A DNA stretch of 64,000 nucleotides from Sphyrna mokarran. Its lineage: Eukaryota. The stretch covers positions 43,400,001 through 43,464,000 of the forward strand of contig JAGIQG010000013.1 of the NCBI GenBank assembly GCA_024679065.1, written 5' to 3'. The position numbers and the translations under genes were made by a program. Under the pieces are notes generated by a model. The model was not told where the DNA came from, did no database searches, and saw nothing but the letters and a program-made list of their open reading frames with translations. Positions 1 through 64,000 of the stretch are shown here, piece after piece (within the stretch, counting starts at the first letter, position 1; each line of letters starts with the position of its first letter).

Positions 1-150
1 TTAAGGGGGTTCAAATGGGTAGTGGATAGGCATATGGATAGCATTGGTATAGTTTAGGACAGAGGGTCATAAAATTGGTTACATTGATCGGCGCAACATC
101 GAGGGCCGAAGGGCTTGTACTGCACTATAATGTTCTATGTTCTATGTTCT
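1..150 (+). mobile_element. CR1 LINE 3' end
   Basis: CR1-type 3' UTR (gggccgaagggcttgtactgcact) ending in (TTCTATG)n tail repeats. Confidence 0.75.
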
Positions 151-475
151 AGATAACATTTTAACTAATCAATTCCACACACAGTAGATGTGCAGCCACT
201 ATCTAATGCAGCACATTCTCTAAGTTTGAAAATAATAACTGCAGTTTTTGCAACATATGTATTGATTTCAGCATCAAGTGACAGGTGATTATAGAGCCTA
301 GATATGTGAAGCTATCAACAACCTTCAGCAATGCATTGTCCATGCTGATAGATGGTGGTATGGCAACATTGTGACCATAAAATTTGTCTTCTTCTGAGGC
401 TTAAATCAAACTGTCTATCAGTGAAAGACAAGAGTCTGTCCATTTGCCATTGACTATGTTCCTCAGTATGACATG

Positions 476-614
476 CTGTTAAGTGCATTAGCTGTACTAA
501 ATTCTTCCTCAGTGTACCCGAACAGATGCCAGAGTGTGGCAACTAGGGGATTTTCACCATAACTTTATTGCAGTATTAATGTAAGCTTATTGTGACATTA
601 ATAAATAAACTTTA
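476..614 (+). mobile_element. V-SINE/HE1-like SINE, 3' part (second tail type)
   Basis: Matches the 3' halves of SINEs at 28745, 39785, 56447 and 62798 (cagtgtacccgaacag...gcagtgttaatgtaagc...aataaataaac). Confidence 0.7.
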
Positions 615-677
615 AAAAGACACCCTCTGTATATGACCTGACAGAAAATGACAGAGGCTAAGAAAAGAATATTCATA

Positions 678-1365
678 GCTCCTTGAAAGTGGAGTCACAG
701 ATGGACAGAATGGTGAAGGAGGCATGCTTGGTTTCATTTGTCAGAACATTGAATACAGGAGTTGGAATCTTTTGTTGAAGTTGTACAAGACATTAGTAAG
801 GCCACACTTGGAATACTATGTACAGCTCTGGTCACCATATTATAGAAAGGATATTATTAAACTAGAAAAAGTACAGAAAAGATATACTACGATGCTAGCA
901 AGACATGATGGTCTGAGTTATAAAGAGATGCAGAAAGACTGGGACTTTTTTCTCTTGAATGTAGGGGGCTTAAGGATGATCTTACAGAATTCCATAAAAT
1001 AATGAAGGGCACAGATCAGCTAGATAATGAACATCTTTTCCCAAAGCTAGGGAAGTCTAAAGTCTGAAACTAGAGGGCATAAGTTTAAGGTCAGAGAGAT
1101 GGAAGAAGTACAAAAGGGTCCAGAGAAGCAATTTTTTCACACAGAGGATGGTGAGTGTCTGGAACAAGCTGTTAGAGGTAGTTGTAGAGGCAGTTATAAT
1201 TTTGTCTTTTAAAAGCATTTAGACAGTTACATGGGTAGAATGAGTATAGAGGGCTATGGATCAAACAAGGGTAATTGGAATAGCTTTGTGGTTTAAAAAG
1301 AGGGTGGTATGAACAAGTTGGGCCGAAGAGCCTGCTTCCATGCTGTAAACCTCTTTAACTCTCTG
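678..1365 (+). mobile_element. CR1 LINE, 5'-truncated degenerate ORF2 C-terminus
   Basis: ORF 724-1002 contains LYKTLVRPHLEY-VQLWSP, the typical CR1 post-RT motif; CR1 3' UTR follows. Confidence 0.9.
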
Positions 1366-2019
1366 ACTAATTTGCCAGAAAGAGTTGATGTCAGAACACA
1401 ACATAACCCATCTTGACTCCATACAGACCTTAAAGGATCCTGATGTTGCCCTGTCATAGCTGACCTTGCTCATCATGTTGTCATGGGACAAGATGACAGT
1501 GGACAGCTTCAATTGGCAGCCAATTTTCTCCAACAGTTTAAATTGACCGCTTCTACTTTAATGGTCAGATGATGACATGACAAAAGTCAAATCTGGACTA
1601 GCCACCACTGATGCAGCAATTAAAATCAGGGGTGCTTATTAGACTGGTTAGCCTCTCTGCACTGACGTAATTCTTCTTAAGGCTGCATCAAACTAAGAGC
1701 TGACCCTCAGGGGATAACATCTGATATACACTGCAGTAGTAGCAAATCTCAACTCAAATACTATTTTATATAAAAGCAAAATGCTATAGATTATTATTTT
1801 TTTTTATTAAGCAACACAGCACGGGAAACAGGCCCTTCGGCCCAACGAGCCCGCGCCGCCATCATACCAAATACATTATCCTATTTTAATATTCCTATAT
1901 AATAATATATATATTATTCCTAATTTGGAAAAATTTCACCATAGGGACAATTTGGATTCCAGATGCTGGAATCTGAAAAAAAACCAGAAAATGCTGAAAA
2001 ATCTCAGCAGGTCTGACAA

Positions 2020-2612
2020 CTTTCTGGATGTATTACAGCTCTGCATGATTCTTGCTCTGACCACCAAGACCATAAGAAACTACAAAGACCACCACACAAA
2101 CTGGTCTCCCATCCATTGACACTGTCTACACTTCCTGCTGCCTTGGGAAAGCAGCCAGCTTAATCAAGGACTCCATCCACTCTGGACATACTCTTTTCTA
2201 CCTTCTTTCATTGAGAAATAAATACAAAAATCTGAGGGCAGGTACCAACCAACTCAACAGCAGCTTCTCCCCAGATGCCATCAGACTTTTGAATGAACTT
2301 ACCTCATATTAAGTTGATCTTTCTCTACACCTAGCCATGACTGCAACACTATGGCCAGAATTTTAGCGTTCCACCATGGGAATCAGCGCGGGCAAGGGGC
2401 AAACCATGGAAAAATCCATTGATTTAGGCAGGATTTTATGGTTTCGGATCAAACGAGACCATAAAATACCTCCCTGTATTCTGCACCCTCTCCTTTCCTT
2501 CTCCTTTATTTACTCTATGAAGAGTCTGCTTTGTCTGTATAGCAAGAAAACAAGAAACAAAACTTTTCACTGTATCCCAATACATGTGACAATAATAATT
2601 CAAATCAAATCA
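2020..2612 (+). mobile_element. Rex1/Babar-type LINE 3' end, interrupted by a MITE-like insert (~2352-2475)
   Basis: Degenerate CLGKAASLIKDSIHSGH..LL..YKNL..TNQLNSSFSP.AIRLLN motif; same 3' UTR at 4410, 40965 and 56985. Confidence 0.7.
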
Positions 2613-3186
2613 ATATCTGTGGAGAGAAAATTGAGCCAATGTCGGGATGACCCTTCATCAATTAATGCTCTCTGGGTGAACAGATGGCACTTGACCCAAC
2701 AACACCAAAGAATTAATATCTCTAAAAGCGATGTCAAAAGCGCCCAATCGGCCAACCCAGCAGACAGCTAGGAAAAAGTGAAGAAATAGTAGATGGTGCA
2801 ACCTCTGGTATAGACTGTGGAATATATGGGAGGTACTGCTCAAACCATTCCATGTTAAAATGCTACACTTTATTTCAGTATAAACTCAGCTTTTCAATCT
2901 GGTCCATTCATTCTAGTTGTTTTTTTTTAATGCAACCTTTCCACCATATCATTACAATAATGTTCACCATTGAAATTCAGTTTAAATTTCTAATTGCGAC
3001 TTTAAAAATTTTTTCAGTAAGCGTTTTGACATGTCGCTGGATTTCACTGACCGGAGCAATCTTCTCTATGATTCCCGTCCCGCTCTTTCCCCACTGATTT
3101 CCTCTTCACATTCAATCACTGGGGCTCAGAGTTCGATGAGTGTTTTATTTCTGAACTAGCGGAAAATAAAAGTGAAGGATTCTCAC

Positions 3187-3271
3187 CGTCCGCAACAGAG
3201 ACCAGCAGCAGCACCAGGATAAAGAGTTTCGTTTGCAGATCGCCACTCTGCCCCAAGTACAGGATTTTCAT
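3187..3271 (-). CDS. First coding (signal peptide) exon of a second secreted or membrane protein gene; the rest lies off-window or was not recognised
   Basis: ATG at 3271; MKILYLGQSGDLQTKLFILVLLLVSVAD followed by a phase-1 donor G|GTGAGA at 3187; hydrophobic core LFILVLLLVSV; unique, relatively CpG-rich context; TATAAG-like motif ~110 nt upstream. Confidence 0.65.
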
Positions 3272-3842
3272 CTTGCAATTGAACGATTGCGAGATCGAAA
3301 CTGAAAAGCCTTTGATCCAGATATCAGCTTCTTGAAACTGTTTAAAAGGATATGTAGAACACCAGCCAGCCCTCACTATATGCTTATAATAACCTTATTC
3401 TGGAGTAAATAGCGCCGTCATGTGTTCAAGTCATATAACCAAGAGATAACACGAAGCTTGGTGGGTTATTTGATAGGGTGCGAATTGTTAAAACTCCAGG
3501 GTTTTTTTTAAAGCACAGGTTTTGTTTTGCAGCAGTAGTCAAACAAAGACCTGTCAATTCTGCCAATCCCACCAAGAAAAATGCTTCAAGATTTAAAACT
3601 GTTAGTACCCAGTCCCCATCTCCAGAGCAGACATTGCTGCCTCACAGCTCAGGGTCCCCAAATCTCCCCCGGAGATTTGGCAAGCCCGGTTTTCTTGGAC
3701 GGAGAGTTGGGGAGGTTTAGAGAGGGAATTCCAGAATTCTGACACAGCCACAAATACAAACATGCTCAGGAGGTCAGAACTAGAGGAACAAAGATTTCTT
3801 GAGCAATTGTGGGGCCTGGAAATTACAGAAGTGGGGAAGGAT

Positions 3843-4050
3843 TATAGAAACATAGAACATAGGAGCAGGAAAAGTCATTCAGCCCTTCTACTTGCACCAC
3901 CATTCATTACGATCATGGCTGATCATCCAACTCAATAGTCTGATCTTGCCTTCTCCATATCCTTTGATCCCCTTCCTCCCCAAGTGCTATATCTAACTGT
4001 TTCTTGAAAGCATGCAGTACTTTGGTCTCGATTTCTTTCTGTGGTAGTAA
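3843..4050 (-). mobile_element. CR1 LINE 3' end inserted in an older L2-like fragment (3715-4385)
   Basis: atagaaacatagaacatagg tail (reverse) and AFKKQLDIAL C-terminal CR1 motif. Confidence 0.7.
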
Positions 4051-4409
4051 TGCAATGGAGGGGTTTGAAAATAAGGATGAGAAATTTAATGCCACCGTGT
4101 TGATTAAACCAGGAGCCAGTTTATAGTTGGCTAGTATAGGAGTGATGGATGAACAGAATTTGACCTGAGTACGAAGGCAGGCAACAGAGTTTTTGATGAT
4201 CTCATGGACATTGGGAGGGCAGCATATGCAATGCTGGCCAGGAGTGCATAGGAATAATCAAATCCAGAAATAAGAAAAGCATAGAATGAAGGTTTCAGCA
4301 GGAGGGATAAGCTGAGGGAATGTTACCGAGCTGGCAATAGGAGTTTTAGTGATGGCATAAATATATGCTTAAAATCTCATCTCACTCATTCATTGTCACT
4401 GGGTATATA

Positions 4410-4682
4410 AAGGGTCTGAATGAAGCCCAGTCCATCAGTCAAAACAGTCTCCCATCCATCAACATTGCTATACTTCCCGCTGCCTCGGAAAAGCAGTGAG
4501 CCTAATCAAAGACCCCACACACACTTAACATTCTCTCTTCCATCTTCTTCGGGAAAAAGATACAAAAGTCTGAGATCACATACCAACAAATTCAAAAACA
4601 ACTTCTTCCTTGCTGCTATTAGATTTTTCAATGGACCTATCTCACATTAAGTTGATCTGTCTTTGCACCCTAGCTATGACTG
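4410..4682 (+). mobile_element. Rex1/Babar-type LINE 3' end, truncated at the ERV LTR
   Basis: SSGKRYKSLRSHTNKFKNNFFLAAIRFFNG in ORF 4420-4650. Confidence 0.75.
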
Positions 4683-5161
4683 TATTAAGTTCATTTTTGT
4701 GAGGCTCTTCCATCCCTGATACAAAGGCAAACACCAACTTTTATCCAGTTCAAAAGCTCTTTATTTGTTTTACATATGCAAGCTGGCAAACCTTTCCTAT
4801 GTAACTTCCACTCAACGGTGGGAATCAGTTCGCAAAAGCCTGCTGAGCAAAAAGGCCCTTTTGTACGATTTACAATTCCAGCAGGCAGATTTCAGCAAGC
4901 ACACATCGTCTGATACAATCAAGGACAAGCTCAGGAAAGACCATTCTGTTCCTAGCAAAAACAGCACCCCAGCTGTCTTGAGCAAAAACAAGTATAGATG
5001 TGTGAGAAAGAACATTTAAATAAAAATGCACCATGACTGTGCTCTGGAAGTTGGAACCTTGGTTTGTCAGTTTGCTCTCATGAGCTGTTTTTCTGTTAAT
5101 CTTGCAAACCATAGATTATCATTTGAGACTCTACAGTGGATATTAATTCTTTAATATCTCA
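4681..5161 (-). mobile_element. Putative 3' LTR of an endogenous retrovirus
   Basis: Minus strand: polypurine tract AAAAGCAGGGAA directly followed by TGAGATATTAA, ending ...TTAATACA (TG...CA with imperfect terminal IR); AATAAA at ~4760; directly downstream of env. Confidence 0.6.
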
Positions 5162-6050
5162 TTCCCTGCTTTTATCATTCCATAATAACTAATTCATAAA
5201 TTGATTTACAGGGGACCAGTGGAAGAACGACAAATAATTACATAGGCATTTGAGAAAAAAAATTAAATGATCAATAAGATAATGATCCCCAGGTGTATTA
5301 TCATTCCTCCCCAGTCACCAAATATGCTACCACATGTCCACCAATCAGGGAGGTTGTGATAGTTGATTTTGTGCCTTCGGTCCTGATCTTATCTGTTATC
5401 TCTCTGATGTGATCAGCCAGGCTTATTATATTTTCAGAGGAATCAGGGATATAAGTACAACATTCTGTTCCCACTAGAGTGCATATATCTCCTGATTTGG
5501 CCAGTAAATAATCTAAGGCTATTCGGTTTTGGAGAGCTACTGTTTGGATGGCAATTACTTCTGCTGACACCTCAGATATAGCCATGCTCACACTTTCCAG
5601 ATCACCTATTGTGTCATTGGCTATTTTCTCAAGAGCTGACACCATATTCATCAGCTCTCGGGCAGCTTTGGCTGTACAGTAGACAGGAAAGGTTATCATC
5701 CAAAACCGCTGACTCTCTGTGATGCCCATTTTGATCTCAAAAGGTGTATCTTGCGGTGGAGGCATAGGGAGTCATAATAGCGGATATAGGGGACCTCTTA
5801 CTCTAGATAGCAAGATCCTGCCCAATCCCAAGGGAACCATGGATAGGCATTGTTTTCGCAGACAAAATAGGTACCATTATATGCAATCATTATGCTCAGT
5901 AGTTCGGGATCAGTCCTGAGTTGGGCAATACTGTTAGAACTCTCAATTTTCAGCATGTCCCTTTGGATGCCCTTAGTAACATTGAAGGTCCGGTTACAGC
6001 TACTATGGTCTACCAGCTTTGTCCCATTTCTAATGATACATATGGATTCA
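5162..6050 (-). pseudogene. env: Gamma-type retroviral env remnant (SU C-terminus + TM subunit)
   Basis: Immunosuppressive domain LQNRIALDYLLA, CX6CC motif (CTLVGTECC), heptad region; upstream frame GTYFVCENNAYPWFPWDWAGSCYL; mutated furin site RSKW; one stop and frameshifts. Confidence 0.9.
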
Positions 6051-6321
6051 TGCTATTGATTCATGACAACAAAATGGGGTGAGAAGTCCAACCTATTAAA
6101 GATAGGTTTAAAGTGATGAGCAAAAGTTGTCCAGTTACACCCAAGCAGTTTTCAGCTGCCTCCCAACAGCATTATGGATTTACCTATGCTACATGTGCTA
6201 TCTCTCTTACAGAACTATGGATTTACCTACACTATGTGATCTGCAGCATTTCATGAAGGCAGTTTGGCACTACCTTCTTGAGGGAAGTTATGGGCTATAA
6301 GTGCTGGCCTTGCCAGTATTA

Positions 6322-6728
6322 TAATGTAGAGATGCCGGTGTTGGACTGGGGTAGTAAGAACTCAGTAAGAATCTAGCAACACTAATTTTAAATCCAACCG
6401 ATTTATTTCATAGTAAATTTGCGAGCTTTCGACTTTCTGTCTTTGTCAGGCAAATGCTGTGCTGTCTGGAGAAAATACACAATTCTCTAACCAATGCTCA
6501 GGATTCCCTTCACACACATTGTTAGCCACTTTAACACTTGAATAGCAGGTTAGATGTAAGGATTCGCATTCTAATCAGCAATCTGTGACTGTCTATGTTG
6601 ATATGTGTGCTATTGCAGACCAGAACACTGCATTTGCCTGACGAAGACAGAAAGTCAAAAGCTCGCAAATTTACTATCAAATAAATCGGTTGGATTTAAA
6701 ATCGGTGTTGCTAGATTCTTACTGAGTT
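6322..6728 (+). mobile_element. Penelope-like element (PLE) 3' end with inverted 5' pLTR (fold-back), hammerhead-bearing
   Basis: 6458-6728 is the reverse complement of the PLE 3' UTR at 57569-57836; ~100-bp inverted arms; 13-bp TSD cttgccagt(a/g)tta at 6309-6321 and 6729-6741. Confidence 0.85.
6632..6670 (+). ncRNA. Minimal type I hammerhead ribozyme motif (GAAA mutated to AAAA); mirror copy at 6417-6455 on minus strand (CUGACGA mutated to CUGACAA)
   Basis: AUUUGC-CUGACGA-A-GAC(AGAAA)GUC-AAAA-GC-UC-GCAAAU: 6-bp stem I, stem II, palindromic AGCU stem III; the two arms carry different CpG mutations so their consensus core is intact. Confidence 0.75.
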
Positions 6729-7542
6729 CTTGCCAGTGTTACCCAAATCTTGTGAAAATAATTTAAAAATGAAGGGTATGGCAAGGCAGCATCCAGTCTG
6801 ATTCAGAGGGTTGCCAGGGAGTGGGATGGAGCCAGTGAACATCAAGTTTATGATGGGGACTGAAGATGCCGGCTTCAGACTTTCGAATATTTGATTTGAG
6901 AAGAGTTCTGCTCATTCAGGATACACATCCTGATAATTTAGAGAAAGTGGAATGGCCAAGATGGTGGTGAAAATCCAGAACAGGATGCTTAACAGATATT
7001 GTGCTCTAGCATACTGTCAGCAAGAAACAGCAACTGGAAGTTGTGTATTTAGGATATTTGCAGGGTCTTGCCTGCTACTTCATCAAAAACAAAATCAAGT
7101 TAGTTAAACACAAGATGTTTTTAATAAATCTGTGCTGATATTACTTAATTAATATTCATTCATCTGCATGATCTTTGATTTTGTCCGAACTATGGCAAGA
7201 ACTGCAACCTGATTGGAAGGAATGAAATGTGAAGTTCAGGAAAGATGGGGTTGAATTTGTGCAGCCACTACATGTTCAAGGACTTCCGAGAGGCACGGAA
7301 GATTGGAGATGGGTGATAGTTTGTCAGGACCGAGTGGTAAAGTGGTGTTTTTTCTTGACAGCAGAGTATAACAACTTGGATTTATTTGAACTAAGATTTA
7401 AGGGATTCATTTCTTTGCAATAACTCCCCAATTGTAAATCTTACCAGGTTCCAGAGATTTAACCATATGGCAAGAAAGAACACTTTCACTGGAGAATTCA
7501 GAAAATTTATTAAAAGGTAACAAGTTAGAAAGATTAAAAAAA

Positions 7543-7665
7543 ACAGGATTTTACGACCTTAGTTGGTGAGACTCATAAAATCCCGTCTGAGGCCAGCGGA
7601 GAATTCCATTCTATGAGCCTCACCCGCCCTGATTCCGGGGCAGGCACATCAAGTAAAATTCCAAT
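7543..7665. mobile_element. MITE-like element
   Basis: Terminal inverted motif ggattttac...gtaaaatt, GC-rich interior; similar elements at 2352 and 22401. Confidence 0.5.
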
Positions 7666-8559
7666 AGAAGTGTCAATTGACAGTAAGAGGAGAAAGCTTG
7701 ACTTAACAATTGAACAGATTTCTCACCACTCTTCTCAAACCATGACATGAAGTGAAGACACAGAAAACACGGACAGCATATGTTTAAAGCTCTCTACGTC
7801 TCTCTCTCTCTCAACATTCCTCTTTTACCTCTCTCTCAACATCTTTCTCTACCAACATGGCTTCTTGAGACCCCTTCTTTTATACCTTAAAGATGTTTAA
7901 GGCTACCTTAATCAATTACTGGGAAATAGCCAATGAATCTATAACTTGTTGATAATGAAATAAGAGTTAGCCCATTGGCTTTTAGCCAATTCCGGACATT
8001 CGCTAGAATTTTACAGCCCCGTCTGTAAATTGGAGTGGGTGAGGGGCAGACAATAGAAATGTCCACTGACCTTGGGTGGGAATTTCTGGTTTTGCTCAAG
8101 TGAAGCCATAAAATTCACTCACAGTCTCAACTTTAAGACAATGGTTTCTTTCAAGTGAAATCTCCTGAGTTAGCTGGAGTAGTAACAAACAATCTTGAAT
8201 TCATTCTTTCAGTCAAGGTTAATGAAAGGTCTGACAATATATTGGGAAGGAAGTATTTTACAATCCTCAGAGTATTTTAAGAATCTCTATTAATAATCAA
8301 GTTTTAATAACATGTTTATAGTTATAAAAGTTATTAACTTTTGTGTTCCAGATTACATTATAACTTTTCCTAATACATTGATGAATGACTTGCTCATTTT
8401 TTAAATTGTCTCACAAATAAGGCTGTCTATTTATTTAGCTATTTCTAATAATGCAGACTTTTTTTAAAGCTCTTTTGTCAATTTAGCGCAGAATGCTGAA
8501 TAACATATTAATTTAAACTATAAAATGATAGTCACACCAAAAGTATTAATTTTGAAACT

Positions 8560-9680
8560 ACCAAGAGGGATAATGATAGATTTAAAGAGAATGCCTAAGG
8601 AAAGAGAACCATTAATACTAGCTTATATGGGAGCCTAGAAGGGAAGTTGAGTTGTCAGTATTCTCACTGAAATAGGATGAGGGCAAGTCAAGTTGAGACC
8701 AGAGATGGCATAAGGTGGCTAAGAGAGAAACTAAAGAAAAAGAAGTTCAGGGCAAGGAAAGGGAGACCCTTAGAGGAAGCTTGACTTGGAGAGTTAGGCA
8801 AGTAGTAAAGACAGTTGGTCAAATAATTTTCTTGACAAAAAAGGCTATGAGCTCTTTACACTTATTCTTGAAGATGAAGTTAGATGAAACAGAGGAGAGT
8901 GGTTTACGAAGATGGCTGAAGAAAGAAATATAGAGATAAGAAGCTGAGGGTTGTCTTTATTTACAGGACAATCCTGGCCTGTTTTCACTAAGAAGAACAT
9001 TCAATAGTGCTTTAAGTGGTCTAGGTGGAAATAGCAGTGAATGGCTAAACCAGTTTGCTGCCATATCCTTTCACATCTATGCCTTTTGGGACTTAAGGCA
9101 GTAGAAATGTGGACCATATCAGAGTAATGATCAGGGAGAGAGAGAAGAAAGTAATGGTTTTAATCAGAATATGGGCATTAAAATTATTTGACCAACTGCC
9201 TTTACTATTTACCCCATTCTCCAGGTCAAACTTCCTCTAAGGGTCTCCCATCCCTTTTCTTTAGTTTCTCTCTTATCCATCTTATGCCATCTCTGGTCTC
9301 AACTTGTCTTGCTCTCAGTCCTATTTCAATGAGAATACTGACAACTCAACTTCCCTGTGAGAGTGTGGTTGAACAGATTAGAAGTTGCACATATGTTATG
9401 GTGAACAGAGAGCCAAAAGATAGACAATTGGGATTCTGAAAGTGCAGGTTCATATTAACTAACAGACACAGAAGTCTGGTTTAGAGATGGAAGTTGGATA
9501 TGTGTGGGGAGTGATACAAGGAAGTGATCAGGAATGGCCTTATCTGTGATTGCTACTATGGGAGTTGCTAGGCCATGTGAGATGGTGAGGCCAAAGGGAT
9601 GGCCTTGAATATGGGTTGGTAGTTTAATGGAGGGAGAGATAATGTGTGACCCACAATGGAAATCCTCTACCGAGCCCATC
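8560..9680 (-). mobile_element. Old L2/CR1-clade LINE fragment (endonuclease region)
   Basis: PTHIQGHPFGLTISHGL...TDKAIPDHFLVS resembles APE endonuclease motifs PTH..G.LDL / SDH. Confidence 0.6.
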
Positions 9681-12209
9681 CCAAATAAAAGGCATTTTGG
9701 ACAGTGCTGTTTTCTTAAACCAATGTATGTTGAGTATGCCTAATTAGTCAGACAACTATAAGTTTTACATGGTATCGAACTTGTGAGGCACAGCAAAAGA
9801 AGTTATTGTTATTTCTTTTGTTGTCGAGTTCAAAATGGGGCAAAGAGTATGATTTGAGTCCTGATGTTTGTTTTGCTGTTCACAAAGATAGTCGAAATTA
9901 TGCTCATTTTTAATATCTCCACATATCTGTTCTTGTAATTAGGGAAAAAGGTCTTGGGTCTTGATGATTGCAATCACTGTTAATATCGGCAAATGCAATG
10001 CTGATACCATAAAGGGACCCACTAGATAGGCCTTAGCAAAGAGCAATATTTGTAAAGACGGACTAACAATGCAACTGCAGGTTTGATCCTGGAGACAATG
10101 ATGGATTATTCAGATGGCATTAAAAATGTAAGTAAAACTGACAAACATACTAAAATGTAATGTATCCAATGAGGTGGCAGCAGGATAGGGTCAATCAAAA
10201 TAGAGTTACTGCAGCATCAGACACAATATATGTTACCTTCTGTCTGCCTACACATAGACAGATTATATGCATCTTTCCACATAGATGATTGGCTGAAATC
10301 CTAAGGAAAAACCACAATCATTTCTGCCAACCCACTAATAAACTGAAAGATGGAATATTGAGGAACACTGGTGGAAATCTGACACCAGAAGATATTAACA
10401 AGATATAGTAATAGCTGCAAAGGCTGCCCTAATTATTTGGGTTGTATACCATTCCCAAATTGATAATCACAAAGCAATTTATGTACCTCTCTGCATGCTT
10501 TTAGCAATGAATGGTACACTATTCCATTAGTACACATGGTATGTAACCATTGTCACATTCAGTCCCTGTTAGTGGTTGTTTTTCCATCCAGTACATACGA
10601 TTCATGTACACTGATCCAATCAAGTATTTAATAGAAATAATTATTTGATTGACCTCGTAAAGCAACTGTGCTGATGTGTAAGCTACACTGTGACATTATC
10701 TGCAATGAATTAGAAAACAATTGTTTCACACTACAATTTATTTGCTCCGTGGAACAATGATTTACCAAAATTGACATAACAGCCATTTTTTTGTTTTTGA
10801 ATTAAATGAAGAGTAGTCAGCTGCCGCTGTTTGTGGCAGTTTTGAGAGATGACTAGCAGATAATGCCCAACTGGAACACTGGGAATGTTCCCAGAAGAAA
10901 AATATCACACTTGTGTTGAGAAAGGAATCCAGGCAATCTTCAAGTGAGACACCAACAGAAATCATAAAGAAAAAAGAGCCTTCAACATGGATCATCCATC
11001 TGGTATTTCTAGCTGAAGATGTTGGTGAATATTTCAGTCTTGTCTTTTACATTGATAGCTCAGGATGGGGACATTCTTCTTTGTTTAATTGTTCACTACC
11101 AATCATAACTGCATGTGACAGGATTGCAGAACTTTGATATGATCAAATTATTGTGGATTTCTCAGCTCTGTCTGTAGTCATGTGTTCTAGCTTCATCAGG
11201 TTGGCATCTCATTTTAAGGTGTGCGTGCTGTTGCTCCCATCTACATTCCTCAGTGAACCTGATTTGACTCCCTGGCTTAATGGTCATGATGTGAGATTTT
11301 TCTTACATGAGGTTATGTATTGTAGTTGTAAACAATTCTGCACTTCAGCCTGTCAACAGCAAAGGAGCTCCCAGTGTGCCATGTCTCCTCACCTTCCTCC
11401 TCATCCTTTTCCTAATTTTGTTGTTCCATATCCTCCTCCTCCCAACATGGTCTCTGGATTCCTGGAAACAATGGTTGAATATGTATGATGGAATTACATG
11501 GAAGATGCAGCAGCTTACCATGAATTTTGAAAGCCACTTTGATGTATACTATGGACTGCTTTTGCACTATCAAGGTGGCAGAACCACTACTTAGGCCATT
11601 GGAGTCTCGTATAGTTCCTGCTCTTGTCTATTATAATGCCTCAAAGTTTCCTCTCTCTTTTGTGCTCTGCTCCTGGCATGTTCCTGATTATACTTGTGTT
11701 AACAATATGAGTTAGTGAAACTTCAAAAACATGTCCAATACCATCAATCCCTTTGGAAACTCATTTGGGTCAATGCAAAGTAATTAATAAACATGCTCAA
11801 ATGTAGGAATGGAAGATGACAGACAGTCATTTGCTTTGTGTATCTCAGAATGTTTCTTCAAATTACTCCATCACAGTGGTGAGGAAATTCAAACATTGTT
11901 TTGGAGTGAGGCTATTTCCTTCAAATCCAAGCTTCAAATAAGACAATGAACAAGAGAAAATATAATTTAGAGATGAATGCAAAGAAATTGTTATGAAATG
12001 TGTATTTCTTCTTTTTGTTACTGTATTTAAAAGCTTGTTTTGAACATTTGAAACGTAGTGATTGAAATGCTTGAAGAAAGGTTTTGAATAATTTGTGAGG
12101 GAAATGTAATACAGTGTCACCTAGTGGTATGACAGTTGCTACAGTCATTATTGTTCAACATTAGCACATGTCATGAGGATGCCACCAAGTGGTGTCTCAA
12201 GACAATACT

Positions 12210-13110
12210 GTCACTGAATGCCTTTAAGACAGAGATAGATAGGTTCTTGATTAATAAGGGGATCAGGGGTTGTTGGGAAAAGGCAGAAGAATGGGGATTA
12301 GAAAAATGTCAGCCACGATTGAATGGTGGAGCAGACTCGATGGGTCGAGTGGCCCAATTCTGCTCCTATATCTTATGGTCTTATGAGATAGGAGGGTTAT
12401 CCTATGAGGAGAGATTAATTTTTAGATTCTAGAAGAATGAGAAGTAATCTCAAAACAAATACATTTCTTAAAGAGCTTGACAAGGTTCATGCTGGGAGGT
12501 TATTTCTCCTGGCTGAGGAGCATATATTAATTTGTTATGAACTCAGACAATATGTTGACCATTTAGGACTGAGGTTAGAATACATTTCAGTTATTGAGTA
12601 TTTGAAGAGAATGTGAAAAGGTTAGTTGAGTTGAAAGGTCAATTATGATCTTATTGAATAATACACCAGGCTTGAGGGACAGTATGGCCTACTTCTGCTC
12701 CTATTTCTTATGCTATTAGAATGATACAGTACAGATGGAAGTCATTTGATCCATCATGCCTTTATAGTTCTTTGGAAAAGTCATCCAATTTGTCCCATAC
12801 CTCTGCTTTTTCCTCATTAACTACCAAGTAATTATTGGAAAATTGGTACTGAATCTGCTTTTTATCTCCCTGTGTTATCTCTGTTTCTTCAGCCAACTGT
12901 GTCCTTTGGCTATCCACACTTCTGCTACAAGAATCATTTACTCCTTATTTACTCTAATAAAACTACTCATGACTTTATCAAACCTCTTGATTTTCAGTAC
13001 TGCAAGGATAATTGCAGATCTTCTAATCTCTATATGTAAATTATCTCTGGCATCATTCTAACAATTATTTTCTGTGCCCCTTCCAAAACTTGGTCATTCT
13101 TCCCAAAACA
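12210..13110. mobile_element. Cluster of CR1 3' fragments (two + strand, one - strand)
   Basis: SLNAFKTEIDRFLINKGIRG, GLSYEERL and CR1 3' UTR motifs. Confidence 0.7.
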
Positions 13111-13557
13111 TGATACTGATGGAAAGCAAAGATAAATATGAGGGCAATTATGGATAGTTTTAAGGTATTACCTTTTATTGCCCGTGATCAAATATATTTG
13201 TATGAAAATATGTATATTTCTTTTCCCCAGAGTGACTGAGTCAGCTTAAATGACCCAGTAGCAAGCTTTTTTTTTATTTGAAAGGGAAAGGTTATTTTTT
13301 TCTCCGTGCTGTTGTCCTGGAGGTTAATAAAAAAGGCAATGACCCCTAACTTTAGTCCTGAATCCTGGTGTACACAATCTCACACCACACATGCGCATCT
13401 GGACTATACGAAAGTTGTGACAGATGGACACGCACGCAATATAAGCATACTGCGTTCAAACCGCTAATTTTTTTTTATATAGCTGTTAGGTTCGAAGCGC
13501 TGTGCTGAAGTGCCTCAATTAGAAGTGATGAGAAGCACAAACTTTGCTTACTTGCTA

Positions 13558-14285
13558 CAAAGAACAAAGAACAAAACAGCACAGGAAACAGGCTCTTCGG
13601 TCCAATGAGCCCATGCCACCATTTTAACATTCCCTTGTTGCATCAATGACCCTTGTCTTTGTTTACAGAAATCTGCATTGGATCCAAATTGGGGAGACAA
13701 TTTAGGGACAATTTGTTTTGCCAATCAGCCTAAGAGCACATCTTTGGGGTATGGGAGGAAATCGGAACATCTGGAGAAAACCCATGCAAGCATGGGGACA
13801 ATGCGCAAATTCCCACAGATACCAGCCCAAATCCCTGTATCTGCACAGCAACAGTGATAGTCACTGAGCTGTCGTGCTCCCATCAACTGGTTCAGTTTAA
13901 GCGTACGCTAGCGACATGAAGCAATAGGCTACTCTCGAAAAAATCCAAGAGCAGCCATCTCATGACCCATTGCGTGTATACCCTTTGTTGGACAACAAGG
14001 CAGGCTGAAGTACCTGTAGGATAAAAAAGAAATACATCAACAACATGCACAACTTATGCAATTTCCAGGAACGTCAAGGCTCATGATTCCTATTTAAATC
14101 AGTCTACTATATTCCTCGATCCTATTCCACTCATGTGCCTATCTAACTATCTCTTAAATAATTCCAGTGTGCCTGCCTCTACCACCTTACTTGGCAGCAC
14201 GTTCCATACCCCCACAACCTCTATGTGAAAAACCTCCCTCTAATATCCAAATTATACCTTGCCCCCTCACTCTAAGCCTCGCTCT
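13558..14285 (-). mobile_element. CR1 3' end whose UTR contains a V-SINE-like domain
   Basis: Colinear with 30294-30950 and 44727-45320; (ACAAAGA)n tail, SINE-like block at ~13700-13880, CR1 ORF2 end at ~14110-14285. Confidence 0.7.
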
Positions 14286-14869
14286 GATGAAAGGTGAGCA
14301 TTTAGAGTTATTTGTTTGCACACATTTTTTACTGCTCTACCTGCAGCGAATAGAAGCAGTAATCATATCAGAGATATTCTTTAGGTAGGTTAATTTTTTT
14401 TGTAAATGTGTTTAAAAGATGTTTAAAATATATGTAATACACCAAAAATGAAAGAAAGGCATACTTTTCATTTTTCCAACTTTGTCATGGCATCCTGCTG
14501 TTAATTCCATTAAACAGTACTTTCATATGTAACAAAGTGGGTTTGAGATGTCTGCAATAAGTTTCAGTGAAAGTTCATTTGGATTTTGCTATGTATTTTA
14601 GATAGTGTAATTTATCCCATTTTAAGAGTCTCCTTGATGCAATGTTGATCCTTAGATGAGCTGTATTTACAGTGAAAAATATGCAACTTAGCTATTTCAA
14701 ATGCTTTAGGAAAGTGTAATCCTTAAGATGGCATATGCAAGCCTCTAGGAAGCTCATGTGAACTAACTGTCTGATAGGTATTCCAGAATAGAGTGCAGAT
14801 TGAAAACTTGATCTCGAGATTGTGTGACTGCTGCTTATGGGACATTGAGTTTCTAAAATTAATGATATA

Positions 14870-15046
14870 TCCTTCTCTCCTTCCCTGTCTCCATCTCTCA
14901 TTTCCTTTCATCCCTCTATCATTCCCTCCTTCGCTTCCTCATTACATTCCTTCCCTCGCTCCTTCACCCATTCCCTTCCTTCCCTAATTCCCCTCCCTCC
15001 TGTCCCTCTCTCCACTTCTCTGTCCCCCTCCTCTTCCTTAATTCCC
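14870..15046. repeat. Polypyrimidine low-complexity tract
   Basis: ~175 nt of almost exclusively C/T (ttccctcc-type units). Confidence 0.9.
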
Positions 15047-16167
15047 TGTTTACAAAAAGACAACAGAACCATTTTATTAATTTAAAATTCAATAACAATG
15101 TTTTATTAAGCATAGTGTTAAAGTAAAATGATATATATTAATGCAAGAAATTTGGAACAGTTGAGATAGTTACTCAACAAAATGTCAACTTTAGCAAGTG
15201 CTAAAGTTAAATATTAAGCCAAGTGTCAGTCAAATATCAAAGTTTTGTAACATATTTTAACATTATTTTAACATTATAACATTATTTTAGTTAATAAATA
15301 TTTGATATTAAAGTCTACAAAATTTTACAAATGATTTATTGAAACATCAGAACTTAGCATTAAAATTTGAAATTCTGTGAATATCTCATTGAGACATCAA
15401 AACATTACGTTTAAATAGGAGATAATTATAACTGAATAACGTAATTGAAATAATCAAAGAAAAAAAATCTACTATTGATTAAAACAGATATCACCTATCT
15501 TACAACAAGTGGGTCGCTAGCAGCACGGAGCAATTTAAAAAGGAGCCTGCATAAGAGGAGGGCTGTCTGAAGTAGAGGTAGCAGTGCTGGAGGGAGAGGA
15601 GACGGACCCTAATTCCCCCTGCATCGTCCCTGGACCCTTCCCCGTTCCTTGTGACATAACCTGCTGTAACCCTGATGGCAATGCCTCTTGCCCAGTAGCA
15701 ACTGCAAACAAGTTACGGAATGATGTTGTGTAGATTTAAATAGTATCATCAGATTTAAAAAGAAAACACAATCTATATCCACTTATAAATATTAAATTAT
15801 AATCATCAATCATAAAAAGTAGAACTACAAATGACACTTTAAAATAACCAAATATGATCGTATTGTCTGTTTAAAATAAAAAAAGAAGTTTGAAAAACCT
15901 TCAAAGTGCCTTTCTAACAGCTGTCAGTTATGTTGTTTCCTCTATGTTGCTGCTGTTTAAATCTCTGTCCTCAATGAACATTCCCTTTGTTTCCCTGTCA
16001 TAAATTATGGCGATTCTGAAACTGCACTTCGCTTGGACCTGTGAGACTGTCCTGATGGAGACCCAAGGCTGCTGGTGGAAATGAAAATTTCTTTGCGTTC
16101 TTTGAATGCAGTTTAAGTCTGTACTTGTTTTTTCTTAGTTTCGGCTGGCCATGGCTTCCTGCCGATA

Positions 16168-16351
16168 TGATGTGGAGATGCCGGCATTGGGCTGGGGTGA
16201 ACACAATGAGAAGCCTGACAACATCAGGTTTAAGTCAAACCAATTTATTTGATAGTAAACTCACACGCGTTTACTGTCAAATATCTTTATAATATCTTTA
16301 TAATAGTGTCGATATCTTTAGATATCTAATATCTTTAGATATCGACACTAT
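16168..16351. mobile_element. Truncated PLE pLTR with short fold-back and palindromic filler
   Basis: Begins with the family tail tgatgtggagatgccggcattgggctgggg; IR tatttgatagtaaac/gtttactgtcaaata; then IR atagtgtcgatatct/agatatcgacactat. Confidence 0.65.
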
Positions 16352-17785
16352 ATCATGTGATCTCCGATCAGTGTGGAATCACAGTCCCTGTGGTAGTTGG
16401 AAGGACTGGCAACCATCAGTTAGTATATAACAAAGTACCATGTTTTATTTACAAGCAAATGAATATACAGTGAACTTTCACAATGTTAACATTTCCAGCT
16501 CGAAGATTTACTCTGGCTGCAAAAGCTGGTACTCTGCACTGAGATGCCACGTTCATTGCCCATAATTTTCCTGGTGTACATCCCTTAAAGGAGCCAGCTG
16601 TACATCCTTCCTCCTTTAAGTCCCTTATGATACAATATGTAAATAGTTTATGCAATTTTTAAAATATTAGAACTGAGAAACACTTTCAACACAGTTTATC
16701 AGATGTTCAGTCTCTCAGGGGACTTTCTCTTTCTTTGGGAACAATCTAATTCAACTGGTTGTGGTTTACTGTAGGGATAGCTTTGGTTGAGCTTTTTCAT
16801 GACAACTGTCCTCTGCAATCTCTTGGAGTGATCTTATTATCTTACCCTTCAAGTTCATGGGTGGGGTGAGCCAGAAAATTAGTTTCATGCCTGATTTGTT
16901 ACCTCTCACAATCTTATCAGCACCAGATATCTGGTGAGATCAGCCTCATGCCCAAGAATGGTGTGAGGATGATTATAATATTTATATTCAATGTCAAATT
17001 GTATTTAAATATTATGAGTAAGCCTGGGTTGCAATCATCTAGGCTGACTTATCTTAGAGGCCTTGCCACTGAAGGTCCTCAGTGGCAAGGATCATGTATG
17101 GTCCCCATCAACGGGATCCAGACATGATGGTCTCACCAGTAGGGCTGGAGGCCATTAAGGCCACCCTAGAAAATTGGGGGCAGGGATCGGGCAGTGCCAG
17201 CCTGGCATCCTGGCACAGCCTACCTGACAGTGCCCAGTCAGCACTGAGTAGTATGAATGTTGTGAATCCTGAGGGGGATGTGCCTAAGGGGAGGAAGTTG
17301 GGGGGAATATTGCGCTCTGTGCAACCTGGATCAACAGGAAAGGGGAAACACAGCGCATTCTGCAACAAATAATTGACTGGGATGAGTAGGGCTGGGGGGG
17401 GGGGGGGGGGGTTGGCCGGCCCATGTGATGGGGTCATTAGCCCGCCCATGCAGAGAATGGGCAATCAGCTGCAGAGACCAGAGGTTGCTGGGGGGAGACA
17501 GTGACTGATCTCTGTTGCACAGAACAGAGAGATCTATGCATATGCAATAGCACTCTCTGCAGTAAGCTGGCTTTTGGGCAAGCTTAGGCTCCATCCCATC
17601 CCTTTGCCTCCAGAAAACAGATCTTGCTTCATTTTTTTCCTCAGAGTGTGATAAAATTAGATTTTAACTTGCCCAAAGAATCAGTGCGAATTCTGTTTTC
17701 ATGTGTATTCAACACTTTCAATTCTTTTGCTAAGATTGCCCCTTGTGTCTCACTTTCTTCAGTTTCATTGGGAACAGCACTTTGA

Positions 17786-18080
17786 CTAATCAGTCACTTC
17801 TTTCCTTGGACAAACAACAACACTATTTAATGACACTAATGGATCAAACAGAGATACTGGCTCTTGGGATGGCTTTTGCCTCCACAAATGATCGATGTGT
17901 TCCTTCACAAACTTGTTGTGCATTGTTACCTCACAGGACAGTAAACCAGGCATGGCCACCACAATTCCTGAGATCCATTTAGGTTCATTGTCAGAATTCT
18001 TGACAAAAACCAAACCATGTATTTCGAATTCTCTCTCGAATTTCAATCAACTATATTGGGCAACCTTTGTTCTGTGCACT
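17786..18080 (-). mobile_element. Gypsy (Mag-like) integrase C-terminal remnant
   Basis: REFEIHGLVFVKNSDNEPKWISGIVV...GLLSCEV...KEHIDHLW resembles the RxFxxGDxVxVRN..GPKWxPG.V..GPxSY.V..RRHxDQL domain. Confidence 0.75.
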
Positions 18081-18309
18081 GGCAACTAGCATATACTACA
18101 TGCTACTAATGAATCCATCCCTCTCTTTCTTGCAAAAAATATACTGAAAAGCACAACAAGAGTCATGAGCCTTGAACCAATAAAGGGTTTTATTTGTGCA
18201 AGATAGCTGAACAAATATCACTATTTAGCAAAGAAATTACAATTTGTTTTTTTTTAATGCAGCCAGAACAAGGAGAATGAAAAATGTTTTTTTAACAAAA
18301 ATGTACTTC

Positions 18310-18660
18310 CTCATAATGCTCCCTAAATATATCACTTTACATTTTTCTGTATTAACATCAATCTGCTATGTTTCATTGGTTTGTCTACATCTCCTTGTAG
18401 TTTGCTACTAACCTCCTCGTTGTTTACTACATTTCCAAGTTTTACATCATTGCAAAATGTTAAATGATGTCCTCATTTCCTAAGTCCATGCTATTAATAT
18501 CTATCAGAAAGAGCAATAGTTCGAGTATCTACTTCTGGGGAATGACACTGTATATGTTCCCAACCCACCAATACCTACCTACCCTCCTCAAATGCCCCAC
18601 CACTCCACTGCACCTCATCAGAAAAACAACCACTCACCATGTTTTCTGTCCTTAAACAAA
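18310..18660 (-). mobile_element. Old CR1 RT fragment
   Basis: Degenerate reverse-strand SKFADD-region nucleotide pattern. Confidence 0.45.
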
Positions 18661-19429
18661 TGCCTTTAATTGCCCCTCATTCAGTTTTCTTAAGATCCTA
18701 TCAGTACTTTTCGTATTCAGCTTGATTCTCTATTTTGTTTGGAACTTGACATTTGCCACATTTTCCTTTTTGTGTCTCATTTTGTCTCTTTAGCTTTAGT
18801 CATTCAGAGAACAAATATTACAGTTTAGCAAGCAGATATATATACTTCCCTCCTGCCCTCCCCCCGCTGATATTCACACACAAATGGCACAGGCTTTCTT
18901 GCCAAAGACTGTTCCTCCCTAAAAATATGTCCACTTACTGCAAATTTGCCCAATCCTTTGCAAAATATTGGTTCATTCAAAAAAAAACTTCATCATTTCT
19001 GAGATTCATTCAGATATTACCAGAGATGCGAGGTTAGAGAAACTGGGGGAAGGTAAAAAGGAAGTATTCAAAAAACTGAAGAATACAGTCAGAATACAGT
19101 CTCCCACTGTAACTTGGCTGGAACTGCAGAGTAAACTTCTGTTTGCAAATGTAAATAGATTTCTACGACACATCCAGTTAAATCTAGAGACAGAAATGAC
19201 AGTTTGGAGGAAATTCCCAGCCTGTGCAATTTCAACAAGACCACCGATCATTAACTTAGGCAGATAGTTATTAGATGAAATTAAATAAAGAGCAATGTGA
19301 ACTGATACATCCTGGAAGGAAGAATATGTGCATAAAAATGGAAATAAAGAGGGAAAGAAAGACAAATAAACAAACTAAACATTAAAACTATATAAGAAAA
19401 TTTAAAAAAGTAGACAGACACATTTTTAG

Positions 19430-19980
19430 AACTGGGAAGGCAAATTGGGAATAATGAAAAAAACAAACATTTGACACCCTAGTTTTTATGAATATGGACA
19501 CATAATACATGGGCAAAGTGGCAATGCTGAATATAAATGAGTCATTGATTAGGTTTCAGTTTGAATATTATATTCAGATTTGGGTGCCCTTTGTCTCCAC
19601 CACAGGTGATTCATTCAGATGTCACCAGGGATGCGAGGCTAAAGAAACTGGGGAAGGTAAAAGAAGTATTCAAAATACCAACGTGGCTTAATGGCGTAAA
19701 TATGGAAAAATGACTTTCTCTGATTAGTGACTCGGTAGCTAAAGGGCAGAAAGTAAGCTAGTCACCAAAAGAACCAAGAGAAAGATTAAAATTTTTTAAT
19801 GCAGAGTTGTTGGGAAGTTGGATACAAGATGCATATTAGCTTTTAAAAGGAAAGTGAACAATTTATTAAAGTAACGGAATATGGAAAGAGAATGAAAAAC
19901 AGTGAATCACTCTTTCAGTAGATGAGCATACTCATGATGGACTAAATGGAGAACTTCCATGCAGTCAAATTCTATGATTT
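19430..19980 (+). mobile_element. Old CR1 3' fragment
   Basis: MLNINESLIRFQFEYYIQIWVP resembles LYKTLVRPHLEYCVQFWSP; ends in ttctatgatt. Confidence 0.6.
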
Positions 19981-20481
19981 TAAAAGTAATGCTTGTCAGT
20001 AGTTAATTGCGAAAATAACTGTTTGTAACCAGTTAAAATGGGTAACGACTGTCTATAAAAGTGCAAGTCTAGTTACCTATTTATGTGCTGAAGTTGCTAA
20101 ATTAGCATTGTTGACAATTATGTCAGGAGCAGGTTCACTACTCTGGACTGTAGAAGTCAGTATCAAGTCACATCAGCTACAAATAAATAATCAGCGGCAG
20201 TACTTTCAAAAATACAGATCAGGCTGGAAAATGCAGCGTTGATACCCGAGAGTTATTTTCCTTCCCCTGAAGACATTTAAATCTGTCCTTTGCAGCCCTT
20301 TTGTGAAAAGTTAGGGTACACCTTCATCTTCTTGCCTCATTCCCTTTCAAAGAGGCGTTATGTTTCTGAAAGGTCAGAGATACAGAAACAAGTGCTTTGT
20401 TTGCACAGCTTCTCCATGCCTTTGTTTGGAATGAATGGAAGCTCCATCCCAAACAAAGGCTCCTTGGATATCTGATGTAAG

Positions 20482-20709
20482 CCATGATGTAGAGATGCCG
20501 GCATTGGACTGGGATAAACTCAGTAAGAGGTCTGACAACACCAATTTTAAATCCAACCGATTTATTTGATAGTAATCTGCGAGCTTTCGGCCTTTGTAGC
20601 CTTCGTCAGGCGAAGGTGTATTCGCCTGACGAAGGCTACAAAGGCCAAAAGCTTGCAAGTTTTCTATCAAATAAATCAGTTGGATTTAAAATTGGTGTTG
20701 TCAGACCTC
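20482..20709. mobile_element. PLE-derived hairpin element with two head-to-head hammerhead motifs
   Basis: ~89-bp inverted arms (20526-20614 / 20621-20710) around a 6-nt loop; perfect 13-bp TSD tatctgatgtaag at 20469-20481 and 20710-20722. Confidence 0.85.
20578..20614 (-). ncRNA. Minimal hammerhead ribozyme motif with intact catalytic core
   Basis: Minus strand UUCGC-CUGACGA-A-GGC(UACAAAG)GCC-GAAA-GC-UC-GCAG; stem I is weak; mirror copy 20621-20657 has GAAA>AAAA. Confidence 0.75.
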
Positions 20710-22226
20710 TATCTGATGTAAGGCATATTTAAATCCTGATCTAATTTGTAGGCTTTCCATCACCTTTTCATCAGAGTTACAGCAGCAGTACGTAAAAAGC
20801 ATTAAGGATTTATACCCCCTTATTCATCAAGGGATTTTTAAAAAAGATCATTTTAGCAAAACTGACATAATTACATTTTTATGTGGTTTTGTTTACATTT
20901 ATTGTGGTACCCTCCCCATTTTTTCATAGACGTCCTCATTCTCATGGTTTCCATTTTTATGGGATTGTTCACTCTTCATTCTTTTACCTGTTGAGATAAA
21001 TATATATATAACTATGGTGAACTTCTCTTCAAAAAAATGGGAGGAAAGTCATATTTACATAAACCTGCACAATGAACTTGGATTATAAGATGTGATGTGA
21101 CTTTTTCACTCGGCAAGCTTCAGAATATTGATGTATGACCATATTGCTTCAGCACAAAGCAATAAGATTTAAATCACATCTATTTTACCCTATTATTATT
21201 TACTTATATTCTTCAAAACCATCTATACACTCAGATTAAAGGGTAAACAGGAGCCCTCTAGAAACACTGCTTTCGATTTAATAGATGGTTCTTGTAGAGC
21301 ATCCTTCATAGACACTCCCAGTTACTGAAACAAAAAGGATGACCAATTAAAAACCAATTTAAAATGGCATTTCCTAATGAAGTCATTGATGGCATAGTTA
21401 TGATTATTATGAACTCACCATGTGGAAAATCAGAGGCAAACTCTAGAAAATATAGAATGGGAGGCCTGACAAACAGACACACGTTTTATCCTGGTCTGCT
21501 GAAGAGATAAGTGAGTAATACTATGGGACAACCTTTTGCTATGCTGGTAGACTTTATGCAGAGGCAAACTAACTTCTATAAGAAGTACAGAAGCGAATCA
21601 TGTAAGAAAGCAACTGCTACTGCTCAAGTAGACCCAAATTCATGACCTGGATTCAAATGATAAATGCTCTGTAGATATTATCAGTCTACCTTCCTGTTGT
21701 AGAGAACTAGAATGACTTTATTGGACCATATTGATCAGAAGGAATGAAGACAGACTCCCTTTTTATTCCCTATTTTGACTGGAGTGTTGCCACCAAATAA
21801 AAGCATGTATTTTTAACTGCAAGAAAAACAAATGATCATAAACTAGACTGAAAGCACCTTGACAGTGATACCATTAGATATCTCTCTGCAAGATCCATTC
21901 TACCTCTCCTGCCCATCAAAGCGTAGTATGTTTAAACTGAGGCCAATTCCTGTTGTTCTATATATTACCACTTTCACTTTGATATGAAAAAGTTTCTAAC
22001 ATGCATCAAAATGAAAATCGTGGTATAATTTGGAAGTCAGTTCCTGATCTGACTCCTGAAACCCAATGAGGTTTGGGGGTGTGAGAAACAGTCTGCAAGG
22101 AATTCTCACACTAGTTAAAGTTCACAGTGTTGCGTGTCTGTGACTTATTGCAATGTCACATTTGAAAAACATGCAGACATTAATTAAACTAAGTATATGA
22201 TATTTTTCAGTGCACTTCTAACACTG

Positions 22227-22677
22227 GGGTGGCGTAGTGGCATAATGATTAGCACTGCTGCCCCACAGCTCAGGGACCCGGGTTCAATTCCAGCCTCTGG
22301 TTTGCGCGTTCTTTATGGGTTTCCACCGGGTGCTCCGATTTCCTCCTAGATTCCAAAGATGTGCGAGTTAAGTTGATTGGCCGTGCTAAATTGGCTCTTA
22401 GGGTGGAATTTTCCCACCCCCTCCCGCCACGGGAATCAGAGCAGAATTTTCCCTTCCTGTCTACCACAGGAATCATAGCGGGTTGGATAGCACCATGCAG
22501 AGATCCATGGATTTTCCATTCTTGAGGTGAGTGCGACCAGAAAATCCTGTCTTGTGTATTGGGAGATTAGCAGATAAATATGTGTTGATATGGAATAGGG
22601 TCAGGGTAAGTGTTGGTGGAGACAAGATGGGCCAAATGGTTTTCTTCTGCGCTATAGGTATTGTATGATTCTATGAT
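22227..22677 (+). mobile_element. V-SINE/HE1-like SINE with nested MITE-like insert (~22401-22551)
   Basis: tRNA-like head with B box gggttcaattcc, V-domain core, CR1-type tail; insert bounded by ggaattttc...gaaaatcc. Confidence 0.8.
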
Positions 22678-23859
22678 TAAAAATGAGCAGAAGCGAAATT
22701 CCAGGTAACTGGTGTTGAAAGCTGACCAACACACTACATGAATATTGGTTTCGGATCAGCACAAGCTGTATAATGGCAGCCTGGCTGTAACTAAATAATT
22801 CTAATGACATGTTGCCAGCCAAGTTCTGTCGGGGAGTTCTCAAGCTAAATTCCTCTCTCTCTCTCTCTCTCACTCTCCAGCTGCCTTTTAAAGTTTCATT
22901 GAGATTACAGCATAACCTGAAATCTACAATGAACAAATTTCATATTATGAAAGCAACAGGAATACAACAGCCAAAGATAATTGCTTTGAAATTATAATTT
23001 ATGAGTTTATTTCCAGAATTTCTACTTTTCTGAATAGCCAAAAGAAAAAAAAATGCATCACTGGTCTGGTTTGGGCAATCAAATATGATAGGCTGTTCCC
23101 ACGAAGGTACCTGGGTATCACCCTCCCTGTGGGTCACAGACCACTCTTACATTGCACCACAGCCACCCAAGTCAATGAATCATTGTGAAAGCTAACGTAA
23201 TTTTCTTTCATTTACTTGTCAATTTGCCTTTCAAAGCCATCTGCATTCTCTGCAGGAAAATACTGACTTGAATTTTCCAAGGCAATGGAGAAGGTATTCA
23301 TATTTTGACTTGCTGGGAGTGAGGGTATCTGATCCCACACAGGGAAATCATAGATCCAGGTTTCCCACGTTATGAATGTTTCAGCATGTGATAACATTGA
23401 CAGGTTCCCCTCTCAGAAGATGGGCTTTGCTTCCAGTACGACAGAAAATGCTGGAGAAGAAGCCTTAGAACCAGGTAGGTCTAGAGGCCTCAAGAATCAT
23501 AGGCTAGGTGGAGTTTGGATTGGAGACACAGGGCATATGGAAGAATGAAGAGTGGCATGTTTGGGGCGGCTGGGATGGTAGTGGAGAGGTGAATGGGAAA
23601 AAATGTGGACATTGGGAATTCAATTTGAAATGATGGGTACACATGAGGAATGTGTAGAATAATATTAAAATTTCCACCTTGCCTCCTGGGGGTGAGTTAG
23701 CCACTTGCACAACACCATCCAGCCTCCAGTAAAACCAGAAATGGAAAGGAGGATAGCATTTTGAATTGCTGTTAGGGATGAGCAATAAATGTTGGACTAG
23801 CCAGTGACACCTGCATTCTGAAAATCAATTTTAAAAAATTAAATCATGTCCTTCATGAC

Positions 23860-24250
23860 CACGGGATGACCCCAGATTCTTTACAGCCAATGAAGTATTT
23901 CTGCAATATAGTCACTGTTGTAATACAGGAAATTCAGCAGCCAATTTGCACAGAGTAAGCTCCTTTCCACAAACAAGAACGTGACAATCATCAGATAATC
24001 TGTTTTATGATATTGATTGTGAAATAAATCATGGACAAGTCACCAGGATTGTGTCCTCTGCCCTTCTTCACAATAGCAATATGGAAAATTTTATGTTCAC
24101 CTGTTAGATCAGGGATTGCATTGGTTTAATGTCTTAGCTAGAAGGCCTTGCACCACTCCTGTAATCTTGCACTGGCATGTCAGCTTAGATTTTTGTGTTC
24201 AGGACTCTGGAGTGCTTGTTTTATCCACAATCTTTTGCATCAGTCCTGAA
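23860..24250 (-). mobile_element. DeuSINE/SacSINE1-like SINE (degenerate)
   Basis: ctttacagccaatgaagta...cagccaatttgcaca...cagataatctgtttt...ggtttaatgtct...tgcactgg matches my recollection of the reversed Deu domain. Confidence 0.6.
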
Positions 24251-24364
24251 TACTAAAAACCAACCAGTGATTGGCAATGAAATGAGCATGTTGGAGAAAG
24301 TTGGATTCAATTCAGATTTTTAACATGTTAACCCCCCATCCCAATTTAAACCCTTAATTTTTGA

Positions 24365-25535
24365 GCTATAGCATCATAGTGGCATACAATGCAGAAAAGG
24401 TCCTTCAAGCAAATCGAGCCTGCATTGATGATGATTAGCACTAAAGTTACGCTAGTCCCATTTTCCTGCATTTGTCCCATATCTTTGAATGTTTTGATAC
24501 TTCAGCGCTCATCCAAATATTTTTTAAAGATTGTAAGGTTTCCGGCCTTCACCACCTTTCCAGATATTCCAGATAAACCACCCTCTGATTTTTTTTTCTC
24601 AAATCTCCTCTGAATCTTTTGCCCCTTATCCTAAAACAATGCTCCCTTGTAATTGATACCTCACTAGAGGGGAACAGCTGTTTCCTATTCACTCTGTCCA
24701 TATCCCTCATAATTTTATACATGTCAATCATGTCCCCTTTCTAGCCTTCTCTGCTCTAAAGAAAACAATCCAAACCTATCTGGTCTCTCCTTATAGTTCA
24801 CATGATCCAACTCATGCAACATCAAGATGAATCTCCTTTGTATCCCTCTTGTGCAATCACATCCTTCCTATAGTGAGGTGACTGGAATGTACACAGTATT
24901 GCAGCTGTGGCCTAACTAACATTCTGTACAACTTCAACATAACCTCCTTGTTCTTATACCCTATACTACAACTGATAAAAGCAAATGTTCCAAATACCTT
25001 ATTAACTGACATATCCACCTGTTCTGCTATCTTTATGTGAATAAGTACTCTAAGGTGCATCTGATCTTCTGAGCTTCCTACTGACCTGCCATCCATTACA
25101 TAGTCCCTTGTCATGTTACTTCTTTCAAAGTGCATCATCTTGTATTTATCAGGGTTAAACACAACCTCCCATTGTTCTGCCATCTGACCAGCCCATCAAT
25201 ATTTGACTATCTTTTTCTACGACCATCTTTTTCACTATTAACCATTCTACCAATTGTGATGTCACCTGCAAAATTACTTATCTTCCTCCCTCCCCACATT
25301 ATCATCTTTATCAATAAGTGATCCAGCACTGAATCTTGTGGTATGCCAATGGAACTAACCTTCAGTCACTCAAACAGCCTTCTATCACTGCCCTTTGCAT
25401 CCTATTATTAAGCCAGCTTCAGATCCATCTCACCAGATTTCCCTAAATTCCACGTGCTTCAATCTTCTCAATCAGTGTCTCATTTCGGACCTGATCAAAG
25501 GCTTTGCTAAAATCCATATAAACTATATCAAGTGC
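24365..25535 (-). mobile_element. CR1 LINE fragment (RT C-terminus and 3' end)
   Basis: ORFs 24857-25183 (FNPDKYKMMHF, LYRMLVRPQLQYCV) and 24549-24731. Confidence 0.9.
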
Positions 25536-25696
25536 ACAGGCTAATATTCTTCCCAATGTGCCTGAATATATCTGTATGATTTTGAAATATGATATTGCAA
25601 TTTTTGAAATCTTAATATGTGTTATTTCTTTTTCTAAATAATTATATTGTGCTTATACATTATTTTAAGTTAGTACTGGATCTTTTTGTGGTGTAT

Positions 25697-25820
25697 GAAT
25701 GATGAAAAGGCATCAGTCTTAAACATAACTCTTCTTACCATGGATGCCTCTAGCCTGCTGAGTATTTTCAGCATTTATCACTTTTATTTTAGGTTTCCAA
25801 TATCTGCGGTATTTTGCTTA
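25697..25820 (+). mobile_element. Degenerate PLE-type 3' end with eroded hammerhead
   Basis: tgatgaaaaggcatcagtcttaaacataactct...cctgctgagtattttcagcattt; related to 1955-2020/2613-2660 and 40160-40260. Confidence 0.45.
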
Positions 25821-26434
25821 TGCATTCAAATTATATGGTTTGTTGTATCTGTTGCAAGTAAATAAAAGATAATCTTCGAAAATTCAAAATGGTTTGTGTA
25901 GTGATAGATTGTGCTCACATGACATTTATAGGTGCAGACATTGATAAACTGAGTTATTTTGCACTCTCAGTATGAATTGTTTGCTGGGTTGACTTGTTAT
26001 GAAGCACGCCACCCTTGTTATGAAGTCCATTACATTGTATGTAGCATAAAGTAATTGCATACAAGTTTACATATCTGTGTTATCAGCATTATATAAAAGA
26101 TTGGTGAGCGATGTTTGTGGTTCATCAGCCCACGAGATGTCTGTGGTTGTGGTCTATGCTGTGACCTGTATTTTCCAAAGCCATTTAACAACCGGTTTGA
26201 TGAACAATACAACAGTGAGGTTGTGACTGCAAAATTGCAAAAAATATTATTTGATATACGGTTACATTTATTCATAATATAAAATTAGTTTATTAAATTA
26301 TTTTAATAAGTACTTGGGATTATTTATAATAATATAATAGTGATTTTTGTAGGATTATAATTTTTAACTATTATTTGTCGAATATTTCAGAAACTTCTTT
26401 AAATTTTACATTCCATTTTTCAAAGCCATTGGAA

Positions 26435-26514
26435 TCAAAGATGATTCTGAATGGCTGACTGGGTGGTGAAAAATCTGTCAGGATTCCAGATGAAATTGGA
26501 TTGGGCAATCACAG
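26435..26514 (-). CDS. IgV membrane gene: candidate terminal (cytoplasmic) exon
   Basis: Acceptor tgtatttgctag|, phase 1, (A)VIAQSNFIWNPDRFFTTQSAIQNHL*; followed by AT-rich sequence with AATAAA at ~26290 and ~26270; alternatives exist (see findings). Confidence 0.5.
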
Positions 26515-26689
26515 CTAGCAAATACAATGATACAAATCATTTAAAAATACAACACTGTTTTTTTGTACCTCCATGCAATCACTATTGTGCTTTACTGGTA
26601 AAAATTAACTGTTGGGTAAAGAATAACTTAACTTTTCTAATACATTTAATCCTGAAATATGACTTCTTTAATTACATGTATTGCTTTGA

Positions 26690-27275
26690 TGGGGTGGCAT
26701 ATTGGCACAGTGGTTAACACTGCTGCCTCACAGTGCCAGGGGTCTGGTTCAATCCAGCCTTGGCTGACTGTGTGGAGTTTACATGTTCTTCCTGTGTCTG
26801 TGTAGGTTTTCTCCGGGTGCTCTTGTTTTTTCCCCACACTGTAAGAAGTCTTACAATACCAGGTTAAAGTCCAACAGGTTTATTTGATAGGAAACACCAC
26901 TAGCTTCCGGAATGCTGTTCCTTTGTCAGGTGAGTGGAGAGTTCCGAAAGTTAGTGGTGTTTACTATCAAATAAATCTGTTGGATTTTAACCTGATGTTG
27001 TGAGACTTCTTACTATGTTTACCCCAGTCCAACGCCAGCATCTCCACACATTCTTCCCACACTCCTAAGAAGTGCAGCTTAGGTGGACTGACCATGCTAA
27101 ATTGCCCCCTAGTGTCCAAAGATACGTAGGTTAGGGGAATAGTGCTGGTAAATATGTAGGGTTATGTGGATAGGGCAGGGGAGAGAGCCTGGGTAAGTAT
27201 GCACTGACATTCTTGGAGAGTCGGTACAGACTTGATGGGATAAATAGCTTCCTTCTGCACTATCTGGATTCTATG
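26690..27275 (+). mobile_element. V-SINE/HE1-like SINE interrupted by a PLE hairpin
   Basis: ggcacagtggttaacactgctgcctcacag head, V-domain core, CR1-like tail. Confidence 0.85.
26841..27050. mobile_element. PLE-derived hairpin element (second subfamily) with degenerate hammerhead
   Basis: Inverted arms gtaagaagtcttacaa.../...ttgtgagacttcttac; tail ccccagtccaacgccagcatctccac; 13-bp TSD with 2 mismatches (26828-26840 / 27051-27063). Confidence 0.8.
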
Positions 27276-28044
27276 GTGCATTAATGTTTAAATTAGTGAC
27301 TTAAACCTCTCAAGCTTCCTTTCATCCTTACAATTCCTGTTTTTGATCAAGCTTTTCTTTATCTTTCTTACTATCTAATATACAATCTCTGGCTCTGTCT
27401 TTGGCTAATTATCACATCATCACATTAACAACTTAATGTAAATGCAAATTGTTCTTGTAAAAATAGGGGTGCATTCCCACAGGTCTTCTGTGAAAGATAG
27501 GGCAAACTAGAGAAAAACTCTACATAGCAATTAACACAAGACTTCTATACAACTCTCCCTGACTTTTTCTCCTTGTCATTCACAGCCTTTCAGAGATTTT
27601 GCACTGTTGTATCAATTATTTAATTAGTAATCCACATTTTATGAATAAATTGCAGAGTGGGGTCTTATAGAGATCTATTAATTTATGTTATGGGCATTTA
27701 CAATGTTGTTTTTATTCTTTTGGTTAATTTTTTGATAAGGTATTGTTGCCAATACTAATATTTATTGTCCATATCTAATTGTCTTAACAATTCTTCTTGT
27801 ACTGCATTGCATTTTGACACAACTGAGTGGCTTGATGGATCACTGCAAAGGGCAGTTAAGAGCTGAACATATTGGTGAAGTATTGGAATTTACATAAACA
27901 GGTAAGCTCAGCAGGTTTCTTCATGAAAGAATATTAGCAAATTAGTTTCTTTCTTATAACCCAACTGCTTTGTTTTACTTTACTGATACAGCTCACTTTT
28001 TCTACTTACATATTTTAATAAAGAGATTCTAAGTTTTCATAATA

Positions 28045-28345
28045 TCATGGAATCCCTACAATGCAGAAGACCATTTTATCCATCAAGTCTGCACCAACAG
28101 GCCATAGCCTCATAATCCCACGTATTTACTCTGCTAACCTCCACCCACCTGCCCCCGCTCCATCCTATATATCTCGGGACATTAAGGATCATGACCAATC
28201 AACCTAACCGGAACATTTTTGGACTGTAGGAGGAAATTGGAGCGCCTAAAGGAAACTCACGCAGACAAGGGAGAACTCTACAAAGACAACTACCCAAGAC
28301 TGGAATTGAATCTGATTGCCTGGCACTGTGAGGCAATGCTAACCA
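28045..28345 (-). mobile_element. V-SINE/HE1-like SINE
   Basis: Reverse complement of the SINE head and core. Confidence 0.8.
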
Positions 28346-28455
28346 CTGAGCCATCACACTGCTAGGTGATTGCTTCTTGATTTGTACCTTGCATAGAATC
28401 CATATTTTTGTTCTCACAATAATTTCATTCACATTTTTACTTTCTCTTCACTTAC

Positions 28456-28575
28456 CTCGCCTCCTTGACCTAATCCTACAATATCTCACAACTGCCCACG
28501 TTAAAATAGCGGTGAAGATCAGTGCTCCTATTCCAGAGAATGCACCTATGAGACCACAATTTACCATGACATAAT
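28456..28575 (-). CDS. IgV membrane gene: transmembrane exon
   Basis: Acceptor ttttactttttag|, donor G|GTAAGT, 120 nt phase 1-1; (D)YVMVNCGLIGAFSGIGALIFTAILTWAVVRYCRIRSRRR = TM helix plus basic stop-transfer. Confidence 0.9.
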
Positions 28576-28744
28576 CTAAAAAGTAAAACAGATATTTGAT
28601 GAGGGCCCATGACATAGAACAGATTTTCTGTAAATAAAAATATCATAATTCAATAAGTAGCTGCAGCAGCAGGAATTGTGCAATTTATTCTCTTATAACC
28701 AGGTATTAATGGCCAATGTGATCTTATTGGCATGGTGTGGCATG

Positions 28745-29044
28745 GAGCAGCATGGTTGCACAGTGGTTAGCACTGCTGCCTCACAGAGAGCGACATGAGT
28801 TCAATTCCTGGTTTGGGTCACTGTCTGTGCGGAGTCTGCACGTTCCCTGTGTCTGCATGAATTTCCTCTGGGTGCTCCAGTTTCCTTCCACTGTCTGAGA
28901 GACGTATTGGTTAAGTGCATTGGTCGTGGTAAATTCTCTCTTAGTGTAACCGAACAGGGGGCGAAGTGTGGTGACTAGGGGATTTTCATTGTAACTTTAT
29001 TGCAATGTTAATATGTCTACTTGTGATACAAATAAATACACTTT
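28745..29044 (+). mobile_element. V-SINE/HE1-like SINE (second tail type)
   Basis: Head, core and aataaa tail as at 56447. Confidence 0.85.
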
Positions 29045-29554
29045 AATCTTATTTGTTTTGATCTCAGGCAAACACTTATAAAACAAGTTAATTGCTAGCT
29101 GCAACAATTAACTGTTTGATCAGGAAAATTGGAGACCTCTGTATTTGCATTTGTGCTTATCTACATCCTGACAAACATTCAGTTTAAACTCCTTCAGCAA
29201 AACAACACTTGCTCTGTCTGCCGCAGAATTGACCGCCTACATATGAGCTCAAACCTTGCTTTGGGCTTTATCATATGTAGAAGGTAAAGGAGATAAACAT
29301 CTTTTAGTTTGTTCAGAAGGCTGAAACTTTCTTCATATGTTTCAATTAAATGAATAAAGGGGATTAGAGAGAGGTTTAGAAGAGTTGTTAGTAACTTTTA
29401 GAGCTGGCAGAAAGAAAAATGAAATATCAGAACTAAACATTAACCTTTAAAGTAATAGTTGGAATGCCATAAGTTTAATTTGCTGTGTTTGTTTTGTAAC
29501 TTACGCATTTGTTTTGTAACATAGAACAATCTGCTTACCAAACAGCATTCTTAC

Positions 29555-29629
29555 CATTGGTTTTGTTGTCTTTCACATGAGTTAGGTTAAAGTCTTCAAT
29601 TTGCAAATCATCCATTGTCACTACTTCCC
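29555..29629 (-). CDS. IgV membrane gene: stalk exon 2
   Basis: Acceptor aacttttccag|, donor G|GTAAGA, 75 nt phase 1-1; EVVTMDDLQIEDFNLTHVKDNKTN with two N-glycosylation sequons. Confidence 0.75.
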
Positions 29630-30070
29630 CTGGAAAAGTTAATGCCCAGGAGGAATTAATAAACATGGACTGGCACCTTATTACAAATACACATTTTGTG
29701 AAGCACAATATTATCAAATGTACAAGACCATTTTGTGTTTTTAATAATGGTTAGTTGATCTCCCGTAGTTTTTTTGGCAGATGGAGACTAGTGGAGAAAC
29801 TGAAGACTGGATGGGAAGTGGAGGCTGAGGAAAGAACTGAGGAGGTGAACACAGCCCTGAGAATTGATGGGAGGTTTACAGGGGCTGTGGCTAATGACAA
29901 ACTGTGAGATTTTCTATGGCACTTGCATTTTTATTGCTAAGGAAATTATTTGCTTCACAATGGCTGGCTCACTGTTAGATATTTCACATGAGTGCTGATT
30001 TTTCATGGACTAATTCTGTCAATTTGGCAACCGATGCAGGCCAATGAAACCTCCAACATAGTACACTCAC

Positions 30071-30184
30071 GAGGTGAATTAGTAACATAAATTTTACCAG
30101 TACAAATGTTTTTTGTATTTATGGTTACCTCAGTATTGTCATTGTCAAAATGTGAACTGAAGAAAGTTACTATAGATGTCAGAG
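30071..30184 (-). CDS. IgV membrane gene: stalk exon 1
   Basis: Acceptor tttttgtacttcacatttatag|, donor C|GTGAGT, 114 nt phase 1-1; (A)LTSIVTFFSSHFDNDNTEVTINTKNICTGKIYVTNSP. Confidence 0.7.
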
Positions 30185-30293
30185 CTATAAATGTGAAGTA
30201 CAAAAAAAATTCTTGCAGATATGTATGCAGCAAATTCTTGGTGGCTTTTAGAAATCAGACAACATCCTTATCTAATTTAACATCAAGGCCAGT

Positions 30294-32960
30294 ACAAAGA
30301 ACAAAGAACAACACAGCATAGGAAACAGAACACACGGCTCTACAAGTCCGCGCCATCCATTTTAGCACTCAGTGAGTGCCTTATTCAAGTCTTTTGTCGA
30401 CCAATGACACTTTTGTCTACCTCTAGTGGACTCCACAACAAAGGAGTGCAAATTTAGGGAATTATATGTGCGTTAGATTAAGAGAGATCCAATTTAGGAA
30501 CAAATTATTGACACAATCAGCCTAAAAAGCACATTTTTGGGATGTGGGAGGAAACCGGACCACCTGGAGAAAATCCACGCAAGTATGGGGAGAACATACA
30601 AACTCCCACAGATGTTGACCCAAGCCAGAGATCCGACCCGAGTCCCTGTAACTGCATAGCAAACAGTGATAGTCATTGAACTGTCATGTTGCTTGTCAAT
30701 TGGTCTAGTTTAAGCATACACTAATGGACATAAAGCACTAGGCAACTCTTGAAGCAACATCCAAGAGCATCTCTCGCCCAACCCACCACGTGTATGCCCT
30801 TTGTTGACCAACAATGCGGACCAAATCGCCTGTGGGTGTAAAAAGGAGACATTAATAAACATACAACATTCTTTCATATCCCTCCATCTCCAGTCTGCTC
30901 GTGTGCTTATCTAGATAAGTCTTAAACAGCCCTAGCATGTCTATTTCAACCATTCAACTCGGTAGTGCATTCCAGGCCCCCACAACCCTCTGTGAAGAAA
31001 CATCCCTTTAACATCTGAGTTATACCTCGCCCCTCTCACATTGAGTCTGTGATCCCTCGTGATTTTTGCATCTAAGCTAGGAAAAAGCTTCCCACTGTTC
31101 GCTCTATCTATACTCTTCATAATCTTACATACCTCTATTAGGTCTCCCCTCATTTTCCATCTTTCCAGGGAGAACAATCCCAATTTGCCCAATCTCTCTC
31201 ATAGCTAAGACTCTCCATACCAGGCAGCTTCCTGGTAAATCTCCTCTGCACTCTCTCCAAGGCCTCCATGTCCTTCCAATAGTGCGGTGACCAAAACTGG
31301 ATGCAGTACTCTAAATGTGGTCGAACCAATGCTTTATACAACTGAACATTAGACACCAACTTTTATACTCTACACTCCTTCCAATAAAGGCAAGCATACC
31401 ATATGCCTTCTTCACCACCTTCCCCACCTGTACTGTCACCTTCAAAAACTTGTGAACTTGCACACCTAGGTCCCCTCTGTGTTTTATACTCTTAATGATG
31501 CTACTATTTATTGTATAGCCTCTCCTACATTAATTCTTCCAAAATGCATCACCTTGCATTTATCTGGAGTAAATTCCATGTGCCATTTCACGGCCCAATT
31601 TACCAGCCTATCTATATCCTGCTGTATCGTCTGACACTGTTCGTTACTATCAGCAAATCCAGCCATCTTCGTGTCATCTGCAAACTTGCTGATCACAAGA
31701 GTTACTCTCTCTTCTAAATCATTTATGTATATTACAAACAGTAGAGGTCCCTGTATGGAGCCCTGTGGAATACCACTAGTCACAGACCTCCAGTTAGAAA
31801 ACGACCCTTCCACTGCTACCCTCTGTCTCCTGTGGCCAAGCCTGTTCTCAACCCATCTCGCCATCTGTCTTTGTATCCCATGAGCCTTAACCTTTTTCAC
31901 CAACCTGCCATGAGGGAGTTTGTCAAATTCCTTACCGAAATCCACATAGACGACATCCATGGCTCTTCCTTCATCCACCATTTTTGTTACCTTCTCAAAA
32001 AATTCCACCAGATTTGTAAGGCATGACCTCCCTCTTACAGAAGCATGTTGCCTGTCACTAATGAGATTGTTCTGTTCTAAATGCGCATATATCCTATCTC
32101 TAAAAATCCTCACCAACAATTTTCCTACCATTAATGTGAAGCTCATCTGCCTATAATTACCCAGGTTATCCCTGCTACCCTTTTTAAACAACAGTACCAC
32201 ATTCGCTACTCTTCAATCCTCTGGGACATCACCTGTGTCCAAAGAAGAGACAAAGATTTCTGTCAGAGTCCCAGCAGTTTCATCTCTTGTCTCCCTGAGC
32301 AGTGTAGGATAGATGCCATCAGGCCCCGGAGATTTGTTAGTTTTAACGTTCCCTAAAAAACCTAACACTTCCTCCCTTGTAATGGAGATTTTCTCCAACG
32401 GGTCAACAACTCCCTCTAAGACGCTCCCAGACAACAAGTCCCTCTCCTTTGTGAATACTGACACAAAGTATTCATTCAAGATCTCCCCTATTCCCTTGGG
32501 CTCTAAACATAATTCCCCTCCTTTGTCCCTGAGGTCTGATTTTTTTCCTCAACAACTCTTTTGCTCCTAACATATGAATAAAATGCCTTTGGATTATCCT
32601 TAATCTTATCTGCCAAGACCATTTCATGACCTCTTTTCACCCTTCTAACTCCCCATTTGAATTCTCACCTATTCTCTCTGTATTCTTCCAGAGCTCTCTC
32701 TGTTCTCAGTTGCCTGGACCTAACATACGTCTTTCTTTTCTTTCTGATCATGTCCTCAATATCCCTAGTTAGCCACTCTCTAATCTTGCCTTTCCTATTC
32801 TTCCTCTTTACAGGCACATGGCTGTCCTGCAGCCTTATCAGATGTCCCTTAAAAGACTCCCATGTACCATATGTGGACTTACCCCTGAACATCCTCTCCC
32901 AATCAATGGCCACAATTCCTTCCTAATCCAGTTATAGCTAGCCTTTCCCCAATTTAGCAC
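30294..32960 (-). mobile_element. CR1 LINE, ~2.7 kb, frameshifted ORF2 (RT), SINE-like domain in 3' UTR
   Basis: ORFs 32665-32913, 32213-32479 (KSPGPDGIYP), 31508-32200 ([13 protein letters not shown]), 31150-31359, 30941-31192. Confidence 0.95.
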
Positions 32961-35290
32961 AATCACCTGTAATCTCACAAACTGCAGAAATCACTGAAGT
33001 TTAAAAAATCTCTATACTGGAAGTGTGTAACCAACTGCAGCGAGGTCAGGCAGTTGAGGATGGGCAGTGAATGCTGGTCTAGTCACTCAAGTCCACATCC
33101 CATGAATAAATAAAAAAAATTCTATAATGCAAAAATAAACCAAAGTCCAAGAACCAATTTATGAAAATATAGATTTATGATTAAGCGATGCAAACAGAGT
33201 ATTGGGGAGTTAGACTCATAATATTTGCTGTTGATACATTATTTTATAAAGTTTCAAAGCACAAATATGATGCTAATTTTATATTATTCTTAAACAGGGT
33301 CTTTCTTTGGTTCTTCCCACATTGATACAAACATGAGCAACTTCTAACTAAATATGCTAGCTGTATTAAGGCAGAATACTGGGAAGATCCATTTGACTGA
33401 CTCTAATCCTTCATTAAATCCATGAAGCAAAGCAATTTAAAAGTGAGAGTAATATATGATTGTTAGAAAGCAATTATAATGCAAACATAAAAATGCCTGA
33501 AACACATTATATTCATTTTGATAACTGGGGAGAATCATCAACATATTTCCATTTCTAAATTAGAAAAGAGATTCATTAAGAAGCTATGAACTGAATTGGT
33601 GCAGCTGCAAATGATCAGAAGAAGCCCAATGGTATGCATTATCCTACCTATTAATCTTGGCTTCAGCTTGCTGAGGCCAATTATTTTTATTTGATGTCAA
33701 TGGCAGTGTTGGCATTTATTACCCATTCTTAGTTGCTTGGAGAAGGTGGTGGTGTGGTAATTTGTGCTTGTAGCAGTTTGATACAAACAGCACCTTCTGC
33801 TGCCAGCAAGCTAGCTACCTATTAGTTAATCACATTGCTGTGAGGCTGGAGACACACAAGGGACAGCCTGGGGAGGACAGTAAAGCCCTTCCCCAAATTG
33901 TTTTCCTGTTAAAATTTGGCTCTCTCAAACAGCCCAACAATGTTACACGATGAGAACTTTGTTTTAATTTGAACCGACTTTAAATTCTCAAACAACTACT
34001 GTTTTTCATCAAAATTTGTTGTTTTTGAGTTAGGGATTGGGCTCAAAATTGAAGAAAATGGATCCCTTTATCGAAGAAAAAAAAGTTTTAATTCCGCAGC
34101 CTGTGCGACCATTTCCATTATTTCCTCGTGGAGCTTACTTTATTGCTCTTATTTTTCCAAAATTGTACGAAATATCACCACCCCGCGCTAAAGATTAAGA
34201 CCTTTGAACGCCCATCAGTTTCCTCCGGCTGCCTTTTGCTCAATCAGATAAAGGGCGAGGTGGAGACCTTCTGGGAGGGAGAACTGGCGAACCTGGGCAA
34301 ACTCTGGAAAGTGCTGTCCCCGCACCACCATCCTCCCCTTCCAAGCCTTTGTTGCTTGTCCCGAAAACGCTCATCTAGACCGCAGTTCAGAAACTCTTTT
34401 TAACCTTTGAATATTGCTTGGGTTTTTCCTACTTGCCCCACCACCACTATCGTGCGAAAGCTCTACACTCAGTAACTGCCACGTCTTTTCTGACTCTTAT
34501 AGAAAAACAATGGTTAGAGGGGAGGGAAGGGGAGATGAAAGGAAAGAGGAAAAAAATGTGAGATACAATGACAAAAAAGAGAACTCAATTAAATGGACTC
34601 TAGGTCAGCGACGATAATGAGAATTTTAGATGTAGACCCTGAAAATACCAGACATGTATGGGTTGTACACGAATGACTTATTCGCATTCAAAGGACTCAC
34701 GCTAACCACTTCTCTGAATGACAGGTCCTTTTAATCTCAATGCAAGCGAACTGGTATTTCTGTGACGACTCTTTTTTTTCTGTTTGCACAGGTATGCAGA
34801 CTTTTTCGTTCACTGTTCGGTATTTAGCAGAGAAATTCATCCGCTGTTTGCCTTATTGAGGGGTTTCTTCCCCCGAAGACACAACCTTTGATTCAATCTG
34901 TTGGAAAAAAAAAGCCCTTTCCCATATATCTGAACACTTAAATTTCTTTGAGATCGTTGTCCGTAATAATATTATCCAATTGCATAAGTTTATTTTTGTC
35001 TGTTTTGATTTTCGTTTTTACCAGTTCTCTTAATTTTGCTAAAACAGCCACCTGTAGACACTGGGATCAGATATTCCACACGGATTCATTGGAAAAAGCA
35101 GAGACTTCCAAAGGCCGAAGTAGCTCGATTCTCAGTGTGCTCTCAGGGAGACTGTACAGCGCTCTGGAAGTTGTATTCATCACTAGAGAATTCTAGAATT
35201 CCAAATATATATAACTGATGCATTTCAAAATGATTCACGATAATAAATCAACGAGGGAATGATTTAAATTGCTGGACAAAAATCTAGGTT

Positions 35291-35730
35291 TGAGATGGAG
35301 GTGCCCGAGTTGGACGGGGCGTGGGCACAGTAAGCAGTCTCACAACAACACGTCAAAGTCTCACAGGTTTATTTGAAATCACTAGCTTTTCGAGCGCTGC
35401 CCCTTCATCAGGTGGATGGAGGTTGGTTCACAAGCATGGAATACATGACACAATTGCAAGATAATTACATATTAGAATGTGAAGAACCGGCGGAAGGCAA
35501 GTCTTTACAGGTAACGTGTGATTATCCTTCTCTCCATGCACACTGTACTTGTAAAGGCTTGATTACCTGTAAAGATTCATATTGCAACTATTCTTCACAT
35601 TCTAATATGTAATTATTTTGCGGTTGTGTCTGTCTATATACGCTGTGAACTAACCTCCAGTCACCCGATGAAGAAGCGGCAAAAGCTCGTGATTCCAAAC
35701 AAACCTGTTGGATTTTAACTTTGTAAGAAG
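35291..35730. mobile_element. PLE-derived long fold-back (~200-bp arms) in intron 2 of the IgV gene, hammerhead-bearing
   Basis: Family tail gatggaggtgcccgagttggacgggg; minus-strand CAC-CUGAUGA-A-GGGGCAGCGCUC-GAAAA-GC-UA-GUG at ~35379-35414; degenerate mirror at ~35660-35695. Confidence 0.75.
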
Positions 35731-36278
35731 TCCCACAGCACCAAGTCTAGACTGTAAGAAATGTGAGGTAAGACAGATTTTTAGATGTCATTTAGTTTCG
35801 TCGACGAGCTTTTTAGGGAAATATCCCAGGATGGAAGAGGTTGTGAGTGGGAGAATTACAGCTCAGCTTCTCCCCACTGGAAGTATTTATTTTTAAAACT
35901 GGATTGTAATGAATTAAGGAACGAGCTCTAGAGGTAAAGTCCATGATCTTATCTGGTCTATCCAGTAATCTAAGTTCTGTGAAAGATGGGTATGATGTCA
36001 AAGATGCATATGCAACCTATGAGGCTCAATCAACTGCGTTTCAAAAATGTTAAAAACATGTTGCTCCAAAGATTTAATTGGAGGGGAATAAGGTAACACT
36101 GCCCTTAGTAATATTGAATCTGCATATCTACAATCTTCAGCTACTGACAAGTTACAATAATGTTCTCCCACTAGGTTTATTTTATGAAAATGAATACAAA
36201 TTCGTTTCAAGGACTGCAATGATTAATTAGTGCTTTAATTTCATCTGCATTTAACACCGAATAGGTAAGCGTACTCAC

Positions 36279-36626
36279 CAATCACCTTCACTATGGTGTG
36301 CTGGCTAAACTCCTCTCCACTATGAGATGTGATGGTGCAGAAATATGTCCCCGAATCGTTCAGCGTGACGTTTTGGAGAGAGAGAGAGCCATTAGGATAG
36401 ATTTGTGCCTTGAGACTGTAGTTGCTGAACCAATGTGGCATCTGGCTACCGTTATTCGGTATGAACTCAACAATTAAGCGGTGGGTGCTGGAATTCGTAT
36501 ACATCCACTGTATGGTGTGTACCTGTTCAGTCGCCACCCTGACTGGCATTGCCAGGAAGATGTTCCCATTCACCGTTCCATTTACAACGTTGGTATTGTT
36601 TCCAGTGGCCGCTGCCTGCAGCACAG
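36279..36626 (-). CDS. IgV membrane gene: V-set Ig domain exon (VSTM5/HepaCAM/CEACAM-N/CD2-type)
   Basis: Acceptor ctctttcag|, donor G|GTGAGT, 348 nt phase 1-1; IQW (C-strand Trp), NGSLSLQNVTLNDSGTYFC (E-F strands); no B-strand Cys; 8 sequons. Confidence 0.92.
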
Positions 36627-36725
36627 CTGAAAGAGATCGGAGGTAACAGAATCAGGCTACAGATTCTTTATAATGTAGACAAGGCGAGACAACAAGAATG
36701 GGCAGTTGTCCCAGACGGGAATTAC

Positions 36726-36780
36726 CTTGCAGCCACCAGATGTACAGTGCACCTTGAAGAAGTTTTCTAGTCCACTTCAT
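36726..36780 (-). CDS. IgV membrane gene: leader exon
   Basis: ATG at 36780; MKWTRKLLQGALYIWWLQ + G|GTAAT; a 99-nt intron joins in frame to AVLQAAATG, completing a signal peptide. Confidence 0.85.
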
Positions 36781-39209
36781 CACGGAAACAAGCCCACTCC
36801 GCTTTCAATCTGTTGTAACAAGCGCAACTGAGGCAAGTGATTCTCGCCTCTATTCCGGTAGTGGTTAGAGGAAAGCAGAGGCGAGCGACGAAACCAAACT
36901 GCCAGCTATCTGCAATGAAAATGTGAAAGGCTCGGTAGGTAGTTGGAAGAAAAACAAGCCGATAGCAATAATGGTCAGTGCATGGAAAGCAGGGACAAGT
37001 CAGTGCCTAAGTTGGCTATTTGAAATATGGGAATATATGTTTCATTGTCAAACTTTGAAATGATGGTATCTACTATCTTCTAGATGATAACTTCCGTGTT
37101 GTGCTGATATTATACACAAACTGGTTTAATGAATAATGAACTGGTTTAATGAATAATAGGAAATTGATAAAATCACCACACAATTCACAGTTAATAATTT
37201 AAAAGTTTATTTTATATATATAAAAAATCTTCTATCTATGCTGTATCCTGTTTCAGAATCGTGATTTCTTCAATCAAACCATTAGATTTTATTCCATTGT
37301 ATTTCGATATATTGGGAAAATGGAGATTGCACGAGATTAAGATCCAAATCCCGCTCCTGGCCATGTGCAGGAAAGAATTCCTCAAATGTCTGACCTGATT
37401 TCTGATCAATATGAAAAGTCAAACTGATTTCGTTAAAAGGAGTGTCACTCAAGTCAAACTCAAAAAATTAGCACATTATACTCAAATGGTAAGGGATTAC
37501 AAATGAATAAGTGTTCAAAATACAGTTGACAAACCGGGGCGAAGCTGCAAACTGATCTTGGTGAACGAATTAATTCAGAACGGTTTTTCAGTCCAGGTTA
37601 GTAAGGCAATATTCCGACCCACAACACGAATCTTTGGATCAGATATTTTAGATACAACAGTAAAACAAGCATTAAACTAGTAAAACTGTTTGCTTTGAAG
37701 TCAGTGTTTATCTTAGCGTGTGTCTGTCAGATACACATCGAAGTACTCACCGTCACAAATGAGAGTTATTTTTAAAAGGTTCAAGTTTAGTCATTCATAG
37801 CAGTTACATGGGGGATTCTATTTCCGAGCGAAGCTGCCAATTTTGGCCTGATCTGGTTCTAGCAGAAATAGTTTAATATCCCTTGCATTTGACAGGGTGG
37901 TCAAGTTTTCGAAAAAAAACTTGCACATCCTGGACAATTATATTTACAAGGAATTACTTACATGTGTGCAGTTACTGGATATTTAGTTTGAGCGGCTGAG
38001 AGTGAAGCTGTGTGCATGTCACAGCATTGTGCAGGGCAGGAAATGGTAGTTCCAAGGTAGATAACATTACCAAGCTTCTTAAGTAATTACTGATCTCAAA
38101 ACAGGAGCTGCAGCAGAATTGCTTCTTCCCAGATTAATCCCACATTTTGGTGAATGCAGCCTCCTGTTTCACGTTCTTAGATAAACTGCAGAATTTCAGA
38201 CCTGCTTCGTGCAAAAGCATAGCCAATCAAACAGTGAAGTAAACTGGCAGTAATTAAGAAATCCCAAAGGTGTTACCCACAATGTAATTGTTTATTACAC
38301 AGTGTGAAGGCGTACATTTTTCCGATAAATTAAACGAAAATTACTAATTTATTTAATTTCCACACACATCAGGTACTTAATAATTAATTAATAATCACGG
38401 ACCACTACAAACTTACCTGATCTAGTATCACGGAGTGAGCAACACATTTAATTAACCAATATAAGAGTAAGTATTCGGCAATGAAGTGTATGAATTGATG
38501 AGTGAGTAGTGTGGTGAGGGTGGGAGTGGGCAGTGTGGGAGGAAAAGGCTTAAATGCAGGACAATTATGTAGCTAATGAATAAGTATACGACAACGTAGT
38601 ATTGAGTGTGTAGAGTGTTGTTTAACAATCAACAAAACAGCAAGCACAAGGATGAAAACAGACTTGTGTCTGTTCATCGCACGGCTGAAGACAGAGGCAG
38701 AAAGTATAATAAGGCTGAATGCGAATAAACCAAGGCAGTGACAGATGGAGGCAGGAACCCAAACAAAGTAAATTCCGCATTTCAGTCGGATTTTCTTAAG
38801 CAGGTTAATGACGCTAAACACAGGTTGATCCAGTCACCCTTGGAATTGCAAAGAGAAAACTGCAGGTGTAAAAAGAAAAACGGGTGTAACAGCCAAAAAG
38901 ATTGCTATCCATTATTAGTCACATACAAACTTGACAATTCCCACACAGTTAATTCAATTTTTATATTGTAGAAAATGTGAAACACCGGAAATCTGTAATA
39001 GAAACTGAACATTCTGAAAAGCATCTTCTTAGTCAGAAGAAGACTCGAGAGAGAAGGCGACTTGCTTCCACCCAGTTCAGTGACTGTGTACTCTGCAGGT
39101 TCTGCCATTTGCAGGTAGGTGCTGCTTGAAGGGTGGGTTGTTTAGAAGTTTTTGCGTTCCTTCCAACTCCTCGACTTTACCTCTGCAGGTTCTCCCACCG
39201 GTTATTAAG

Positions 39210-39360
39210 TCATAGTGCAGTACAGCATGGGAGCAGGCCCTTCGGTCCAAGCTGTCCATGCTGACCATGGTGCCCTTCCAGCTAATCGCAGTTGCCCGCG
39301 TTTGGTCCCTATCCCTCTAACCCTTTCCTATCCATGTACATATCAAAATGCTTTTTTAAA
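39210..39360 (-). mobile_element. CR1 3' end
   Basis: catagtgcagtacagcatgggagcaggcccttcgg reverse tail. Confidence 0.65.
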
Positions 39361-39784
39361 ATCGTTGGGTATGCTTGACTTCCTCAAAGAGGCAGGACAT
39401 CCCTACAACATTTTTTTTTCTTGCTATCCTCCTGGGGATGTGCTGCCCAGACTGAGTTCCCACTGGAGCAGTTCACCAGGCAGGAATACAGGAAATAATC
39501 AACAGGTCAGGAAGTATTGTGGAGAGAAACTGAGTTAACCAGTCGGTAAGAATTTATCAAGACTCTTTACATTTTGATACAGTATGCATAATGTTATAAA
39601 AACATGACAAAATAGAAAATGATGGATGTGCACTACAAATCATTCAGCATTTATAAGGGAAAATATATAAATTCAATATCAAAAGTGCATACTAATCAAT
39701 ACCTGCTTTTTTTGGGTTATCTGGAGTCTGTTTTCAACAGAAGGCAGAGATGAAATGGTCAATGGAGTACAGCAGATGAAGAGT

Positions 39785-40050
39785 GAGACAGTAGCACAGT
39801 GGTTAGTACTGCTGCCTCACAGCACCAGGGTCCAGGTTTGATTCCTGCTTAAGTTCACTGTGTGGAGTTGGAATGTTTGCACTGTGTCTGCGTGGGTTTC
39901 CTCTGTGTGTTCCAGTTTCCTCCCACAGTCCAAAAGACATGATGGTTAGGTGCATTGGTCATGCTACATTATCCCTCAGTGTACCTGAACAAGTGCCAGA
40001 GTGTGACAAATAGGGGATTTGCACAGTAACTTCATTGCAGTGTTAGTCAT
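39785..40050 (+). mobile_element. V-SINE/HE1-like SINE (second tail type)
   Basis: Head, core and tail homologous to the other copies. Confidence 0.85.
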
Positions 40051-40159
40051 TAATATATAAATGAAACAGACTAGAGAGTAGCTATGCAGATCCTGGGGTG
40101 TAAGGATTTTTGTTCCTGATGATTCTCAAACTAGATGATAATTATAACTTTTTGAATCC

Positions 40160-40925
40160 AAAACACACACCACTGGAAAACTCAACAGGTCTGGAGGCAT
40201 TTTTAAGGAGAGAAAAGAGCTGACATTCCGAATCCAGATGATCCTTTGTCAAAGCTAAAACACGTAGAAAGTGGGAGACGTTTATACTGCAGGGAGAGAG
40301 AATGAAAGATGAATCATAGTCTTAGAAACCAAGGGAAAAGACTGCTAATAGCTGTTGACAGAGATAACAAAGAATGTGAATGGCCAAATGGCAGAGAAGT
40401 TGTAAGCTATGCCAGATGAAGGTGGGGGTGGGGATGGAGATTGTTGGGGGGGGGGAGGGAATGGGACAGAGGTACAATGTAGAAAAGGTAAGGGATAGGG
40501 GATGAAATGGGGGGGGGGGCGGCAAGAGTGGGGAGAGAAAAATGAAGAATGAGAACAGTAAAAATTAAATAAAATGGAATGAAAACAAAAGGGGCTGAAG
40601 TTGGGTAGAGCAAATCATTTGAGACTGGAAGACTGTAAAATGCCTAGCTGGAAGATGGGATGCTGTTCCTCTGGTTTGCATTGAGTTTCACTGGAACATT
40701 GCAGCAAGTCAAGGATAGACATGTAGTCATAGGAGCAGGATTGTGTGTTAAAATGACAAGCAACTAGAAGGCCAGGGTCCTGATTGTGCACAGACCCAAG
40801 ATGCTCAGCAAAGTGATTACTCAATCTACGCTTGGTATCACCGATATAGAGAAGACCACATTGGGAGCAGTGAATGCAAATTGAAAGAGGTGCAAGTGAA
40901 ACAAGTGGAATGAATGTTTTGGACC
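40160..40925 (-). mobile_element. Penelope-like element (second family), degenerate GIY-YIG and 3' pLTR with eroded hammerhead
   Basis: CIHCSQCGLLYIGDTKRRLSNHFAEH...VACHFN...EEQHPIFQLG; minus-strand AGCU-UUGACAA-A-GGAUC(AUCUG)GAUUC-GGAA-UG-UC-AGCU at ~40218-40256. Confidence 0.8.
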
Positions 40926-40964
40926 TGAGATGGTAAAAGTTTTTTGAATAATTGTAAGTAAATA

Positions 40965-41500
40965 AATTTGATTTGGTTTTGATTTGATTTATTTTCATCA
41001 TATGTATTGGTATACAGCGAAAAGTATTGTTTCTTGCAAGCTATATAGACAAAGCACATCATAGAATACATAGGGAAGAAGAGATGGGAAAATGCAGTGT
41101 TATAGTTATTAAAGATCAACTTAGTATAAGGTAGGTTCATTCAAGAGTCAGATGGCAGCAGGTAAGAAGCTGTTTTTGAGCTGGTTGGTACATGATCTCA
41201 GACTTTTGAATCATTTTCCTGGTGGAAAAGAATATGTCCAGAGTACATTGGGTCCTTGTTTAAGCTGGTTATTTTTCTGAGGCACCGGAAGTGTAAACAG
41301 AGTAATTGGATGGGAGGCTGGTTTGAGTGATTAACTGAGCTTCGTTCATGACCCTTTTTAATTTCTTGCAGTTTTTGGGCCAAGCAGGAGCCATACCAAG
41401 TTGTGATACAACTAGAAAGAATACTTTCTATAGTGCATCTGTAAAAGTTGGTGAGAATCACAGCAGACATGACAAATTTCCTTAGCTTCTTGAGAAAGTA
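40965..41500 (-). mobile_element. Rex1/Babar-type LINE 3' portion
   Basis: ILTNFYRCTIESILSSCITTWYGSC and RCLRKITSLNKDP..GH motifs. Confidence 0.85.
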
Positions 41501-42499
41501 TATGGATAGAGCAGGGATGCAGTTATGGGTGTGATATCTATACTTGTACTCATCAGATGCAGTTCCTTTCCCTCAGAGATATACCTGAACTTCAGGAATA
41601 GAAAATGTTAGATCTTACAAGTCTCACCACAGTACCCAATATATAACCAGTATGAGTTGAAGTTAGCACCAGTGCAGATATTCACACACTAGAGCGTTTG
41701 ATAAATTTAGAAAGGGAAACACACAATGAGTCACAATCATAGAATTATCTGATTATGGAACGAATTGAGTTGGGTGGCGTGTAAAAGTATAAGAAGCTAG
41801 ATCACTTGGTAAGTCCCTGTATCTATCCAGATAGCCAGCAGAGGGCTACACAACATGTGCTGCTGAGGTAGTTATGAATCCTTGAGTGAGCCTCTTCCTT
41901 TCGAACTATCTCGATCTTAGTCCTGTGTTGGTGGCGAGGGCAATCTTGACAGATGTTTACTTTAGCTTTATGTTCAGAAAAATGAGTCCCATCTTTTGGG
42001 TAATTCTGTAGCAACTGATTCCCACCAACCCCACCCCCTCTGCCTCCCCACACACAATACACAAGTGGGTTGCTTTAAATTCTTTCATTTCGCAGATTGT
42101 TTTGTCATGTCACTATACCTTCCTTTGGTTCAAGAGAGTAAGGTGTAGCATTTTTGGCTACGTACTGTCTGTGTGAACGCTCATTCGGTAGCTTCATATA
42201 TGCATCACCAACAGATCATATATGCATGTAATCTGTTGGTGTTAAATTGGACAGTTCGCAGAATCGGATGAAGGGATTTCGATGGGCGATTCGCCGGCTC
42301 CTGTTCAAAGTGACGCAGGCAGGACGCAAGCTTCAATGATGCCTGTAAAATATAATTATTGAGCCCAATTCTGAACGCGCTTTTCAGTTCTTGCACGGCT
42401 CATCACAGCAACCAAGGTGATGTAAAGTTGGCCTGCATCACTTAAAGCCAGGCTGCATATCTGCACTATAGCTGCAGCAGAGCTCAACCTGGTTGAAGA

Positions 42500-42750
42500 G
42501 AATTAAAAACCAGCAAGAACATACGGAGATGGCATATCAGACCAGAAAATGTGCTGTGTTGGAGGTCTTGATAGAGGAAGAGTACAAAAGGAGAAAGGAT
42601 CTCTTCCTTCAAGGGACAAGAAGGCCCTCCAGTTTTGGTAGGAGAGCCATTGAGAGCAGAGAGTCCTTGCATTCAGTGCCCTCAGTCTAGCTCTGAAAAC
42701 TTGGATGTAATGATGAAAAATGGCTAAAGTCACATGACTAGTCAAGATTA
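42500..42750 (+). mobile_element. Degenerate Myb/SANT-like ORF, probably PIF/Harbinger-derived
   Basis: AVLEVLIEEEYKRRKDLFLQGTRRPSS followed by decayed ..LALKTWM..K resembles Harbinger Myb/SANT proteins (recognised from memory). Confidence 0.45.
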
Positions 42751-43329
42751 GTGAATATCATCCTATGCCAAACACTACCATCGCACCAATAGTCTCTCAT
42801 ACTGCCTAATGGATCAAATCCTCATCATTCATTGGACAAAAGCTTGGACTAAACACAACTCATACTTATCTTCATGGCCCCATCTCATCTTCACACACTT
42901 AGCATTGTTGCCAGCCACACCCTCATATTTCATAGTTGCCATACATTGCCAGCTTTTCAAATGTGGCAGGCATATCACCCAAACATAGTGTTTCACATTC
43001 ATTGACAAATGTACTTCTCTTGCTGGACAGGGTGACCCATACTAGGTGGCAGCAGTAGAAATTAGCGCATGTCAGGCACAACTACATGTGTTTACCACCA
43101 TGAAAAAATCTAAGGGAATGGCCAGTATTGTGGCTAAAACCATTGACAATGGCAGTATATCCATAATTAATCTTCCTCATCCTGCTTTCGTCCCACAGTG
43201 TCTTTGCATTTACAAGCCGCTGTTGGTGTAACCATGCACATTTTGTGCTTCCTCACTGCCTCACCCCAAATTTACCCTTATATCTTTATGCTGCCAGATA
43301 CTGGAAATCTGCCAGACCTGTGTTTGAAA

Positions 43330-44100
43330 TGACCTAGCAACCCACTTAGCTGTAACAAACTGAGGTAGAAAAATCAGACTGACCACCTGGCATTGACCCA
43401 TGCACCAGAAATAAAAAGGGCACAATTTGCCCAGTGTATCCTGCAAATTCCTCTCCCATCTCTGGACCAGTGTTGTGATTGGACAACAGCATCCTGACAT
43501 AGTCATACTCACTCAATCATTCCTTAGAGCAAATGTCCTGGGCTTGTCTATCACCATTCCAGTGCAGGGCAGACTCACCAGAAATAGTGGCAGTGACTGT
43601 AGGAGCCCTTAACATTTACCTCAGGCCACATCAAATCTTATGGCATTGGTCAAACATGGACCAGGAAACATCCTGCTAGTAAGCATCTAGTACTCTTCAA
43701 TGTTCCTTCATATCGAATCCTGAGTTAGGCATTTCAATATCCATCACCAAAAGATGCTTTGTAACACCAGTGCTGACTGTGCCCCCACATGCATAGCTGC
43801 CAGACTAAGTCTCTGCTTCATATTGAGAGAGCCAACAAGAAGGAAAATCTACAGGACCATGTCCTCACTGATCAAATGCAGAGGCATCTGTCAATTACAG
43901 CATTGGTACTTGTGACCATTACCCAGCCCTGACTTTACATTGAGGATAGAGCCTACTGTGTGGCACTACCACCATGCTAAATGGATTAGATTCAGAACAG
44001 ATCTACCAGCTCAAAACTGGGATCCATGATGCACTAAGGGACATTAGCAGCAACAGAATTGTACTTAATCACAATCTGTACCTTCACAACCCGGCATATC
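43330..44100 (+). mobile_element. Old non-LTR element endonuclease region
   Basis: QQHPDIVILTQSFL, FNIHHQ, REPTRRKNLQDHVLTD, GTCDHY = APE motifs with many lesions. Confidence 0.6.
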
Positions 44101-44104
44101 CTCT

Positions 44105-45560
44105 GATTTGCAGCCACATTTGTTAACAATGTGAAGATAGTTAGGAAAGCAAGTTGTGAGGAGGATACAAAGAGTTTGCAAAGGATAAGGATAAGTTAAG
44201 CGAATAGGCAAACATTCAGCACGTGGTGTAGGTTGAGGGAACATGTGAAGTTGTCCACTTTGGGAAGAACAGAAAAGCAGAACATTATTTAATGAATAGA
44301 GATTGCAAAATGTTATGGTACCGTGGTATCTGGGTGTCCTTGTACATCATAGAGTTATAGAATTCCTACAGTACAGAAGGTGGTCATTCTGCCCATCAGC
44401 TCTGCAGCACCTCTCAGACAGTAATTTGCCCACACCCAGCTCTTCCCCATTCCCTTAACTTCATGCATTTACCCCACTAATCCCCCTAGCTTATGCATAT
44501 TGGGACACACAGGGACAATTTAGTATGGCCAATCCACCTAATCTACACATCTTTGGACACGGATTACAAAAAGTCAGCATGCAGGAACAGCAAGTAGTCA
44601 GGGAAGTAAATGGAGTGTTGAATTTTATTGCCATGGGAATGGAGGAAGTGAGGAAGCCTTGTTACGACTGTATAAGGCATTTATGAGACCACACCTATAA
44701 TGCTGTGTGCAGTTTTGGTCACCTCACAAAGAACAAAACAGCACGGGAAACAGGCCCTTTGGCCCAACGGGTCCGCGCTGCCGCCACCCCGATGTTCCCA
44801 CCTCTTCCCGTGGTCCCTGTCAATGTTTATAGATCTATGGATTAAAACCAAATTTGAGCCAATTTAGGGAGAATTTGTTTTGCAATTAGCCTAAGAGCAC
44901 ATCTTTGGGATGTGGGAGGAAACCAGAGCACCTGGAGAAAACCCATGCAACACAGGGAGAATGCGCAAACTCCCACAGACACAGGCTCAAATCCATGTAT
45001 CTGCACAGCACAGCGATAGTCACTGAGCTGTCGTGTTTCCCATCAAATGGTCCAGGTCAAGCGTACACTAACGATGTGAAACACTAGGATACTCTCGAAA
45101 AAGATTCAAGAGCAGCCCTCTCATGACCCATCGCATGTATGCCCCTTGTTAGACAACAAGGTGGACCAAAGCACCTGTAGGATAAAAACAAGTACATCAA
45201 TATCATTGTCTACTTACACACTTCCCAGGGACTCCCAAGACTCATGATCCCTATTTTAAATCAGTTTTCTATATCCCTCCATTCCCATTCTGTTCATGTG
45301 CCCATCTAAGCATTTCTTAACTTAAGAAATGAAGGAAGTTCAGAGAAACTTCATTTAGTTAATTTCTGGGATGAAAGGGTTGTTTTATGAGAAAAGATTG
45401 AACATATTGAGCTATATTTAATGAAGTTAAGACTGAAAGATGATCTTATTGAAATGTGTAAAATTCTGAGGGGTCTTGATTGGATAGATGCAGAGAGGAC
45501 ATTTTGCTTTGTAATTGATTCTTGACTAGGGAAACCATTTCACAATAAGAGGCCTCCTAT
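44105..45560 (+). mobile_element. Old CR1 fragment with nested SINE (~44350-44560, -) and nested CR1/SINE composite 3' end (44727-45320, -)
   Basis: CR1 motifs (LYKAFMRPHL..AVQFWSP) resume on both sides of the inserts. Confidence 0.7.
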
Positions 45561-45579
45561 TTAATTCAGAAAAAATAAA

Positions 45580-46310
45580 ATTGCAGAATTGTTATGGGGC
45601 TGAAGGAGGCAATTTGGCATATTGTGTCTGCACTTGTTCTCTAAACAAGCATCATGACTTAGTGTCATTCCCCTGTCTTTTCCCCCTATCCATGGAGATT
45701 GTTTCTATTCAAATAATCCCTAATGCCCCTTGAATGCCTTGATTAAACCTGCCTCTACCATACTTCCAGGTAGTGCATCCTAGACACGAACGACTTGCTG
45801 TGTGGAAAAAGTTTTTTTCACATCACATTTGCTTCTTTTGAAAATCATTTTAAATCTGTCCCTCTTTGTTCTCAATCCTTGTTCTTGATCCCTTTAGGAG
45901 CAGAAACAGTTTCTCCCTATCTACTCTGAGCAGCCCCCTCATGATTTTGAACATCTTAATCAAATCTCCTCTGAGCCTTTTTTCTCCAAGGAAAACAGTC
46001 CTAACCTCTCCAATCTATCCTCATAACTGAAACTTCTCATTCCTGGAACCATCCTTGGTCCTTGCACTCTCTCCAACATGTTCACATCCTTCCTATAATG
46101 TGGCACCCAAAACCATACACACTACTTCAGCTGCAGTCTAACTAGTGTCTTGTATAAGTTCAACATAATCTTCTTGCTCTTACACTCAATGCTTTTATTA
46201 ATATAGCCCAAGATACAATAAGCTTTAATAACTGTTCTCTCAACTTGTCCTGCTACCTTCAACGATCTGAGCATATTAACAGCCAGGTCCCTCTGCTTCT
46301 GCACCCTGGG
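45580..46310 (-). mobile_element. CR1 3' fragment
   Basis: IMLNLYKTLVRLQLK in ORF 46122-46358 and CR1 3' UTR. Confidence 0.8.
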
Positions 46311-48559
46311 GCATTTAGAAGCAGTCCACATCCAAATGCAACATGACTGGGGCAACATTCATGCATTGGATAGAAAATAACAAATAATATTTGTGCCACA
46401 CAAGTTGATGAATGTACATCTTCAACAAGACAGAATCTAGCCATCTCTTTAGATGGTATTATCATAGCTGAATCTCCCATCATCAGCATCCTGACTGTCC
46501 AAAAATCAACTGAACCAGCCATATAAATACCATGGCTATAAGTGTAGATCAGAGGTTTGAAATTCTGCAGTGAATAACTTACTCCCCAAAGTCTGTCCAC
46601 AATCTTTTGTTTTATCCTTTCATGGGAAGTGGGAATCACTAGCAAAGCCAGCATTTGTTATCCATCCTTAATTACCATTAAATTCCTGCTCTAGCCTTAT
46701 TCATCATCCCTCACTGAATTATTATACTTTATGTCCTGTCTCCTTTTTCTTAAGAATATGAACTGTTTCCTAACAATGTCATATACTTTAAATATTTGAC
46801 TATAAGAACAAACTTAAATAATTTCAAAAATAATTTTTTGGCTTTCAAGACATACTTGAAATGTTAATACAACTTGGTAAGCCTCTGAAACTTCCCAGAT
46901 TCTTCCAGACAAAATCTTTGATTTATGCCTGGAGAAATACAATTCACTTAACTTCATGAAGAAAACCCTTCTCTTTTCACACTTGTGGTATATGGCTAAC
47001 CAAGCTGCTTCATTTTATCCAACAGATTTATTTTAAGTCTCATTCCGATATAAATAAAAACAAGTCAGATTGATCTGTAACTTGGTTTCAGGTAAACTGC
47101 TTGAGTTCCATATTTATAGGACTTGCAATAAAATGTAATCAGATTAAAAAAAAAGGTAACCTTGTCGCTATTTTGTAAGTCCAGATAAGGACATAAAAAA
47201 CAATTCACTTATTCATTTGAATCACATTAATTCAACTACTCAATGTTATTAGTTGGAAAAAGGTGCTACATCCAAATGTTCTTTGTTTGTTAATCTCTAT
47301 TACAATGTTTGCTCATCCTTCCTCGAATTATTATATTAACCCTTTTTTTGAGAATTTAATGGAGTGGTTGAGAAAAAAAATATTTAGGGACAATTCTCTT
47401 AGGCTGCTTTGCTATTCTAGCAATGTAGTGGACCAGGAGATGTAACTTGAGGCCGGGTAAGAACTTCCCACTGGGCATCACATCCTCCTCACATTTCCAG
47501 CCACTGGAATTCTGATTTCTCCTGATTTAAATATTTAACATCTAATTTTAATATCATGAGCAGGCTCAGGACTGAAGTCTCCGGGCACACTAGTTCCTCT
47601 CCCTTCCTGCCAGAAGTGTTTCACTCCAGCAGGGTTTACAATAGCTCTGCACTAACAGGGAGCTGGCAGCTCAACCCCATTGGAGTGAAAGGGGAGGCTA
47701 TTGAGGGTCCTCCAAGAGGTTGGGAGTAACAGGAGCTGCCTCCCGGGCATTGCCAGCCATCAGTGCCATCCTAGCCCTCAGCACTGTCCAAGTGGCAAAT
47801 TGGCAATGCTCAGGGAGCACCTTGGCACTGCCCACTGGGCATCAGACAGTGTCAAGCAAGTGGGTAAGAGAGGACCAGGGTCTAAAGAGGACGGGGCCTC
47901 TGGGGTAATTGCTGGGGCTGGGAAAGACCCGTTGTCACTTTGCACTTGAGATTAGTGACGGAAGGAAGAAGGCCTTCAGAGTGAGGGGGAGGGGTCAACC
48001 TATCAGCTTGATGGGGGGGCGGGGGGGCAGTCGGGATTGCAAAGCGAGAGGGGAGGCCTCGTCAGAGCTCATGGAGGGATGGGATCAGGGAGGAGAACGA
48101 GGCAGACTGAGTAGGGGGAGGGCACATTGGGGCTGACCCAGATACATTTGGGTGGAGATTGACGCATTGACAGGTTGGGAAAGGACAGCATTGAAGGATC
48201 AGCAATTGGGAGGCTGGCAGTGCAGTCGATCTCAGCACTGACAGATTGGTGCATGTGCGGTGATCCGCTCAGCACTATGCTGCCGGCCTCTCCAGCAGGA
48301 ACAGGCTCTGCCCACTGATTTTCATTGTAATTCACGCTAGTGCACTCTGCAATGCACAGACTGTGGGAGATTCATTTTGAAAATACTGCTGAAAAAACAG
48401 AAGAAGTTAATCTAGTTTTTATGCAAATTCAACACGTAGAATGTTTTTGGGAGAATCCAATCTGTAATCCTATTGTAGATTGCTTGGTGAAATTGTGGTC
48501 CATATTTAAACCATATATAGGCATAAATTGACAGAGGTAGGACAAATGAGGTAATGTCC

Positions 48560-49290
48560 ACAGATATTTGAGAGCTAGAAAAGAAACTAGCATGAAGGAC
48601 TTCAAAGGTAATTATTTCTGGATTACTCCAGATGTTAAATGCCAGTGAGTATAGGTGTGGATGGTGACAGGTGAATGTGTGGCTGGAGTCATGGTGAGAG
48701 GGCTTTAAATTCCTGGAGCACTGAGACCAGTTCCTGGGGAGATTTGGGGAGACTTGTGCAGACTGGATAGGTTGCACTGAAAAGAGCTGGGAACAAAATC
48801 CAGTGCACCATTTTGTAGGATGGTTAGCTAGTGCTATTGGGAAAGTTTAAACTAACATGGTAGACGGATTGGAAACCCAGACATAATATGAGAGAAGGAA
48901 AACATAAAGAGAAATTTAAAAAGTTAGACATTGTAAACTAATGGGTGGAATCAGAATAAGATGTCATGCATACTTGTGAATGTACAAAGTCTGGAAAATA
49001 AGGTCGGTGAGCTGCAGATGCACTTAGTCATTTGGGAATATGATGGCATGGTGGTAATGGAGATCAGTCTCAAAACAAACTGCAGGACTGGGTATGAAAT
49101 ATTTGTACCTTGTATTAGGTGCTCAGGAACGATAGGGAAAGAAAGAATTGAGAAGGGATGGTAGCATTATTACAGATAATATTATGTTGGAGAGACAGGA
49201 TGTCCAAGAGAGGACAAGGACAGAATCTGTTTAGTTAGACATAATAAACGTTTGAGGCTTTGATTATATTTTTGGGTATATTCTATAGGC
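48560..49290 (+). mobile_element. Old CR1 5' region (ORF1 end / ORF2 endonuclease start)
   Basis: NVQSLENKVGEL...EYDGMVVMEISL and GIFYRP motifs; upstream ..NVWLESW..EGFKFLEH resembles the CR1 ORF1 esterase. Confidence 0.55.
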
Positions 49291-50446
49291 CACAAATTTT
49301 TAAAATTATTTCATGGGACGTGAGCGTGCTGGCAAGGCCACCATTTATTTCCCAATCTAAATTACTAATGAGAAGGCCTTCTGCAGTTCATCTGGTGTAG
49401 GTATATTCACAGTGCTGTTTGGAAGGGAGTTCCATTACCTTGACCCAGTGATAGCCCACACCTGCATAAATATCAACTCTCACTGTCCAAGCCCACAAAG
49501 AAAGAATGGCGGCAGACAGAATCACCAATATTCAGGGAATTTTATGCCAACACTCAATGTAATGATCAAAGCAGTGATATTCATGTCAAGTTTTGTTTGC
49601 CATCATTATAATACCAAGGCATTGAAATCATTTGTTCTTGGAATATGGATATCACTGGCAAGCCCAGCAATTGTTGATGATCCCCAATTGCCTTGAGAAG
49701 GTAGTTGTAATCTGGTTGCTTTTTATCACGGAGATGGCACTAAACAATGTTAGAGAATTTCATCCGTGTGAGTGATGAATACAGCTCCGTCCACTATCAG
49801 GTAACTTAGAATGGGAATGATGGTTGAGTGCCTTGTCATGGTTGTGATGACAAGCAAATGGCATAAGCATATTAGTAAAGAAATACAAAATTCTTTAGAT
49901 GTCAAATGACAGGCCATATCACAATTGCTTGCCAAGTGAGCACGAATGCAGGGAAGAGAATTATTTCCATATTGGAAAACAGTGATATCACAGGATGGAG
50001 TTCACAATCCTGAATTCAATACAACATGTTTATGGGAAGAGGGGCAAGGGCTGTGTCATATTTATATCACTAGCAATCATTCAAATAACAGAGATATCAG
50101 TAGTCATTGATCTGCCATAAACCCTTTCACAGCACTTCCAAAACATCAAGGGTCCACACCAAAGACAATCATGGGAACTCTGGATGAGGTGGGTTGAAAG
50201 GTAACAAATAGCTCCAAGTTTAGAAGAAAAAATACAAAAATACCAGCTCAATACGCTTCCACATGCAATTGTGGCCATAGCCAATGGTGTCCTGGTGAGT
50301 CAAGAATCAAAGAGACCTTGGTGTCTTGCAGCAGAATCATAAGAGTCTTCAACAATTGCTTCAGTTCTAAGAAGAATCTAATCATTGAACAGACAAGATT
50401 CAACTTGGGGAGCCGATAGCTCAGCAAATCTATTGATTCATTTATT

Positions 50447-51820
50447 AATAGAAACACAGAAAGTATAAGCAGAAGTAGGCCATTCTGTCCTTAGACCGTG
50501 CTCTGCCATTCATTTTGATCATGACTAATCATCAACTTCAATATCCTGACCCTGTCTTTCCCCATATCACTTGATCCTTTTAGCCCCAAGAGCTATATCT
50601 AATTTTATCTTGAAATCATGCAGTGTTTTGGCTTTAACTACTTTCTGCGGTAATGAATACTACAGATTCACCACTCTCTGGATGAAGAGGTTGCTTCTTA
50701 CTTCAGACATTAAAGGTTTATTTCTTATCCTCAAAACATGACCCCAAGCTTTGGACTCCCCCGCAATTGTGAACACTCTTTCTGAACCTACCCTGTTTAA
50801 TCCTGTTAGAATTTTATAAAATTCTATGAGGTCTCCATTCACTTTCTGAATTCCAAAGGATATAATCCTAAATGACTTAGTCTGTCCTCATATGACAGAT
50901 CTGCCATCCCAGGAATCAGCTTGATGAACCTTCGCTGTACTCCCTCTATAGTGAGAATATTCTTTCTCAGATAAGGACACCAAAACTGCACACAATACTC
51001 CAGATGTGGCCTCACCAATGTCTATACAATTGCAGTAAAACATCTCTACTCCTATACTCAAATCCTCTTGCTATGAAGGCCAAAATTCCATTTACCTTTA
51101 TTACCTGCTGTACCTGTGTGCTTACTTTCAACAAATGATGCACAAGGCCACCAAGGTCTTGCTGAGTATTCATCTCTCCCAATTTACACCAATTCAAATA
51201 ATAAACTGCCTTCCTATTATTGCCACCAAAACTGATAATCTCAGATTTATCCATATTTTACTGTATCTGCCATGCATCTGCCAACTCACTTAACCTGTCC
51301 AAATCACGCTGAAGCATCTCTGCTTCACAGCTCACCTTCCCATCCAAATCGTTAATACATAATGTGAATAGTTGGAGTCCTAGCACAGATCCCTGCAGTA
51401 CCTCATTAGTCACTGTTCACCAACTGGAAAAAGACTCATTTATGCCAACTTTTTGTTTTCTATCTGCTAAGCAACTTTCTATCCATTTCAAGACACTACC
51501 CACAATCTGAAGTGCTTTAACTTTACATAATAGTCTGCTATGTGTGTCTTTATTGAAAGCCTTTTTAAAGTCTAAATAAAGCATATCCACTGGTTTTCCT
51601 TTATCAGCTCTACTAGTTGCCTCCTCAAAGAATTCGAATAGATTTGTCAAACATGATTTCCTCTTTGTAAATCCATGCTGACTTTGTCTGATTACATAAT
51701 TGTTTTCCAAATGCTGATTTATGAAATCCTTGATAATGGACTCTAGCAACTTCCCCAATACTGAGGTTAGGCTCACTGGTCTATACCTTCTTGTTTTCTC
51801 TCTACCTCTCTTTTTGAAAT
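50447..51820 (-). mobile_element. CR1 LINE fragment
   Basis: SLTSVLGKLLESII...QHGFTKRKSCLTNL...YLDFKKAF; LLQLYR; DLIEFYKILTG. Confidence 0.9.
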
Positions 51821-51849
51821 GACTTGTATCGACTGGCCAGTGGTTGCTA

Positions 51850-52940
51850 CTCTGAGGCTTTAGAGCATGAGTTAATTCATAAGCACATCAGAATCAGCAT
51901 GCTTAAGGCTGTCAGGCCTTTTGCAAACAAAACAGGATTTAACATTAGAGAAGGCTGAACAGTTTGTATGGCAGGCAGAGCTGTTACAGCTGTCCTAAGA
52001 TGTACTTCGGCACTGAGACTTGGTAGGAGTCCACCCATTAAACCCAAAGTTGGGAGCCCTATATGCTGAAAAGCCCACAAGAAGTTCACTAAAACCACTG
52101 AAGGGGCAGGCAAAACTCTTTCTCCTGTGTTAAAATATTCCAGATGCAGTGCCCAAAAAATAGCATCACTGTGAAGACTGCCCAGGAGGGGAAGCTGAAT
52201 GCTTTCTCAGTAGCAAGTCTGGACATGCTGAATAATTCTAAGATTTAAAGCATAATGCAAGCAAGTAAGCTGGAAAAAGCTACTTGCTGTTTTGAGGTCC
52301 AGCAAATTGAAAAAATCAGCATTCCAATCTGACAATTTCCTCAGAGAAATTAAAGATTCTGATCAGCAGTTCTGATCTGTAAAGCCTCAAGTGCAAGGAT
52401 ACAAATCAGAATGTAAAGTGGACACGGGCAGAGGTCATTGTCTTTTCAAAACAGTTCACTGGCTTCAGGCCTGGCTTAAAAAAGTAGAAATCCAACTATC
52501 TAACATAAAACTACAGGGATCAGGTGACAGAAATCTCAAATTGAAGGGTCAGTTCACTAAAAGCTTAGGCATAAGGATAAAAAAAATCAATAAAACTCTT
52601 TATATCTTTCAGAACCAGTCAATTTCTCTTCTCGATAGGTCAGTGTGTTTAAGACTCGGTCAATGAGCTAACAGCAGAGACCAGCGGAGCAATATTCAGG
52701 CATGAATTTCCCAGGACCGGGAAACCTCAAAAGGAATTAAGTCAAAGAAATTGAAATTGACTCATTATGAATTGAGCCAGTCTTTATTGCAGAAACACCA
52801 ACTACTGGACCACAGGAGATGGCAGGCCTCTCAGTTCTTTCTGAAGACAGGCTAGATGAGATAAAGTAGGATACACTAAACAATGAAGTTACTGCAGAAA
52901 TAAATGATCTGTTAGAAGTGCTAGATTCCTTTGATTCCAT
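51850..52940 (+). mobile_element. Gypsy (Mag-like) LTR retrotransposon gag-protease remnant with internal deletion
   Basis: RLSGLLQTKQDLTLEKAEQFVWQAE (gag); H..DCPGGEAECF..KSGH (zinc knuckle); KVDTG/AEVIV (protease, frameshifted); LKLKGQFT..LYIFQNQSISLL; LSEDRLDEIK*DT (RNaseH-integrase linker). Confidence 0.75.
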
Positions 52941-53439
52941 TGTCAATGTCCCTGAAGTCTTTGTTGTCTCTTTTGAGAAGAACAATTCTTTTGCTGAAGA
53001 AGGTAATTATTACATATTTACATTGATTCTCATTGGCTTACTGAGCTCTGCCGTATCAATATATTCATGTATTTACTTGCCGTTATGTCACAAGCCCTTA
53101 CAAGGGAAACAGGCAGAGAAGAAGCAGACATGTAAGAGAACACACACCTGTAAACAAAGCACCACTGTTTTAAACCATTTGTGCTCCCCAGCGTCATTTT
53201 CCAATTTAAAACTAGTGACAAGGGTAAAGAATGGCATTTGCTAGCTACCCGGGAAGATAAATTTACCAGGGAAAAGATTGGGTACAGAAAAATGAGAAAA
53301 TAAGCTTTACACATATGCATTGGATCTAACAGGCTAGGTGGACATAAGTAACAAAACTCTGCAGAAGTTATAGTGCTGGAAGTGTTAAATAAAAGGCTAA
53401 AGCTCAAGTTGTTGCCTTGTGTGAAAGAACCACCCTGTT

Positions 53440-53767
53440 AGGGCAGCACAGTGGTTAGCACTACTGCTTCACAGCTCCAGGGACCTGGGTTCAATCCCCA
53501 GTTCAGGTCACTGTCTGTGTGGAGTTTGCACATTCTCCTTGTGTCTGTGTGGGTTTCCTCTGGGTGCTCTGATTTCCCCTCTCAGTCTAAAGATGTATGG
53601 GTTAGGTCTATTGGCCATTCTAAAATTGCCCCTTAGTGTCCTGGGATGTGTAAGTTGGAGGGATTAGTGGGTAAATGTGTTAGGATATAGGGATAGAGCC
53701 TGGGTGGCTTTGTGGTCAGTGCAGACCCGATGGGCCAAAAGGCCTGTCTCTGCACTGTAGAGTTCTA
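53440..53767 (+). mobile_element. V-SINE/HE1-like SINE, full length with CR1-derived tail
   Basis: Head with B box gggttcaatcc, V-domain core, gatgggccaaaaggcctgtctctgcactgtagagttcta tail. Confidence 0.9.
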
Positions 53768-53889
53768 TATTTTATGTTTTAAAAATGAAACATTGTGAAG
53801 TGTACATACGGGAAACCTCATTAGTAGAAAAATGGCAACAGTTTGAGATTTGCACGGACCCTTTGACAAAAATGTGGAGTGATGGAGCT

Positions 53890-54610
53890 TCTGGTAAATC
53901 TTTGCTGTACTCCCTCCATTCCTCCACATCCTTCTGGTAGTGTGGCAAACAGAATTGAACACTATATTCCAAGTGCAGCCTAACTAAGGTTCTATAAAGC
54001 TGCAACGTGACTTGCCAATTTTGAAACTCAATGCCCGGGCCGATGAAGGCAAGCATGCTGTATTCCTTCTTGACTACCTTTTCAACTTTTATTGCCACTT
54101 TCAGTGACCTGTGTACCTGTACACCCAGATCCCTCTGACTATCAATACTTTTAAGAGTTTTGCATTTACTGTATATTTCCTATCTGTATTAGACCTTCCA
54201 AAATGCATTACTTCACATTTGTCTGGATTAAACTCCAACTGCCATTTCTCCGTCCAAACCTCCAACTGATCTATATCCTGCTGTATTCTCTGATGGTCCT
54301 CGTCACTATCCGCAAATCCACCAAACTTTGTATCATCTGCAAATTTACTAATTAAATTAAACTTTACTTTTCCTCCAAATCATTTATATATATTACAAAC
54401 AGCAAAGGTCCCAGCACTGATCCCTGAGGAACACCACTTGTCACAGCCTTCCATTCAGAAACACATCCCTCCATTGCTATACTCTGCCTTTTATGATCAA
54501 ACCAGTTCGTATCCACCTTGTTATCTCACCTCTGATCACCATATGACTTCACCTTCTATGCCAGTCTGCCATGAGAGACCTTGCCAAAGGCCTTACTGAA
54601 ATCCATGTTC
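53890..54610 (-). mobile_element. CR1 RT fragment
   Basis: LQLYRTLVRLHLEYSVQF; GVPQGSVLG and KFADD regions. Confidence 0.85.
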
Positions 54611-55344
54611 ATCTCCATGAATATATGATCATAGGTCCTGCAATCAGTTGGGATTGAGCACTTGCCTTTCTACTTTTTCTTCACATCATGCAATCTCATG
54701 GAATCAGAACACTTTCCTTTATCCTATTCTCTTGCCTGTGTAAGATGCAACCAGAGGGCTAGTCTGACAAGAGATCATTAGAGCTGTTGCAATTCGCAAG
54801 GGTTATGGGACTGTGGTAGACAGAGGTTTAGCATACCTTGGTTCCATTGCTCCCTATTACTCACATCATAACTGCCATGGCTACTTTGTTCTTGAGTAGA
54901 ATTTTATCTTTAAAGCTTCTTCTCTCCATTTAACATTCTGCCTGTGTGTCATTCTGAGGGGACAGGTCAATGTTTGGCTAATCTTCTGATAAATGGCAGT
55001 TCTATCAATTGGGTCCCACATTAGATATTCTCTGTTACAACAGTATAAATCACTGTTATAACTAGGATGTGCACTTTTTGTTTAAAAATATCCAGCCCAA
55101 TATCAAACTATACATTGGAATGGCAATAGGGCTCCCTTGTGATCTGAGCTGAATGTCTTTCACACGCATCCCCTTGTGCACTTTTCCAATACTTTGGTGG
55201 GTGGACTACAATAGCTCTTGTGAAGAAGTACTCAACGACAGATTGTTAAACTGTTTTACTTCACAGACTGGAAGAAAACATATTGATCAAAATAGTTCTA
55301 TTTTCACTCACATTTTAACCATTATAGGTTTGCTTTTCATAAAA

Positions 55345-56080
55345 GTATGTAGAATCATCGAATAATATAGACTGTAAGGAGACCATTTGGTCCATCAATG
55401 TATTGGCTCTTTGAAAGAACAATGCAATTCATCCTGTTCTCCTGCTTTATGTCCATAGCTCTGAAAATATTTTCCATTTGAATATTAATCCAATACCGTT
55501 AGAAAATTTTCATTGAATCTGCTTCCAGCACCTTTTCAGGCAGTCTATTTCCAGATTGTAATATAGAACAATACAGCACAAACAGGCTCTTCGGCCATGA
55601 GTTGCACCGATCACATCTATATCTACCAATCCACTGACCTATTTATAACCCCCTATCCCATTCGTTTCCATATACTCATCCAGAAGTCTTTTAAAAGACC
55701 CCAGCGAGTTTGCCTCTACCACCTCCGATGGCAGCCGATTCCATTCACTCACCACCCTCTGAGTGAAAAACTTACCCCTAACGTCCCCTCTGTATTTGCT
55801 TCCCTGCAACTTAAATCTGTGTCCCCTCGTAGTGATTATTTCAGCTTGGAGAAATAGTCTCTGAGAATCCACCCTATCTATTCCTCTCAACATTTTATAA
55901 ACCTCTATCAGGTCACCTCTCAACCTACGTCTCTCCAGTGAGAAGAGTCCCAGCTCCCTCAACCTATCTTTGTAAGGCCTCCCTCCCAATCCAGGCAGCA
56001 TCCTTGTAAATCTCCTCTGCACTCTCTCAATAGCCTCTACATCCTTCCTATAGTGAGGCGACCAGAACTGCGCACAATAA
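55345..56080 (-). mobile_element. Two CR1 3' ends (younger copy 55562-56080)
   Basis: ORF 55639-56022 QRRFTRMLPG...LFSLERRRLRGDLIEVYK. Confidence 0.9.
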
Positions 56081-56446
56081 ACAACTCTCTACAGAGTTTA
56101 GTTTTTCCTCATATAACCTCTGGTTTTTTTTTTGCCGACAAATTTGGGCCCACTGGTTACTAAGTTGCCACTGAAAACAATTTTTCCTCTATTTTATCAA
56201 AATACTTTGCATTAAATATAAAAATATGTTTTGGGTCTTTATGGTTCTTAATTTGTCTGCCTTCCTCAGTTCATTGGATATCTTCCACATTGCCCACAGT
56301 ATTGCCGTTGAGAGAGCTGGACTTCAGTGTCACAGACACCACCATTTCTATACCATAAAATACATTTTTCAGAGATTTTCACTCATGGGTACCCGGCCAT
56401 GCTTCTCTTGCAAATTCTCAAAGAATATTTCATTTCCTCTCTTTTT

Positions 56447-56750
56447 GGGCAGCATGGGAGGCACAGTGGTTAGCACAATTCCCTCACAGAGTCAGAGACC
56501 CGGGTTTGATCCCCCAGCTGAGATCACTGTCTATGTGGAGTTTGCACATTCTCCCTGTGTCTGTGTGGGTTTCCTTCAGGTGCTCCGGCTTGCTCCCACA
56601 TCCAAAGATGTCCAGGTTAAGTGCATTGGCTTTGCTAAAGTTTTCTTCAGTGAACCTGAATAGGTGCCAGAGTGTGGTAACTAGGAGATTTTCATAGTAA
56701 CTTCATTGCAGTGTGAATGTGAACCTACTTGTAACTAATAAATAACATTT
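56447..56750 (+). mobile_element. V-SINE/HE1-like SINE (second tail type)
   Basis: Head, core and aataaataa tail. Confidence 0.85.
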
Positions 56751-56984
56751 TTCTTATGTCTTTCCAATGCTTTTCTCATTTATGAGTACGACTGCCTATG
56801 TGTCCACTTGAAGACAGTTTGTTAAAGTACCACAAGTTCTCAAGAGTAGGCCATTATAACTACTTGACAGTGAATACTATAAGAAAAACTTACCTGCTGC
56901 TGCTGCTCCAGCTTGCTGTTGAAATCTTCAGCCATTCTAGTTTTATTAAAAAAGCTGCACTTCAAATTTTTATCTGGCTTTTCA

Positions 56985-57400
56985 GAAACTAAAAAAGGTC
57001 ATGAACAAAGCCAGTCAATCACATAAATCATTGACTCCATCTACAATTCCCATTGTCTCAGAAAAACAACCAGCATAATTAAGGACCCCACACAGCCTGG
57101 AAATTCTCACTTTCACCTTCTTCAGTCAGGAAAAAGATACAAAAGTCTGAGATCACTTAAAAACCAACTCAAGGACAGCTTCTTCCCTGCTGCCGTCAGA
57201 CCTTTGAATTGACCTATGTTATATTAAATTGACCTTTCTCTACACCCTAGCTATGAGTGTAACATTACATTCTGCACGCTCCTTTCCTTCTCTATAAATG
57301 GTATGCTTTATCCGTATAGCGCGCAAGAAACAATAATTTTCATCATTTACTAATGCATGTGACAACAACAGATCAAGTCAAATAATGAATCAAATTAAAA
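56985..57400 (+). mobile_element. Rex1/Babar-type LINE 3' end
   Basis: Homologous to 2020-2612 and 4410-4682 (IIKDPTQPG..LLQSGKRYKSLRS..QLKDSFFP). Confidence 0.8.
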
Positions 57401-57568
57401 TCAAGTATACTCCTGCAATATATGGGATATTGTTCAATCATCTCCACTGGGTATGCAAATAAACTGACGGCGTGACTGGCAGCCAGTTCAGCTCTGACTG
57501 AGATGATGACGGACAGCAAAGACAATTGAGCAGCGCAATATTGGGGAGGAATGGAAATTGGCATTATT

Positions 57569-58658
57569 CAGTAAGAATTTAGCAACACCAATTATTAATC
57601 CAACCGATTTATTTGATAGTAAAATAGCGAGCTTTCAACACTCCCGTGTCTTCATCAGGCAAGTGCAGTGTTCTGGTCTGCAATAGCACACATCAGCACA
57701 GACAGTCAGAGATTGCTGATTAGAATGCGAATCCTTACATCCAACCTGCTATTTAAGTGTTAAAGTGGCTAACAATGTGTGTGAAGGGGATCCTGAGCAT
57801 TGTTAGAGAATTGTGTATTTTCTCCAGACAGCACAGTAAGTGAGGTTTTTTGCTAACCCAGGCAAGTTACGGGGGTTACAGATAGTGTGTCATGAAGCCA
57901 AGATCCCTGTTAAGACCGTCCTCATGTGTGCGGAGCTTGGCTATCAGTCTCTGCTCAGCGACTCTGCGCTGTCGTGTATCACGAAAGCCCCCTTGAAGAA
58001 CATTTACCCGCAGGTCGGAGGCCGAATGCCCATGACTGCTGAAGTGTTCACCCACAGGAAGGGAACTGTTTTGCCTGGTGATTGTTGAGCGATGCTCATT
58101 CATCCGCTGTCGTAGTGTTTGCATGGTCTCCCCAATATACCATGCTTCGGGACATCCTTTCTTGCAACGTATTAGGTAGACAACGTTGGCCGAGTTGCAA
58201 GAGTATGTACCGTGCACCTGGTGAATGGTATCCTCACGTTTGATGATGTCGTCCATGTCTATGATCCGGCATGTCTTGCAGAGGTTGCTGTGGCAGGGTT
58301 GTGTGGTATTGTGGTCACTGTTCTCCTGAAGGTTGGGTAGTTTGCTGCGAACAATGATCTGTTTGAGGTTGTGCGGTTGTCTGAAAGCAAGAAGTGGGGG
58401 GGTGGGGATGGCCCTAGCGAGATGTTCATCGTCATCAATGACATGTTGAAGACTCCGGAGAAGATGTCGTAGCTTCTCCGCTCCGGGGAAGTACTGGACA
58501 ACAAAGGGTACTCTGTCCACCTTGTCCCGTGTTCGTCTTCTGAGGAGATCAGTGCGGTTTATCGTTGTGGCACGTTGGAACTGTCGATCGATGAGTCGAG
58601 CGCCATATCCTGTTCTCACGAGTGCATCCTTCAGTGTCTGGAGGTGTCTGTCACGATC
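57569..58658 (-). mobile_element. Penelope-like retroelement, 5'-truncated: RT-thumb/linker + GIY-YIG endonuclease + 3' pLTR with hammerhead
   Basis: Uninterrupted frame to 57876: PCHSNLCKTC linker, NVVYLIRC..C...YIGET..LRQRMNEH, VGEHF...H, RRVAEQRLI, GLNRD; perfect 13-bp TSD aattggcattatt at 57556-57568 and 58659-58671. Confidence 0.95.
57625..57663 (-). ncRNA. Minimal hammerhead ribozyme motif in the PLE 3' pLTR
   Basis: UUGC-CUGAUGA-A-GACAC(GGGA)GUGUU-GAAA-GC-UC-GCUA: intact core, 5-bp stem II with GNRA loop. Confidence 0.8.
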
Positions 58659-59827
58659 AATTGGCATTATTGACAGTGTAATGGCAGCAAATGACCACCA
58701 GATGGTGGAAGAATCGTACTCCTTCTGTATTCGTCCTAATAACAGTTCACAAGATAGTTACAAATCAGGAGAATATTAGGCTCTGATTATTCATCAACAC
58801 CTCTTGTTATCAGCATGACTGCCAGTGTGGTAGAAGATGAACTAGGATGGACTGTGGTCTTTTTTCAATGCAGTCACTTCTATATTCCTTCAAAGGAATA
58901 TCAGAAAAATGGAATATTTTGTTTGATTCCTTGATCACAAAGATCAAGATCATATTCCCTTACCAGTGACTACACCCTTTCCTTGGCAGCTCATGCTAGT
59001 TGAAGCAGGCTGTGCAAAAGCTCAGATTCCCTTTTGACCAAAGCAAATTTTCAAACATCATTATCTTATCCACAAAAGCGGTGACTTCTACCTTTCCAAC
59101 ATCTCTTGTTGCTGCCCCACTGCATCCTCAGTGCTGCTGAAATGCTGATCAATATTAAAATGAAGTTTAGGTTCAGTTTCACCACTGTCGCAGGCTCTTA
59201 AATCTCTACACACTCCAATTTATCTAAACACCTGCTGCCCCTCAGTAAATCCCACTTGTAAATTACACCTCCAATGACTCCATTGAACCACTCTGGCCCC
59301 CTGTCCCCAGTCCTCATTCTTGTTTTCAGATTTTGGAAAACCCCATTGCTCTCCAGTCATATGTTTCTGGACCTTGAGTGTCCCTCCTGTCCTACACTCC
59401 GTCCCAGCTGGTGTGCTGCACTTGTGGAACTCACTTCCTCTGTAAATCTCGCCTGTAAATCAAGCTCTTTTAGCTTTTTCATCTCTCAAAAAGTTTGGTA
59501 TCCACTCCTGTCGTCTTTTGTGTACTGTCAGGGAACAATTTTCTATATTAAAGGTTCTTTGTGGTTGGAATCAACCCACCCCTCTGGTGGGTTCTGAAGC
59601 TGTGTGGAGGAGTGGGGGGGGGTCAGGGGGTGTGGTTGGTAAGGTTGGTGAAATTGTATGGGTGGGATTCTGCCCAAGATCCCACTGGCCTTGACCCATA
59701 CCTAATTTCACAGTGGAACAGATAGTGCCTGAGATGAGAAGCCCACCCCATGTCTCTATTTCAACCCTTAATTTGTTTGATACCTTGTATCATTGTCTAT
59801 CAAGCAGCCTCAACCAATAGTGTCTTT

Positions 59828-62593
59828 AGAACATAGAACATAGAACAATACAGCACAGAACAGGCCCTTCGGCCTTCGATGTTGTGCCGACCAAAATAAA
59901 AAGCAATGCCCTCCTAACTAAACCATTCCCTTCTCATCCATATACTTATCAACTAACCTCTTAAACGCCACCAAACTTGGCGCATCTACAACAGCTGCAG
60001 GCAGGGCATTCCACTCCCTAATCACTCTTTGAGTAAAGAACTACCTCTGATATCCGTCCTATAACTCATACCCCTTAATTTAAAGCTGTGTCCCCTCGTG
60101 CTAGCTTTCTCCATCCTAGGAAAAAGGCTATCACTGTCCACCCTATCTAAACCTCTAATCATCTTATATGCTTCAATAAGATCCCCCCTTAGCTGCCTCC
60201 TTTCTAACGAAAACAACCTCAAATCCTTCAACCTCTCTTCATAGGACCTGCCCTCCATACCAGGCAACATCCTGGTAAACCTCCTCTGTACCCTCTCCAA
60301 TGCCTCCACATCTTTCTTATAATGTGGGGACCAGAACTGCACACAATACTCCAAGTGCGGCCGCACTAGAGTTTTGTACAGTTGCAACATGATGCTGCGG
60401 CTCCTAAATTCAATCCCCTACCAATAAAAGCTAAGACTCCATATGCCTTCTTAACAACTTTATCCACTTGACTGCCTCCTTTCAGGGATCTATTGACACA
60501 TACACCAAGATCCTTCTGTTCCTCAACACTATTAAGAGCCCTACCATTAGCCCTATACTCTACACATTTATTGTTCCTGCCAAAGTGCATTACTCACACT
60601 TTTCCACATTAAACTCCATTTGCCACCTCTCGGCCCAGCTCTGCAACTTGTCCAAGTCACTCTGTAAACTAAACACCCCTCTTCACTATCTACCACACCA
60701 CCAACTTTAGTATCATCTGCAAATTTACTGATCCATCCCTCAATACCCTCATCCAGATCATTTATAAAAATTACAAACAGCAGGGGCCCCAAAACAGACC
60801 CCTGAGGCATACCACTTGTCACCGAACTCACGATGAATATCTCCCATCAACCACCACCCTCTGTCTTCTATCTGCCAGCCAATTCCTAATCCAATTAGCT
60901 AAATCACCCTCTATTCCACGCATCTGCATTTTCTGTAGAAGTCTTCCATGGGCCACCTTATCAAACGCCTTACTAAAGTCCATATATACTACATCAACCG
61001 CCTTACCCCCATCCACCTCTTTGGTCACTTTCTCAAAAAAATCAATGAGGTTAGTAAGGCATGACCTACCCTTCACGAAACCATGCTGACTATCCCCAAT
61101 CAATTCATTTCTCTCTAAATAACTATAAATCCTATCCCTAATAATTCTCTCCAATACCGTGCCCACCACAGAAGTAAGACTCACTGGCCTATAATTCCCA
61201 GGAAGGTCTCTCTTCCCCTTCTTAAACAATGGGACCACATTCGCCATCCTCCAGTCCTCCTGAACCACACCCGTAACCAACGAGGACCTGAAGATCAGAG
61301 CCAGAGGCTCTGCAATCTCCTCTCTTGCCTCCCAGAGAATCCTAGGGTAAATCCCGTCCGGACCAGGGGACTTATCCAACTTCAAACCCTCGAGAATTTC
61401 TAGCACATCCTCCCTATCTACTACAATACTTCCCAATTTGCAACCTGTACCTCAGTGTTCTCCATAGCTACATTTCCAGCACTCTGCGTGAATACCGAAG
61501 AGAAATATTTATTCAGTGCCTCACCAATCTCTTCAGGCTCCACGCACAACTTCCCACTGCTGTCTATGACTGGCCCTAATCTTGCCCTAACCAATCTTCT
61601 ATTCTTAACATATCGAAAGAAAGCTGTAGGATTCTCCTTAATCCTATCAGCCAACATCTTCTCGTGTCCCCTCTTAGCTCTCCTCAATTCACTTTTTACC
61701 TCCTCCCTGGCTAATCTATAGCTATCCATTGCACTATCTGAGCCTTCAAGCCTCATCCTGACATAAGCCTCCTTTTTCTTCTTAACCAGCAAATCAACTT
61801 TTTTCGTACACCAAGGCTCTCTTACTAGTCCATTTCCTCCCTGCCTGACAGGGACATACTTATCAAGGACTCGCAGCAGCTGCTCCTTGAATAAGCACCA
61901 CATTCCAGATGTTCCCAGTCCCTGTAGTGCCCTAGTCCAATCTATGCACCCTAATTCTCTCCTGATGGCCTCATAATTACCCTTCCCCCAGCTATAACTA
62001 CTGCCCCCAGCTTCATGCCTATCCCTGTCCATCAATAAGGTGAACGTAACCGAATTGTGGTCACTATCACCAAAATGTTCACTAACTTCCAAGCCTAACA
62101 CCTGGTCTGGCTCATTGCCCAGCACCAAATCCAATGTAGCCTCACCTCTAGTTGGCCTATCTACATACTGAGTCAAAAAACCTTCCTGCCCACTCTGTAC
62201 GAAAACTGACCCCTCTAACGAGCTAGAGCTATAGCTATTCCAATCAATATTAGCAAAGTTAAAGTCCCCCATCACAATTACCCTACTACTTTCACTCCTA
62301 ATCAGAATTGACTTCGCAATCCTTTCCTCAACCTCTCTAGAACTATGAGGAGGTCTGTAAAAGACTCCCAACAGGGTGACCTCTCCTCTCCTGTTTCTAA
62401 TCTCAGCCCATACTACCTCAACAGACAAGTCCTCATCAAACTTCTTTTCAATCACCGTGATACAGTCTTTGACCAGTAACGCCACTCCTCCCCCCCTTCT
62501 ACCCCCTTCTCTACTCCGACTAAAGCATTTGTACCCCGGAACCTGCAACATCCATTCCTGTCCCTGCTCTACCCAAGTCTCTGAAATGGCCAC
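59828..62593 (-). mobile_element. Relatively young CR1 LINE, 5'-truncated in the endonuclease, ORF2 with several frameshifts
   Basis: EN (VAISETW, GVFYRPP, MGDFN, SDHN), RT ([29 protein letters not shown]), (AGAACAT)n tail; 4-bp cttt at both ends. Confidence 0.97.
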
Positions 62594-62797
62594 TGCAGGC
62601 ACTTTCTTATCCACTGCAGGCAAATAAGTAGAAATATTGGTTCCTATCATTTACCATAGTTAAGTGATATATCTCAGACTTTCTAATTTTCCTTATTGTC
62701 TTTCTCTTTCCCATGTCTCTGGTTTCCTGTATTTCTTGATCTGTCTATCTTTCAGTCCCGCTGTTTTGCTCTCCTTCCAACTCCCATTCTACCTTTG

Positions 62798-63072
62798 AAT
62801 GGCATAGTGGTTAGCACTGCTGCTTCACAGTGCCAGGAACCTGGGTTTAATTCCTGATTTGGGTCAATGTCTGCATGAAGCTTGCACATCCTTTGTGTGT
62901 ATTGCCTTCCTGTTCTGGTTTCCTCCCACAGTCCGAAAGATTTGCTGGTTGGGTGCATTGGCACTGGTAAATTCTGCCTCTGAACCTGAACAGGTGCCAG
63001 AGTGTGGCGAAAAGGAGATTTTCACAGTAACTTCATTGTAATGTAAATGTAAGCCTACTTGTGACAATAAAA
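62798..63072 (+). mobile_element. V-SINE/HE1-like SINE (second tail type); duplicated copy starts at ~63972
   Basis: Head, core and tail homology. Confidence 0.85.
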
Positions 63073-63725
63073 AGCCCATTGGTGGCCTTTTCCTATCCTG
63101 CCTCAATATTCAGGCTAGCAGGTACAAATTGGAATGTGGTACCAATTAGAAAAAAATAGCCATCTATTTCTTGGGCAGGAACAGGGACTTGCCTCAATCT
63201 GATAAGACTGGCAGATTTAGGGCACATTCCCTTCAGTGATTGGGGAGCTTCAGCTCTCCTACACCCACCAGGTCTAGTCTCTGACACCAATATTGTCCTC
63301 CCCACCCCCCACTCTCACATCCATATCCACATCCACCCCCAATCTCAACCTCCCAGAGCATCTGGGAGCACCCTCTGGTGCTCTGAGAGCACCCTTTGGG
63401 AGCAACCTCCCAGAACACCCTCTTACACCTGATGCTTATCTGAAGAATAGTCTCAGGATTGAGGTGCAGGCATGGCAATATAGTATCTCTTCTGGCCACT
63501 GCAGCGCTGTGCCTGGAGTTGCCGAAGAGTTGTCCATCAATCTCCAAGGTAGGAGAGCTGTACCAGGGTGGATGGAAGTCCTGTCTGCTGCCAATCAATA
63601 CTCACGTGAGTGTAAAATCTCAGCAGGCTTGTCGCATCCCCACCACTCGCAGGATAGTGGCTGTCAAGTGCTCACCATCTTGAAAATTCAGTCTGATAAG
63701 TGTAAATTGTTGCTGTGATCTGTAC

Positions 63726-64000
63726 TGTTTGATACCTTGTATCATTGTCTGTCAGGCAGCCTCAAACAATAGTATCTTTCTTACCCACTGCAGGCAAATA
63801 AGTAGATATATTGGTTCCTATCATTTACCCTAGTTAGGTAATATTATCTCAGGCTTTCTAATTTTCCTTATTGTCTTTCTCTTTTCCACTCTCTGGTTTC
63901 CTGTATTTCTTGATCTGTCTATCTTTCAGCCTGCTGTTTTGCTCTCCTTCCAACTCCCATTCTGTCTCTGAGCGGCATAGCGGTTAGCACTGCTGCTTCA
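63726..64000 (+). repeat. Second copy of a local direct duplication (first copy 59774-59827 + 62606-62829)
   Basis: Colinear near-identical non-repeat sequence with scattered substitutions; lacks the CR1 insertion. Confidence 0.9.

Follow-up and report, generated by a model that had tools for sequence, protein, structure and literature searches.

A head-to-head insertion in Sphyrna mokarran, almost certainly a dead stub of a Penelope-like element with hammerhead motifs in both arms

Inverted insertions of Penelope-like elements (PLEs), with an inverted pLTR, a tail at one side only and a target-site duplication (TSD), are already known (PMC3846280, PMC8557442, PMC8969392), and their formation has been called unresolved (PMC8557442). 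The closest described cases are the Pen2a and Pen3a insertions of Adineta vaga (PMC3846280; scheme in PMC8557442, Fig. 2), in which the inverted pLTR lies head to head, 5′ truncation is heavy, a tail of 30–40 nt at one end only reaches the start of the ORF, and the TSD is ~8–14 bp long. The hammerheads of metazoan PLEs have a CUGANGA core, an extra base between positions 9 and 10.1, a G10.1–C11.1 pair, palindromic positions 15.2–16.2, no loop 3 and a short stem I, and pairs of such motifs on opposite strands, 100–700 bp apart, have been reported (Cervera and de la Peña 2014, PMC4209133). They are described as cleaving weakly, as dimers (PMC4209133), or as needing the element's own protein for cleavage (PMC11167929). 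In the Anolis Poseidon element PAc (Frangieh et al. 2024, PMC11167929), with a hammerhead upstream, both target strands are cut and extended in vitro, and two start positions on the template, one tail length apart, flank the tail and mark the insertion ends. This is a Poseidon and not a Neptune element; the paper is not known to treat inverted insertions in its text, whilst products of that kind may already be on view in its supplements (Figs S1 and S2). Animal non-LTR retrozymes (bioRxiv 10.64898/2026.07.22.740005) are non-coding, pLTR-derived tandem direct repeats with one type I hammerhead per unit, all on one strand.

We have analysed a stretch of 64,000 nt from Sphyrna mokarran (contig JAGIQG010000013.1, 43,400,001–43,464,000; hereafter the window, numbered from its first letter), in which two perfect 13-bp copies of TATCTGATGTAAG (20469–20481 and 20710–20722, plus strand) enclose a 228-bp insert at 20482–20709. 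Related copies are also flanked by duplications (10–16 bp, mode 12, in 138 copies). The sense of the element is that of the minus strand, and its 3′ end is an ATG (20483–20485, minus strand) that corresponds to the parent ORF's start codon at a tandem pLTR–ORF junction. This ATG terminates a 44-nt PLE tail (20483–20526, minus strand), which is present on one arm only and has no partner in the hairpin. Next to it lies the left arm, which is the pLTR's 3′ part in the sense of the element (20527–20614, minus strand), collinear with longer copies that reach GIY-YIG and RT coding sequence. The head-to-head junction is a 6-nt loop, GGTGTA (20615–20620, no strand assigned), private to this locus, and beyond it is the right arm, an inverted, tail-less piece of the pLTR (20621–20709, plus strand). 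The two arms, 88 and 89 nt long, differ at 7 of 89 positions, none of them compensated. Comparison of coordinates and arms thus bears out the dimensions given in the initial annotation (228-bp insert, 13-bp TSD, inverted arms of ~89 bp, 6-nt loop). Its further description of the insert as reduced to ribozyme plus anti-ribozyme does not stand, as each hammerhead occupies only ~40 of the 89 nt of its arm and the 44 nt of the tail are unpaired. Two features of the flanks were also seen: a 16-bp inverted repeat with an 11-nt spacer (20418–20460) lies immediately to the left of the duplication, and at 20469–20492 the target site shares TGATGTA with the end of the tail and matches the sequence beyond the tail-less end at 5 of 7 bases.

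The insert therefore shares with the Adineta insertions the inverted pLTR, the truncation and the one-sided tail reaching the ORF start (PMC3846280, PMC8557442). It differs in that the truncation of either arm lies within the pLTR, leaving the stub without an ORF, and in that the layout could be counted over 166 copies. Compared with PAc, in which the end of the tail lies 111–118 nt inside the ORF (PMC11167929), the tail here ends at the ATG and the linker of the parent protein is of Neptune type.

The parent was identified by way of longer relatives. Searching the insert against the 2.77-Gb genome gave 3086 candidates, of which the 40 scored cover nearly its full length (87–100%), and with the left arm alone we found copies in which the same tail is followed by the pLTR and then by GIY-YIG and RT sequence. 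From one of these, L033, a 240-aa RT piece gave 12,313 candidates, with open frames of ~900 aa among the 150 scored. Twelve such ORF loci were examined, and four (L184, L186, L187 and L189) are full-length PLE ORFs with a 5′ pLTR in tandem and a methionine at the same place; the 893-aa ORFs of L184 and L187 start at one and the same position, after the same tail as the ATG of the stub, so that the tail ends at the start codon of these ORFs (20483–20485, minus strand). The ORF of L187 contains RVT_1 and GIY-YIG domains and a C-X4-C-X2-C linker, and is 89% identical to the RT piece of L033. Pfam matches to an intact ORF are 5e-10 for RVT_1 and 21.1 bits for GIY-YIG, the latter just below the cut-off of 22.6; the 240-aa RT piece and a 30-aa endonuclease piece had no Pfam match, the full ORF being required. 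The intact ORFs belong to a sister subfamily whose pLTR is ~80% identical to the arm of the stub, and none of the exact subfamily was recovered among the 12 loci. L189 additionally has a 1.4-kb inverted copy at 99.4% identity, which indicates that the sister subfamily is young.

The linker reads PCHSNLCKTC or VVYLIRCKKGCPEAWYIG in these ORFs and is also found in L033, which is of the same subfamily as the stub. Neptune and Nematis are recognised by a CX2-5CxxC linker (PMC8557442), and Neptune and Poseidon are reported to be the only PLEs found in vertebrates (bioRxiv 10.64898/2026.07.22.740005). Here it precedes a GIY-YIG domain that itself holds two cysteines. The same-tail copies thus have the organisation of an endonuclease-bearing PLE, a pLTR and one ORF with RT and, at its C terminus, GIY-YIG, and the stub that of its inverted, 5′-truncated copies, with a one-sided tail and a TSD of variable length. 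The PLE origin and the inverted pLTR proposed in the initial annotation are both upheld, the first by the same-tail copies and the 893-aa sister ORFs, the second by the tail-less right arm and its recurrence among the sampled copies. We are confident that the insert represents the pLTR end of a Neptune-type PLE, inserted with 5′ truncation and with a tailed arm head to head with a tail-less one, and that the locus is a dead PLE stub is close to certain. This reading draws on the observed parentage, duplication, one-tail rule and private junction and on the arm haplotype shared within loci across the family. By analogy with a related element, which requires ORF sequence 3′ of the priming sites on its template, the stub would also be a deficient template, having no such sequence.

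Further remains of mobile elements lie elsewhere in the window. At 57568–58757 (minus strand), a copy of the sister Neptune-type subfamily retains the 3′ coding end (a 293-aa frame, with GIY-YIG at 23.2 bits, above the cut-off of 22.6) and a tail-less pLTR. Four more pLTR insertions, of related subfamilies, are found at 6321–6737, 16167–16272, 26841–27048 and 35298–35760; the first and third are clearly inverted pairs, whose loops and stem II variants differ. A 156-aa frame at 5301–5771 (minus strand) matches a retroviral ENV (Pfam TLV_coat, 3e-10) and, on that match, is likely to be a fragment of an endogenous retrovirus. LINE-type RT and endonuclease frames occur at 31508–32212, 51417–51887 and 60828–62650 (minus strand), and from their motifs we take them to be CR1-like.

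The layout of the stub is common in this genome. Two patterns of the tail gave 2044 and 326 exact matches, and none in controls; we took the first 90 and the first 77 of these by position, blind to structure, and mapped 166 of the 167 (L132 was dropped and three long arms were set by hand), with a coordinate x counted from the ATG end of the element. An adjacent inverted arm is present in 109 of the 166. In 100 of these 109 it ends near the tail boundary (x up to 63; 90 at x = 28–46), and in one (L136, the sole sampled hairpin with tails on both arms) it is tailed. Of the 100, 72 have a TSD of at least 9 bp. The whole hammerhead is found in both arms in 46 sampled copies, and 20 of the 166 are compact double-hammerhead hairpins, with 20 different end pairs; extrapolation to the 2370 exact-tail copies gives an estimated ~300. 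Arm length varies continuously, from these compact hairpins at the lower extreme to arms of up to 2 kb that include coding sequence. Exact 14-nt flanks located 69 compact head-to-head hairpins, and among the 50 that made up a loop-anchored set (two of which are a local duplicate) exactly one arm is tailed in 49 and two in none. The junctions (n = 106) comprise 53 overlaps, 49 inserts and 4 that are blunt.

The initial annotation had suggested a retrozyme- or MITE-like family, that is, a non-autonomous hairpin copied as a unit from a master, and had proposed recurrence of loop breakpoints as the check. In its favour, at least 69 compact hairpins have exact flanks. The loop of this locus, however, has a single match in 2.77 Gb at up to one mismatch, and 100 compact hairpins (the sampled copies, the best matches and 50 of the 69 loop-anchored ones) have 88 different junctions. 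Nine junction classes do recur, at 2–4 loci each (L016 and L030, for example, have one loop in common), and identical end pairs number 26 against 15.4 in shuffles (p = 0.013), yet all the recurring junctions are overlaps of 1–9 nt, and microhomology would give such a mild excess. The haplotypes of the arms point the same way: loci with a common junction differ pairwise at 3.25 of 8 markers compared with 3.66 for random pairs and 0.77 for the two arms of a locus, and although 3 of 16 same-junction pairs differ at no more than one marker, so do 14% of random pairs. The recurring joints thus occur on unrelated haplotypes. Nor does the structure fit either class. Retrozymes have a hammerhead in at least two consecutive direct-repeat units, whereas the arms here are inverted around a private junction and the insert region contains no direct repeats besides the TSD; the copies of a MITE share a single internal structure, with terminal inverted repeats on either side and a TSD of fixed length, in contrast to a unique loop, 88 junctions in 100 hairpins, a 44-nt unpaired end and a TSD of 10–16 bp. 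Copying of the hairpin as a unit is largely refuted by these observations and we regard it as highly improbable.

In LINE-1 twin priming, both target nicks prime on one RNA and the inversion is joined by microhomology. A similar step may account for the stubs, with the difference that the parts of a twin-primed LINE-1 do not overlap, whereas here the second start would lie ~40 nt from the first, so that the arms duplicate each other. With one RNA as template and in a single step, the enzyme of the element would use both nicked target strands as primers for reverse transcription. For this copy the nicks would be staggered by 13 bp; one strand would prime at the ATG end of the tail and the other ~40 nt upstream, both cDNAs would terminate shortly beyond the hammerhead or at an RNA end that they share, and they would be linked by end-joining, through microhomology or with short inserts. 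On balance we favour this origin for the insert, and the in vitro data on the Poseidon element allow it (PMC11167929). Literature searches listed no title or abstract with a two-priming account of PLE inversions, and one may nevertheless be in print.

The same dead stub could instead have acquired its inverted arm by fold-back self-priming of one cDNA, or by self-priming on an antisense template, with the endonuclease cutting the tail-less end at resolution, much as proposed earlier (PMC3846280, Discussion; PMC8557442). The arms of one locus are discordant at only 46 of 754 haplotype markers (6%; 134 loci), compared with 44% in shuffles (minimum 35% in 2000), which supports one template per locus under the two-priming model and follows by construction from fold-back; agreement could also have been raised by arm-to-arm conversion. 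Palindromic joints (TTCG/CGAA in L036, L056 and L058, for instance) also suit fold-back, and arm lengths within 10 nt of each other are in excess (42 of 109 loci; 11.6 expected, maximum 23 in 10,000 shuffles), an excess explained equally well by fold-back or by a shared RNA end. Against it, 45 of 109 loci have a tail-less arm that exceeds the tailed one by more than 10 nt, as opposed to 22 with the reverse (p = 0.007), and in 13 of the 109 the extra reach into the element is above 100 nt, with a maximum of 1602 nt; that the tail-less arm so often reaches further disfavours its origin by simple folding back of the tailed one, and with endonuclease resolution fold-back explains the equal-length class but the longer tail-less arms only if later deletions made them. 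Such deletions, across the centre of the palindrome, could indeed fake unequal arms. Two of the 134 loci, L141 and L147, have arms that differ at four markers, likely reflecting two different RNA templates per insertion, and the two RT start sites bounding the tail have been measured in vitro (PMC11167929). We consider fold-back a possible but doubtful origin. As regards this very copy, its arms are discordant at one of five markers (TC vs CT, x = 95–96), so that one template and two are indistinguishable here, and two are possible.

For the two-priming step, the positions at which the arms end are of interest. Ends are enriched at x = 131–145 (50 of 175 at risk vs 20 of 195 just before, p = 9e-6) and at x = 92–106 (39 of 243 vs 33 of 465, p = 3e-4), both bins having been chosen post hoc and the arms within a locus being non-independent; those of this copy, at x = 132 and 133, fall within the first hotspot. 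An apparent sharp pile-up of BLAST ends at the cleavage site (x = 94–97) is partly an artefact of subfamily variants. By profile the counts do not rise abruptly at the cut site (14 ends at 92–96, 13 at 97–101 and 12 at 102–106), and only a broad excess remains near it. A single transcription start at x = 133 is not supported either, the ends being spread over 131–160, and no spliced upstream exon was found beyond ends at 125–165 in 19 single-arm copies. Tentatively, the stubs may be an in vivo record of PLE insertion in which a protein dimer acts on one RNA, both nicks prime at two fixed sites 40 nt apart to give a single tail in every case, and the hammerhead, folded or self-cut, determines where RT stops, with ends just below and around the cut site (x = 92–106) and just above it (x = 131–160). 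Against the two-priming step, the strict one-tail rule contrasts with PAc, in which the two strands were not seen to differ in start site (PMC11167929). That the stubs together record in some way how the element inserts is likely.

A minimal type I hammerhead with an intact core lies on the minus strand at 20575–20614, with a predicted cut between 20581 and 20580. It reads CUGACGA-A-GGCUACAAAGGCC-GAAA-GCU-C, and every element of the core was located: CUGACGA (20609–20603), the extra A after A9, stem II (20601–20589), GAAA, GCU and C17 at 20581 in an NUH site, together with a palindromic stem III; stem I is marginal, with 4 of 6 pairs. The second motif (plus strand, 20621–20660) is damaged, and G12 is where it departs from a minimal type I hammerhead. 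The initial annotation, which had called such a hammerhead with an intact minus-strand core, was right on both counts; of its statement that each arm carries GAAA-GC-UC, the minus arm conforms, whilst the plus arm reads AAAA-GC-UU, with G12A, a CpG change, at 20647 and with position 17 (20654) occupied by U. The motifs resemble those of other metazoan PLEs in core and stems. They differ from the Schistosoma families in a stem II of 3–4 bp rather than 7–8 bp, and from the reported opposite-strand pairs in lying 17 bp apart rather than 100–700 bp (PMC4209133).

Across 18 natural instances, hand-picked from PLE subfamilies, two-sided changes occur at 7 of the 12 pairs of stems I and II, stem II is paired at 93% and stem I at 78%, and covariation is 0.379 compared with at most 0.154 when the alignment is slid (the sequences are related, so the shuffles do not give p-values). 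The covariation of stem II that had been proposed as a check is thus present, and because both stems covary across subfamilies the motif call stands. Among 192 instances located by way of the pLTR sequence downstream, GAAA is followed by GCT at 15.2–16.1 in 182, and position 17 is A in 86, C in 57, T in 47 and G in 2; with the two-sided stem changes, this conservation indicates that the motif was under structural selection in active elements. A search of the insert against Rfam, taken up to E = 10, returned no hammerhead and detected neither motif. The best match, mir-5856, scored 37 bits against a cut-off of 90 and is a generic hairpin match; other miRNA and snoRNA matches were far under their cut-offs.

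The full hairpin is predicted to occlude the hammerhead. Folding of the 254-nt stretch gives −157.9 kcal/mol (z = −20.7, with none of 200 shuffles equally good) and a near-perfect 88-bp stem on either strand. In the minus-strand transcript, in which the antisense arm is synthesised first, the calculated probability of stem II is ~1e-20, and 49 kcal/mol would be needed to free the core; an isolated 48-mer also prefers a different hairpin. The suggestion that the ribozyme inhibits itself in transcripts of either strand is in keeping with this predicted folding.

With such a long stem, the hairpin might have been kept as a functional RNA, giving rise to dsRNA or to small RNAs by which the PLE family is silenced, or serving as a regulated ribozyme, and small RNAs from Penelope copies are known in other animals (PMC3846280). 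The inserted copies argue against retention: their cores have changed at 67 of 3528 positions (1.9%) and the flanks at 288 of 13966 (2.1%), and G12 has decayed in 80 of 336 cases compared with 77 of 392 for a control CpG. Since the core decays at the flank rate and G12 like the control, there is no selection after insertion. An intact core is kept in 56 of 105 tailed and 27 of 61 tail-less arms, and both cores in only 12 of 43 sampled double-hammerhead loci. At this locus the 7 differences between the arms are without compensation, and a Pfam scan of 71 of the 99 open frames in 8000–34000, a weak test, found none over the cut-off and hence no host exon nearby. A retained functional RNA is very unlikely. 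On the preferred reading of a dead stub, the hammerheads are probably passengers, one of them decayed and the other, from the predicted fold, locked in the hairpin.

The insertion is thus real, and its ribozyme motif real but occluded, and both are of a known kind. The locus itself is ordinary debris, and the compact head-to-head layout is routine in this genome and has an architecture already published. The family is of modest importance, the mechanism of inverted PLE insertions having been called unresolved (PMC8557442). Since the genome contains thousands of copies and intact sister ORFs, both the two-priming model and the part played by the hammerhead in truncation are testable. If the model is true, these stubs would be an in vivo record of an unsolved step in PLE insertion.

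What the first reader, a model, noticed from the sequence alone, without database searches (positions are those of the whole stretch)
26435..36780. Six-exon gene for a single-IgV, heavily glycosylated type I membrane receptor not visible in the ORF track
Seen: exons 36780-36726, 36626-36279, 30184-30071, 29629-29555, 28575-28456 and (tentatively) 26514-26435, all joined by phase-1 GT-AG introns into one 792-nt frame (263 aa). The V domain keeps the F-strand Cys but lacks the B-strand Cys; there are 10 extracellular N-glycosylation sequons, one Cys in the stalk, and a TM with small-residue GxxxG-like spacing (GAFSG). Known: V domains without the canonical disulfide typify CD2/SLAM, CEACAM-N, HepaCAM and VSTM5; NGTV..IFL / TIQWMY / IVEFIP recalls VSTM5 from memory. 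Inference: a divergent, possibly lineage-specific adhesion or immune receptor that may dimerise.
Basis: partly seen in the sequence, partly recalled or inferred. Interest (0 to 1): 0.7.

Follow-up and report, generated by a model that had tools for sequence, protein, structure and literature searches.

The report
Ancient shark single-Ig signalling receptor gene
This is a five-exon shark gene for a small cell-surface receptor, kept by sharks, rays and chimaeras, whose tail ends in a conserved tyrosine motif that likely docks the enzyme PI3K, so it is likely an undescribed activating receptor of immune cells.

Summary
Exons 1, 2, 4 and 5 hold. Exon 3 (30184-30071) is absent from all 20 orthologue records aligned. 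Exon 6 (26514-26435) is replaced by a last exon at 20987-20899, 90% identical to Mustelus. Orthologues are RefSeq LOC genes in 14 chondrichthyan species, unnamed or auto-named, and I found no paper on them. It is not VSTM5: a separate candidate sits beside MED17 on another contig and is only 27-30% identical. The gene lies between a CD200-like gene and CD200R-like exons, near ARL13B. Best reading: a leukocyte co-signalling receptor with a CD2/SLAM-type ligand domain and a CD28H/CD28X-type YxxM (PI3K) tail. Expression, ligand and signalling are untested. Verdict: new member of a known kind, moderate interest.

The parts
36726..36780 (-). Exon 1: ATG and most of the signal peptide (55 coding nt)
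   Evidence: GT donor, phase 1; aligns with the orthologue N-termini
36279..36626 (-). Exon 2: end of signal peptide and the whole V domain; no B-strand Cys, F-strand Cys115 kept; 8 sequons
   Evidence: Pfam V-set E 3.7e-13; 74% to Mustelus; AlphaFold pLDDT 90.9, V-type strand order; single close copy in the genome
30071..30184 (-).
   Evidence: Absent from 20 of 20 orthologue records aligned; chance rate 0.33-0.39 per intron of this size; no Pfam hit
29555..29629 (-). Exon 3 of the corrected model: 25-aa stalk with two conserved sequons (11 and 10 of 14); skipped in one Scyliorhinus isoform
   Evidence: 81% to Mustelus by tblastn; isoform X2
28456..28575 (-). Exon 4 of the corrected model: membrane-border Cys166 (10 of 14), TM with [GA]xxx[GA] (14 of 14), inner Cys192 (11 of 14), basic stop-transfer
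26435..26514 (-).
   Evidence: 1 of 25 equal-or-better candidates; no orthologue match; AATAAA/ATTAAA do follow at 127-162 nt, in AT-rich DNA
20899..20987 (-). True last coding exon: 29-aa tail ending in the motif EDVYEKMGRVPQ, then TAA; AATAAA about 330 nt downstream
   Evidence: 26 of 29 identical to Mustelus, E 1e-12; AG acceptor at 20989-20988; motif in 13 of 14 sequences; poly(A) signal

Best explanation
A five-exon gene encodes a 228-aa type I receptor with one disulfide-less V domain and one tail tyrosine in a YxxM motif; it likely sits on leukocytes, likely binds another Ig-family protein on a facing cell, and would then recruit PI3K to give an activating co-signal. Steps: (1) signal peptide, V domain, stalk, TM and tail are shown by sequence and orthologues. 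(2) The domain folds like the CD2/SLAM/nectin/TIGIT adhesion V domains (predicted). The best-conserved glycan sites (N34, N97, N108) lie on the A' strand and the DE and EF loops, which would leave the GFCC'C'' face free for a protein ligand (inferred). (3) The small-xxx-small TM and border Cys166 would favour a dimer (inferred). (4) Acidic residues before Tyr220 suit a Src-family kinase, and pY-[E/V]-x-M suits the p85 SH2 domains of PI3K (established motif rules, recalled; untested here).
For: Tail motif columns are 75% identical in pairs, against 39% for the adjacent linker and 52% for the V domain; D-2, Y, M+3, G+4, V+6 and P+7 are each kept in 13 of 14 sequences, down to Callorhinchus. YxxM is the PI3K site of CD28, and YEDM/EYEDM tails mark CD28H and CD28X (PMC11599192). 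The gene lies about 35 kb from two V exons that share CD200's extra Cys pair and about 107 kb from a CD200R-like V+C2 gene, i.e. in an immune-receptor cluster. The fold is nearest NTB-A, CD166, nectin-1, TIGIT, CD48 and 2B4 (Z 16.2-14.4, rmsd 1.5-2.2 A over 92-103 residues; the top three are tied). The gene tree follows the species tree, with one gene per species.
Against: No expression, ligand or phosphorylation data exist here. YxxM also fits the YxxPhi sorting signal. The Grb2-type N+2 is present in only 4 of 13 motifs. Some annotated isoforms lack the motif (Mobula, Pristis X1/X3, Narcine X2) or the TM (Cetorhinus record). The most similar clusters by features are VSTM5, a neural adhesion protein. 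The fold matches are generic for V domains. The names CD200R-like and BTLA-like for the neighbours rest partly on recalled motifs; the PDB searches did not single out CD200R.
Confidence: 0.55

Rival explanations
1. A VSTM5-like adhesion or membrane-shaping protein of neurons or epithelia; the tail tyrosine motif mainly controls endocytosis (YxxPhi, AP-2).
For: Atlas feature and structure searches rank VSTM5 clusters at or near the top. The architecture is the same: one disulfide-less V domain, TM, short tail. One orthologue is auto-named 'VSTM5-like'. Vstm5 acts on neuronal filopodia (PMC5528877).
Against: A separate VSTM5 candidate lies beside MED17 on contig C2; it is only 27-30% identical, lacks both V-domain Cys and has a different tail. 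The acidic run before the Tyr and the fixed Met suit a kinase/SH2 site. The neighbours are immune-receptor-like.
Confidence: 0.22
2. A CTLA4-like regulatory or decoy receptor: the YxxM motif drives constant recycling, and the receptor removes or competes for a ligand instead of activating.
For: The Hemitrygon motif reads YVKM, the same four letters as the CTLA4 motif (recalled). Soluble or tail-less isoforms are annotated. Its neighbours are inhibitory-type genes.
Against: There is no ITIM or ITSM (the -2 residue is Asp in 13 of 13 motifs; definitions in PMC12151841). There are no CD28-family V-domain hallmarks. E+1 in 12 of 13 and the acidic context favour phosphorylation.
Confidence: 0.15
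3. The reader's six-exon, 263-aa form is the main product in this species.
For: All joints are GT-AG and in frame. Alternative last exons are annotated in some rays.
Against: No orthologue carries either exon. The intact, 90%-conserved last exon at 20987-20899 argues for continued use. Such pseudo-exons arise by chance at about one per three introns of this size.
Confidence: 0.05

Closest known systems
VSTM5
   Same: One V domain without the canonical disulfide, N-glycans, short stalk, TM, short tail; top Atlas match at 0.96.
   Different: Different locus. This genome has its own candidate beside MED17, 27-30% identical in the V domain, with no F-strand Cys and no YxxM.
CD2/SLAM family (CD2, CD48, CD58, 2B4, NTB-A)
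   Same: Disulfide-less N-terminal V domain; Receptor_2B4 Pfam score 21.3 against a cut-off of 21; among the best fold matches.
   Different: No C2 domain, no ITSM, no proline-rich tail; F-strand Cys retained.
CD28 family, especially CD28H and CD28X; also CD7 (YEDM tail, recalled)
   Same: Single V ectodomain, membrane-proximal Cys, one acidic-Y-E-x-M tail motif read as a PI3K site (PMC11599192).
   Different: The V domain lacks the B-strand Cys and the PPP/EIP/GxG CDR3 motifs. The synteny differs from the cd28hl1-3 and cd28x blocks in that paper. Four orthologue accessions are not in its supplements.
TIGIT / BTLA / CD200R cluster receptors
   Same: Same kind of neighbourhood; single V domain; one orthologue is auto-named 'TIGIT-like'.
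   Different: No canonical disulfide and no ITIM; the tail motif is of the activating YxxM type.
CEACAM N-domain proteins (CEACAM3, 4, 19) and HepaCAM
   Same: Y-x-x-R-x-x-I-Y-P-N-x-S-L stretch shared with CEACAM N domains; CEACAM19 among Atlas hits.
   Different: F-strand Cys kept, one tyrosine rather than an ITAM or ITIM pair, no constant domains; 24-25% structural-alignment identity.

Membership tests
IgSF V-set, type I membrane protein | V-set profile over cut-off and V-type fold | tested here: met
   50 bits vs cut-off 26; pLDDT 90.9, Z 14-16 to V domains
IgSF V-set, type I membrane protein | Signal peptide, single TM, basic stop-transfer | tested here: met
   Hydropathy peak 2.1 at residues 162-189 and conserved N-terminus; no dedicated signal-peptide predictor was available
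VSTM5 orthologue | Position in the MRE11...HEPHL1-VSTM5-MED17 block (gene list in PMC6399517) | tested here: not met
   MRE11 and MED17 are on contig C2 with another single-V/TM gene between them; this gene is on C335 near ARL13B
VSTM5 orthologue | VSTM5_C domain (PF28389) | not testable with these tools
   Family not in the library held
VSTM5 orthologue | Close full-length similarity to vertebrate VSTM5 | tested here: inconclusive
   No VSTM5-named protein among hits; 27-30% to the genome's own candidate; no named VSTM5 sequence was available for direct comparison
CD2/SLAM family | N-terminal V domain lacking the B-F disulfide | tested here: met
   No B-strand Cys in 14 of 14
CD2/SLAM family | Membrane-proximal C2 domain | tested here: not met
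   No second Ig exon in the gene; none in 20 orthologue records
CD2/SLAM family | ITSM (TxYxxV/I) or proline-rich tail | tested here: not met
   Tail motif D-[VIT]-Y-x-x-M; one Pro near the end
CD28 family | Single V ectodomain with a YxxM tail | tested here: met
CD28 family | Canonical V disulfide and CDR3 motif (PPP, EIP or GxG) | tested here: not met
   The F-G region reads C-T-I-T-S-H-S-G-E-E with no such motif; B Cys absent
TIGIT / BTLA | ITIM (S/I/V/L)xYxx(I/V/L) | tested here: not met
   Asp at -2 and Met at +3 in 13 of 13 motifs (definition)
CEACAM / HepaCAM | Cys-free N domain with constant domains, or an ITAM/ITIM tail | tested here: not met
   F Cys in 13 of 14, no constant domain, one tail Tyr
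PI3K-recruiting co-stimulatory receptor (function) | Phospho-dependent p85 binding and co-stimulation | not testable with these tools
   Needs bench work

The most novel reading that the evidence does not exclude
An undescribed co-stimulatory receptor older than the shark-chimaera split that joins a CD2-type adhesion domain to a CD28-type PI3K tail, sits as the activating member of the ancestral CD200/CD200R/BTLA cluster, and was lost in bony vertebrates; with two more disulfide-less single-V genes on the same chromosome it would form an unrecognised family.
Probability: 0.25. Interest if true: 0.65.

Novelty: new member of a known kind. Interest (0 to 1): 0.42.

Why it matters
Inventories of shark co-signalling receptors are built by searching with mammalian genes, so a receptor with no mammalian counterpart is missed or mislabelled. 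Here the automatic names were TIGIT-like, AGER-like, PSG-like and VSTM5-like. A tail motif held almost unchanged from chimaera to sharks and rays, while the ligand face drifts, points to a fixed intracellular partner. If it co-stimulates, it shows that early jawed vertebrates had a further route to PI3K activation outside the CD28 family, placed in a cluster known in mammals for inhibitory receptors. It is directly testable with existing shark spleen single-cell data and a chimeric-receptor assay. It is not a new kind of system, and the orthologues are already in RefSeq as predicted genes.

Tried and rejected
RNA evidence: no RNA holder was listed for the V exon, so no reads were laid; this is no evidence either way. 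Homodimer prediction of the V domain returned no verdict (score 0.00 twice, alignment not used). The full-length AlphaFold model of the Mustelus protein failed (pLDDT 30); the V-only model worked. First hunt for VSTM5: the C11orf54-like gene on contig C794 has no V exon within 200 kb on either side; MED17 and innexin family searches found nothing and the multicopper-oxidase search one exon on another contig. The block was found instead through MRE11. The 400 kb fetched were not analysed. A V-domain tree of 23 rows could not resolve deep kinship: 12 of 20 inner branches are open and the VSTM5 candidate sits on a long branch. The upstream exons of the BTLA-like tail exon were not found. No bony-vertebrate orthologue appeared, but two of these are word-limited and the best 150 of 507 hits were crowded by multi-domain proteins, so loss is not shown. 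dN/dS could not be run without orthologue DNA. Earlier scan notes: none found. Literature: ten searches; none described this gene, and five LOC ids plus one accession gave 0 papers. Main texts only were searched, so supplements of shark transcriptome papers may list it. PMC6705580 was not held. Rejected: artefact or repeat (single copy, conserved orthologues); VSTM5, TIGIT, CD28-family or SLAM membership (see tests).

Full report
Observation. The six intervals exist as stated, all with GT-AG ends and phase-1 joints, and give 263 aa with 10 sequons. The V exon is a V-set domain (E 3.7e-13) with one close copy in the genome. The window comes from a shark whose protein is sister to that of Mustelus asterias (76% identity, support 99/98).

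Correcting the model. Sequence searches found full-length orthologues in Mustelus, Scyliorhinus, Carcharodon, two Chiloscyllium species, Hemiscyllium, Heterodontus, Pristis, Hemitrygon, Mobula, Narcine, Rhinoraja and the chimaera Callorhinchus, plus a truncated Cetorhinus record. They are uncharacterised LOC genes or carry automatic '-like' names (TIGIT, AGER, PSG22, VSTM5). Their tails match window 20987-20899 (26 of 29 residues to Mustelus, E 1e-12), which has an AG acceptor, a TAA and an AATAAA about 330 nt on. I used one isoform per species and chose the motif-bearing one for Narcine (X3) and Pristis (X2); the Cetorhinus record and seven other isoform or partial records were left out of this count. 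Private or minor use of either exon cannot be excluded without reads. An in-frame acceptor at 21026 could add 13 residues to the tail.

Anatomy. The signal peptide spans exons 1-2. The V domain (residues 29-134) models well (pLDDT 90.9) and is nearest NTB-A, CD166, nectin-1, TIGIT, CD48 and 2B4 (Z 16.2-14.4), which says adhesion-type V domain and no more. The B-strand Cys position holds M, I, V, A or G in 14 of 14 sequences; Cys115 on the F strand is kept in 13 of 14 and has no partner in the domain. Sequons at N34, N97, N108, N149 and N156 are kept in 9-13 of 14. Those at N28, N63, N77, N87 and N104 are kept in only 1-4, so ten sites is a trait of this species; orthologues have 2-8. The CC' loop and C'-C'' region are the most variable parts (26-41% pair identity). 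The tail has a basic start, a variable linker (39%) and a terminal motif D-[VIT]-Y-[EV]-x-M-G-x-V-P (75%), present in 13 of 14; the Mobula record ends otherwise.

Surroundings. Towards lower coordinates lie two V exons about 35 kb beyond the 3' end that share CD200's extra Cys pair, which nectins lack (nectin-1 scores marginally higher). Beyond them are a provirus-like stretch, ARL13B, a one-exon syntaxin and an RsmB-type methyltransferase, read as STX19 and NSUN3 from recalled gene order. Towards higher coordinates lie a lone terminal exon with ITIM/ITSM-like motifs (BTLA-like by recall; upstream exons not found), a V+C2 gene read as CD200R-like, a related Cys-free V gene and another CD200R-like V exon. 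In humans these names map to 3q11-q13 (recalled).

Not VSTM5. In chicken VSTM5 lies in a block with MRE11, HEPHL1 and MED17 (PMC6399517, passages seen). Here MRE11 is on contig C2, and 0.67 Mb further on lies a single-V/TM gene about 53 kb from a MED17 exon (MED17 E 3e-35). I name it VSTM5 by position and architecture, not by comparison with a named sequence. Its V domain is 27-30% identical to ours, no closer than other disulfide-less V domains, lacks both Cys and is followed by a different tail. A distant paralogous tie remains possible; the tree cannot settle it.

How it likely works. Shown: topology, the disulfide-less V domain, a conserved dimer-type TM, one conserved tail tyrosine, and an immune-type neighbourhood. 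Inferred: the V domain binds an Ig-family ligand across a cell contact by its less glycosylated face; clustering lets a Src-family kinase phosphorylate Tyr220 behind its acidic run; pY-E/V-x-M recruits p85/PI3K. The only change seen at +1, E to V, stays within the p85 preference (recalled). The same logic is given for CD28 YMNM and for the YEDM/EYEDM tails of CD28H and CD28X (PMC11599192; abstract, passages, one section and a supplement search seen). I put this at 0.55. A VSTM5-like adhesion role with a sorting motif (0.22) and a recycling decoy (0.15) are the rivals.

Other papers seen: PMC5528877, parts 1-2 of 4; PMC13262535, passages, part of one section and a supplement search, where three accessions of shark orthologues and the chimaera one were absent; PMC12151841, passages. 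Others were seen as search listings only.

Verdict. A real, conserved, so far undescribed chondrichthyan receptor with a corrected five-exon structure. It works like a CD28H/CD28X-type co-signalling receptor with a CD2-type head, but fails the membership tests for CD28, CD2/SLAM, CEACAM, TIGIT and VSTM5. New member of a known kind; interest 0.42.

Noticed in passing
L021:7677-8066 (+) (G000:C335:43651677); TM-like exon near C335:43676010: A related V exon about 215 kb away, 32% identical, with neither B- nor F-strand Cys; possibly a second member of the same family.
   Followed up: partly
L112:1402-1926 (+) (G000:C335:25796147): A third disulfide-less single-V/TM gene on the same contig, orthologous to uncharacterised Heterodontus XP_067897153 (60% in the V exon).
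   Followed up: partly
L070:1162-1632 (+) (G000:C335:35913493): A Cys-free V exon over the Receptor_2B4 cut-off, a CD2/CD58 candidate by recall; no PDB hit at E 0.001.
   Followed up: partly
L024:4647-5126 and 5644-6033 (-); TM exon at C335:43376899-43377069: The CD200-like gene has two tandem V exons 0.5 kb apart; no C2 exon was picked up by my motif scans, so it may be V-V rather than the mammalian V-C2.
   Followed up: partly
L007:8302-8595 (+) (G000:C335:43512302): A terminal exon with a strong acceptor and ILYATI...CEYAVI motifs (ITIM plus ITSM-like, BTLA-like by recall); no upstream Ig or TM exon was found in the 75 kb before it.
   Followed up: partly
L011:131-568 and L010:6503-6904 (-); L100:3486-3917 (+): Two CD200R-like genes in opposite orientation flank the related V gene.
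   Followed up: no
L184:7614-8036, 9442-9675 (+) (G000:C2:48.55 Mb): Syntenic VSTM5 candidate beside MED17; an SLC5A7-like sodium:solute symporter gene lies just upstream, and the C11orf54-like gene found is on another contig (C794), unlike the chicken block.
   Followed up: partly
window 5301-5771 (-): Fragment of a retroviral env transmembrane region (PF00429, E 3e-10); observed only.
   Followed up: no
L027-L028 (G000:C335:43348000-43357500, -): A provirus-like stretch with several separate gag-, pol- and env-like frames between ARL13B and the CD200-like gene; observed only.
   Followed up: no
window 31508-32548, 60022-62650, 57876-58757 (-): LINE reverse-transcriptase and endonuclease remnants, one inside intron 2, and a Penelope-type GIY-YIG frame.
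   Followed up: no
G000:C668:6.0-7.2 Mb: A cluster of at least eight disulfide-less-type V exons, three of them with identical scores 6 kb apart, possibly CEACAM-like.
   Followed up: no

What the first reader, a model, noticed from the sequence alone, without database searches (positions are those of the whole stretch)
57556..58671. Coding parent of the hairpin family: PLE GIY-YIG fragment whose 3' pLTR holds an intact hammerhead core
Seen: ~260 uninterrupted codons (thumb/linker/GIY-YIG), then a 3' UTR whose reverse complement is found at 6458-6728 and whose end matches the arms at 16200, 20526, 26841 and 35330. This links all the hairpins to a Penelope-like element within one window. Stem II differs between copies (GACAC/GUGUU, GAC/GUC, GGC/GCC, GGAA/UUCC) while pairing and core are kept, which is covariation supporting a selected RNA structure in the source elements.
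Basis: partly seen in the sequence, partly recalled or inferred. Interest (0 to 1): 0.7.

Follow-up and report, generated by a model that had tools for sequence, protein, structure and literature searches.

The report
Young Penelope retroelement copy with hammerhead
This is a shortened, recent copy of a Penelope-type jumping gene carrying a known miniature ribozyme motif; it is a relative, not the parent, of the nearby hairpins, and its many sister copies show a fixed pattern of ends that likely records the enzyme copying two RNA templates from both sides of one DNA cut.

Summary
Real, and of a known kind. 57569-58658(-) is a 5'-truncated copy of a very young Penelope-like element (Neptune-type linker finger, telomerase-like RT) inside a 13-bp target duplication. 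Its 3' end holds a minimal type-I hammerhead, published for these elements. The core is intact, but stem I keeps only 2 bp. Paired stem changes across subfamilies are real; only 2 of 9 window copies keep the full core. The hairpins are 62-91% identical relatives from older subfamilies, not its offspring.

The sister copies add more. All 63 scorable young head-to-head insertions have one long-tail and one short-tail end. Target duplications peak at 13 bp inside a symmetric site. The two arms differ at 18.5% of shared polymorphic sites against 0.37% elsewhere, which argues against fold-back self-priming. About 37% of copies are lost within 23 nt just 5' of the ribozyme. Likely mechanism: a protein dimer primes two cDNAs, one from each strand of the cut, on non-identical templates.

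The scan noted such stumps before on other DNA of this genome and raised two-template priming on single loci; the multi-locus test is new here.

The parts
57556..57568 (+). target-site duplication, left copy (13 bp)
   Evidence: identical to 58659-58671
57569..57875 (-). 3' UTR / pseudo-LTR of the element; ends at the 'short' end (unit position 2988, about 39 nt before the next ATG of a tandem unit)
   Evidence: 97-99% identical in sister copies; end class
57608..57613 (-). AATAAA hexamer downstream of the hammerhead, also in the older subfamilies; possible polyadenylation signal (inferred, untested)
   Evidence: sequence; profile consensus of 41 sampled ends
57625..57662 (-). minimal type-I hammerhead: CUGAUGA 57658-57652, extra A 57651, stem II GACAC/GUGUU 57650-57637, GAAA 57636-57633, palindromic AGCU, predicted cut after C17 (57629), stem I 2 bp
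   Evidence: layout as in PMC4209133
57661..57683 (-). zone just 5' of the hammerhead where sister copies are most often truncated (unit 2874-2896)
   Evidence: nested exact counts 2086, 1517, 1309, 1219, 1108 against 4808 to 4134 downstream; rates
57876..58658 (-). 3' part of the single ORF (thumb end, linker, GIY-YIG endonuclease), 260 codons plus stop
58062..58184 (-). GIY-YIG core (VVY..C..C..YIG) with the two cysteines of the CCHH finger
   Evidence: Pfam PF01541 at residues 159-199; motif
58269..58295 (-). linker C-x4-C-xx-C finger (Neptune/Nematis type)
   Evidence: motif search, also in 78 of 83 homologues with a C-terminal YIG
58659..58671 (+). target-site duplication, right copy (13 bp), joined directly to the 5' truncation point
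6325..6738 (.). head-to-head insertion of a close subfamily: long end left, short end right, degenerate 11-13 bp duplication
16171..16273 (-). single long-end arm of an older subfamily; partner not found
20487..20715 (.). head-to-head mini insertion, long end left, short end right, duplication of 13-16 bp with 1 mismatch
26836..27048 (.). head-to-head mini insertion of an old subfamily, short end left, long end right, 13-bp duplication with 2 mismatches
35295..35731 (.). decayed head-to-head insertion of an old subfamily, long end left, short end right; no duplication found

Best explanation
This is a 5'-truncated copy of a young Penelope-like retroelement, and it and the window's hairpins are insertion products of one element class, likely made by a protein dimer that cuts both DNA strands 13 bases apart and primes one cDNA from each cut end, one at a 'short' and one at a 'long' start site, on templates that are often not identical. 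Shown: element identity, duplication lengths, symmetric target preference, the long/short rule, arm differences, the truncation zone. Inferred: the dimer; 13-nt 3' overhangs (each duplication copy is followed by the reverse complement of an element 3' end); joining of the two cDNA ends by end-joining with 1-5 nt overlap or filler. The focal copy would be a case where only the short-site cDNA survived; the hairpins are cases where both stopped early, mostly just past the hammerhead. The hammerhead is a conserved RNA structure of the source elements that likely cleaves weakly or only as a dimer, and is not needed to cut the templates that were copied.
For: Full ORF of 893 aa with RVT_1 and GIY-YIG; fold model pLDDT 91 whose six best PDB matches are telomerase RTs. 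One long (3025-3028) and one short (2985-2998) outer end in 44 of 44 scorable inverted insertions, 3 more with one end cut; 19 of 19 further ones; 13 of 14 scorable pairs in 464 kb sampled without regard to age, 2 unscorable; four apparent solos carry a 10-20 nt inverted arm of the complementary type. Duplications 12-14 bp in 39 of the 41 that reach 12 bp, mode 13. In the 17 clean 13-bp sites, position -3 is G/T in 17 and +3 is A/C in 17, -4 is T in 12, +2 is C in 13. Arms differ at 164 of 885 shared polymorphic sites (18.5%; random pairs 29.9%) but at 0.37% of other sites, 3 expected if one arm copied the other; 35 of 37 well-sampled pairs differ; the 10 youngest pairs still differ at 30 of 171. 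The short arm reaches further 5' in 18 of 38. In vitro, a Poseidon PLE cuts and extends both strands, starts at two internal sites that define the tail, and is predicted to be a dimer (PMC11167929). 37 of 68 upstream repeats read through the hammerhead and only 2 end at its cut site.
Against: Arms are more alike than random pairs (ratio 0.62-0.68), share a rare allele in 8 of 47 pairs against 0.46% at random, and agree best near the 3' end (6 of 29 differ just after the cut site against 58%). 8 of 19 short-gap pairs have near-symmetric junctions, as self-priming would give. Linkage is weak everywhere (r2 0.35 falling to 0.08), so single arms may be mosaics and 'one arm, one template' is too simple. 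PMC11167929 saw no difference in start site between strands in vitro. No dimer, cleavage or transcript end was shown here; the complex predictor was not available.
Confidence: 0.65

Rival explanations
1. Fold-back self-priming: one cDNA folds on itself (or an antisense template is self-primed) and copies its own sequence to make the second arm.
For: Proposed for palindromic junctions in Adineta (PMC3846280, passages). Near-symmetric junctions in 8 of 19 short-gap pairs; rare alleles shared by both arms in 8 of 47; 1-4 nt match to the target at the short end (mean 2.0).
Against: Arms differ at 18.5% of shared polymorphic sites, also in the youngest pairs; two of the mini hairpins differ at the A/T variant after the cut site (L248, L255); either arm can be the longer (20 against 18); long short-end arms occur with no or only a 10-16 nt long-end arm, including the focal copy.
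Confidence: 0.1
2. Twin priming on one multimeric RNA: both cut ends prime on different units of a single tandem transcript whose units differ.
For: Tandem units exist (99 exact tail-to-ORF junctions); arms are closer than random; 5' and 3' repeats of one element are identical in the hammerhead in only 8 of 29, so units do differ.
Against: Both arms exceed 1 kb in 29 of 47 pairs, while only 7 of 68 upstream units reach beyond the 650 nt examined.
Confidence: 0.15
3. The hairpins are a non-autonomous family that moves as a unit (MITE- or retrozyme-like), with this copy as coding parent.
For: Many mini hairpins of similar size: 12 of 27 head-to-head pairs among the first 100 listed matches have a gap of 45 nt or less. 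Three short tandem arrays of the tail region exist elsewhere.
Against: All 19 fetched pairs have different junctions and their own duplications; sizes run continuously from about 150 bp to 5.9 kb; the focal copy has no RT and is younger than the hairpins.
Confidence: 0.05
4. Arms were identical at insertion and diverged by gene conversion from dispersed copies.
For: Low linkage between sites is what conversion would give.
Against: No significant rise with age (Spearman 0.26, p 0.14, n 34); pairs with 7 private differences in 13,103 bases already differ at 17.5% of shared sites.
Confidence: 0.05

Closest known systems
EN+ Penelope-like elements, Neptune clade (Craig et al. 2021, PMC8557442; passages and section 10 read)
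   Same: Single ORF, telomerase-like RT, C-terminal GIY-YIG with CCHH, CX2-5CxxC linker, pseudo-LTRs, frequent inverted 5'-truncated copy, tail often at one end only, hammerhead in the pLTR.
   Different: Here the one-sided tail is a strict rule (63 of 63 young pairs), duplications are nearly fixed at 13 bp in a symmetric non-microsatellite site, whereas that paper describes variable duplications and links the linker finger to microsatellite targeting.
Minimal type-I hammerheads of metazoan PLEs (Cervera and de la Pena 2014, PMC4209133; parts 1-2 of 4 read)
   Same: Core CUGANGA..GAAA, extra base after A9 (A in 39 of 42), G at 10.1, palindromic 15.2-16.2, no helix III, high variability between families, pairs on opposite strands 100-700 bp apart already mentioned.
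   Different: The youngest cohort has G10.1-U11.1 and a 2-bp stem I (GCUU/GCUA in 138 of 156 motifs), like the short helix I of D. virilis Penelope.
Poseidon of Anolis (PAc) in vitro (Frangieh et al. 2024, PMC11167929; parts 1-2 of 4 read)
   Same: Two internal RT start sites bounding a 30-40 nt tail; both strands cut and extended; hammerhead cleavage dispensable.
   Different: Here the start sites lie 29-43 nt before and at the ATG rather than inside the ORF, and each insertion uses exactly one of each.
Adineta vaga Penelope insertions (Arkhipova et al. 2013, PMC3846280; passages read)
   Same: Head-to-head inverted pLTRs inside one duplication, optional tail on one side.
   Different: Explained there by self-priming; arm polymorphisms here argue against that for this family.
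Non-LTR retrozymes (bioRxiv 10.64898/2026.07.22.740005; parts 1-3 of 5 read)
   Same: Short pLTR-derived units; three tandem arrays of 142-166 nt units were found elsewhere in this genome.
   Different: The window's repeats are inverted single insertions, not tandem arrays; the three arrays lack a complete hammerhead.

Membership tests
EN+ Penelope-like elements | single ORF with telomerase-related RT followed by GIY-YIG endonuclease | tested here: met
   893-aa ORF in sister copy L033; best fold matches are TERTs; focal fragment 99% identical to residues 634-893
EN+ Penelope-like elements | CCHH finger with two Cys between GIY and YIG | tested here: met
   VVYLIRCKKGCPEAWYIG and downstream His residues
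EN+ Penelope-like elements | pseudo-LTRs from partial tandems, inverted 5'-truncated copies, one-sided tail, target duplication | tested here: met
   28 of 40 consecutively listed loci have an inverted arm
Neptune clade | CX2-5CxxC linker finger before a C-terminal endonuclease (excludes Penelope/Poseidon, Hydra, Naiad/Chlamys) | tested here: met
   definitions from PMC8557442
Neptune clade | RT phylogeny grouping with named Neptune rather than Nematis elements | not testable with these tools
   no clade-labelled reference sequences among 130 homologues; vertebrate PLEs were Neptune or Poseidon only in the 2026 preprint, which favours Neptune
minimal type-I hammerhead of PLEs | conserved core, base after A9, palindromic 15.2-16.2, NUH triplet | tested here: met
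   N17 is U, C or A in 40 of 42
minimal type-I hammerhead of PLEs | helix I of 4-5 bp and G10.1-C11.1 | tested here: not met
   focal copy: 2 bp and G-U; met in older copies (G-C in 25 of 42)
minimal type-I hammerhead of PLEs | compensatory changes in helices I and II | tested here: met
   independent events not counted, no R-scape run
minimal type-I hammerhead of PLEs | self-cleavage as a dimer | not testable with these tools
   needs an assay; only contigs, no raw reads, were offered
non-LTR retrozyme | two or more tandem units, each with a complete hammerhead | tested here: not met
   window copies are single or inverted; the three arrays found lack a whole motif

The most novel reading that the evidence does not exclude
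Penelope-like elements integrate by obligatory double priming: a dimer cuts a symmetric site with a 13-nt stagger, one subunit always starts at the short site and the other at the long site near the 5' end of the messenger RNA, both first run to an RNA end just upstream of the hammerhead (the mini hairpins are double 'strong-stop' products), and long copies arise by retrovirus-like transfer between the terminal repeats of two co-bound RNAs, which also makes the family recombine freely.
Probability: 0.3. Interest if true: 0.75.

Novelty: new member of a known kind. Interest (0 to 1): 0.42.

Why it matters
The element and its ribozyme are of published kinds. The value lies in the family: how Penelope-like elements make their inverted ends and one-sided tail is stated as unresolved in PMC8557442 and PMC11167929. 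This genome holds thousands of near-identical copies, several with whole 893-aa frames, and gives hard numbers (strict long/short pairing, 13-bp stagger, symmetric site, non-identical arms, a truncation zone beside the ribozyme) that an in vitro assay of the published type can test directly. It also explains a large share of the short palindromes in this genome (52 ends in 464 kb).

Tried and rejected
Rfam scan: no hammerhead family hit. PDB sequence search with the full protein: no match. Idea that the 5' repeat keeps a better ribozyme than the 3' repeat: rejected, stem I of 4 bp or more in 15 against 12 of 29 elements (mis-parsed 10 rows and was redone; 16 of the 40 fetched loci gave no pair). 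Idea that the hammerhead palindrome is a strong RNA dimer signal: cofold energies within the range of shuffles for all 6 sequences. Idea that cleaved RNA is the main template: no pile-up at the cut site, 2 of 68. Idea of one sharp stop at unit 2879: loss is spread over 2874-2896, although 10 of 38 arms end at 2877-2880. Idea of a recombination hot spot in that zone: not seen, r2 0.25 across it against 0.00-0.15 for upstream pairs; and upstream repeats of tandem copies show no pile-up there (6 of 68), which counts against the novel case. RNA runs: only contigs, covering the element in three runs; they cannot show starts, ends or strand, and DNA may be in them. One search's short-end match counts failed for 25 of 41 and were redone. 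Literature searches (open-access library only, listings seen) found no paper on two-template double priming, a symmetric 13-bp site or a shark Neptune family; Repbase entries, subscription papers (Arkhipova 2006, Pyatkov 2004) and all supplements were not seen and may hold some of this.

Full report
Setting. The window lies in a 2.77-Gb genome; the closest named homologues of the protein are from sharks. Positions called 'unit' count from the ATG of the intact copy in L033 (stop 2682, hammerhead C3 2899, predicted cut after 2928, next ATG at about 3027).

The observation. 58658-57879(-) is an open frame of 260 codons with a GIY-YIG hit. The 3' part matches 6457-6725 in reverse at 91% and the other arms at 62-83%. 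A minimal hammerhead stands at 57662-57625(-) with all core bases, but with a G-U first pair in stem II and only 2 bp of stem I; it is not the predicted fold of this copy. Across 42 motifs parsed from the window and 400 kb of other DNA (5 pieces beside the window, 35 at round coordinates), stems I and II show paired changes (for example A-U, C-G and G-C at the third pair of stem II), and N17 obeys the NUH rule in 40; the full core survives in 16, most losses being CpG decay. The pair-count tool on 33 of them agrees: 85% paired, 45 cells changed on both sides against 18 in shuffles, 25-49% paired when slid. Copies are related, so the number of independent changes is smaller and was not counted.

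What it is. A protein search of the genome gave 73,820 candidates; all 147 scored were 99-100% identical, and the young 35-nt hammerhead occurs 2,086 times exactly. Sister copies hold an 893-aa frame with RVT_1 and GIY-YIG; its model (pLDDT 91) best matches telomerase RTs. It has the CCHH cysteines and a C-x4-C-xx-C linker, which by PMC8557442 excludes Penelope/Poseidon and Hydra and points to Neptune or Nematis; a labelled tree could not be made. Polymorphic sites in the frame are 22 synonymous to 10 non-synonymous (the last 260 codons of one arm per locus were selected for identity), so several source lineages were active. The focal copy lacks the RT and is younger than the hairpins: it is a sibling product, not their parent.

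Anatomy of the family. I mapped an intact unit on 90 loci (8 duplicates dropped; 12 clusters ran off the fetched piece and were not scored). Of 40 loci taken in listed order, 28 have an inverted arm. In 44 of 44 complete head-to-head insertions one outer end is long (unit 3025-3028) and the other short (2985-2998); three more have one end cut. Nineteen further pairs, picked from a listing for being opposite-strand neighbours, all obey the rule, as do 13 of 14 scorable pairs of any age, including four in the window; one decayed pair looks short-short and two could not be scored. Four apparent solos have a 10-20 nt inverted arm of the other type. Duplications of 12 bp or more were found in 41 of 47: 11 of 12 bp, 17 of 13, 11 of 14, one each of 15 and 16. 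The 17 clean 13-bp sites have mirror-image flanks: G/T at -3 in 17, A/C at +3 in 17, T at -4 in 12, C at +2 in 13 (the 41-site table uses a fitted register and is partly circular). The short end scatters over 29-43 nt before the ATG with a mean 2.0-nt match to the target; the long end clusters at the ATG with 1.2 nt. Central junctions are all different, with short overlaps or filler.

Are the arms copies of each other? No. They differ at 164 of 885 shared polymorphic sites, random pairs at 29.9% (lowest of 1,000 shuffles 24.8%), other sites at 0.37%. The ten youngest pairs differ at 30 of 171. Against a simple two-random-RNA picture: arms share a rare allele in 8 of 47 pairs (0.46% at random), agree more near the 3' end, and linkage along the unit decays within about 100 nt. 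A small pool of templates, or switching between two bound RNAs, would fit; this is not resolved.

Where copies stop. Exact counts fall 2086, 1517, 1309, 1219, 1108 as the pattern is extended 5' from the hammerhead, a loss of 2.0-2.1% per base over unit 2874-2896 against 1.0, 0.64 further up and 0.79 downstream (mutation and one variant at 2894 are included). This gives the mini hairpins with two back-to-back hammerheads. Ten of 38 arms end at 2877-2880. An RNA 5' end there, with the AATAAA at 2942-2947 ending transcripts before both start sites, would force initiation in the upstream repeat and a later transfer; this is inference, and two tests did not support it.

The hammerhead's role. Within the young family it is the most variable stretch (2.9% against 0.5-0.65%), at N7, loop II and outer stem I, with the core nearly fixed. 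Older young-family copies keep stem I through A or G variants; the youngest cohort has broken it in 138 of 156 motifs yet spread to thousands of copies, and cDNAs read through the cut site. This matches PMC11167929, where ribozyme mutants still insert, and the low activity in PMC4209133.

Mechanism, committed at 0.65: a dimer cuts a symmetric site leaving 13-nt 3' overhangs, each primes a cDNA, one at the short and one at the long site, on templates that often differ, and the two cDNA ends are joined. End types, duplication, site and arm differences are shown; dimer, overhangs and joining are inferred.

Comparison with what is known. The element class, the inverted copy, the one-sided tail, the two start sites and the ribozyme are published (PMC8557442, PMC3846280, PMC11167929, PMC4209133; PMC2377424 passages confirm the 34-bp repeat and inverted ends in Drosophila). 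I did not find the strict pairing, the symmetric 13-bp site or the arm test in the open-access searches. Earlier notes of this scan reached the same class for stumps in this genome and raised two-template priming on single loci; I saw them after my own tests, and they are not independent support.

Verdict. New member of a known kind; interest 0.42, for the testable mechanism rather than for the locus.

Noticed in passing
window 36241-36651 (-): Exon-like stretch with an immunoglobulin V-set domain (Pfam E 6e-13, weak 2B4 hit), followed by a GT donor; probably a CD2/SLAM- or CEACAM-like host gene (label recalled, not tested). The focal insertion lies about 21 kb 5' of it on the same strand.
   Followed up: partly
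window 5301-5771 (-): Fragment of an endogenous retroviral envelope gene (Pfam TLV_coat, E 3e-10). Observed only.
   Followed up: no
L121 (C749:36342474-36343934), L122 (C905:25587214-25587935), L123 (C771:27293386-27293783): Tandem arrays of 142-166 nt units made of the repeat end plus the first 25-60 nt of the ORF; L121 has 7 units and a short inverted part with long and short outer ends. They resemble retrozyme arrays but lack a whole hammerhead.
   Followed up: partly
L053, L054, L038: Compound insertions: repeated inverted units with a period near 2.6 kb (L053) and a double palindrome with the same junction twice inside one 13-bp duplication (L054).
   Followed up: no
L033, L080, L255; L041, L050, L258; L057, L074, L078, L085; L069, L241: Independent insertions at nearly the same target sequence in different copies of host repeats, showing real sequence preference.
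   Followed up: partly
window 60022-62650 (-), 31047-32548 (-), 53772-54599, 55639-56088: CR1-type LINE pieces (recognised from recalled motifs, not scanned); the one at 60022-62650 has long open endonuclease and RT stretches.
   Followed up: no
window 56984-57396, 2086-2351, 4406-4684, 40965-41366: A different repeat family (68-77% identical copies) sits just left of the focal insertion; 40615-41040(-) translates to a decayed GIY-YIG-like stretch that gave no Pfam hit and no tblastn match to this family, possibly a second PLE family.
   Followed up: no
window 13564-14157 and 44726-45320; 28747-29058, 39791-40045, 56449-56763, 62602-63071: Other dispersed SINE-like repeats with several copies.
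   Followed up: no
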